Below are positions 1 to 32,000 of a stretch of 32,000 nucleotides of DNA, piece by piece; the first letter of the stretch is position 1; every line of letters begins with the position of its first letter. This DNA comes from an uncultured Nitriliruptoraceae bacterium. Lineage in GTDB: Bacteria > Actinomycetota > Nitriliruptoria > Nitriliruptorales > Nitriliruptoraceae. Both the position numbers and the translations under genes were made by a program. The notes beneath the pieces were generated by a model. The model did no database searches, was not told the DNA's origin, and saw only the letters and a list, made by a program, of their open reading frames with translations. The stretch spans positions 2,389,136 to 2,421,135 of the forward strand of contig OY968778.1 in the NCBI GenBank assembly GCA_963695235.1, given 5' to 3'.

Positions 1-690
1 TCGAGGACCCTGTCACGGGGTCTCTCCCTGCTCAACGCATTGGGGGAGCACAGCGACGGTGCGACCGTGTCGGGTCTGGCCGAGACCACCGGGCTCGATC
101 GAGCGGTGCTGTACCGGCTGCTCGACACCCTTACGGCCGAAGGGTTCGTGACCAGGGACACCGAGACGCGCAAGTACCGGCTGGGTCTGTCGATGCTCGA
201 GCTCGGGGTGCGTGCCGCGCAGGGCCTCGAGGTCCGTCGGCTCGCCGGGCCGCCCCTGCGGTCGCTGTCGGAGGACACCAACGAGACGTCCTGCCTCGCC
301 GTGCGGGACCGTGACGACCTCGTCGTCGTCGAGGTGATCGAGCCGGGTGACCGGTTCGTCCAGGTGAACTACCGGGTCGGCTTCCGGCACCCGCTGGGCG
401 TTGCCGCCCACGGCAAGGCCCTGCTGGCCTTCCTCCCCGAGGGTGCCCGCAACCCGGACCTGCAGCCGGTGCGCCAACGCGGCGTCGCCTACACCAGGGA
501 CGAGCTCGAGGCCGGGGCGTCCGGGGTCGCGGCTCCCGTGTTCGACCACACCGGCCGGGCCGTCGCCGCCGTCGGGATCGTGGCGCCCACCGCCCGGCTC
601 CCCGAACCGGAGGCCATCGCCCTGCGTGTGCTGCGGTCCGCTCGCGAGATCTCCGAGCGGCTGGGCTGGCGTCCGCGCCGCGCGACCTGA
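1..690 (+). CDS. IclR-family transcriptional regulator (5' end cut by window edge)
   Basis: Frame 1 is open from base 1 (SRTLSRGLSLLNALGEH...), so the ORF-track start at 40 is internal. Winged-HTH segment TVSGLAETTGLDRAVLYRLLDTL is followed by an IclR-type effector domain. Stop TGA 688-690. Confidence 0.85.
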   Translation, partial: SRTLSRGLSLLNALGEHSDGATVSGLAETTGLDRAVLYRLLDTLTAEGFVTRDTETRKYRLGLSMLELGVRAAQGLEVRRLAGPPLRSLSEDTNETSCLAVRDRDDLVVVEVIEPGDRFVQVNYRVGFRHPLGVAAHGKALLAFLPEGARNPDLQPVRQRGVAYTRDELEAGASGVAAPVFDHTGRAVAAVGIVAPTARLPEPEAIALRVLRSAREISERLGWRPRRAT

Positions 691-713
691 GCCGCGCGGA
701 GCCAGGCGGACGC

Positions 714-1394
714 ATGGGTCACCCCCGGGACGAGCTGGCATTGGCGACCGTGGAGCTGCTCGGCGCCCTCGCCTACGGCCAGTTGCGCTCGTTCGAGGCC
801 GCGGCCCGGGTGATCGGGCTGGCCCCCGATGCGCGGACCGCCGATGCGATCGCGCGGGCGGCCGCGGCCGAGTTCGATCGCTACGAACGGCTCCGCGACC
901 ACCTCGGCACTCGAACGGAGCTCGCGACCGCGGTCATGGACCGGCAGAAGCCGTCCTTCGACCGGTACTTCGACCGGGCACCGTTGGACGACTGGCTGGG
1001 TGCGTGCGTCTTCTTCGCGCTCGGTGTGCCGATGGCGACCGACTTCGTCGCCGACATCGCGCCTGCGCTGGACGAGGACACCGCTCGCGTCCTGGTCGAG
1101 GCCATGGACAAGCGCGACCTCGAGCTGCTCGCCTCGGCGGCGCTGACCGGGCAACTCGTCGACGACACGGCACGTGCGCGGGCCCGGCACCTGACCGCCG
1201 ACCTGCTGGGACGTGCACTGACCACCTACCAGGGCGTCGCCGGCGACACGGACGCGCTCCGTGTCCTGCTGGCCGCGGATGCCGCGGGCTCGTCGGGCGA
1301 GCAGCGCGTGAAGCGGCTCGCGATGGCGGTGCTCGGTGCACACCGTCGACGGGCCGTCGCGCTCGGGCTGGACGATGTCGACGAGCTCAGCTGA
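714..1394 (+). CDS. Hypothetical helical protein, possibly ferritin-like / four-helix-bundle fold
   Basis: 226-aa ORF with high GC3 and Ala/Leu/Asp/Arg-rich helical composition. ATG at 714, 23 nt after the IclR stop. The function call rests on resemblance only. Confidence 0.6.
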   Translation: MGHPRDELALATVELLGALAYGQLRSFEAAARVIGLAPDARTADAIARAAAAEFDRYERLRDHLGTRTELATAVMDRQKPSFDRYFDRAPLDDWLGACVFFALGVPMATDFVADIAPALDEDTARVLVEAMDKRDLELLASAALTGQLVDDTARARARHLTADLLGRALTTYQGVAGDTDALRVLLAADAAGSSGEQRVKRLAMAVLGAHRRRAVALGLDDVDELS

Positions 1395-1400
1395 CCCGCG

Positions 1401-2276
1401 TCACCCCACGGTGTCCGGGCGGTGGTCGCCGGTGCGCTCCTCCAGGGTGCGTTGCACGGTGAGCGAGTTCGTCACGAGCTCGCCGAAGCCCTCCGGATCC
1501 GCCAGCAGCCACGAGTGGCCGGCCTCCTCGATGATGTCCCCTGGGGCGCCCGCCGCCTCGCACAGGGCGAGGAAGGTCGCCTCCGGGACCACGTTGTCCT
1601 CCGAGCCCCACAGGATCGAGACCGGCAGCCCGCGGGCCGCGAGGGTCGCGAGCTCCTCGCGCAGATCCGCGTTGCGGGCCAGCTCACCTGCGCGGCGCAC
1701 CGCCCGTGGGTTGCTCAGCGCGTTGCCGACCAGGTCCCGCACGACGACGGGGAGGACCCGGCGGTAATCGCGCCGGCTGAACTCGCCCGGCAACCTGAGA
1801 CCCCAGTGCCACAACGGCCGGTCGGCGAGCGTCCGGTCGCCATGGCGGCTCTCCTTCCACACCGAGCCGCCGATCGAGTTGACCAGCACCAGGGCGCGGA
1901 CACGTTCCGGATGGTGCCAGGCGGTCGCCGTCGCGACGGCCCCCCCGAACGAGTGGCCGACGAGCGCGGCGGGCTCGTGGACGTCGATGATGTCGAGCAG
2001 GTCGATCACCCACGCCGCCAGCTTCTCGAACGTGTACTCGCCCTCCAACGCCTCGCTCCTGCCGAACCCGGGGAGCGCGGGTGCGATCACGCGTGCGCCG
2101 GTACGGGCGATCAGGGGCAGGGCACTCGCGTACGAGCGCGCCGAGAGCCCCCAGCCGTGGAAGAAGACCACCGGTGGGCCGTCCCCGGCGTCGCCGTAGA
2201 ACGCCGTGCGGCCGTCGAGCGAGGTCCGGTGCCACCGGAGGCGGACGTCACCGTCGATCGACACGGCGTCCGCCAC
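1401..2276 (-). CDS. Alpha/beta-fold hydrolase (Ser nucleophile type)
   Basis: 291 aa. HGWG oxyanion region (VVFFHGWGLS) and nucleophile elbow GHSFGG. Convergent with the 714-1394 gene. Confidence 0.85.
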   Translation of the reverse strand: MADAVSIDGDVRLRWHRTSLDGRTAFYGDAGDGPPVVFFHGWGLSARSYASALPLIARTGARVIAPALPGFGRSEALEGEYTFEKLAAWVIDLLDIIDVHEPAALVGHSFGGAVATATAWHHPERVRALVLVNSIGGSVWKESRHGDRTLADRPLWHWGLRLPGEFSRRDYRRVLPVVVRDLVGNALSNPRAVRRAGELARNADLREELATLAARGLPVSILWGSEDNVVPEATFLALCEAAGAPGDIIEEAGHSWLLADPEGFGELVTNSLTVQRTLEERTGDHRPDTVG

Positions 2277-2403
2277 TGTCCACCGCCACGCGCGCCACGG
2301 GCGCCTCCGCTCACGCCGCCGCCGGCAGCCGCCGGGACGGGCCGGAGTCTACCGGCGGGGGATCGCCGGCCCCGGCGACCGGGTGACGGCCGCCCAGGTC
2401 GCG

Positions 2404-3309
2404 TCACCCGCCGGGCCGTCCGTCCCGTGCCGCCTCCGAGCGTTCGCGCGCGACCTCGGAGCGGTAGCCCGCCAGGAGCTTCGCGACGATCGGTCCGGGT
2501 GCACCCCCGCCGATGGTGACGCCGTCGACGGCCACGACGGGCACCACCTCGCGGGTGGTCGCGGTGACCAGCACCTCGTCGGCGTCGAGCAGCTCGGGCA
2601 ACGGCACCGAGCGTTCGTCCACCCGGAGGCCGAGCCGTCGCGCGACGTCGAGCACCGTGTCGCGGGTGATGCCTGCGAGCAGGCCGTCCGAGACCGGTGG
2701 GGTCACCAACACGTCTCCGTGGACGATGCCGACGTTGCCGGCAGCCGCCTCGAGCACGTGGCCGTCGTCGTGCACGAGGATGGCCTCGTCGGCGCCGGCG
2801 GAACGGGCCTGCTCACGCGCGGTCAGCGCGGTGAGGTAGGACACCGACTTGACCTGCGGCAGCTCGCGAGCGAGCCGGACCGTGATGGCCGCGATGCCCT
2901 GCTCGTGCACACGTGGGTCGACCCGGAGCCGGTGCGAGGTGACCACGACCGTCGGCCCCGTGCCGGCGGCCCCGGGGAAGGGACTCGACGGGTCGAGGGT
3001 GCCGGGGGAGGTCGTGAGCCGGAGGACGCTGTCACGACCGCCGAACGCCGCGAGGTTGGCGCGCACGGTGGCGGACACGGCCTCGCGCAGCAGGTCCCGG
3101 TCGAGGCGGTACCCGAGCGTCGCGGCGCCCGTCACGGCGCGACGGAGGTGTGCGTCGCTTCGGAAGGGGTGCCCGCCGTAGGCGCGGATCGTCTCGAAGA
3201 CGCCCTCACCGCTGCGGAAGGCACGGTCGAACACCGACACGGTCGCGTCCCCCGACCGGACGAGCCGGTCGCCGACCCACACCCATGGCGGGGGCTCGAG
3301 ATCGCTCAC
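2404..3309 (-). CDS. pabC: Class IV aminotransferase-fold protein, probable aminodeoxychorismate lyase
   Basis: Only the C-terminal 301 aa of the 550-aa track ORF look like protein (FETIRAYGG..., VKSVSYL, TREVVPV). GTG at 3307-3309 overlaps the pabB stop TGA 3306-3308 (GTGA). The upstream 250 codons are Arg/Pro/Gly-rich shadow sequence inside pabB. Confidence 0.75.
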   Translation of the reverse strand: MSDLEPPPWVWVGDRLVRSGDATVSVFDRAFRSGEGVFETIRAYGGHPFRSDAHLRRAVTGAATLGYRLDRDLLREAVSATVRANLAAFGGRDSVLRLTTSPGTLDPSSPFPGAAGTGPTVVVTSHRLRVDPRVHEQGIAAITVRLARELPQVKSVSYLTALTAREQARSAGADEAILVHDDGHVLEAAAGNVGIVHGDVLVTPPVSDGLLAGITRDTVLDVARRLGLRVDERSVPLPELLDADEVLVTATTREVVPVVAVDGVTIGGGAPGPIVAKLLAGYRSEVARERSEAARDGRPGG

Positions 3310-4781
3310 GCCGCACCGCCGCCCGCGGCGAGGGGCTCGGGGTGCGGCTCGCCGATGCCGGACGGGGACGCGCCGACGGCTCGGAGGAACGCGGCAGCCT
3401 TGTCCAGGCTCTCCGCGTGCTCGTCGCCGGGGTCGGAGTCGGCGACGATGCCCCCGCCGGCGCCGTAGTCCGCGTGGCCGTCGTCGAGCGTGGCCGTCCT
3501 GATCGCGACCGACAGTGTCGCGGCCCCCGGTGCCAGGAAGCCGATGGCGCCGCAGTACCAGCCGCGCCGGACGGGTTCGAGCCGGTCGATCAGGCGCATC
3601 GCCGCGACCTTGGGGGCGCCCGTGATCGAGCCGCACGGGAACACCGCCCGCAGGAGCTCGCCGTAGCCGGTGCCCGGCCGCAGCCGCCCCTGGACGGTCG
3701 ACACGAGATGCCAGACGGTCGGATGGGCCTCCAGCCGGACCAGCTCCGGCACGCGGATCGATCCGGGTACGCACACACGCCCGAGGTCGTTGCGCTCGAG
3801 GTCGACGACCATGACGTTCTCCGCGCGGTCCTTGGCCGAGGTGACGAGGTCGTCCGCCAGCGCGGCGTCGAGTCCCGCGTCGGACGCCCGCGGCCGGGTC
3901 CCCTTCACCGGTCGGGTGCGGACCAGCGCACCGTCGACGTCGAGGAAGGTCTCGGGTGACACCGACGCGACCCCCAGCTCGGGCAGCACCGCGCCGTACG
4001 CGGCCGCGCTGTGCCCGCGCATCGCCCGGTACAAGGCCCAGACGTCGGCACTCCATCGGGCCGTGAGCCGCTGGGTCAGGTTCACCTGGAACACGTCACC
4101 CCGGCCGATGGCACGCAGGATCTCACGAACCGCGTCGAGGTGGCGCTCGCGAGGGAGGCTGCTGGTGACGGGCTGCCGTCGCTGGGGTCCGGCGCCGGGG
4201 TCTGCCGGTTCGGCCGATGCCAGGCGCCGGACGACCTCGTCAACGGTCCGGCGCCGCGCCCCGTGGCTGAGCAGGAGCGCCTCCGAGCGGTCCGGGGCGA
4301 CGGCCAACACGAGCCCGGCGACACGCAGCGACAGGTCCGGCGAGCGGCGGTCCCTCGGCGGACCGTCGCGGAGGGTCTCGACGCGCCGCGCGAGGTCGTA
4401 GGCGAGGGCGCCGACGAGACCGCCCGTGAACGGCGGCAGCGCGGCGTCGCGCGGGGCCCCAGGACCGACGCCGAGGGCACCGCCGAGCTCGTCGATGGCG
4501 CGGAACGGGTCCGTCCCGAAGGTGACGGACTCGGCACCGGGGGACAGCAGGACGGTCGTGTGTCCGTCGTCGACGAGCCGTGGTCCTCCGTGCGGGACGA
4601 CGTACGACCACCCCGCGCCCACTGGTGTGGGGGCCGATGCGGACTCCAACAGGTCGGCCGGCTGGAGGAGCGACGCGGCGCGGTCCAGGTCGATGCGCCC
4701 GTCGGCCAGCCGCGGGAGCGTCGTCACGGGTCGGACGGCGAGCCGGGTCAGGTCGGGCAGGGCGCGACCCATCCCGCTCAC
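3306..4781 (-). CDS. pabB: Aminodeoxychorismate synthase component I (chorismate-binding enzyme)
   Basis: 491 aa with the chorismate-binding C-terminal half (FPCGSITGAPK). The RPVKGTRPR motif carries the Lys typical of PabB rather than the Ala of TrpE. 4-nt overlap with the downstream lyase gene. Confidence 0.8.
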   Translation of the reverse strand: MSGMGRALPDLTRLAVRPVTTLPRLADGRIDLDRAASLLQPADLLESASAPTPVGAGWSYVVPHGGPRLVDDGHTTVLLSPGAESVTFGTDPFRAIDELGGALGVGPGAPRDAALPPFTGGLVGALAYDLARRVETLRDGPPRDRRSPDLSLRVAGLVLAVAPDRSEALLLSHGARRRTVDEVVRRLASAEPADPGAGPQRRQPVTSSLPRERHLDAVREILRAIGRGDVFQVNLTQRLTARWSADVWALYRAMRGHSAAAYGAVLPELGVASVSPETFLDVDGALVRTRPVKGTRPRASDAGLDAALADDLVTSAKDRAENVMVVDLERNDLGRVCVPGSIRVPELVRLEAHPTVWHLVSTVQGRLRPGTGYGELLRAVFPCGSITGAPKVAAMRLIDRLEPVRRGWYCGAIGFLAPGAATLSVAIRTATLDDGHADYGAGGGIVADSDPGDEHAESLDKAAAFLRAVGASPSGIGEPHPEPLAAGGGAA

Positions 4782-4785
4782 CCGC

Positions 4786-4953
4786 TCACGTGCTCGCCGG
4801 CACGCCGTACTTGCGGCGGAACGCCGTGTCGTCGAGCTGGTCGAGATCCGACTCGAGCTCCCGCTGGAAGGCGTCGGCCTGCGTCTCGTCGGAGAACGTC
4901 TGTGCCCACACGAGGGCTCCGGACTCCGCGATCTGCAGCTGGACGTCGACCAT
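4786..4953 (-). CDS. Small acidic hypothetical protein (55 aa from ATG 4953; upstream GTG starts at 5025/5094 possible)
   Basis: By my count, GC3 is about 95% from ATG 4953 onward and about 75% in the upstream part of the 102-aa track ORF. Stop lies 4 nt before the pabB start. Sequence MVDVQLQIAESGALVWAQTFSDETQADAFQRELESDLDQLDD... Confidence 0.5.
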   Translation of the reverse strand: MVDVQLQIAESGALVWAQTFSDETQADAFQRELESDLDQLDDTAFRRKYGVPAST

Positions 4954-5155
4954 CTGTGCGCCGTCGTAGCCGCCTCGGCGGCGCGTCAGCACACGGAAGT
5001 CGCGTCGAGGGGAACGCTCGGCCACGGTGTGTGCTCGCAGGGTCGGCAGGACGCGGACGGTACCCGCGAGGTCCGACACCGGACAACGTCGCACCGGCGG
5101 ACGCTCGACCGGCGCGGGTCTCGATAGGCTCGCCGGCCAGACGAACGCGGGTGCG

Positions 5156-5719
5156 ATGAAGGTCTACACGAAGTCCGGCGACGACGGCACGACCGGGCTG
5201 TTGTTCGGCGGGCGGGTCGACAAGGACGACCTGCGAACGACCGCCTACGGGACGGTCGACGAGGCGTGCAGCGCACTCGGTCTCGCCCGCGCCGAGCTGG
5301 ACGGCCACCTGCACGACCTGGTGCTCGAGGTGCAGCGGGAGCTGTTCGTCATCGGCGCGCAACTGGCCACCTCCGTCGGGCACTGGGACCGGTTGGTGGT
5401 CGGCGTCAGCCGGGTGGACACGGCGATGGTCGATGCGTTGGACGGGCGGATAGACGCCTGTGTCGCCCGGCACCCGATCCCGAAGCACTTCGTCGTGCCG
5501 GGGGGCACGCGGGCGGCGGCGGCCCTGGACCTCGCCCGGGCCGTGTGCCGCCGTGCGGAGCGTCACGTCGTCGCCATGCGACGCGCGGAGCTGCTCCCCG
5601 ACGACGCGCCGCTTCGCTACCTCAACCGTTGTGCCGACTACCTCTTCGTGCTCGCCCGCGAGGCCGAGGGCGAACACCTGCCGTCGCGCGCCGGCCGTGG
5701 AGTCGATCACCCCTCGTAG
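5156..5719 (+). CDS. PduO-type ATP:cob(I)alamin adenosyltransferase
   Basis: N-terminus MKVYTKSGDDGTTGL is the family signature. The ATG at 5156 is in frame within the 5027 track ORF. The 3' end overlaps the convergent panB by 13 nt (5707-5719). Confidence 0.85.
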   Translation: MKVYTKSGDDGTTGLLFGGRVDKDDLRTTAYGTVDEACSALGLARAELDGHLHDLVLEVQRELFVIGAQLATSVGHWDRLVVGVSRVDTAMVDALDGRIDACVARHPIPKHFVVPGGTRAAAALDLARAVCRRAERHVVAMRRAELLPDDAPLRYLNRCADYLFVLAREAEGEHLPSRAGRGVDHPS

Positions 5720-6576
5720 GCATGCTCCGGCGCTGGGTACTCGCCGTCCGCGACCTCGTGCTGGAAGGCCTTCACCGCGGTCACGATCTCCGAGCGAAGG
5801 TCTGCGTACTGCTTGACGAAGCGCGGTAGGCGTCCGGTCGTCAGGCCCAGAAGGTCGTGCCAGACGAGCACCTGGCCGTCGGTGTCCGGGCCGGCGCCGA
5901 TGCCGATCGTCGGCACGTCGACCGCCGCCGTGACCCGTGCCCCGACGCTGGTCGGGATGCACTCGAGCACGATGGCGAAGGCGCCGGCCTCGGCCAGTGC
6001 GACCGCGTCGGCGACGAGCTGCTCTGCGGCATCCGTCTCCCGCGCCTGGACCCGGAAGCCACCCAGCTGGTGCACGGACTGCGGTGTCAGGCCGAGGTGT
6101 CCCATGACGGGGATCCCGGCGCGCACAAGCCGTGCCGTCACCTCGACCATGGGTCCGCCACCCTCGAGCTTGACCGCGGCAGCGCCGCCCTCCTTGAGCA
6201 TCCGCGTCGCCGAGGCCAGCGCCTGTGCCGGCCCCTGCTGGTAGGTCCCGAACGGCAGGTCTCCGACGACGAGCGCGTCACGGGTGCCGCGGGCGACGGC
6301 CCGCGTGTGGTGCAGCATCTCGTCGAGGGTGACCGGGACGGTGGAGTCGTAGCCGAGCACGACCATGCCGAGGCTGTCCCCGACGAGCAGCACGGGGACG
6401 CCGATCTCGTCGAGCAGGGCGGCAGCGGCCGCGTCGTAGGCGGTGACCATCGCGAAGCGCTCGCCGGCGCGCTTCATCGCCGACAGCGTGTGGATCGTCA
6501 CCGGTCCGGACCGTCGCGAGTCGGCGGTGGACGGGACGGCGGCGTGCGACGGGGTTGCGGGCACGTGAACGGACAC
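5707..6576 (-). CDS. panB: 3-methyl-2-oxobutanoate hydroxymethyltransferase
   Basis: 289 aa. FAMVTAYD, LLVGDSLGMVVLGY and VKLEGG motifs. GTG start 6576 preceded by GGGAGGG. Confidence 0.93.
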   Translation of the reverse strand: MSVHVPATPSHAAVPSTADSRRSGPVTIHTLSAMKRAGERFAMVTAYDAAAAALLDEIGVPVLLVGDSLGMVVLGYDSTVPVTLDEMLHHTRAVARGTRDALVVGDLPFGTYQQGPAQALASATRMLKEGGAAAVKLEGGGPMVEVTARLVRAGIPVMGHLGLTPQSVHQLGGFRVQARETDAAEQLVADAVALAEAGAFAIVLECIPTSVGARVTAAVDVPTIGIGAGPDTDGQVLVWHDLLGLTTGRLPRFVKQYADLRSEIVTAVKAFQHEVADGEYPAPEHAYEG

Positions 6577-6687
6577 CTGGGACCCTCCCTGCCAGCCCGT
6601 GGCGCCCCCGTCTGTCGAGGGCCGGGTCCAGCGGTCGTCGTCGGTGGTTGCCGTGGCAGTGTGCCCTACCGGGCGCGTGCGCGCGGG

Positions 6688-8388
6688 TCAGCCGCGCCAC
6701 CCGCTGGTGATGGGGACCCGCCGGTCCCTGCCGAACGCGCGCTCGGTGATCTTCGGCCCGGGAGCGGCTTGGCGCCGCTTGTACTCGGCGCGATCGATCA
6801 ACTGGACGACGCGGCGGACCTCCCGCTCGTCGTGGCCGCGCTGCACGATCGCGCCGATACCCAGGTCGAGCTCGACATAGGCGCGGACGATGTCGTCCAG
6901 CACGACGTAGTCGGGGAGCGAGTCCTGGTCGAGCTGACCCGGTCGCAGCTCGGCCGAGGGCGGCTTCTCGATCGTGCTCTCCGGGATCACGTCCGCGACG
7001 GAGTTCCGCCACCGCGCCAGTTCGTACACGAGCAGCTTCCCCACGTCCTTGAGCGGGGCGAAGCCGCCCGCCATGTCCCCGTACAGCGTCGCGTACCCGA
7101 CCGCGTACTCGGACTTGTTCCCCGTGGTGAGCACGATGCTGTCGTGCTCGTTCGACAGCGCCATCAGCACCAGCCCGCGGAGCCGGGACTGGAGATTCTC
7201 GTAGGCGACCCCCGGGGTCCGGTGGTCGTCGCGGTCGAACCCGCTCACCACCAGGTCCCCGAGTGCGACGCTGGCACCCCGCAACGGCTCGGCGATCGGC
7301 ACCTCGAGGTAGCGGCAGCCGAGAGACGCCGCGAGGGCCCGCGCATCCACGAGGGAGTGCGACGAGGAGTACGGGGACGGCAACGCCACGCCCGTGACGT
7401 GCTCCGGGCCGAGCGCGTCGACGGCGATGGCCGCCGTCACGGCCGAGTCGATGCCGCCCGACAGCCCGAGGAGCGCATCGTCGAAGCCGTTGCGGTGGCA
7501 GTAGTCACGGGTCGCCCGCACGAGTGCGGCCCAGACCTCGGCCGTCGGTTCGAGCCGAGGCAGGACGTCTCGGGACGGTGACGGTGAAGGGCCGTCGGGG
7601 GGCCCCCCCGGGACCTCGAGATCGACGAGCACCAGATCCTCGACGAACTGTCCACCCCTTGCGATCACAGTGCCGGACGGGTCGGCCACCATCGAGTCGC
7701 CGTCGAAGACCACCTCGTCCTGCCCTCCGACCACGTTGCAGTACAGGACGTGCACCCCGCCACGCCGCGCATGGTGGCGGACCCAGCGCTCCCGCTCGGT
7801 CCGCTTGCCGTGGTGGTAGGGCGAGGCGTTGAGGTTGGCGACGACGCGTGCACCCGCGGCCACCGCGGACTGCAGCGGGCCGTCCTCGGTCCACAGGTCC
7901 TCGCAGATCGTGACGCCCACGGGGACGCCGTCGACGTCGACCACGCACGGCTGGTCCCGCGAGGTGAAGTAGCGCGCCTCGTCGAAGACGCCGTAGTTGG
8001 GCAGTCGTAGCTTGTCGTAGGTGGCGGCCACCACACCATCGCGGAGCACCGCGGCGGAGTTGGTGAGGTCCCGCGTCGCGAGCGAGACGTCCCAGTGGGC
8101 CTCGTCGGTCGCGTCACCGTCACCGGCGCCCACGAAGCCGACGATGGCGGTCGTGCCGGCGGGGCCAGCGGCCGTGAGCCGGCGCAGCGCATCGAGGTTG
8201 GCGTCGACGAACTCACGCTTGAGCAGCAGGTCCTCGGGTGGGTACCCGGTGATCGTGAGCTCCGTGAACACGACCAGGTGTGCACCGGCAGCCGCCGCGT
8301 CGCGCCATGCACGCAGCACCCGATCGACGTTGCCGTCGATGTCGCCGACGCGTGCGTCGACCTGGCCCAGGGCGACCCGTAGCGGCAT
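6688..8388 (-). CDS. nadE: Glutamine-dependent NAD+ synthetase (CN-hydrolase + NAD synthetase domains)
   Basis: N-terminal nitrilase-like domain (MPLRVALGQ..., TICEDLW) and C-terminal ATP-PPase domain (GLSGGIDS). ATG at 8388 with GGAGGA 6 nt upstream. The track start at 8427 adds 13 unsupported codons. Confidence 0.92.
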   Translation of the reverse strand: MPLRVALGQVDARVGDIDGNVDRVLRAWRDAAAAGAHLVVFTELTITGYPPEDLLLKREFVDANLDALRRLTAAGPAGTTAIVGFVGAGDGDATDEAHWDVSLATRDLTNSAAVLRDGVVAATYDKLRLPNYGVFDEARYFTSRDQPCVVDVDGVPVGVTICEDLWTEDGPLQSAVAAGARVVANLNASPYHHGKRTERERWVRHHARRGGVHVLYCNVVGGQDEVVFDGDSMVADPSGTVIARGGQFVEDLVLVDLEVPGGPPDGPSPSPSRDVLPRLEPTAEVWAALVRATRDYCHRNGFDDALLGLSGGIDSAVTAAIAVDALGPEHVTGVALPSPYSSSHSLVDARALAASLGCRYLEVPIAEPLRGASVALGDLVVSGFDRDDHRTPGVAYENLQSRLRGLVLMALSNEHDSIVLTTGNKSEYAVGYATLYGDMAGGFAPLKDVGKLLVYELARWRNSVADVIPESTIEKPPSAELRPGQLDQDSLPDYVVLDDIVRAYVELDLGIGAIVQRGHDEREVRRVVQLIDRAEYKRRQAAPGPKITERAFGRDRRVPITSGWRG

Positions 8389-8420
8389 CCGATGTCCTCC
8401 TCGACGTCGCCCCGCGAGAC

Positions 8421-8458
8421 GAAACAAGGCCGAAACGAAGCATCAACGCGGGGGAAAT
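8421..8458 (+). promoter_or_regulatory. Candidate GlnR-box array: GAAAC-n6-GAAAC-n6-TCAAC-n6-GAAAT
   Basis: Four pentamers at 8421, 8432, 8443 and 8454, each separated by exactly 6 nt (11-nt period), in the nadE/amt divergent intergenic region. This resembles the actinobacterial GlnR a-site/b-site architecture gTnAc-n6-GaAAc. A TAGCGT (-10-like TAnnnT) follows at 8469-8474. Confidence 0.45.
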
Positions 8459-8609
8459 CCCCCATCCGTAGCGTCCGCGAACGTACCGGTCAGATCCGGA
8501 CCGGCGTGGCGCGCCGCAGGGCGCACCCGGCGAACCGGACAGCACCCGGACGACCCGAACGGTTCGGGCCGTCCGACCACGGGTAAGCGACTGCGAGCTG
8601 GAGGATTCC

Positions 8610-9929
8610 GTGAAGCGACTGCTGAAGTTGGGGGTGGTCACGTCCGTTCTGTTGCTGGTGATCGGCGCGCCGGCGTACGCCCAGACCGACCTGAGCCCGG
8701 AGGACCTCCGGGTGGCCGTCATCGTGCTCTACCTCATGCTGGCCACCGTGCTCGTCTTCCTGATGCACGCGGGCTTCGCCATGCTGGAGGCCGGCCTCAC
8801 CCGCCAGAAGAACGTGGCGAACATCATCGGCAAGAACCTCGTCACGATCGCGCTGGGCATACTCGTCTACTACGCGATCGGCTGGGGTCTGATGTACGGG
8901 GAGCTGGTCGGGGGCCTGTTCGGCTCCGACGGCTTCTTCCTGAGCACCGCGCCCTACGACGTCACCGAGACCGGGTACACGCTCGAGATCGACTTCGCGT
9001 TCCAGGCGATGTTCGCGGCCACCTCGGCGACCATCGTGTCCGGGGCCGTCGCCGAGCGCATGAAGTTCGGGGCCTACATCGTCGTCGCGGTCGTCATGAC
9101 CGCGATCATCTACCCCGTCGTCGGTGCCTGGACCTGGGGCGGTGGCTGGGTCGCCGAGCAGGGCTTCTCCGACTTCGCCGGCTCGACCATCGTGCACATG
9201 ACTGGTGGGCTCACCGCCCTGGTCGGCGCGGCGATCCTCGGACCCCGCATCGGCAAGTTCGACCCGACCACCGGCAAGGCACGTGCCATCCCGGGCCACT
9301 CGATGCCGTTCGTGGCGCTCGGGACCCTGCTGCTGTTCTTCGGGTGGTTCGGGTTCAACGGCGGCTCGGTCCTCGAGCTCGACGGGCCGCTGATCGGCTC
9401 GGTCATCGTGACCACCGCGCTCGCCGGTGCGGCAGGCGGTGCGGCAGCCTGTGCGTACACACGCCTTCGCAACGGCAAGTGGGACGTCGCGATGATGGCG
9501 AACGGGCTGCTGGCGGGCCTCGTCGGCATCACGGCAGGGGCCGACGCGGTCTCCAACGAGATGGCGGTCGTCGTCGGACTGCTCGCTGGCGTGCTGGTCG
9601 CGGTCTCGGTGTCGGCGATCGACGCACTGAAGATCGACGACCCCGTCGGTGCGATCTCCGTCCACGGCACGTGCGGGATCCTCGGCACGCTGTGGGTCGG
9701 TCTGGCCGCGACGGACGGCGGGCTGTTCTTCGGCGGTGGCGCGGACCTGCTGTTCTCGCAGGTGGTCGGCATCGTGGGCATCGCGGCCTGGGTGGCCGTG
9801 AGCGCGGGCATCCTGTTCGGCACGCTCAAGGCCCTGGGCCAGCTGCGCGTGCCGGAGGAGGAGGAGATCGCCGGCCTGGACGTGTACGAGCACGGCGTGG
9901 CCGGCTACCCCGAGCTCACCCGGACCTGA
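8610..9929 (+). CDS. amt: Ammonium transporter (Amt family) with cleavable-looking signal peptide
   Basis: 439 aa, multi-TM. Amt signatures: DFAGSTIVHMTGG, FGWFGFNGGS and SVHGTCGILGTLWVG. N-terminal MKRLLKLGVV...APAYAQ. Confidence 0.93.
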   Translation: MKRLLKLGVVTSVLLLVIGAPAYAQTDLSPEDLRVAVIVLYLMLATVLVFLMHAGFAMLEAGLTRQKNVANIIGKNLVTIALGILVYYAIGWGLMYGELVGGLFGSDGFFLSTAPYDVTETGYTLEIDFAFQAMFAATSATIVSGAVAERMKFGAYIVVAVVMTAIIYPVVGAWTWGGGWVAEQGFSDFAGSTIVHMTGGLTALVGAAILGPRIGKFDPTTGKARAIPGHSMPFVALGTLLLFFGWFGFNGGSVLELDGPLIGSVIVTTALAGAAGGAAACAYTRLRNGKWDVAMMANGLLAGLVGITAGADAVSNEMAVVVGLLAGVLVAVSVSAIDALKIDDPVGAISVHGTCGILGTLWVGLAATDGGLFFGGGADLLFSQVVGIVGIAAWVAVSAGILFGTLKALGQLRVPEEEEIAGLDVYEHGVAGYPELTRT

Positions 9930-9960
9930 CACCGGCGGCCAGTCGACGCCGCTCACTACG

Positions 9961-10002
9961 CTGCCGGGGTGCCGGAGGTCCATGACCTCGGCGCCCCGGC
10001 AG
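9961..10002 (+). terminator. Long imperfect GC-rich hairpin between amt and glnA2
   Basis: CTGCCGGGGTGCCGGAGGTC / GACCTCGGCGCCCCGGCAG: 18 pairs with one mismatch and one bulge, around a 3-nt CAT tip. Lies 32 nt after the amt stop and 46 nt before the glnA2 GTG. No U-tract. Confidence 0.35.
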
Positions 10003-10047
10003 CGCATCCGCCCGGCCGGGGTGTGGCGGCGGTGGCAGGAGCCGAGA

Positions 10048-11394
10048 GTGGACAAGCAGCAGGAATACGTGCTCCGAACGGTCGAGGAGCGCGACGTCCG
10101 GTTCATCCGGTTGTGGTTCACCGACGTGCTCGGGTACCTCAAGAGCGTCGCCATCACCGCCGCGGAGCTCGAGAACGCCTTCGACGAGGGCATCGGCTTC
10201 GACGGGTCGGCGATCGACGGCTTCGCCCGGGTGCAGGAGGCCGACATGCTGGCCGTCCCCGACGCGTCGACCTTCCAGGTGCTGCCCTGGCGTCCCGAAT
10301 CGCAGGGTGTGGCGCGGATGTTCTGCGACATCATCACCCCCGACGGGCAACCGTTCGCCGCGGACCCCCGGTACGTGCTCAAGCGGACGCTGCAGCGCGC
10401 GGCGGACATGGGCTTCACGTTCTACATCCACCCGGAGATGGAGTTCTTCCTCTTCAAGGACTCCAAGACCCCTGAGCCGCTCGACAACGGCTCGTACTTC
10501 GACATGACCCCGCTCGACGTCCAGCAGGACTTCCGCCGGCAGGCGATCAACACCCTCGAACGGATGGGCATCAGCGTCGAGTTCTCGCACCACGAGGTCG
10601 CACCCTCCCAGCACGAGATCGACCTGCGCTACGCGGACGCGTTGACGATGGCGGACAACGTCATGACCTTCCGCCTCGTCGTGAAGGAGACCGCGCTCCA
10701 GCGGGGCGTGTACGCGACCTTCATGCCCAAGCCCCTGGAGGGGGAGTGGGGCAACGCCATGCACCTGCACCTGTCGCTGTTCGAGGGCGACACGAACGCG
10801 TTCCACGACGCGACCCACCCCTACCACCTGTCGAAGACGGCGCAGGCGTTCACGGCGGGGCTGCTGCGCCACGCCCGTGAGATCAGCGCGGTCACGAACC
10901 AATGGGTGAACTCCTACAAGCGGCTCACCGCGCAGCTCCACGGCCCGTTGCCCTCCGGCGAGGCGCCGGTGTTCGTGTCGTGGGGGCACTCCAACCGCAG
11001 CGCGCTGATCCGGGTGCCGATGTACAAGCCACGCAAGGGCGCGTCCACGCGCATCGAGTACCGCGCACCGGACCCCGCCTGCAACCCCTACCTCGCGTTC
11101 GCCCTGATCCTCGCGGCGGGCCTGAAGGGCATCGAGGAGGGCTACGAGCTGCCACCGGAGAACGAGGACAACGCGTTCGAGCTCACCGACGCCGAACGGG
11201 CCGCCGAGGGCATCGAGGCGCTGCCCGCGAGCCTCGGGGAGGCGCTGGCCGTCATGGAGTCCTCCGAGCTCGTCGCCGAGACGTTGGGCGAGCACCTCTT
11301 CGCGCACTTCCTCGTCAACAAGCGTCGCGAGTGGCAGGAGTACCGCGCACACGTGACGCAGTTCGAGCTCGATCGCTACCTGCCGTTGTTGTAG
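10048..11394 (+). CDS. glnA2: Glutamine synthetase family protein, GlnA2 type
   Basis: 448 aa from GTG 10048 (GGAG 7 nt upstream). FIRLWFTDVLG, HHEVAPSQHEIDL and NSYKRL motifs. Immediately upstream of glnE, as in mycobacteria. The position aligned by eye to the adenylylated Tyr appears to be Phe (DNAFELTDAE). Confidence 0.88.
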   Translation: MDKQQEYVLRTVEERDVRFIRLWFTDVLGYLKSVAITAAELENAFDEGIGFDGSAIDGFARVQEADMLAVPDASTFQVLPWRPESQGVARMFCDIITPDGQPFAADPRYVLKRTLQRAADMGFTFYIHPEMEFFLFKDSKTPEPLDNGSYFDMTPLDVQQDFRRQAINTLERMGISVEFSHHEVAPSQHEIDLRYADALTMADNVMTFRLVVKETALQRGVYATFMPKPLEGEWGNAMHLHLSLFEGDTNAFHDATHPYHLSKTAQAFTAGLLRHAREISAVTNQWVNSYKRLTAQLHGPLPSGEAPVFVSWGHSNRSALIRVPMYKPRKGASTRIEYRAPDPACNPYLAFALILAAGLKGIEEGYELPPENEDNAFELTDAERAAEGIEALPASLGEALAVMESSELVAETLGEHLFAHFLVNKRREWQEYRAHVTQFELDRYLPLL

Positions 11395-11402
11395 GGCGCG
11401 AC

Positions 11403-14400
11403 GTGGCCGCGCGCGCGCGAACGCTCCGAGGCCGCCTGGCGTCGGCCGGGGTCGACGTGTCGGCGGCCCTGCCCGCCCTGGTGCGGGCGGGCCTCGTCCG
11501 CAGCGGTGACGGCGGGCTGCTGCCGCCGGGAGCCGAGGTCCCGGTGCACGCCGTCGTGGACGACGACGTCCTGCTCGTGCTCTCGGAGGCCGCGGCACCC
11601 GACGACGCACTGGAGTGCCTGGTCGCCGTCGCGGAGCAGTCCCCGGCGCTGTTCGCCGCGGCACGGGACGACGGCGACTGGCTGCGACGCATCGGAGCCG
11701 TCGCAGGGGTGTCGCGGCCCCTCGGCGAGTTGCTGGCGCGCTTCCCCGACGCGGTGGAGGCGTTGCGCACGCTCGACGGCGTCGATGTCGCCTCGACCGC
11801 GTCGGCCGTCGAGGCCGCTGTGCGCGCGGGCGACGACCCGGCCGCGCAGGCGGCGGGCATCGCCGCGATCCGGCGCCGCGCCACGGCCGACATCGCGGCT
11901 CGGGATCTCACTGGCGTCACCGACCTCCCGGCGGTCGCGGCGGAGCTCGCGGGCCTCGCCGAGGCGGTGCTGACGGGGACGCTCGAGGCGGTGCACGGTC
12001 GGCTCGGCGGGGCGGACCGGGCCGCACGCATCGCCGTCATCGGCATGGGCAAGCTCGGTGGTCGCGAGCTCAACTACGTCTCGGACGTGGACGTCGTGTT
12101 CGTGCACGCGGCCACCGACGGGCACGACGACGCGGAGGCGGGCCGCGAGGCGCGTCAGGTGCTGTCGCACCTGCTGGAGCTGCTCAACAGCTCGACGACC
12201 ATGGGTCGCGCCTACGAGGTCGACCCGACCTTGCGTCCCGAGGGCCGAAGCGGGCCGCTCTCGCGGACGGTCGCGTCCTACGCGGCCTACTGGGAGCGTT
12301 GGGCGAAGACGTGGGAGTTCCAGGCGCTGTTGAAGGCACGCCCCGTCGCCGGTGATCACGAGCTCGGCGCGTCGTTGCTGGCCGCCGCGGAACCGTTCCT
12401 GTGGCCCGAGCGGCTCGATCCCGACGTCGTCGCGGAGATCCGTGCGATGAAGGCCCGGATCGAGGCGAAGCCCGAGGTGGTGCGACACCGTGAACGCCAG
12501 CTCAAGCTGGGCCCCGGCGGGATCCGTGACATCGAGTTCGCCGTGCAGCTCCTGCAACTCGTGCACGGGCGGGGCGATCCGTCCCTGCGTGAGACGGGGA
12601 CGCTTCCTGCCCTGGACGCGCTGGTGCGCAACGGCTATGTGGACGAGGACGACGCGGCTTCGTTCGCCGAGGCGTACCGGCGGCTGCGCACGGTCGAGCA
12701 CCGCCTGCAACTCGCCAACGAACGGCGAACACACACGATCCCCGAGGACCCCGAGCGGCAGGAGTGGCTCGCCCGCTCGTTGGGCTACCGGGCCGAGGGG
12801 GACACCGCGGCCCGGGCGCCGATGCTCCGTGACCTCAAACGGGTGCAGACCCAGGTCAGCGAGCTGCACGCCAAGCTCTTCTACCGGCCCCTGCTGGAGA
12901 CCTACGCCACCGTTCCGATCGCCGCCACCGGCGTCAGCATGCCCGTCGAGGTGTCGGGGATGACCGACGACGCAGCGGTCGAGCGGCTCGAGGCGTTGGG
13001 GTTCCGGAACGGCGGCGCTGCACTCCGGGACGTGCGGGCGGTCACCACAGGCCTGTCCCGTCGGGCCATCACGGCTCGGGCCGTGCTCCCGGCCGTGCTC
13101 CAGGTGTTGCAGGACGCGCCGGATCCCGACACCGGGTTGTCGACCTTCCGCGAGCTCGTCGAGGCGCAGGGAGAGTCCGCCGAGCTGCTCGGGTACCTGC
13201 GGGACCACCCGGCGGCAGCGGACCTCGTCGGACGGGTGCTCGGCACGAGTCGGGTGGCCGGCGAGCTGCTGCTCCGGCTGCCGCAGGGGGTCGACTGGCT
13301 CCGAGACGACCGCCTGCGCGACGAGCCGCGGACGCGCGACGAGCTGGTCCGCATGGCGGTCGCCAGGCTGCACTGGCAGGACACCACGGACGCGCTCCGG
13401 CGTTTCAAGCGCCTCGAGCTGCTCCGGATCGTCCTGCGCGACATCGCGGGTGAGGCGACCGTGCGAGGGGTGGGGGAGGAGCTCACTGCGCTCGGCGAGG
13501 CGTGCCTCACGGGTGCGCTGCGCGCCGAGCTCAGGCGGCAGGCGCAGCGACGCGGCCTGGCATCGCCCGACGAGCTGCCGGTCGGCATCGCGATCGTGGG
13601 CATGGGCAAGCTCGGGGGGCAGGAGCTGCACTACGTCTCGGACCTCGACGTGCTCTTCGTCCACGAGGCGGTGGCCGGCACCTCGGAGCGGGAGGCCACG
13701 GCCCTCGCACTCGAGGTGGCAGGCAACGTGCTCCGCAGCCTGTCCGACATCACCGCGGAGGGCACCGCCTTCGAGGTCGACGCGGACCTCCGACCGGAAG
13801 GCAAGAACGGCCCGCTCTCGCGCTCCTTCTCGTCGTACCGGGCCTACTGGGACCGGTGGGCGGAGCCCTGGGAGCACCAGGCGCTGCTGCGCGCCCGCCA
13901 CGTCGCGGGGGACCGTGACCTGGGCACGCGGCTCGTCCAGGCCGCGGAGCCCTACGCCTACCCCGCCGACGGCGACGGCGCGCTCCGGATGCGTCGCATG
14001 AAGGCGCGGCTCGAGAAGGAGCGGATCCCGCGACGGGTCGACCCCGAACGGCATCTGAAGCTCGGACCCGGCGGGCTGTCCGACGTCGAGTGGACGGTAC
14101 AGCTGCTCCAGCGACGGCATGGCGCCCGCCACGCAGCGGCACGGCATCCCGGCACGATGGCGGCGTTGGACGTGCTCCAGGACGACGGACTGATCGACCA
14201 CCGGGACGCGGTGTGGCTGCGGGACGGCTACCGGTTCCTCTCGCAGCTGCGCAACCGGCTGTACCTGTTGCGCCATCGGGACGTCGACGTACTGCCCGTG
14301 TCCCAGGCCCAGCTCGAGACGCTCGCCCGGTCGCTCGGATACGGGCGCGGTGCCTGGCAGGAGCTCGACGGGGAGCGCCGTCGTCATGCTCGGCACGTCC

Positions 14401-14441
14401 GATCGGTCTGCGAGCGGGTGTTCTACGGGACCGACCCGTGA
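11403..14441 (+). CDS. glnE: Bifunctional glutamine synthetase adenylyltransferase / adenylyl-removing enzyme
   Basis: Two repeated nucleotidyltransferase modules (GMGKLGGRELNYVSDVDVVFVH and GMGKLGGQELHYVSDLDVLFVH). Each is followed by EVDxxLRPEG and a GlnE C-terminal helical region. Start set at the first GTG after the glnA2 stop; the track ORF start at 10902 lies inside glnA2. The exact start is uncertain. Confidence 0.9.
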   Translation: MAARARTLRGRLASAGVDVSAALPALVRAGLVRSGDGGLLPPGAEVPVHAVVDDDVLLVLSEAAAPDDALECLVAVAEQSPALFAAARDDGDWLRRIGAVAGVSRPLGELLARFPDAVEALRTLDGVDVASTASAVEAAVRAGDDPAAQAAGIAAIRRRATADIAARDLTGVTDLPAVAAELAGLAEAVLTGTLEAVHGRLGGADRAARIAVIGMGKLGGRELNYVSDVDVVFVHAATDGHDDAEAGREARQVLSHLLELLNSSTTMGRAYEVDPTLRPEGRSGPLSRTVASYAAYWERWAKTWEFQALLKARPVAGDHELGASLLAAAEPFLWPERLDPDVVAEIRAMKARIEAKPEVVRHRERQLKLGPGGIRDIEFAVQLLQLVHGRGDPSLRETGTLPALDALVRNGYVDEDDAASFAEAYRRLRTVEHRLQLANERRTHTIPEDPERQEWLARSLGYRAEGDTAARAPMLRDLKRVQTQVSELHAKLFYRPLLETYATVPIAATGVSMPVEVSGMTDDAAVERLEALGFRNGGAALRDVRAVTTGLSRRAITARAVLPAVLQVLQDAPDPDTGLSTFRELVEAQGESAELLGYLRDHPAAADLVGRVLGTSRVAGELLLRLPQGVDWLRDDRLRDEPRTRDELVRMAVARLHWQDTTDALRRFKRLELLRIVLRDIAGEATVRGVGEELTALGEACLTGALRAELRRQAQRRGLASPDELPVGIAIVGMGKLGGQELHYVSDLDVLFVHEAVAGTSEREATALALEVAGNVLRSLSDITAEGTAFEVDADLRPEGKNGPLSRSFSSYRAYWDRWAEPWEHQALLRARHVAGDRDLGTRLVQAAEPYAYPADGDGALRMRRMKARLEKERIPRRVDPERHLKLGPGGLSDVEWTVQLLQRRHGARHAAARHPGTMAALDVLQDDGLIDHRDAVWLRDGYRFLSQLRNRLYLLRHRDVDVLPVSQAQLETLARSLGYGRGAWQELDGERRRHARHVRSVCERVFYGTDP

Positions 14442-14517
14442 GTCGGCGTCGCGCCCTCCCGTAGGCCGTACGCTGGCGCTCGGTGGCGGACGCGGCATCC
14501 GAGAGCAGCGGGCGAGG

Positions 14518-15465
14518 GTGACGATCGTGTGGCGTGAGGGAGAGGTGCGCGGCGGCGAGACGCGGTTCTTCGTCCGTGCACCGCACGCCGGGAAGCGCGA
14601 TCCGTTCGCAGCACCTGCCGACGAGGACGACCGGCTGGCCCTCCTCCTGCACGGCTGGCCGCAGGACGGCACGTGCTGGCGGTCGGTCGCTCCCGCGCTC
14701 GCCGACGCCGGGTATCGCGTCGTGTGCCCTGACCTGAAGGGCTTCGGGCGCTCGGACGCGCCCCGCCGCGGATACGACCCCGCCACGCTGGCGGACGAGA
14801 TCAGCCAGCTGATCCGGGCGCTCGGTGGTCGCAAGGCGCTGCTGGTCGGGCACGACTGGGGTGGAGCCGTGGCATTGGCGACGGCGTTCCGCCACCCCGG
14901 CCGGGTCCGTGCGCTCGTCAGCGTGTCGTCGCCGTTCCGGCAGATCGACCTCACCGCCGCGTGGCACATCCCACTGTTGAACGTCCCGCTCCTGCCGGAG
15001 CTCGCCTTCCGCTTCGCCGCGCGGCCACTGACGCGGGGCGCGCTCCGCTACGCCTCGGAGGTGGACGGGGTCTTCGGCGACGCCGAGGTCGCCCGCTACG
15101 CCGGCGCGGTCGCGAGCGCGCCACGTGGCTGGCTCTCGTACTACCGGACGCTCTCACGCAGGGCGGTCGTCGACGGTGCGGTCCGCACCATCCGACGACG
15201 CGTACCGCTGCTCCCTTCCCCGGCGGGACCACACCGTCTGCGCGTGCCGGCGACGGTCGTGTGGGGGGCGCGCGATCGCATCACCCCTCCGCACCTCGCC
15301 CCCGGGGTGGCCGAGGACCTGGATGCGGCGCTCGTGCTCGTGCCCGGTGCCGGTCATTTCGTCCCCGAGGAGGCGCCCGAGCCGCTGGTGCGCGCGGTGC
15401 TCGACCTCGCGGGCCCCGCCGACGGCCGGGACGGCGAGGTGCGCGGCCAGAGGCGGTCCTCGTGA
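14518..15465 (+). CDS. Alpha/beta hydrolase, epoxide-hydrolase/dehalogenase-like (Asp nucleophile)
   Basis: HGWP motif (LLLHGWPQDG) and GHDWGG nucleophile elbow. GTG 14518 is in frame in the 14350 track ORF. Stop overlaps the next gene start (GTGA at 15462-15465). Confidence 0.8.
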   Translation: MTIVWREGEVRGGETRFFVRAPHAGKRDPFAAPADEDDRLALLLHGWPQDGTCWRSVAPALADAGYRVVCPDLKGFGRSDAPRRGYDPATLADEISQLIRALGGRKALLVGHDWGGAVALATAFRHPGRVRALVSVSSPFRQIDLTAAWHIPLLNVPLLPELAFRFAARPLTRGALRYASEVDGVFGDAEVARYAGAVASAPRGWLSYYRTLSRRAVVDGAVRTIRRRVPLLPSPAGPHRLRVPATVVWGARDRITPPHLAPGVAEDLDAALVLVPGAGHFVPEEAPEPLVRAVLDLAGPADGRDGEVRGQRRSS

Positions 15466-16169
15466 GCCGCCACCCCGACGGCGTCGTGTTCGACTGTGAC
15501 GGCACCATCGCCGACACCGAGTCGCTCGCCGACCTGGCCTGGACAGAGGCGCTCGCCGACCGGGGCTACGAGGTCACCCGCGAGGACCTCGCGGCGGTGA
15601 TCGGGCACCCGTTCGGGCAGAACTGGGAGTACTTCTCCGCCCGCGCCTCGCTCGGCGAGCACGACGCCTTCCGCTCGCGGTTGCGAGAGCGGTTCACCGA
15701 GCTGTTGGACGGCCAGCTGCGTTTCCACACGGACGTCGTCGGGGTGATCCGCGAGCTCGGCGCCGCCGGCGTGCCGCTCGCGGTCGCCTCGTCGTCCTCT
15801 CACGCACACGTCCGCCGTGTGCTGGAGCGTGGAGGGATCCAGACGTTCGTCCGAGCGGTCGTCGGTGCGGACGACGTCACGGAGCACAAGCCGTCACCGC
15901 GCCCCTACCTCGTGGCGGCGCGCCACCTCGGTGTCCCCCCGGACCGGTGCAGCGCCGTCGAGGACACGCCCGTCGGGGTTGCGTCCGCCACTGCGGCTGG
16001 ACTGTTCACCGTCGCCGTCGTGCGCGACCACGGGGATCCGGTCGCACTCGCGGCCGCGGACCGCGTCGTCTCGGAGCTCCGCACGTCCGACCTGGTCCCC
16101 GGGACGCAGGGTCGCGCTGCCGACCGGCAGCGGGCGGTCGGTGGGGGAGGAGCGTGGGCCGGTGGGTGA
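15462..16169 (+). CDS. HAD-IA family hydrolase (phosphatase / beta-phosphoglucomutase-like)
   Basis: DxD motif VVFDCDGTIADTE, VASSS, and KPSPRPYL...VEDTPVG. GTG 15462 overlaps the upstream stop by 4 nt. Confidence 0.85.
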   Translation: MSRHPDGVVFDCDGTIADTESLADLAWTEALADRGYEVTREDLAAVIGHPFGQNWEYFSARASLGEHDAFRSRLRERFTELLDGQLRFHTDVVGVIRELGAAGVPLAVASSSSHAHVRRVLERGGIQTFVRAVVGADDVTEHKPSPRPYLVAARHLGVPPDRCSAVEDTPVGVASATAAGLFTVAVVRDHGDPVALAAADRVVSELRTSDLVPGTQGRAADRQRAVGGGGAWAGG

Positions 16170-16710
16170 GGCGTTGCTGACGTCCGACGCCGCCCACGGG
16201 GCCGTCGACCTGGGTCTGTTGCTGCTACGGGTCGTCGTGGGGGTCGTGTTCTCGTTGCACGGGTTCCAGAAGCTGTTCGGCTGGTTCGGTGGCGGTGGCG
16301 TGGACGCCACGACCCGCTGGTTCGCGTCGCTCGGCTTCACCGGGGGTCGCCCGGCCACGGTGTTCGCGGCCCTGTCGGAGATCGGTGGCGGGCTGGGGCT
16401 GGCCAGCGGGTTCCTGACCCCGTTGGCCGCCGCGGCGGTGATCGGCACGATGACGGCGGCGGCGTTCGTGAACCACCACAGCAAGGGGTTCTGGTCGGCG
16501 AAGAACGGGTGGGAGCTGAACCTGTACCTCATCGCCGTCGCGAGCGGTCTGGCCATCACCGGCCCCGGGGCCTGGTCGCTCGACGCGCTCCTCGAGCCGC
16601 CCGTGCGCTCCGGTGCGATCACGGGCACCGTGGCGATCGCGGTCGGGATCGCCGCTGGTTGGCTGCGCTGGGCCACCCGCCGCCCGACGGCGCCCTCCTC
16701 GGATGGGTGA
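16162..16710 (+). CDS. DoxX-family membrane protein
   Basis: LLLLRVVVGVVFSLHGFQKLFGWFGG signature and 4 predicted TM helices. GTG 16162 overlaps the HAD gene end by 8 nt. Confidence 0.8.
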   Translation: MGEALLTSDAAHGAVDLGLLLLRVVVGVVFSLHGFQKLFGWFGGGGVDATTRWFASLGFTGGRPATVFAALSEIGGGLGLASGFLTPLAAAAVIGTMTAAAFVNHHSKGFWSAKNGWELNLYLIAVASGLAITGPGAWSLDALLEPPVRSGAITGTVAIAVGIAAGWLRWATRRPTAPSSDG

Positions 16711-17350
16711 CGACGCGCTCCGCCGCTCGCGAGGCGGTCGGGTGCAGCTGCGCGGACGTTCGTTGCCCTCGCGGGTCGCGCAGCTGTGGGGCGGGCTCGT
16801 GCTCTTCGGGCTCAGCCTCGCGATGATCGTCGAGGCGGGTCTCGGCCTGGCGCCGTGGGACGTCCTGCACGAGGGGCTCGCGCGCGTGACACCGCTGAGC
16901 ATCGGGACGTGGGTCGTGCTCGTGTCGCTCGTCGTGCTGCTGCTGTGGGTGCCGCTCCGGCAGCGGCCGGGCTTCGGGACGATCAGCAACGCGCTGCTGG
17001 TCGGGATCGCGCTCGATCTGTGGCTCGTCGTCCTGCCGAGCTTCACGACCCTCCCGGCGCGCGTGGCGGCGCTGGTGGGCGGCGTCGCGCTGAACGCCGT
17101 GGCGACCGCTGCCTACATCGGGGCACGCATGGGGCCCGGGCCACGCGACGGCCTGATGACGGGGCTCGGTGCGCGCGGCTTCTCGATCCGCGTCGCGCGT
17201 ACCGCGATCGAGGGCGGCGTGTTGCTCCTGGGATTCCTGCTCGGCGGCACCGTCGGCGTCGGGACGATCGTGTACGCCGTCGGCATCGGACCCCTCGTCC
17301 ACCCGTTGCTGCCGCTGTTCGAGCACCGCGAGCGGCGTCCACACGCGTGA
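16703..17350 (+). CDS. Integral membrane protein, YczE/YitT-like (uncertain family)
   Basis: 215 aa from ATG 16703, which overlaps the DoxX end by 8 nt. Multiple TM segments, GLGLAPWDVL and GPGPRDGLM motifs. Confidence 0.65.
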   Translation: MGDDALRRSRGGRVQLRGRSLPSRVAQLWGGLVLFGLSLAMIVEAGLGLAPWDVLHEGLARVTPLSIGTWVVLVSLVVLLLWVPLRQRPGFGTISNALLVGIALDLWLVVLPSFTTLPARVAALVGGVALNAVATAAYIGARMGPGPRDGLMTGLGARGFSIRVARTAIEGGVLLLGFLLGGTVGVGTIVYAVGIGPLVHPLLPLFEHRERRPHA

Positions 17351-17469
17351 CCTGGTCAGCCGTACAACCGCCGGAACGGCCGTGTCGAAGCGCGACCTCC
17401 GATGTCAGACTTCGGTGGTCGCGAGCTCGTCACCGGCGAGCGGCACGCGACCCGACAGGGAGGCTTTCC

Positions 17470-17628
17470 ATGCTGGCACTCGGACTGGTCCTGCTCCTGC
17501 TCGACCTGCTTTTGCTCGGTACGGGCATCCTGGCCACGATCGGGTGGATCCTGATCGTGGTGGGGCTGATCCTGCTGGTGCTGGGCTCCCTCGACCGCTC
17601 GATCGGCCCCCGCCGCTACTACTACTGA
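17470..17628 (+). CDS. 52-aa hydrophobic two-TM peptide with basic/aromatic tail (GPRRYYY)
   Basis: ATG 17470 preceded by GGGAGG at an 8-nt spacing. MLALGLVLLLLDLLLLGTGILATIGWILIVVGLILLVLGSLDRSIGPRRYYY. It is the tail of a long shadow ORF in the track. Confidence 0.6.
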   Translation: MLALGLVLLLLDLLLLGTGILATIGWILIVVGLILLVLGSLDRSIGPRRYYY

Positions 17629-17651
17629 CCCCGCGCGGTCGAAGACGGTGA

Positions 17652-17691
17652 TCGTGCGAGAACCTGGAGATACGGCCAGGTTCTCGCACGA
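17652..17691. terminator. Palindromic element 1: perfect 16-bp stem, 8-nt loop
   Basis: TCGTGCGAGAACCTGG (17652-17667), loop agatacgg, CCAGGTTCTCGCACGA (17676-17691). Lies 24 nt after the stop of the 52-aa ORF, between convergent genes. Confidence 0.6.
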
Positions 17692-17716
17692 CGGACCCTC
17701 AGCGGGCCGAGGCGCT

Positions 17717-17748
17717 GCGAGAACCTGGAAGCATCTCCAGGTTCTCGC
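17717..17748. terminator. Palindromic element 2: perfect 13-bp stem, 6-nt loop, same stem sequence as element 1
   Basis: GCGAGAACCTGGA (17717-17729), loop agcatc, TCCAGGTTCTCGC (17736-17748). Ends 9 nt from the glnA stop codon (17758-17760). Confidence 0.6.
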
Positions 17749-17757
17749 GTCCGCCCG

Positions 17758-19191
<1,434 letters not shown>

Positions 19192-19411
19192 CTTCTCGCT
19201 CCTCGTGTGGTGTATGTGGCAGGTGGACGAGGCGCCCGCAGCCGACGCGGCCCGGCGTCCGCCGGGTCACCGAGGTGCCTCGCCGCAGCGTCGGGCCGCG
19301 GTTGGGACTCGGCGGGGCGCCCCGCCCGTCTCGTGCGACCTGCCGGCCCCACGGGACATCTCCTGCGGCGCGGACGCTACGAGCACGCTGTGCCGCCGGC
19401 ATGTCCCGTCC

Positions 19412-19427
19412 GTTACGGGCGTGTTAC
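19412..19427. promoter_or_regulatory. GTTAC-n6-GTTAC direct repeat (weak GlnR-box candidate) upstream of glnA
   Basis: GTTAC at 19412-19416 and 19423-19427, read as GTAAC-n6-GTAAC on the glnA strand. About 220-235 nt upstream of the glnA start, within the 327-bp glnA/mscS divergent region. Confidence 0.25.
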
Positions 19428-19518
19428 ACGGCCGACCCTGGCACCCCCCCGGACGGACCGAGCAGGGTCCCGTTAGCCTGCCACGGACGCGACGCCGCAC
19501 ACGACGGTTGGGAACCCG

Positions 19519-20670
19519 GTGGACGACTCGACCCTACTCGCTGTCACGGGGGAGGACGGCCTGCCCACCTTCGAGGACGCGGCCGATGGCTTGACCGACC
19601 TGCTGGCGCCCTACGTGCCCGACCGGCTCGAGTTCCTGGTCTCCAACCTCGTCTCCCCGGGCCTCACCATCCTGCTGATCCTCGTGCTGGCCGTCGTCCT
19701 GTCGAGCCTGGCGAAGCGAGGCATCCGACGGCTCGTCGGTCGGATGCGCTCCGCCGAACGTCCCGACCGTCGGTGGCGCGGGCGCATCGGGCTCGACGAT
19801 GCGATCGAGACCGACCTGCGCAGGGCGCAGCGGGCGGATGCCCTCGGTGCGGTCGCTCGCAGCGCGGCGGTGGTCGTGATCTGGTCGATGGCGCTCATCA
19901 TGGCGCTGGGTCAGATCGGTCTCCAGCTCGGCCCTCTGATCGCCGGGGCCGGGATCATCGGCGTGGCCGTCGGGTTCGGAGCCCAGGATCTCGTGAAGGA
20001 CTTCCTCTCCGGCGTGTTCATGCTCGTCGAGGACCAGTACGGCGTCGGAGACATCATCGACGCGGGCGAGGCGTCCGGTGTCGTCGAGGGCATCACGCTC
20101 CGCTCGACCCGCATCCGTGACGTGAACGGCACCCTCTGGCACGTGCCGAACGGCGAGATCCGACGTGTCGGGAACATGAGCCAGGGCTGGGCGCGGGCCC
20201 TGCTGGACGTCAGCGTCGCCTACGGCACGGATGTCGACCTCGCCACGCAGGTGATCGACCGGGTGGCGGTCACGATGGCGCACGAGGACGGCTTCGCGGA
20301 GCTGTTCCTCGAGGATCCGGAGGTGTGGGGCGTCGAGCGGTTGGGAGCCGACGGCATCGACATCCGACTGGTCATCAAGGTCGTCCCCGGCAAGCAATGG
20401 GCCATCGCCCGCGAGCTCCGTCGCAGGGTGAAGGTGGCGCTCGACGACGCAGGCGTCGAGATCCCCTTCCCACAGCGGACCGTCTGGCTGCGCACGGAGC
20501 GGCCGGTCGCAGTGGGAGACGAGGGCACACCGACGTTCGAGCCGGCCGGTCGTGTACGAGCCACGACTCCCGCGACGACCGGCCCCGGCGGCCAGGACGC
20601 CACGCGGGTGCGCGGCGAGTACGACGACGTGCAGGAGGAGGTCGTGCGTTCCGACGACGAGCTGCGCTGA
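19519..20670 (+). CDS. MscS-family mechanosensitive ion channel
   Basis: 383 aa with N-terminal TM helices, then GAQDLVKDFLSGVFMLVEDQYGVGDIID and the beta-domain (ITLRSTRIRDVNGTLWHVPNGEI). The GTG start at 19519 is not independently supported. Confidence 0.85.
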   Translation: MDDSTLLAVTGEDGLPTFEDAADGLTDLLAPYVPDRLEFLVSNLVSPGLTILLILVLAVVLSSLAKRGIRRLVGRMRSAERPDRRWRGRIGLDDAIETDLRRAQRADALGAVARSAAVVVIWSMALIMALGQIGLQLGPLIAGAGIIGVAVGFGAQDLVKDFLSGVFMLVEDQYGVGDIIDAGEASGVVEGITLRSTRIRDVNGTLWHVPNGEIRRVGNMSQGWARALLDVSVAYGTDVDLATQVIDRVAVTMAHEDGFAELFLEDPEVWGVERLGADGIDIRLVIKVVPGKQWAIARELRRRVKVALDDAGVEIPFPQRTVWLRTERPVAVGDEGTPTFEPAGRVRATTPATTGPGGQDATRVRGEYDDVQEEVVRSDDELR

Positions 20671-20690
20671 CCGCAGCCGACGCCTGGTGA

Positions 20691-21710
20691 TCAGGCGCCG
20701 GGTTGCCCGGGCGAGGGCGCCCACGCCTTGGCGTCGATCGCCTGCTGGCCGGCGTGATAGCTGGAGCGGACCATCGGCCCGGCCTCGATGTGCGCGAACC
20801 CCAGCTCCACCTCGCCGTAGGTGCGGAACGCGGCGAACGTCTCCGGCGTGACGTACCGGTCCAGGTGCAGGTGCTGCGACGAGGGCTGGAGGTACTGCCC
20901 GATCGTGAGGGTGTCCACCCCGGCGGCACGCAGGTCCCGCATGCAGGCGTAGACCTCCGCGTCCGTCTCGCCCATGCCGAGGATCAGGTTGGACTTCACG
21001 GCCGTGGTCGCCGGGAACCGGGCGCGTGCGAGTGCCAGGAACGCGAGGCCACGGTCGTAGTCGAAGGCGGGCCTGATGACGGGGAACAGCCGGCGGGTCG
21101 TCTCGAGGTTGAAGGCGAACACGTCGGGCTCGGCCGCGACGACCTGCTCGAGCGCCAGTGCACCCCGGGTGGGCTCCTGGCCGTAGCCGAAGTCGCTCGG
21201 CAGTACCTCGACGCCGACCTCGGGTGTTCGCGAGCGGATCTGACGGATCGTCTCGGCGACCAGCCAGGCGCCACCGTCGTCGAGGTCGTCACGCGCCACC
21301 ATGGTCACGACCGCGAAGCGCAGGCCGAGGTGCTCGACGGCCTCGGCGACCCGGCGCGGCTCGTCCACGTCGTAGCCCTTGGGCTTGCCCGTCTTGATCT
21401 GGCAGAAGCCGCAGCGGCGGGTGCAGTCCTCGCCTCCGATGAGGAAGGTCGCCTCGCGCATCTCCCAGCACTCGTAGATGTTCGGGCAGGCCGCCTGGGC
21501 GCAGACCGTGTTGAGCTCGAGCCCCTCCATCAACCGTGTCACGTCGGTGAAGTTGCTGCCGTAGGAGGCCTTCACCTTGAGCCAGTCGGGCTTGCGGCCG
21601 GCAGGCAACGAGGTGTCCACCGTGCGACGGACGACCCCGGCGCGCTGGACGCGCTCCTTGCCGAGGACGGCGAGCGTGCGGGCCCCCTCCGGGATCACGG
21701 GCTCGGTCAC
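20691..21710 (-). CDS. lipA: Lipoyl synthase (radical SAM)
   Basis: 339 aa from GTG 21710. N-terminal cluster motif CAQAACPNIYEC and radical-SAM motif CTRRCGFC. Start overlaps the lipB stop (GTGA, 21707-21710). The track ORF start at 21875 lies inside lipB. Confidence 0.93.
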   Translation of the reverse strand: MTEPVIPEGARTLAVLGKERVQRAGVVRRTVDTSLPAGRKPDWLKVKASYGSNFTDVTRLMEGLELNTVCAQAACPNIYECWEMREATFLIGGEDCTRRCGFCQIKTGKPKGYDVDEPRRVAEAVEHLGLRFAVVTMVARDDLDDGGAWLVAETIRQIRSRTPEVGVEVLPSDFGYGQEPTRGALALEQVVAAEPDVFAFNLETTRRLFPVIRPAFDYDRGLAFLALARARFPATTAVKSNLILGMGETDAEVYACMRDLRAAGVDTLTIGQYLQPSSQHLHLDRYVTPETFAAFRTYGEVELGFAHIEAGPMVRSSYHAGQQAIDAKAWAPSPGQPGA

Positions 21711-22444
21711 GAGGCAGCCTTGTGGACGTCGAGGAGGTGCAGGTCGGACAGGGGTTCGAGGGTAGCCCCGAGCACGTCGGCGGCTGCACGCTCGACGGCG
21801 TCGACGACGGCTGGCATGGCGACCTCCACACCCAGGCTGGCGAGCGAGCAGACCCCGCGGTCGACGATCCCGCACGGGACGATGCCGTCGAAGTGGGCGA
21901 GATCGGGTGCGACGTTGAGTGCGAAGCCGTGCGATGTCACCCCGCCCGTCGCGACCCGCACCCCGATCGCCGCGATCTTCGCCCCACCGACCCAGACCCC
22001 GGTGAAGCCGGGTGAGCGGCCAGCCGCCACGTCGAAGGTCGCGAGCGCCCGGATCAGCAGCTCCTCCAGCGCCCGGACGTAGTCGACGACACCACGGATC
22101 GACGCGAGCCGCACGATCGGGTAGCCCACCAGCTGCCCCGGGCCGTGATAGGTGACGTCGCCCCCGCGATCGACCTCGACGAGCTCGATCCCGTGACGGG
22201 CGCGCTCGGCCGCGTCGAAGAGCACGTGTGACCGGTCGGTCCGCTTGCCGAGCGTGTACACGGGCGGGTGCTCGAGCAGGAGGAGCACGTCCCGACCGAG
22301 ACCGTCCTGGCGTCGCGCCACGAGGCGCCGCTGCACCTCCCAGGCATCGAGGTAGGGCACGAGGCCGAGGTCCACCACGGCCAGGGGCAGGTCCGCCTCC
22401 GCACGCAGCGAGGCCGCCGACGGGCGCTGGCTCCCCGGCGCCAT
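21707..22444 (-). CDS. lipB: Octanoyltransferase (lipoyl(octanoyl) transferase)
   Basis: 245 aa from ATG 22444. RGGDVTYHGPGQLVGYPI and PCGI motifs. ATG overlaps the sucB stop (ATGA, 22442-22446). Confidence 0.9.
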   Translation of the reverse strand: MAPGSQRPSAASLRAEADLPLAVVDLGLVPYLDAWEVQRRLVARRQDGLGRDVLLLLEHPPVYTLGKRTDRSHVLFDAAERARHGIELVEVDRGGDVTYHGPGQLVGYPIVRLASIRGVVDYVRALEELLIRALATFDVAAGRSPGFTGVWVGGAKIAAIGVRVATGGVTSHGFALNVAPDLAHFDGIVPCGIVDRGVCSLASLGVEVAMPAVVDAVERAAADVLGATLEPLSDLHLLDVHKAAS

Positions 22445-23817
22445 CAGACCCCCAGTTCGGGACCGAAGTCGTGGGTCTGCAGCACGTAGCGCAGGTCCTG
22501 GAGGAAGCGCGCGGCGTCCGCTCCGTCGAGCATGCGGTGGTCGTAGGACATGCAGAGGTAGGTCATCCACCTGATCGCGATCGAGTCTCCGTAGTCGTCC
22601 GACACCACGACGGGGCGCTTCTCGATCGCGGCTGCCGCCAGGATCGCGACCTCCGGCGGGTTGAGGATCGGGGTGTCGAACAACGTGCCGACGGAGCCCG
22701 TGTTGGTCACCGTGAAGGTCCCCCCCGAGATCTCGTCGGGTGTGAGCTTGCGGTTGCGGGCTCGGGTCGCGAGGTCCGCGATGCGCCCGGCGATCCCCGG
22801 GACCGTCAGGTCCTGGGCATCCTTGATGTTGGGCACGAGCAGTCCGCGTTCCGTGTCCACCGCGATGCCGAGGTTGATGGCGCGGTGGAAGGTCGCCGTG
22901 CCGGCCTCCATGTCCATGGAAGAGTTCACCACCGGGTGGCGCGGGAGGACCATGCACACCGCCCGGGCGATGATCGGCAGCGGTGAGAGACCCGCGCCGT
23001 GCGCGGCGCGGAACGCATCCTTCTTCGCCGTCCGGAGGTTCATGACGTTGGTCATGTCGACCTCGACGGCGGCGGTCAGCTGCGCCGTGGTCTGCAGCGA
23101 CTCCATCATCGCCCGGGCGATGGCCTTGCGGACCCGCGACAACTCCTGGGTGACGGTGCGCTGGCCGCCGAAGTCGATCTGCGTCGGCGAGGCCGGTGGC
23201 CGTGCCGGGTCGTCGGGAGCCGACGGAGCCGGCGACGACGGGCGGGTACCAGCCGGTGCGTCCGGGGCCGAGCCGCCGGCGGCGACGGCGCGCTCCGCGT
23301 CGGCACGGGTGATGCGACCTCCCGGTCCGCTGCCCCGCACGTCGTCGGCTGGGAGCCCGGCCTCGCGCAGCAGGCGGCGGACGAGCGGCGAGGTCAGCAC
23401 GCGACGGCCTGCGTCCGGGCCGGTGTCGTCCGATCCCGCGTCCGCGGTGGAGGCGCTGTCGCGGCCGTCGTCGTCGGCGTCCTTCGCGGCCTCGGCGTCC
23501 TCGTCGGTGTCTGCCTCGGTCTCGTCGGCTGCGCCGTCGGTCGTTCCGGTGCCTGCGTCGGTGTCCTTGGTGGGGGTGTCGGAGGCGTCTCCGATGACGG
23601 CGATGACCTGGCCGACCTCGATGGTGTCGTCGACGTCGGCGCGGAGCTCGGTGACGGTGCCTGCGATGGGGGAGGGGATCTCGGTGTCGACCTTGTCGGT
23701 GGAGATCTCGACGATGGGTTGGTCGACGGTGACCTCGTCGCCGACCTCGACGAGCCAGGCGGTGATGACGCCTTCGGTGACGGATTCTCCCAGCTGGGGC
23801 AGCTCGACCTCGGCCAC
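22444..23817 (-). CDS. sucB: Dihydrolipoyllysine-residue acyl(succinyl/acetyl)transferase E2, single lipoyl domain
   Basis: 457 aa from GTG 23817 (AGGAG upstream). Lipoyl domain with the EISTDKV lipoyl-Lys codon at 23692-23694, acidic linker, E3-binding domain (TSPLVRRLLREAGL...GSGPGGRITRAD), and catalytic domain with DHRMLDG. The track ORF (850 aa) runs into lpd as shadow sequence. Confidence 0.92.
   Translation of the reverse strand: MAEVELPQLGESVTEGVITAWLVEVGDEVTVDQPIVEISTDKVDTEIPSPIAGTVTELRADVDDTIEVGQVIAVIGDASDTPTKDTDAGTGTTDGAADETEADTDEDAEAAKDADDDGRDSASTADAGSDDTGPDAGRRVLTSPLVRRLLREAGLPADDVRGSGPGGRITRADAERAVAAGGSAPDAPAGTRPSSPAPSAPDDPARPPASPTQIDFGGQRTVTQELSRVRKAIARAMMESLQTTAQLTAAVEVDMTNVMNLRTAKKDAFRAAHGAGLSPLPIIARAVCMVLPRHPVVNSSMDMEAGTATFHRAINLGIAVDTERGLLVPNIKDAQDLTVPGIAGRIADLATRARNRKLTPDEISGGTFTVTNTGSVGTLFDTPILNPPEVAILAAAAIEKRPVVVSDDYGDSIAIRWMTYLCMSYDHRMLDGADAARFLQDLRYVLQTHDFGPELGV
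23437..23817 (-). repeat. Direct repeat copy A (lipoyl domain + acidic linker, 5' end of sucB)
   Basis: Base-by-base comparison with 25338-25718 (offset 1901) gives 378/381 identical. Mismatches at 23477, 23534 and 23552. Confidence 0.95.
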
Positions 23818-23870
23818 TTCGGTGCGCTCCTGCTCGGTACGGGGTGGGGGCTCGTCGTGTCGGTGGGCGG

Positions 23871-25718
23871 TCAGCCGTGCAGGGCGCGACCGGCCAACGC
23901 GAGGTGGGCCTCGCCGATGGCCTCGCTGAACGACGGGTGCGCGTGGATCAGGTGGGCGACCTCGGTGGGCAACGCCTCCCAGTTGTAGATCAGTTGTGCC
24001 TCCGCGATCAGGTCGGTGGCCCGTGGACCGACGATGTGGACACCGAGGACACGACCGGCACCGCCCTCGGCGTCGTCGTCCTTCTCCGCGACGAGCTTGA
24101 CCATGCCGGTCGCCTTCACCATCGCCGCGCGCCCCAACGCCTGGAACGGGTAGCGCTCGACGACGACGTCGAAGCCGGACTCCTTCGCTGCCGCCTCGGT
24201 GTAGCCGACGGACGCGACCTCGGGGTGCGAGTAGGTGACCTTCGGGACGCCGCGGTAGTCGATGGGCGCCACGTCGAGCCCGGCGAGCTGGTCGGCCACG
24301 AGGAAGCCCTCGGCGAACGAGGCGTGCGCCAGACCCAGGGTGGGGATCACGTCGCCGACCGCCCAGATGCCCTCGACGTCCGTGCGGCAGTACTCGTCCA
24401 CCACCACGAAGCCACGATCGGTCGCCACGCCAGCCGCATCGAGCCCGGCTCCCTCGGTGACGGGCGCGCGGCCGACGGCGACGAGCAGCACGTCGGCGGT
24501 GACCTCCTCGGTGCCCTTGCCGGTGTCGATCGTGCAGGTGACACCGTCGTCGGAGACGCTGACGTCGGTCATCTTGACGCCGGTCATGGTGCCGATGTCG
24601 CGCTTGCGGAACGCGCGCGCGATCTCCTTGGACGCGTCGGCGTCCTCGAGCGGCAGCAGACGGTCCTCGAGCTCGACGACGGTGACGTCGACGCCGAACG
24701 CCGACCACGCGGTCGCGAACTCCATGCCGACGGCGCCCGAGCCGAGGACCAGCGCGGAGCCCGGCAGCTCCTGGAGGTGCAGGGCGTGGTCCGAGGAGAG
24801 CACCCGCTCGCCGTCGAACGGTGCGAACGGCAGCTCGCGTGGCGTCGAGCCCGTCGCGACCACGATCGCCGGCGCCGAGAGGGTGCGCGTGCCGTCGTCG
24901 GTCTCGACCTCGACCGTGTTCGGGCCGGTCAAGCGGCCGGTGCCGAGGATCGTCTCGATGCCGCGACTCTTCAGCGCGCCCTGGAGGCCCTTCCACATCT
25001 TGTCGACGACGGCGTCCTTGTGGGCGTTGAGTGCCGCCACCTCGATGCCGTGGTAGTCGAGGGCGACGCCGAAGTCGGCGGCGTCCTGGGCCGCTTCGGC
25101 GACCTCGGCCGTCTGCAGCACCGCCTTCGTGGGGATGCAGCCCCAGTGCAGGCAGGTGCCGCCCACCTTGTCGCGCTCGATCAGGGCCACCTCGAGGCCG
25201 AGCTGCGCCGCACGCAGGGCCGTCGAGTACCCGCCGGTGCCTGCCCCGAGGACGATGACGTCGACGTCGTGCCCCTCGCCCTTCTGCACGCGGCCGCCGC
25301 GCGGTGCATCGGCGGGAGCCGGGGGCGGGCCGGTCGGCGCGTCCGCGGTGGAGGCGCTGTCGCGGCCGTCGTCGTCGTCGTCCTTCGCGGCCTCGGCGTC
25401 CTCGTCGGTGTCTGCCTCGGTCTCGTCGGCTGCGTCGTCGGTCGTTCCGGTGTCTGCGTCGGTGTCCTTGGTGGGGGTGTCGGAGGCGTCTCCGATGACG
25501 GCGATGACCTGGCCGACCTCGATGGTGTCGTCGACGTCGGCGCGGAGCTCGGTGACGGTGCCTGCGATGGGGGAGGGGATCTCGGTGTCGACCTTGTCGG
25601 TGGAGATCTCGACGATGGGTTGGTCGACGGTGACCTCGTCGCCGACCTCGACGAGCCAGGCGGTGATGACGCCTTCGGTGACGGATTCTCCCAGCTGGGG
25701 CAGCTCGACCTCGGCCAC
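23871..25718 (-). CDS. lpd: Dihydrolipoyl dehydrogenase (E3) with N-terminal lipoyl domain fusion
   Basis: 615 aa from GTG 25718 (GAGGAG upstream). Residues 1-~77 form a lipoyl domain (EISTDKV, Lys codon 25593-25595), followed by a D/E/T-rich linker. The classical E3 follows: [11 protein letters not shown], the redox disulfide [13 protein letters not shown], the NAD-binding motif [11 protein letters not shown], and a C-terminal HAHPSFSE. Confidence 0.92.
25338..25718 (-). repeat. Direct repeat copy B (lipoyl domain + acidic linker, 5' end of lpd)
   Basis: 378/381 identical to 23437-23817. Identity ends exactly at the shared GTG start codon: upstream flanks differ (ggtggcagg vs ttcggtgcg). 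Confidence 0.95.
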
Positions 25719-25991
25719 GGTGGCAGGCTCCTCGTCGGTGCAGGGTGTCGGTGCAGGGTGCGGGGCGCGGTGCAGGTGCGGGTCGCGGGGTCGGCGGGAG
25801 GCGTCGACCGCGTAGACCGCGACGCTAGCGGACCCTCGGCAGGGTCGCGTGCCCCGACAGGGGGCTGACGGCTACCGTTCCCGACCGTGTCGCGCGGTCC
25901 ACGGCCGGATGGTCGCGGCACCGTGCCCACCTCCACGGCGGTGCTCCCTGAGGGCCCGGCACGGCCGCCGCCTCGACCCGCGGAGCAGCTC

Positions 25992-27128
25992 GTGACCGAC
26001 CGATCGCGACCGACCGCACTGACCGACGCGCACCGCCGCGCCGGCGCCAAGCTGGGCGGGTTCGCCGGCTGGGAGATGCCCCTGCGGTTCGCGGGGACGC
26101 TGGCGGAGCACGCCGCGGTCCGCGAGCACGTCGGGGTGTTCGACGTCTCGCACCTGGGCACCGTCTGGATCGAGGGGGACGACGCGCAGGCCGTCGTCGC
26201 GGCGACGTTAACGAACGACCCGGCCGTCCTCGGGGACGGCGCGTCGCAGTACACGCTGTGCTGCACGGACGACGGCGGCATCGTCGACGACCTGATCGCG
26301 TACCGGCTCGACGCGGCGAGGTGGCTGGTCGTGCCCAACGCCGCGAACACGGCGGCGGTCGTCGACGCCCTGGTCGCGGCCGCGAGCGACCGGGACGCCG
26401 CCGTGCACGACCAGAGCGGCGAGCGGGCCATCCTGGCCGTCCAGGGTCCAGCCGCCTTGCCGCTGGTCGACCGGATCCTTCGGGACCAGGGCGCCGCGAC
26501 GGCAGCGAGCGACGTCGCCCACCTCGGTGTCGTCGACGTCGAGGTGGCCGGCGGGCGCGTGCTCGTGTGCAGGACGGGCTACACGGGCGAGCCGGGCTGT
26601 GAACTGGTGCTGCCGAACGTGCTCGCCGACCGATGGTGGACGGCGCTCGTCGACGCGGGCGCCGTCGCGTGCGGGCTGGCGGCCCGCGACACGTTGCGGC
26701 TGGAGATGGGCTACCCGCTCCACGGCAACGAGTTGTCCGAGGACCACGATCCGTTCGAGGCGCGACTGGCGTGGGCCGTGAAGCTGGACCGGGGAGCGTT
26801 CCGCGGCTCGGAGGCGCTCGCCCGGCGGAAGGCGGCGGGTCCGGTGCGCAGGCTCTGGGGGCTGCGGGTCGACGGCAGGCGCCCGGTTCGTGCGGGCATG
26901 TCGGTCCACTCGGCCGGCTCGGTGGTCGGGACGCTGACCTCGGGGACCCTCTCCCCGACGCTCGGGGTCCCCATCGCGTTGTGCTACCTCGACGTCGCAC
27001 TCTCGCCCGGCGACCGCGTCGACGTCGACCTCCGTGGGACCTCCGTCGGGGCGGAGGTCGTCCGCCCGCCGTTCGTCGACCGCGACCCGCGCGGCACACC
27101 GTCTGCCCCGGCCCGGGCCCACCCATGA
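25992..27128 (+). CDS. gcvT: Glycine cleavage system aminomethyltransferase (T protein)
   Basis: 378 aa from GTG 25992 (GGAG 5 nt upstream). GFAGWEMPLRF, GVFDVSHLG, TGYTGEPGCEL and RDTLRLEMGYPLHGNEL motifs. Confidence 0.92.
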   Translation: MTDRSRPTALTDAHRRAGAKLGGFAGWEMPLRFAGTLAEHAAVREHVGVFDVSHLGTVWIEGDDAQAVVAATLTNDPAVLGDGASQYTLCCTDDGGIVDDLIAYRLDAARWLVVPNAANTAAVVDALVAAASDRDAAVHDQSGERAILAVQGPAALPLVDRILRDQGAATAASDVAHLGVVDVEVAGGRVLVCRTGYTGEPGCELVLPNVLADRWWTALVDAGAVACGLAARDTLRLEMGYPLHGNELSEDHDPFEARLAWAVKLDRGAFRGSEALARRKAAGPVRRLWGLRVDGRRPVRAGMSVHSAGSVVGTLTSGTLSPTLGVPIALCYLDVALSPGDRVDVDLRGTSVGAEVVRPPFVDRDPRGTPSAPARAHP

Positions 27129-28204
27129 AGGTCGTGGTCGCACCGGACAGCTTCGGCGGCACCCTGACCGCGCCGGAGGTGGCCGCCGCGATCGCGGAGG
27201 GGTGGCGCGAGGTCCGGCCGCGGGACGAGCTCGTGCTCGTGCCGATGTCCGACGGCGGCGAGGGACTGCTCGACGTGCTGGCGACCGCAGACGACACCTG
27301 GGTGTCGACCGAGGTCTCGGGGCCGCTCGGCCATCCGGTCGAGGCAGCGCTGCTCCTGCGCCCGGACCACACCGCCGTGGTCGAGGCCGCTCGCGCGTGC
27401 GGGCTCGCGCTCGTCCCCGAGGGCCGTCGGTCGCCGTTGCGGGCGACGTCCTACGGGGTCGGACAGCTCCTCGACGCCGCGGTGGACGTCGGGGCGCGCA
27501 CCGTGCTGCTGGGGTTGGGTGGCAGCGCGACCGTCGACGGGGGTGCGGGGGCCCTCACGGCGCTCGGGTACCGGATCAGGACAGACGACGGCTCCGGCCT
27601 CAAGGTGGGCGGCGACGACCTGCACCGTGTCGATCGCATCGAACGGGGGTGGTCCGTGGACCCGTCCCGACTCGTCCTCCAGCTGCTGGCCGACGTGAGC
27701 ACCACCCTCGGGGACGCGGCCCGTGTCTTCGGGCCGCAGAAGGGGGCGTCGGCCGACGACGTCGTCGTCCTCGAGCGGGGGCTGCGGACCTGGGCCGACG
27801 TGGTGGGGCGCGACCTCCCGGCGCGCCCGGACCTCGAGCGGGAGGCCGGGTCGGGGGCGGCCGGTGGGCTGGGATTCGGGCTCGCTGCCGCCTTCGGCGG
27901 CCCGCTGGTGTCTGGCGCCGAGCGGGTCGGGGAGCTCGTCGGTCTGCCGACCGAGCTGGACGACGCCGAGGTGGTGGTCACCGGCGAGGGGCGGCTCGAC
28001 GCGACGACGGTCGCTGGCAAGGTCGTGTCGCACGTCGCGGCGCTGGCCCGCGCACGCGGCGTCCGAGCGCTGGCGGTGGCGGGACAGGCGCTCGAGGTCC
28101 CCGCCGCGCTGGATGCCGTCGAGCTCTCCGGGCCGGACGGCCCGGGGCCGGATCCGGCGGCTGACGTCCGGACGGCGGCCGCGCGGCTGGCCCGGCGGAT
28201 CTGA
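27125..28204 (+). CDS. Glycerate kinase family protein
   Basis: 359 aa. MKVVVAPDSFGGTLTA...VPMSDGGEG N-terminus and C-terminal VVTGEGRLDATTVAGKV. ATG 27125 overlaps the gcvT stop (ATGA). Confidence 0.85.
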   Translation: MKVVVAPDSFGGTLTAPEVAAAIAEGWREVRPRDELVLVPMSDGGEGLLDVLATADDTWVSTEVSGPLGHPVEAALLLRPDHTAVVEAARACGLALVPEGRRSPLRATSYGVGQLLDAAVDVGARTVLLGLGGSATVDGGAGALTALGYRIRTDDGSGLKVGGDDLHRVDRIERGWSVDPSRLVLQLLADVSTTLGDAARVFGPQKGASADDVVVLERGLRTWADVVGRDLPARPDLEREAGSGAAGGLGFGLAAAFGGPLVSGAERVGELVGLPTELDDAEVVVTGEGRLDATTVAGKVVSHVAALARARGVRALAVAGQALEVPAALDAVELSGPDGPGPDPAADVRTAAARLARRI

Positions 28205-28310
28205 GCGTCCGGCTCGGTACACTCCGACGGGCACCCGCCATCACACGGCCGGTGCGACCCGGGGATGCGCCGCACCGTCATCCCGACGAGACCAAGCGAG
28301 GAGCGTGCCC

Positions 28311-28676
28311 GTGAGCGCCGACACGAGCGTCGACCAGACGACGACCACCGTCGTGAGCTTGACCGAGACCGCAGCGGAGAAGGTCCGGGGCTTCCTCGTC
28401 GACCAGCCGGACGTCGACGACGTCGCGCTGCGCGTCGCGGTGCAGGCCGGCGGTTGCGCGGGCTTCCGCTACGCGCTGTTCTTCGACGACCGCCAGCTCG
28501 AGGGTGACCTCGAGGAGAGCTTCCACGGGATCACCGTGCGCATCGACAAGATGTCGACGCCCTACCTCCAGGGTGCGGTCATCGACTGGAAGGAGTCGCT
28601 CGAGGCCTCCGGGTTCTCGATCGACAACCCCAACTCGTCGGGGTCCTGCGCCTGCGGCGACAGCGCGACCTTCTGA
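28311..28676 (+). CDS. erpA: HesB/IscA/ErpA-family iron-sulfur cluster insertion protein
   Basis: 121 aa from GTG 28311 (GAGGAG 7 nt upstream). GGCAGFRY and the C-terminal GSCACG cysteine motif. Confidence 0.88.
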   Translation: MSADTSVDQTTTTVVSLTETAAEKVRGFLVDQPDVDDVALRVAVQAGGCAGFRYALFFDDRQLEGDLEESFHGITVRIDKMSTPYLQGAVIDWKESLEASGFSIDNPNSSGSCACGDSATF

Positions 28677-28679
28677 GCC

Positions 28680-28700
28680 GTTCGGTGCGCCGCACCGAAC
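28680..28700 (+). terminator. Short GC-rich hairpin right after erpA
   Basis: GTTCGGTG cgccg CACCGAAC: 8-bp stem starting 4 nt after the stop codon. No U-tract. Confidence 0.3.
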
Positions 28701-28730
28701 CGGTGGGCGTGAACGCCGTCCCCGCGTGAC

Positions 28731-29273
28731 GTGGACGACGACGGCACGGGCTGGAACGAGCTCCTGCTGTCGCTCTGGAGTGGCGCGACCCGGGATGCCG
28801 TGGTCACCCGCATCGAAGGGGCGCTGCGAGGCAGGCGAGGTTGGCTCGTCCGTGTCTTCGCCGATCCCGACGGCGTCCGCCCGGAGCTGACCGAGACCGT
28901 CCACGCCGTGGTGCTCGCGGGGATCCGCGACGAGACCGGTGCCGATCTCGACGCACTCGGCAGCCAGGCGGCCTGGGACTGCTACGAGCAGGTCTGGGCC
29001 GCGCTCGGCGACCGCTGGGCCGACGGAGGCTCGCTCGCCTCCGTGCCGCTCACGAAGGAGCCGTCGGTCGACGCCTTCGTCCGGACGCTGCCCACCGAGG
29101 CTGCGGTGTGCGCCGGTGCGGACGTCCTCGACGGCCGGGTGGACCCGTTGTGGCTCCGAGGCAGGCTGCGCGTGGACGTCGACGGCCTGCGCGCGTACCT
29201 GGCCCTGGACGGTGGGCTCGCCCCGGAGGCGGTCCACACGACGATCATGCGCATCCTGCGGGAGGCGAGTTGA
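28731..29273 (+). CDS. Hypothetical protein (180 aa), no family recognised
   Basis: Consistently high GC3 in this frame and non-repetitive, acidic, Trp-rich sequence (GWNELLLSLWSG..., AAWDCYEQVWAALGDRWADGG). GTG start 28731 is uncertain. Confidence 0.6.
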   Translation: MDDDGTGWNELLLSLWSGATRDAVVTRIEGALRGRRGWLVRVFADPDGVRPELTETVHAVVLAGIRDETGADLDALGSQAAWDCYEQVWAALGDRWADGGSLASVPLTKEPSVDAFVRTLPTEAAVCAGADVLDGRVDPLWLRGRLRVDVDGLRAYLALDGGLAPEAVHTTIMRILREAS

Positions 29274-29294
29274 GCCGGACGCGGGGCCCCGGAC

Positions 29295-29537
29295 TCACCG
29301 ACGCCGCTCGACGAGGAAGCGCCAGGTGCCGTCCTCGTCGCCCGCTTCGACCAGCTGGTGCCGTTGGAGCCGGCACCAGACCGGGACGTCGACCTTCGCC
29401 GCCGGATCCGTGGCGAGCAGGAGCACACGGGCGCCGACCGTGACCTCGGTGACGGCGGAGGCGAGTTCGATCACGGGCATCGGGCAGGCGAGCCCACGTG
29501 CGTCGACGACGCGTTCGTGCGAGCCGCGCTCCGGCAT
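29295..29537 (-). CDS. TusA/SirA-like sulfur-carrier family protein
   Basis: 80 aa from ATG 29537 (alternative start at 29564). DARGLACPMPV contains the family CPxP cysteine motif. Begins 36 nt downstream of the USP gene stop. Confidence 0.7.
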   Translation of the reverse strand: MPERGSHERVVDARGLACPMPVIELASAVTEVTVGARVLLLATDPAAKVDVPVWCRLQRHQLVEAGDEDGTWRFLVERRR

Positions 29538-29573
29538 CCGGCGCTCCTGGCGGGGGGCGGCCACGGTAGCCAG

Positions 29574-30725
29574 TCAGCGTGCCTGGACCTCGACCGCGTC
29601 CGTGCGCAGCGTCACCGCCCCGCGGTCGACGTCGTAGCTGATCTCGGCGCCGCGGAGCTCCGGGGCCTCGTGGACCGCCACCATCACCGCGGCGATCGCT
29701 GCGTTGACGCCACTGGCGGTCACCGTGACGGTCGCACGCACGTGGGGTCGAGGGTCGCCGGCCGGCCACCAGGCCATGAGGTGGTCGGTGTCGCCGGCGG
29801 AGCGCAGGACGCGATCGAGGTGGTCGGGGGTGACGGCGCGGTCGTCCGGCAGCCGTGCCGTGACCACGATCCGGACCGGATGCTGGTCGTCGGGCACGGT
29901 CCGCGGTGCGGGGCTGCCCGCCGCCTCGACCGCGTCGACCAGCCCGGTCTCGCGGCTGGGGCCGGTGTCGATGGCAACCAGGAGCGTGGCGTCCGGGGCC
30001 GCCCAGGCGAGGTGGGTGGTGGCGGCCCGCAGGCCGGACACGGTGGGGGCCACCGTCGCGATCACGAGGTGGTCCGGGCGGGCGAACGCAGCGACGGCCT
30101 GGTGGGTGCGCCGCGGGTCGTGGTGGACCCGGTCGCCGAGGGCCATGACCTGTGGAGGCAGTGCCGGCTCGCGCGCCCCGGTGCGCAGCACGGTGGCCGG
30201 CTCGTCGTAGGCCTGGCTGAACCGGTGCGCGAGATCGGCCGCCAGCTCGAGGCCGCTCTCGCCGCCGGGCAACAGGTGGTCGTCGGACACGGGGAGCAGC
30301 ACCCGCTGCGCCTGGTCGGTCCCCAGCCGGACGATCGCGAGCGGGGTGGAGGAGCGCCCGACGATCTGGTCGATCAAGGTGCCGAACACGTCGGTCGTCG
30401 AGCTGCTGCCGCGCCAGCCCATGAGGACCAACGTCGCGCCCAGCTCGTCGAGCGCACGCAGCACGCCGTCCGCGGCGCGCTGCGCGGTGACCACCCTCCC
30501 GCGGGCGGTCACGCCGAGGTCGCGCGCGATCTCCTCGGCGAGGGACAGGCCGGACCAGGCGTGCGCCTGCTCGTCGGCCGGTGCATCGGGATGGAGCACG
30601 GTGATGACCTCGACCGTGCCCCCGTCGGACCTGGCGATGTGCGCGGCGCAGGCCAGCAACGGTCGGACCGAGGTCGGGTTGGCGACCGGCACCACGATCC
30701 TGGTCCCAAGCCCCGGTCGCACCAT
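29574..30725 (-). CDS. Tandem universal stress protein (USP) domains with ~110-aa uncharacterised C-terminal extension
   Basis: 383 aa from ATG 30725 (GAGGAG 6 nt upstream). Two USP-like alpha/beta units (RIVVPVANP...LVLMGWRGSS...GRSSTPLAIVR; RVLLPVSDD...). A C-terminal segment VRIVVTARLPDD...ISYDVDRGAVTLRTDAVEVQAR follows. The 550-aa track ORF N-terminus is Arg/Pro shadow sequence. Confidence 0.7.
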   Translation of the reverse strand: MVRPGLGTRIVVPVANPTSVRPLLACAAHIARSDGGTVEVITVLHPDAPADEQAHAWSGLSLAEEIARDLGVTARGRVVTAQRAADGVLRALDELGATLVLMGWRGSSSTTDVFGTLIDQIVGRSSTPLAIVRLGTDQAQRVLLPVSDDHLLPGGESGLELAADLAHRFSQAYDEPATVLRTGAREPALPPQVMALGDRVHHDPRRTHQAVAAFARPDHLVIATVAPTVSGLRAATTHLAWAAPDATLLVAIDTGPSRETGLVDAVEAAGSPAPRTVPDDQHPVRIVVTARLPDDRAVTPDHLDRVLRSAGDTDHLMAWWPAGDPRPHVRATVTVTASGVNAAIAAVMVAVHEAPELRGAEISYDVDRGAVTLRTDAVEVQAR

Positions 30726-30922
30726 GGTTGCTCCTCGTTGCGGGTCCGTCAGCGTAGGAGCCGGGCCGGGCTCGCGCCAGGGATGGTCGGCCGCGCACGC
30801 GCGCTCGCCGTCGTCGCGTGTGCGTCGGGCGGCTTCGCGCCGCACCCGTCCCGCGGGCGTCGCGCGGTACCGTGCGACCCGCGTGGTCGGCAGCCGTGCC
30901 GGTGGTCGCGCGAGGAGGCGAG

Positions 30923-31387
30923 ATGCGGGTCCTTGTGGTGTCGGAGGACGACAAGGAACGTCAACGCGCCTCGAGCGCGCTGCTGCTGCACCCGGGCACC
31001 GAGGTGGTCGAGGTGTCGACCGCCGCCGAGGTGCGCGAGCTCCTGCTGGACGGCTCCAGCTCGTTCGACGTGCTCGTGGTGGACGGCGACCTGCGGCCGC
31101 GCGGCGGCTTCGCCACCCTCTACGACCTCCGGGCGCGTGCGGAGCTCGAGGATCGTCCCGCGGTGCCGGCACTGGTGCTGACCGCCCGGGAGCAGGACCG
31201 CTGGCTCGCGAGCTGGGCGGGCGCAAACGAGGTGCTGCGCAAGCCGGTCGACCCCTTCGAGCTGGCCCGCCGCGTCGCGGGGCTCGAGGGCGCGGACCCG
31301 GCCCCCTACGGCGACGCGGGTGCCGCAGCCGCGCAGGTCGCGGTCGCCACCCGCGAGCATCGCTCCCAGCGCGTCGGCACGGCCTGA
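30923..31387 (+). CDS. Stand-alone CheY-like receiver domain protein
   Basis: 154 aa from ATG 30923 (GAGGAGG 5 nt upstream). Acidic pocket VVSEDD, putative phospho-Asp in DVLVVDGDL, LVLTAR, and LRKPVDP. Confidence 0.75.
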   Translation: MRVLVVSEDDKERQRASSALLLHPGTEVVEVSTAAEVRELLLDGSSSFDVLVVDGDLRPRGGFATLYDLRARAELEDRPAVPALVLTAREQDRWLASWAGANEVLRKPVDPFELARRVAGLEGADPAPYGDAGAAAAQVAVATREHRSQRVGTA

Positions 31388-31396
31388 GCGAGGCCC

Positions 31397-32000
31397 TCAG
31401 GCCTCGTCGAGCCCGAGCCGCCGGCAGACCTCCGCCACCTGGGAGGGTGCGATCCCGAGGTGGTCCGCGATGCGGCTCCTGGTCGCGTAGACCGCCGTCC
31501 GTGACACGCCGAGCGCCGTCGCGATCTGACGAGGCGGCGTCCCCCGCGCCAGCGACCGTGCGATCTGGTGCTGGTTGTCGGTGAGTCGGGCGACGAGCGA
31601 GCGGTCCGGCGTTCGCACGTGGTCGGCGGTCGGTATGTGCTCGAGCCGGGACAGGTGCACCGCCGGGGCCTGGCCCGGACGGCCGGCGTCGTGCGCCGCG
31701 AGACGGCGCAGGGAGCCGACCAGCTCGTCGCGTCGGGTCGCGCGCAGGGCACCGTCCTGCGGCGCGAGGGCCTCACGCACGACCTCCAGCAGCGGGTCGT
31801 GGCGGAACGGCTTGGTCACGGTCCTCACCGCCCCGGTGATGACCCCCCGCAGGCGATCGCGCTCGCTGCTCAACGCGGTGACCAGCACGACCGGGACCTG
31901 GGCGAGCGACGGGTCCTCCTGCAACCGTCGCAGGACCTCCCAGCCGTCGAGCCTGGGCATCATCACGTCGAGCAGCACGAGGTCGACGCGGTGCTCGGCC
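31397..32000 (-). CDS. Response regulator, receiver + C-terminal HTH (5' end beyond window)
   Basis: Frame is open to base 32000 (..VDLVLLDVMMPRLDGWEV.., LVTALS, TKPF). C-terminal HTH LTDNQHQIARSLARGTPPRQIATALGVSRTAVYATRSRI is LuxR / sigma-70 region-4-like. Confidence 0.8.
   Translation of the reverse strand, partial: AEHRVDLVLLDVMMPRLDGWEVLRRLQEDPSLAQVPVVLVTALSSERDRLRGVITGAVRTVTKPFRHDPLLEVVREALAPQDGALRATRRDELVGSLRRLAAHDAGRPGQAPAVHLSRLEHIPTADHVRTPDRSLVARLTDNQHQIARSLARGTPPRQIATALGVSRTAVYATRSRIADHLGIAPSQVAEVCRRLGLDEA

Follow-up and report, generated by a model that had tools for sequence, protein, structure and literature searches.

A lipoyl-E3 fusion in a Nitriliruptoraceae bacterium with a swinging arm nearly identical to that of the adjacent E2

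The 32,000-nucleotide stretch of DNA analysed here (the window) comes from a soda-lake actinobacterium of the family Nitriliruptoraceae. Its lpd gene (23871..25718, minus strand) starts with GTG and encodes a protein of 615 residues, with the Shine-Dalgarno sequence GAGGAG (25728..25733, minus strand) located 9 nt 5' of the start codon, an arrangement common to all genomes of the family. The lpd product consists of three regions: an N-terminal lipoyl domain (codons 1–75; 25494..25718, minus strand) with the lipoyl-lysine in ISTDKVDTE, an acidic flexible linker delimited by alignments (codons 76–150; 25269..25493, minus strand), and an E3 core with FAD, NAD, and dimerisation domains (23871..25268, minus strand). 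Pfam analysis identified a full-length Biotin_lipoyl match (model positions 2–73 of 73) at residues 3–75 (E 1e-21), Pyr_redox_2 at residues 153–471 (2e-66), and Pyr_redox_dim at residues 491–604 (5e-30), with Pyr_redox_2, Pyr_redox, and Pyr_redox_dim each above its cut-off. The linker comprises about 75 residues rich in D, E, T, and A. The top PDB matches of residues 151–614 are E3s (E 5e-99), and the E3 signatures VLGAGTGGY, the redox disulfide, and the C-terminal HAHPSFSE are all present, their residues being invariant in an alignment of 14 Nitriliruptoraceae proteins. By every sequence feature considered, the lpd product is a dihydrolipoyl dehydrogenase (E3), predicted to oxidise dihydrolipoamide with NAD+. 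Since one polypeptide holds the lipoyl domain at its N-terminus, the flexible linker, and the whole E3, it is a lipoyl-E3 fusion of the P64k/PdhL kind, and its arm is predicted to be lipoylated. The first-pass annotation had described this domain order, which is borne out by Pfam and by the gene's own Shine-Dalgarno sequence and start codon. An AlphaFold2 model of the full product, built from a 14-row alignment, has a mean pLDDT of 60.5, with values below 35 in the lipoyl domain and linker, and was discarded for its low quality; on simple geometry, a disordered linker of about 75 residues should have enough length for the arm to reach the active site.

The adjoining gene encodes an E2 of the DlaT/AceF/SucB type with 457 residues (22444..23817, minus strand), which was assigned by Pfam and by end-to-end alignment with M. 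tuberculosis DlaT (1e-112) and, likewise, C. glutamicum E2p. As previously annotated, this E2 carries a single arm: Pfam found one lipoyl domain (Biotin_lipoyl, residues 3–75, 4e-22; 23593–23817), one E3-binding domain (E3_binding, residues 140–175, 1e-12; 23293–23400), and one catalytic domain (2-oxoacid_dh, residues 221–448, 2e-74; 22474–23157), all on the minus strand. The catalytic motif DHRxxDG is present, with SYDHRMLDGAD aligning with both DlaT and C. glutamicum E2p, and the C-terminus LQTHDFGPEL aligns without gaps with LETANFEGDL of C. glutamicum E2p and LEEGAFEADL of DlaT, including the Phe insertion. These features are those of an actinobacterial E2p with the Phe-containing three-residue insertion, and a trimer-only core is predicted. 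The E2 start was placed at 23817 because of the GC3 phase and the Shine-Dalgarno sequence AGGAG (23827..23831, minus strand) 9 nt 5' of the GTG; on the same grounds, an 850-residue open reading frame (22444..24996) was rejected as the E2, its upstream extension being spurious. The E2 stop overlaps the ATG of lipB (TGATG), which encodes an octanoyltransferase (21707..22444, minus strand; Pfam LplA-B_cat), and the lipB stop overlaps the GTG of lipA (GTGA), which encodes a lipoyl synthase (20691..21710, minus strand; Pfam Radical_SAM and LIAS_N); the homology of relatives to lipA begins at residues 45–60 of a longer open reading frame. Divergent from lpd lies gcvT (25992..27128, plus strand), which was assigned by Pfam and by a synteny that relatives share whether or not their Lpd carries the arm. 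Homology in relatives starts at residue 41–45 of an open reading frame beginning at 25887, and this homology-based gcvT start agrees with the 273 bp between gcvT and lpd noted earlier. Elsewhere, the genome encodes AceE and an OdhA-type fusion with an acyltransferase domain and no lipoyl domain; together with the E2 above, these make up the set of components known from the actinobacterial PDH/ODH complex. The genome has three lipoyl-bearing E2s, each with one arm.

Sequence comparison of lpd and E2 revealed a direct repeat at their 5' ends, in register with both GTG starts. Copy 1 spans lpd codons 1–127 (25338..25718, minus strand) and copy 2 spans E2 codons 1–127 (23437..23817, minus strand). 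The copies are identical at 378 of 381 nt, with the initial 265 nt identical and the mismatches in copy 2 located at 23477, 23534, and 23552. The two are spaced about 1.9 kb apart and are the only occurrences of the repeat in the genome, a single contig of 3.17 Mb. The first-pass text on this locus does not mention the repeat. From this near-identity, which begins at the GTG, we conclude that the arm of E3 was copied from that of E2. The last approximately 15 codons of the linker form a conserved, E3-specific junction; within it lies the Val at codon 144 (GTG), presumably the start of the ancestral lpd.

The arrangement of LIP-E3 followed by LIP-PSBD-CAT was found in 29 of 29 distinct Nitriliruptoraceae genomes with a contig spanning lpd and E2, some of them complete or near-complete, and every genome of the family with the fusion has a Shine-Dalgarno sequence and a start codon at the lipoyl N-terminus. 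One further contig of the family, G012, has the E2 and no lpd upstream, which may represent a real rearrangement or incomplete binning. Neither the sister family f2, which belongs to this order, nor three further families in the class yielded the fusion, and it was likewise not found at 43 other loci from Actinomycetota. In a phylum-wide search of 401 genomes at a threshold of 1e-25, by which a fusion with its match split by a divergent linker may be missed, single-frame matches to arm plus E3 occurred, among the matches listed, only in Nitriliruptoraceae (f1). Apparent fusions (query residues 4–614) in loci outside the family were rejected by domain scan, since the lipoyl match there is the downstream E2 arm. 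The first-pass annotation had considered that lipoyl-E3 might be the norm of the order, with multi-lipoyl E2s elsewhere in the genome; the fusion is the norm in Nitriliruptoraceae only, and no multi-lipoyl E2 was found elsewhere in the host genome. In a tree of the E3 core plus the E2 catalytic domain, Nitriliruptoraceae are monophyletic and sister to f2, and the E3 core of the fusion nests among plain actinobacterial Lpd proteins. Cultured members of the family exist, e.g., Nitriliruptor, Egicoccus, and Salsipaludibacter.

All five genomes of f2 encode a plain E3 and a single-lipoyl E2, which argues that the arm was gained by duplication rather than moved, contrary to the earlier proposal that one of the E2 swinging arms had been transferred onto E3. 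From the sequences, a net gain by duplication without any E2 loss is the most parsimonious history. The ancestor would have had a plain lpd followed by a single-lipoyl E2 of the DlaT/AceF type. On the Nitriliruptoraceae stem, the 5' end of the E2 gene would then have been duplicated in frame before the upstream lpd, taking with it the ribosome-binding site and start codon, the lipoyl domain, and the greater part of the linker. E3 would thereby have gained a swinging arm while E2 retained its own. The junction before the E3 core (consensus PSGxK[VI]xKGEGHDxDVIVLG in the alignment) is specific to E3 and shared across the Nitriliruptoraceae fusions, and its conservation indicates a single ancestral fusion. 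Alternatively, an ancestral multi-lipoyl E2 could have ceded one arm to E3, leaving the overall number of arms unchanged. Two or three arms are found in the well-studied actinobacterial E2p proteins (two in M. tuberculosis DlaT, as confirmed in our alignment), and two-arm E2s occur in f3 and f4, two families of this class, as well as in Streptomyces. However, most of family f5, like f2, combines a plain E3 with a single-arm E2, and the two-arm f3 clade is nested within the single-arm f5 in the tree. Moreover, the copied part in E3 takes in the ribosome-binding site and start codon of E2 along with its N-terminal arm, and is therefore a copy of the sole arm and not of an internal second one. 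We regard such a transfer as improbable. Taken as a whole, the explanation by stem duplication of the E2 5' end before lpd, later gene conversion, and the arm function outlined below is, in our judgement, probable.

The later history of the arms was read from a tree of lipoyl DNA (54 sequences). In 14 or more genomes, it pairs the E3 arm with the E2 arm of that genome as strongly supported sisters, and a single E3-arm clade was rejected (AU test, p = 7e-96). This grouping by genome in most lineages indicates recurrent gene conversion between the two arms, in which homologous recombination would have repeatedly overwritten one arm with the other. DNA identity between the E2 and E3 arms within one genome ranges from 78% to 100%, and the homology ends 218–386 nt past the start, varying by genome. 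The two signs expected of concerted evolution are thus both apparent: the copies group by genome despite an older duplication, and the tract has variable ends with orthologous flanks. In 17 of 25 genomes, the dS between the two arms of a genome falls below the dS of its E3 core to every other genome sampled (0.22–0.86); with dS close to saturation and GC3 above 90%, the timing is rough. Crossing-over between the arm repeats would delete lpd, so that only non-crossover products of conversion would persist. The 100% identity of arms in short-read metagenome-assembled genomes (MAGs) could partly be due to assembly collapse; near-identical arms are also seen in several MAGs with contigs of 0.6–2 Mb, besides the single-contig host genome. 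Where it evolves separately, the E3 arm is under purifying selection: its dN/dS is 0–0.36, and L046 and L057, for example, differ in it by 18 synonymous changes and no non-synonymous one. The TDKV motif of the arm is kept in 27 of 27 aligned Nitriliruptoraceae genomes. Clustering of arms by genome would be equally expected if each lineage had acquired its own recent fusion by repeated duplication, without gene conversion after a single fusion. We consider this very unlikely, since the fusion occurs in every Nitriliruptoraceae genome with a spanning contig, all fusions have a homologous E3-specific junction downstream of the converted tract, and the arms group by gene in L046/L057, L033/L036/L038, and L044/L061, which shows that an old fusion was passed on vertically.

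A further reading, that the fusion is an artefact, would place the true lpd start near codon 144 and take the upstream lipoyl copy as untranslated or as a misassembled repeat. The GTG at codon 144 aligns with the start of plain Lpd in outgroups, and near-identical repeats misassemble easily, with many MAG contigs breaking there. Against this, the host genome is one contig, and the fusion is in frame with its own Shine-Dalgarno sequence and start in 29 genomes. The linker is hypervariable in length with the frame always preserved, and the changes in the E3 arm are almost all synonymous. In many genomes the codon-144 Val is replaced by GTC, ATC, GCG, or other codons, which leaves no conserved internal start. 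An artefact, including a start downstream of the lipoyl region as raised in the first-pass annotation, is accordingly very unlikely. Because the repeat breaks short-read assemblies and strands the E3 core on contigs of 1.3–2 kb, lpd can be expected to appear missing from many Nitriliruptoraceae MAGs.

With the duplicated arm retained, the fusion would be translated from the upstream GTG and its arm lipoylated by LipB and LipA from the same operon. As its protein sequence is that of the E2 arm, AceE and the lipoyl-less OdhA may load the E3 arm, the acyltransferase sites may unload it, and its own E3 dimer may re-oxidise it. Each bound E3 dimer would add two arms to an E2 offering one per chain. 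Arm identity may be more than a side effect of neighbouring repeats and may be maintained for recognition by the same AceE, OdhA, E2, and E3 sites in a minimal trimer-based PDH/ODH complex, the E3 arm being a full catalytic arm, e.g., the main lipoyl donor for OdhA, a tentative proposal that we hold to be rather unlikely. If it is true, gene conversion is how a multi-partner recognition surface stays matched across two genes. Even for P64k and PdhL, the E3-borne arms that have been studied, a catalytic role is to our knowledge unproven. The earlier speculation linking the arm to glycine cleavage, taken here to mean that the arm stands in for the H-protein beside gcvT, can draw on the divergent gcvT and on a weak GCV_H Pfam score of the arm, yet it is scarcely plausible: a proper gcvH (genome positions 2741383–2741733, E 1e-43; absent from the window, as annotated) and gcvP (2727347–2729692) lie elsewhere, the arm was copied from an E2p arm and not from GcvH, and the divergent gcvT/lpd-sucB-lipB-lipA layout also occurs in relatives with an armless Lpd, this synteny being ancestral and older than the arm.

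Tandem near-identical lipoyl domains inside one E2, as in E. coli AceF, are DNA repeats kept alike by recombination. The AceF repeats lie within one gene, whereas here they belong to two genes with a whole E3 core between them, offering a clean case in which domains belonging to separate genes evolve in concert. Our literature search returned nothing on gene conversion or concerted evolution of lipoyl domains with E3, nor on Nitriliruptor PDH. The mixed PDH/ODH complex of C. glutamicum and M. tuberculosis consists of AceE, E2p, Lpd, and OdhA/Kgd, the last having its own succinyltransferase domain and no lipoyl domain and borrowing arms from E2p (bioRxiv 10.1101/2020.07.24.212647; PMC7568260; PMC10415282), and a C-terminal Phe-containing insertion restricts actinobacterial E2p to trimers (bioRxiv 10.1101/2020.07.24.212647). 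The same parts are encoded here, but those species have two or three arms on E2p and none on Lpd, whereas the present genome has one on each. The fusion arose in an actinobacterial PDH/ODH setting, with a presumably trimer-only E2 and an OdhA that must borrow its arms, and offers a natural experiment on the number of swinging arms such a complex requires and on their possible places of attachment.

The E3 of N. meningitidis P64k and N. gonorrhoeae (PDB 1bhy, 1ojt, and 5u25, the last a full-length chain of 602 residues) resembles the lpd product in its N-terminal lipoyl domain, long flexible linker, and complete E3, and the P64k gene likewise lies beside E2 in a PDH cluster. However, the P64k linker is Ala/Pro-rich and that of lpd acidic, and the lpd E3 core matches plain E3s better (E 5e-99 to 9e-90) than it matches P64k (1e-76). 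The E2p of Neisseria combines more than one arm with a large core; here, the E2 is one-armed and of the actinobacterial type, and the E3 arm is a copy of the organism's own E2 arm. Ralstonia (Alcaligenes) eutropha PdhL, described by Hein and Steinbuechel in 1994, is reportedly a pdh-operon E3 that carries a lipoyl domain at its N-terminus. PdhL shares this domain with the lpd product, but it is proteobacterial with the order pdhA-pdhB-pdhL, whereas the order here is lpd-E2-lipB-lipA with E1p unlinked, and the origin is independent. PMC6270654 cites 2001 work on the Neisseria P64k E3, and PMC2790312 records the existence and topic of the 1994 PdhL paper (PubMed 8021225). Common descent with the proteobacterial lipoyl-E3 fusions was rejected on the nesting of the core among plain actinobacterial Lpd proteins and on the source of the arm in the own E2. 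Judged from these comparisons, the present fusion is a separate origin of the known kind represented by P64k and PdhL, and one that can be dated, being placed on the stem of one family with a sister family that lacks it.

Analysis of the locus showed that lpd (25718..23871, minus strand, 615 aa) and the E2 gene (23817..22444, minus strand, 457 aa) are separated by a 53-nt gap. The source genome is a single 3.17-Mb contig, in which the window lies at positions 2389136-2421135 and has a G+C content of approximately 72%. Pfam searches located Biotin_lipoyl (residues 3-75, E 1e-21), Pyr_redox_2 (153-471), and Pyr_redox_dim (491-604) in Lpd, and Biotin_lipoyl (3-75), E3_binding (140-175), and 2-oxoacid_dh (221-448) in E2. 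The first-pass annotation, which had described the lpd product as a lipoyl domain (arm), a linker, and a complete E3 beside a single-arm E2, is thus correct in all parts. An 850-aa ORF overlapping lpd was rejected as a spurious E2 extension; the third-position GC phase shifts near 23800-23850. On the same strand, the ATG of lipB (22444) overlaps the E2 stop codon (TGATG) and the GTG of lipA (21710) overlaps the lipB stop codon (GTGA), with lipB and lipA occupying 20691-22446 and an mscS-like gene and glnA lying further downstream. This tight chaining suggests that the lipoylation enzymes are co-translated with both arm-bearing proteins.

Comparison of the two genes revealed a direct repeat of 381 nt (23437-23817 and 25338-25718), identical at 378 positions, which begins exactly at the GTG of lpd and of E2 and spans 127 codons, comprising the lipoyl domain and about 50 linker residues. 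The initial 265 nt are without any difference, and the three mismatches (23477, 23534, and 23552) are confined to the linker, each causing an amino acid replacement (D/G, D/G, and D/A). The ~28 nt 5' of the two start codons are loosely alike, including AGGAG 9 nt before each GTG. The genome holds only two copies of the repeat, and the next-nearest lipoyl DNA, that of a second E2, is 77% identical. The register of the repeat with both starts indicates, at the DNA level, that the E3 arm was copied from the E2 arm with its translation signals.

A tblastn scan of all fetched loci with four domain queries showed that the lipoyl-E3 is unusual for Actinomycetota and is a family-wide trait, not peculiar to the source genome. 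The related loci bear the names Nitriliruptoraceae, Nitriliruptor, Egicoccus, and Salsipaludibacter. All 29 distinct Nitriliruptoraceae genomes with a locus-spanning contig, some of them complete or multi-megabase, encode a lipoyl-E3 followed by an E2 with lipoyl, E3-binding, and catalytic domains. The sole exception in the family is genome G012, whose E2 has two E3-binding domains between the lipoyl and catalytic domains, with neither lpd nor gcvT within 4.3 kb upstream; no Lpd ortholog was found in this bin (locus L131, G012:C7:43000-49000), and a genuine rearrangement, a loss mediated by the repeat, or incomplete binning could each explain its state. Plain E3 is accompanied by a one-arm E2 in the sister family of the same order (five genomes) and in f5, another family of the class, and by a two-arm E2 in the class families f3 and f4. 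Plain E3 is also found in 43 loci of other Actinomycetota (Streptomyces, Actinocorallia, Jatrophihabitantaceae, Acidothermus, Acidimicrobiia, and others). Across a phylum-wide sample of 401 genomes (threshold 1e-25, at which a fusion split by a divergent linker could escape), single-frame matches to arm plus E3 occurred in Nitriliruptoraceae only, among the matches listed.

Many Nitriliruptoraceae MAG contigs begin or end within the repeat, and the E3 core (Lpd minus arm and linker) often has a contig of 1.3-2.0 kb to itself. Such breaks in short-read MAGs, found at loci L015, L050-L053, L058, and L062 and at further contig starts, are indirect evidence of a near-identical repeat in those genomes too. 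Because of these breaks, many bins seem to lack lpd, which is easily lost from Nitriliruptoraceae bins and may be scored absent in metabolic reconstructions. The lpd frame is interrupted in three long-contig MAGs (L057, L064, and L065), where the interruptions are probably due to assembly indels and not to pseudogene formation.

The first-pass interpretation is upheld in part: the fusion is real, and the proposal that an E2 arm had been moved onto E3 gives way to copying, since the sister family combines a plain E3 with a single arm on E2. In a tree of the E3 core and the E2 catalytic domain, the fused family is monophyletic (SH-aLRT 94) and sister to that family (SH-aLRT 99). The simplest history would start from a common ancestor of the two families whose E3 was plain and whose E2 had one arm, with E3 acquiring its arm once, on the Nitriliruptoraceae stem. 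In the same tree, the two-arm f3 clade (L123-L125, L127, and L130) is nested within single-arm f5, which points to a lipoyl duplication within the E2 gene that arose separately in the f3 lineage. The E3-specific segment PSGxK[VI]xKGEGHDxDVIVLG, which lies right after the repeated tract and is kept across the family, likewise speaks for a single fusion. Outgroup Lpd proteins start 6-7 residues before the DV[IV]VLG motif. At the Val matching this start, the source genome has GTG and many relatives have a non-start codon (GTC, ATC, GCG, or others), suggesting that the old lpd start was absorbed into the linker and that no internal start is conserved. A tandem duplication that began upstream of lpd and reached into the E2 linker would, once the first lpd copy had been lost, yield exactly the observed structure.

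Comparison of the two arms within each of 27 genomes revealed DNA identities from 78% to 100%, with the homology in every case starting near the start codon and ending 218-386 nt on. Genome-specific substitutions are common to both arms within a genome. Maximum-likelihood analysis of 54 arm sequences and 5 outgroups places both arms of one genome as sisters with strong support in at least 14 genomes, and arms cluster by gene in a few clades (L046/L057; L033/L036/L038/L034; L044/L061). A tree forced to contain a single E3-arm clade is 458 log-likelihood units worse (AU p = 7e-96). In 17 of 25 genomes, the two arms differ less at synonymous sites than the E3 core does from that of any other genome sampled. 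This pattern suggests that the fusion is old and single and that its arms were later homogenised repeatedly, as is characteristic of gene conversion. A crossover between the direct repeats would remove the E3 core, and the products expected to persist are therefore those of conversion alone. A literature search of partial coverage found no paper on E2/E3 arm conversion.

In every Nitriliruptoraceae genome, lpd has a Shine-Dalgarno sequence and a start codon at the N-terminus of its lipoyl domain; linker length and sequence vary while the frame is never broken, and the TDKV lipoyl-lysine motif is invariant. The E3 arms of L046 and L057 differ by 18 synonymous changes and no non-synonymous change; in other separately evolving cases dN/dS is 0.08-0.36, like that of the E2 arm. 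Together, these features argue that the E3 arm is translated and under selection. Both the E3 and E2 linkers are strongly acidic and D/E/T/S-rich (window 25269-25493; columns 78-175 of alignment A1), with hypervariable length across the family. Classical E2 linkers are Ala/Pro-rich. The acidic linkers may reflect a haloalkaline habitat.

A speculative link of the arm to glycine cleavage, raised from the divergent gcvT upstream of lpd, finds nothing beyond the ordinary role of E3 as L-protein: proper gcvH and gcvP are encoded elsewhere in the genome, and the divergent gcvT / lpd-E2-lipB-lipA layout is common to the sister family, f3-f5, and more distant Actinomycetota with an arm-less Lpd. The longest gcvT ORF runs from 25887; homology to relatives begins at residues 41-45 of this ORF, and the true start is probably near 25992-26007.

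The most likely role of the E3 arm, judged from gene content, is that of an additional arm carrying substrate for PDH/ODH. Over its whole length the E2 aligns with M. tuberculosis DlaT (E 1e-112) and C. glutamicum E2p, without gaps through the C-terminal Phe-containing insertion that confines the E2s of these species to trimers (bioRxiv 10.1101/2020.07.24.212647). The genome also encodes AceE, a 1276-aa OdhA/Kgd-type fusion with a succinyltransferase domain and without a lipoyl domain, a BCKDH-type operon with a one-arm E2, and two further E3-like genes. The second, DlaT-like E2 is an orphan (L152:4118-5665, genome 1517117-1518664, minus strand, 515 aa) with one lipoyl domain, two E3_binding stretches, one catalytic domain, and no adjoining E1 gene. 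In C. glutamicum, OdhA borrows the arms of E2p (PMC7568260; bioRxiv 10.1101/2020.07.24.212647). No E2 with more than one arm was found in the genome, and an E3 dimer docked on E2 would bring two additional arms identical to those of E2, which favors the role as an extra arm.

No paper on a lipoyl-E3 fusion in Nitriliruptoria was found in the literature search, which had partial coverage. Lipoyl-E3 fusions of the same kind are recorded for Neisseria P64k (PDB 1bhy, 1ojt, and full-length 5u25; lipoyl-domain structure as cited in PMC6270654) and for Ralstonia eutropha PdhL (PubMed 8021225, as cited through PMC2790312). The E3 core encoded in the window matches plain E3s more closely than P64k and falls among the plain Lpd proteins of actinobacteria in the tree, and the arm derives from the organism's own E2, suggesting that this lipoyl-E3 arose separately from P64k and PdhL.

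Follow-up and report, generated by a model that had tools for sequence, protein, structure and literature searches.

We propose that the two lipoyl domains (LDs) encoded at the front of lpd (E3) and of the neighbouring E2 gene are ancient paralogues which, judging from sequence comparison, have very probably been re-homogenised by episodic gene conversion (concerted evolution), and recently so in the genome that holds the window, that is, the whole 32,000-nt stretch of DNA analysed. In the ancestor of the Nitriliruptorales, the 5′ module of the E2 gene, probably consisting of its ribosome-binding site, start codon, lipoyl domain and linker, would have been copied onto the front of the upstream lpd, leaving a chimeric LD-E3 adjoining a single-LD E2. 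These modules are direct repeats about 1.9 kb apart, one of which would have been repeatedly overwritten with the other by homologous recombination in different lineages, through non-reciprocal gene conversion or, equivalently, through cycles of unequal exchange. In the window genome the latest event would have spanned the whole homologous module (381 nt), and it is likely to be recent since no synonymous change separates the two copies. The LDs on both E3 and E2 are probably lipoylated, and E1p, OdhA, the E2 catalytic site, E3 and LipB would be partners common to the two, so that homogenisation would be harmless or favoured.

The repeated module and its locus

An independent repeat search of the window, together with alignment, bore out the 381-bp direct repeat reported in the initial annotation, running from GTG into the linker with 378 of 381 positions identical (Table 1), a match that far exceeds chance. 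Both copies begin at the GTG start codon of two minus-strand genes and end in the acidic linker of each, about 12 codons before the peripheral-subunit-binding domain of E2 and about 25 codons before the FAD-binding domain of E3. On the 5′ side of the GTG, the lpd and E2 flanks agree at only about half of their positions, with a GGAG ribosome-binding motif common to both. The three differences between the copies all lie in the linker and, as had been noted, all are non-synonymous: GCC in E2 versus GAC in E3 at 23477/25378 (Ala to Asp), and GGC in E2 versus GAC in E3 at both 23534/25435 and 23552/25453 (Gly to Asp). Nei-Gojobori counts thus give no synonymous difference over 93.3 synonymous sites and three non-synonymous ones. 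That each of the three adds an Asp to E3 may be a sign of selection acting on its linker, three sites being too few for a test. No further direct repeat of more than 80% identity was found within the 32-kb window, where an internal duplication of glnE reaches 72-80% and glnA versus glnA2 75%.

Table 1. Features of the lpd-E2 locus, in window positions
Feature	Position	Strand	Remarks
lpd, chimeric LD-E3 dihydrolipoyl dehydrogenase, 615 aa	23871..25718	-	Biotin_lipoyl, Pyr_redox_2, Pyr_redox, Pyr_redox_dim; redox-active CLHWGC
E2 dihydrolipoyl acyltransferase, 457 aa	22444..23817	-	LD, E3-binding domain, catalytic domain with DHRMLDG
Repeat copy 1, first 381 nt of lpd	25338..25718	-	GTG start, lipoyl domain (~codons 1-77), ~50 codons of acidic linker
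Repeat copy 2, first 381 nt of the E2 gene ("sucB")	23437..23817	-	378/381 match to copy 1
lpd-E2 spacer, 53 bp, with E2 ribosome-binding site (GGAG)	23818..23870	-	outside the repeat
Divergent lpd/gcvT intergenic region, 168 bp	25719..25886	.	two perfect tandem 13-nt units
gcvT (glycine-cleavage T protein)	25887..27128	+	divergent from lpd
lipB (octanoyl/lipoyl transferase)	21707..22440	-	directly downstream of E2; start codon not fixed
lipA (lipoyl synthase)	20691..21875	-	start codon not fixed

The locus order of this Nitriliruptoria genome, gcvT / lpd-E2-lipB-lipA-mscS-glnA, is conserved, and E3 is used by the glycine cleavage system as well. LD, linker and complete E3 are encoded in a single lpd reading frame with high GC3 all along; residues 151-614 are matched by E3 structures in the PDB, and the FAD, NAD and dimerisation domains (Pfam) are present along with the redox-active motif GGTCLHWGC (CxxxxC). 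The Biotin_lipoyl profile PF00364 matches residues 3-75 of both proteins at 78.3 and 77.0 bits, against a curated Pfam cut-off of 22.1 bits, and the lipoyl-lysine in its beta-turn (DK motif, TDKV) is present in both copies and conserved in 46 of the 46 LDs compared. A promoter and terminator scan of 21500-26500 found none, the consensus used being unsuited to high-GC actinobacteria, and Rfam models run over all of the window, among other things in search of a glycine riboswitch ahead of gcvT, returned no matches. In the lpd/gcvT intergenic region, two perfect tandem 13-nt units (25735-25760) immediately precede the ribosome-binding site of lpd.

Age and probable homogenisation of the lipoyl domain pair

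LD-E3 is followed by LD-E2 in every Nitriliruptorales locus retrieved, whereas in the outgroups (Jatrophihabitantaceae, Streptomyces, Actinocorallia and Acidimicrobiia) a plain E3 is followed by an E2 with one or two LDs. The LD duplication is therefore old. Furthermore, both distances and a neighbour-joining tree group the LDs by gene in three sets of genomes (L003/L006/L008, L014/L031 and L016/L027), so that the duplication predates those species, and divergence between the two LDs reaches 12-24% in some clades; the statement in the initial annotation that the pair is not ancient paralogy does not survive this. Beyond these genomes, a search of a plasmid collection for other LD-E3/E2 pairs gave no match covering the LD, and in a metagenome scan for E3-less loci, anchored on the E2 body, only 2 of 80 loci belonged to the Nitriliruptorales.

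Homogenisation was assessed on 23 genomes (46 LDs), within which the identity of the LD pair ranges from 74.5 to 100%. The pair is 100% identical in the window and in L010, L018 and L029, and 98-99% identical in L007, L011, L034, L035 and L036. The nearest neighbour is the paralogue from the same genome for 27 of the 46 LDs, and in 13 of the 23 genomes the two LDs are closer to each other than to any LD elsewhere. Mean LD distances between genomes hardly depend on the gene (E3-E3 0.169, E2-E2 0.173, E3-E2 0.172), as against 0.077 within genomes, and the neighbour-joining tree pairs the LDs by genome or small clade, two deep clades never being seen. Identical tracts are mosaic, being partial in four genomes (L004, L008, L009 and L017), and in L004 and L017 perfect identity is confined to the 3′ two-thirds. 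The same pattern is found in independent long contigs (0.15-2 Mb), and at least nine short-read contigs break inside the LD, as they should if many more genomes carry near-identical copies of the repeat.

The dS comparison proposed in the initial annotation agrees with this: between paralogous LDs dS is 0 in the window versus 0.3-0.62 in unconverted genomes, while orthologous LDs give 0.16-0.63 and the E3 body of the window differs from that of any relative by at least 0.49. Identity in the window also extends into the low-complexity linker, a part that is free to vary from one genome to another. Where the E3-LD has diverged, its TDKV lysine is retained and dN/dS stays low (dN 0.022 and dS 0.56 in L025, for instance), and the LD borne by E3 is thus under purifying selection. 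The earlier suggestion of a gene-conversion tract limited by the start codon and the linker is likewise upheld, with the qualification that the tract stops there because homology ends there, so that its sharp limits are nothing special. No stable residues diagnostic of E3-LD versus E2-LD emerged from the unconverted genomes, and the window LD is equidistant from their E3-LDs and E2-LDs, so that either copy may have been the donor. The collections searched contain no genome nearer to the window than about 78% E3 amino-acid identity, which is too distant for bracketing the latest conversion on a tree.

Alternative explanations

A very recent duplication, by which lpd in this genome, or in its immediate ancestors, acquired the lipoyl module of E2 with no older paralogy behind it, had also been offered, and the 99.2% identity and zero synonymous differences would fit it if this genome were viewed alone. 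It is refuted by the order-wide LD-E3 architecture, since the loci examined include lineages with 12-24% diverged LDs that group by gene, and it is implausible that each lineage made the fusion separately at one and the same site; we consider a recent duplication extremely unlikely. The same very low probability applies to an assembly or polishing artefact by which the sequence was duplicated or homogenised in silico. Repeats are indeed error-prone in assemblies, metagenome-assembled genomes (MAGs) can mis-join or mis-polish them, and many MAG contigs break at this point, but the copies differ at three sites, lie in different intact reading frames with different flanks and belong to a contig of 3.17 Mb. 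Many independent assemblies, among them contigs of 0.15-2 Mb, furthermore show this pattern, with isolates and long contigs agreeing with MAGs here, and the artefact is rejected on these grounds. Purifying selection together with codon bias, keeping the copies identical without any recombination, can be given practically no credence. GC3 is about 0.9 and the LD protein sequence is highly conserved, as this reading would have it, but it is contradicted by the orthologous LDs, which do differ synonymously (dS 0.16-0.63), as well as by the paralogues of unconverted genomes (dS 0.3-0.62) and by the identity here of a linker that is otherwise free to vary, and we have rejected it.

The remaining alternative is that the repeats form a functional cassette, in which RecA-mediated deletion would leave a genome lacking E3, its E2 now driven by the lpd promoter, or else amplification would serve to alter E3 dosage. 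The crossover geometry set out in the initial annotation is correct, in that an exchange between the repeats would preserve the reading frame and take out 1901 bp, made up of the E3 body and the 53-bp spacer, and a metagenome contig of 2409 nt (L082, JGI metagenome 3300011189) carries gcvT directly upstream of LD-E2 with no E3 between them, exactly the predicted deletion product. Some variation also falls in the repeats: 4 of the 11 variable sites among three near-identical strains lie in the two LD modules, and the sole indel between another pair of strains lies in the linker of the repeat. However, about 30 complete related loci contain no amplified form, and no deleted form besides L082, E3 being kept at the same position in every other related locus examined. 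In L163, the closest relative of L082, an LD-E3 lies upstream, the LDs are identical at 140 of 141 nt and the contig breaks inside the LD. Given this structure, L082 most likely arose from an assembler path A-R-C that ran straight through the repeat and left out the E3 loop. Moreover, no recombinase or invertase was found among the window ORFs scanned (the neighbours being gcvT, lipB, lipA, mscS and glnA), the E3 serves PDH, ODH and glycine cleavage (gcvT is adjacent), so that its deletion would probably be deleterious, and the in-frame property is general to any pair of direct repeats. We therefore consider it very improbable that the module is a recombinational switch of E3 dosage, with L082 real and viable E3-deleted or amplified genomes arising in natural populations, and the description of the repeats as a built-in switchable or amplifiable cassette is not sustained. 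A protein search with the LD alone, seeking the E3 partner of L082, gave matches dominated by two-LD E2 fragments.

Related systems and implications

There are precedents for LD-E3 chimeras as well as for gene conversion between paralogues. Chimeric LD-E3s include Cupriavidus PdhL, Clostridium magnum AcoL, Mycoplasma PdhD and the pneumococcal DLDH, and the LD of P64K is probably a close match to the E2p LDs of Neisseria. The PDB matches of lpd include Neisseria meningitidis P64K (1BHY, 1OJT) and a 602-aa chain of N. gonorrhoeae (5U25), with which it has in common an N-terminal LD, a flexible linker and a complete E3. Tozawa et al. 2001, cited in PMC6270654, bears the title "Chimeric dihydrolipoyl dehydrogenase P64K". 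Unlike P64K, the fusion described here occurs in an actinobacterial class (Nitriliruptoria) and adjoins a single-LD, PCI-type E2, and in its E3 body it is no more than a distant relative of the Neisseria protein. Tandem LDs of E2p are a classic case of internal repeats able to recombine, and as in E. coli AceF, with its three tandem LDs, LD-plus-linker modules are duplicated here in the same operon; the repeats of E. coli K-12 aceF, however, are 74-75% identical in DNA and lie in one gene, whereas those of the window are 99% identical and stand at the front of two different genes, 1.9 kb apart. The tuf genes and rRNA operons exemplify bacterial concerted evolution by interlocus gene conversion. 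The duplicated mtrA of methanogens (PMC4632066) is a further example. As in these cases, the LD paralogues are closer to one another than to orthologues, with mosaic tracts and identical synonymous sites, but here only a domain-sized module is converted, between otherwise unrelated genes. The module being all that is common to them, its ends set the limits of the tract. Among the papers searched, none links "lipoyl domain" and "gene conversion" in a relevant way.

The E2, annotated as sucB, is by sequence of the actinobacterial PDH type (AceF/DlaT) rather than a proteobacterial SucB. Its best PDB matches are 9Y7V, 6ZZL and 6ZZI, and among solved relatives M. tuberculosis DlaT and C. glutamicum AceF rank first. 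The alignment to 6ZZI is gap-free through the C-terminus, with HDFGPEL opposite ANFEGDL, so that the actinobacterial Phe-containing three-residue insertion precedes the C-terminal helix as F-G-P where 6ZZI has F-E-G. Bruch et al. (bioRxiv 10.1101/2020.07.24.212647) report this E2p insertion for two classes, Actinobacteria and Acidimicrobiia, and the name Nitriliruptor did not turn up when their text was searched. The window E2 is predicted to be trimeric like AceF and DlaT. Corynebacterial and mycobacterial E2p, in contrast, have two to three LDs alongside a plain E3, whereas here E2 has one LD and the other is carried by E3. The PDH/ODH of Nitriliruptoria would thus combine a single-LD E2 of the trimeric actinobacterial type with an E3 bearing the second LD, which raises the testable question of whether the E3-borne LD is a working swinging arm.

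The locus offers a well-resolved bacterial case in which two different genes of a single enzyme complex evolve in concert over just one domain, with events of different age and mosaic tracts visible across the whole order. The repeat also has a practical consequence, in that it breaks short-read assemblies at lpd/E2, so that E3 is left on orphan contigs of 1.3-2 kb and genes are called as "partial", and it may create false gcvT-E2 joins as well. MAG-based metabolic inference for this clade can consequently lose E3 wrongly.

Homogenisation of an old lipoyl domain duplication

The lipoyl domain (LD) module shared by lpd, which encodes an LD fused to dihydrolipoyl dehydrogenase (LD-E3), and by the downstream gene for a dihydrolipoyl acyltransferase (E2) is an old duplication that has been recently and repeatedly homogenised. 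The first 381 nt of the two genes are identical at 378 positions in a pairwise alignment, and a repeat search of the window returns the pair as 23437-23736 and 25338-25637 with a start-to-start spacing of 1901. The match opens precisely at the GTG start codon of each minus-strand ORF; the upstream flanks have in common only a GGAG ribosome-binding motif and scattered matches, and clear identity ends downstream a few codons ahead of the E2 peripheral-subunit-binding domain and the E3 FAD-binding fold. The three mismatches are listed in the table. The initial annotation had described the repeat accurately. There are no synonymous differences between the copies over 93 synonymous sites by Nei-Gojobori counting. 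The window holds no second repeat comparable to the LD pair; in contrast to its 99% identity, the internal duplication of the GlnE nucleotidyltransferase halves (12028-12394 and 13585-13951) is 72-80% identical, and glnA2 and glnA match at 75% in inverted orientation (11045-11133 and 18022-18110).

Coordinates of features in the window and in the metagenome contig L082
Feature	Coordinates	Strand	Description
LD-E3 ORF (lpd)	25718->23871	-	615 aa; lipoyl domain, linker and complete dihydrolipoyl dehydrogenase (Pfam)
E2 ORF	23817->22444	-	457 aa; lipoyl domain, E3-binding domain and acyltransferase (Pfam)
Repeat mismatch	23552/25453		E2 GGC vs E3 GAC; acidic linker, non-synonymous
Repeat mismatch	23534/25435		E2 GGC vs E3 GAC; acidic linker, non-synonymous
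Repeat mismatch	23477/25378		E2 GCC vs E3 GAC; acidic linker, non-synonymous
ORF without Pfam match	27034-28164	+	long, high GC3
ORF without Pfam match	28278-29237	-	long, high GC3
ORF without Pfam match	29358-31181	+	long, high GC3
Fe-S_biosyn domain	27723-28676	+	Pfam; one of only two recognised in 27000-31200
Usp domain	29574-31226	-	Pfam; one of only two recognised in 27000-31200
L082 gcvT N-terminus	1-153	-	directly upstream of LD-E2
L082 LD-E2	271-1701		no E3 between gcvT and LD-E2

The repeat had been read as a gene-conversion tract or a very recent duplication. LD-E3 relatives were sought in one genome per species, and LD, E3 body and E2 catalytic domain were mapped in 80 loci (L-numbers denote related loci from genomes, MAGs and metagenome contigs), among which every Nitriliruptorales locus carries an LD-E3 followed by a single-LD E2 and all outgroups (Jatrophihabitantaceae, Streptomyces, Actinocorallia, Streptosporangiaceae and Acidimicrobiia) carry a plain E3 ahead of an E2 that has one or two LDs. 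As this architecture is common to Nitriliruptorales, in which the window is placed by its relatives, and missing from the outgroups, the fusion is an old character of the whole order and did not arise recently in the window genome.

Conversion best fits the comparison of the 46 LDs from 23 genomes in which both are complete. Within a genome the DNA identity of the two LDs is 74.5-100%, reaching 100% in four genomes (the window, L010, L018 and L029) and 98-99% in five more, and the nearest neighbour is the own-genome paralogue for 27 of the 46 LDs, the pair being closer to each other than to any LD of other genomes in 13/23 genomes. Mean distance within genomes is 0.077, and between genomes 0.169 (E3-E3), 0.173 (E2-E2) and 0.172 (E3-E2); a neighbour-joining tree never divided the LDs into one E3 clade and one E2 clade. 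Grouping by gene does occur in L003/L006/L008, L014/L031 and L016/L027, where divergence therefore predates the split of those species. Identical tracts are mosaic, being perfect over no more than the 3' two-thirds in L004 and L017, for example, and extending ~15-20 nt 5' of the alignment's LD start in L029 and apparently in L011 and L018, and they end in the linker in all cases. Paralogue LD dS is 0.3-0.62 in unconverted genomes and 0 in the window, whose E3 body differs from that of any relative by a dS of at least 0.49. Taken together, these are the patterns by which concerted evolution through episodic gene conversion is usually recognised. Retention of the lipoyl-lysine motif and low dN/dS in diverged E3-LDs argues that the E3-borne LD is functional.

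RecA-type recombination, by conversion or by cycles of unequal exchange, would homogenise the modules, and identity of the two LDs may be tolerated or selected because the same LipB, E1p/OdhA, E2 and E3 must recognise both. Bacterial paralogues are well known to undergo gene conversion, LD-E3 chimeras such as P64K have long been known, and the P64K LD closely resembles Neisseria E2p LDs; E2p with repeated LDs is likewise classic, although the three repeats of E. coli aceF are only 74-75% identical. The homogenisation is real, clean and order-wide, yet unsurprising, and the literature searched yielded no paper linking lipoyl domains with gene conversion.

Deletion geometry and the contig L082

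A crossover between the repeats would, as had been noted, remove 1901 bp in frame (the E3 body, the spacer and one repeat), placing LD-E2 behind the lpd upstream region. Such geometry is a property of any direct-repeat pair, and the proposed switchable or amplifiable cassette is unsupported: no recombinase was found among the neighbouring window genes, no amplified form among ~30 complete related loci, and the sole deletion-like object, L082 (= L162; JGI 3300011189, Ga0136558_1017884), is ambiguous. This 2409-nt Nitriliruptorales metagenome contig has exactly the predicted structure of the deletion product. In its nearest relative, L163, an LD-E3 lies upstream, the LDs match at 140/141 nt and the contig terminates within the LD; the simplest and more probable origin of L082 is therefore an assembly path that ran through a perfect repeat and left out the E3 loop. 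Every other related locus has E3 at this position, and deletion would be expected to be deleterious because PDH, ODH and the glycine cleavage system, whose gcvT is adjacent, require E3.

Assembly breaks, strain variants and independent loci

Further loci lend concerted evolution independent support. At least nine short-read contigs begin or end within the LD (L012, L019, L020, L021, L023, L026, L028, L032 and L163) and several E3 bodies stand alone on contigs of 1.3-2 kb flanked by partial LDs, the effect that near-identical repeats have on de Bruijn assemblies; E3 or E2 can consequently seem partial or missing in MAGs. In Corynebacterium, Mycobacterium, Arthrobacter and others, contig ends carry very many ~200-aa 'partial biotin/lipoyl-containing protein' fragments that have two LDs, which suggests that actinobacterial assemblies are also widely broken at near-identical tandem LDs within E2.

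Long contigs reached via E2 proteins have the same locus, with LDs matching at 231/231 in L165/L166 (identity over ~340 nt), at 227-228/231 in L167-L169 and at 208/231 in the Egicoccus isolate L164. No part of the locus varies more within populations than the repeat: the two LD-plus-linker modules hold 4 of the 11 variable sites among the strain-level variants L167/L168/L169 (9.5 kb; rough binomial p ~0.016), and the sole indel of the L165/L166 strain pair, 9 nt (GACCGACGA), lies in the linker of the E3 copy. Short of proof, this suggests ongoing exchange or slippage.

The E3 gene called in L164 (Egicoccus sp. GCA_041821065.1, 1850-3995) encodes 474 aa from a start at 2571, with 720 nt remaining uncalled, and an LD lies at 2133-2357 in frame with the E3 body; either the LD-E3 start was missed or the linker holds a stop or frameshift. 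Interrupted E3 reading frames in three long-contig MAGs (early stops in L027 and L035, a split tblastn match in L034) probably reflect indel errors of long reads and not pseudogenes. L170 (JGI 3300076002, Ga0645779_01336) encodes an E2 at 4001-5458 whose LD is 89% and whose catalytic domain is 75% identical to those of the window E2. It lies in another context, downstream of an EamA transporter gene and without E3, lipB or lipA, and has either been relocated in some relative or is a second E2 there.

Protein relatives and gene neighbourhood

LD-E3 residues 151-614 are matched by solved E3 structures, including P64K and 5U25, a 602-aa Neisseria gonorrhoeae LD-E3, and the best non-self match of the window E3 is 78% identical; the proteins of the window itself are singletons, encoded on a contig of 3.17 Mb. 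Among solved structures the E2 is closest to M. tuberculosis DlaT and C. glutamicum AceF, and not to proteobacterial SucB. Its C-terminus (22444-22500) aligns gap-free with 6ZZI and has F-G-P at the site of the Phe-containing three-residue insertion tied to trimeric, coreless actinobacterial E2p (Bruch et al., bioRxiv 10.1101/2020.07.24.212647), in which a text search found no mention of Nitriliruptor. We speculate that the E3-borne LD may serve a small trimeric E2 complex as an extra swinging arm.

The gene order, gcvT (divergent), lpd, E2, lipB, lipA, mscS, glnA, glnE, glnA2, amtB, nadE and panB, is a conserved actinobacterial housekeeping block. Gene calls are uncertain in 27000-31200, where several long high-GC3 ORFs, among them the three in the table, lack Pfam matches. 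Directly 5' of the lpd ribosome-binding site, 25735-25760 holds two perfect tandem 13-nt units, which read CACCCTGCACCGA in the lpd orientation; a third, degenerate copy lies farther upstream. The region is rich in G-runs on the plus strand, and the units could be an operator within the promoter region from which lpd and gcvT diverge.
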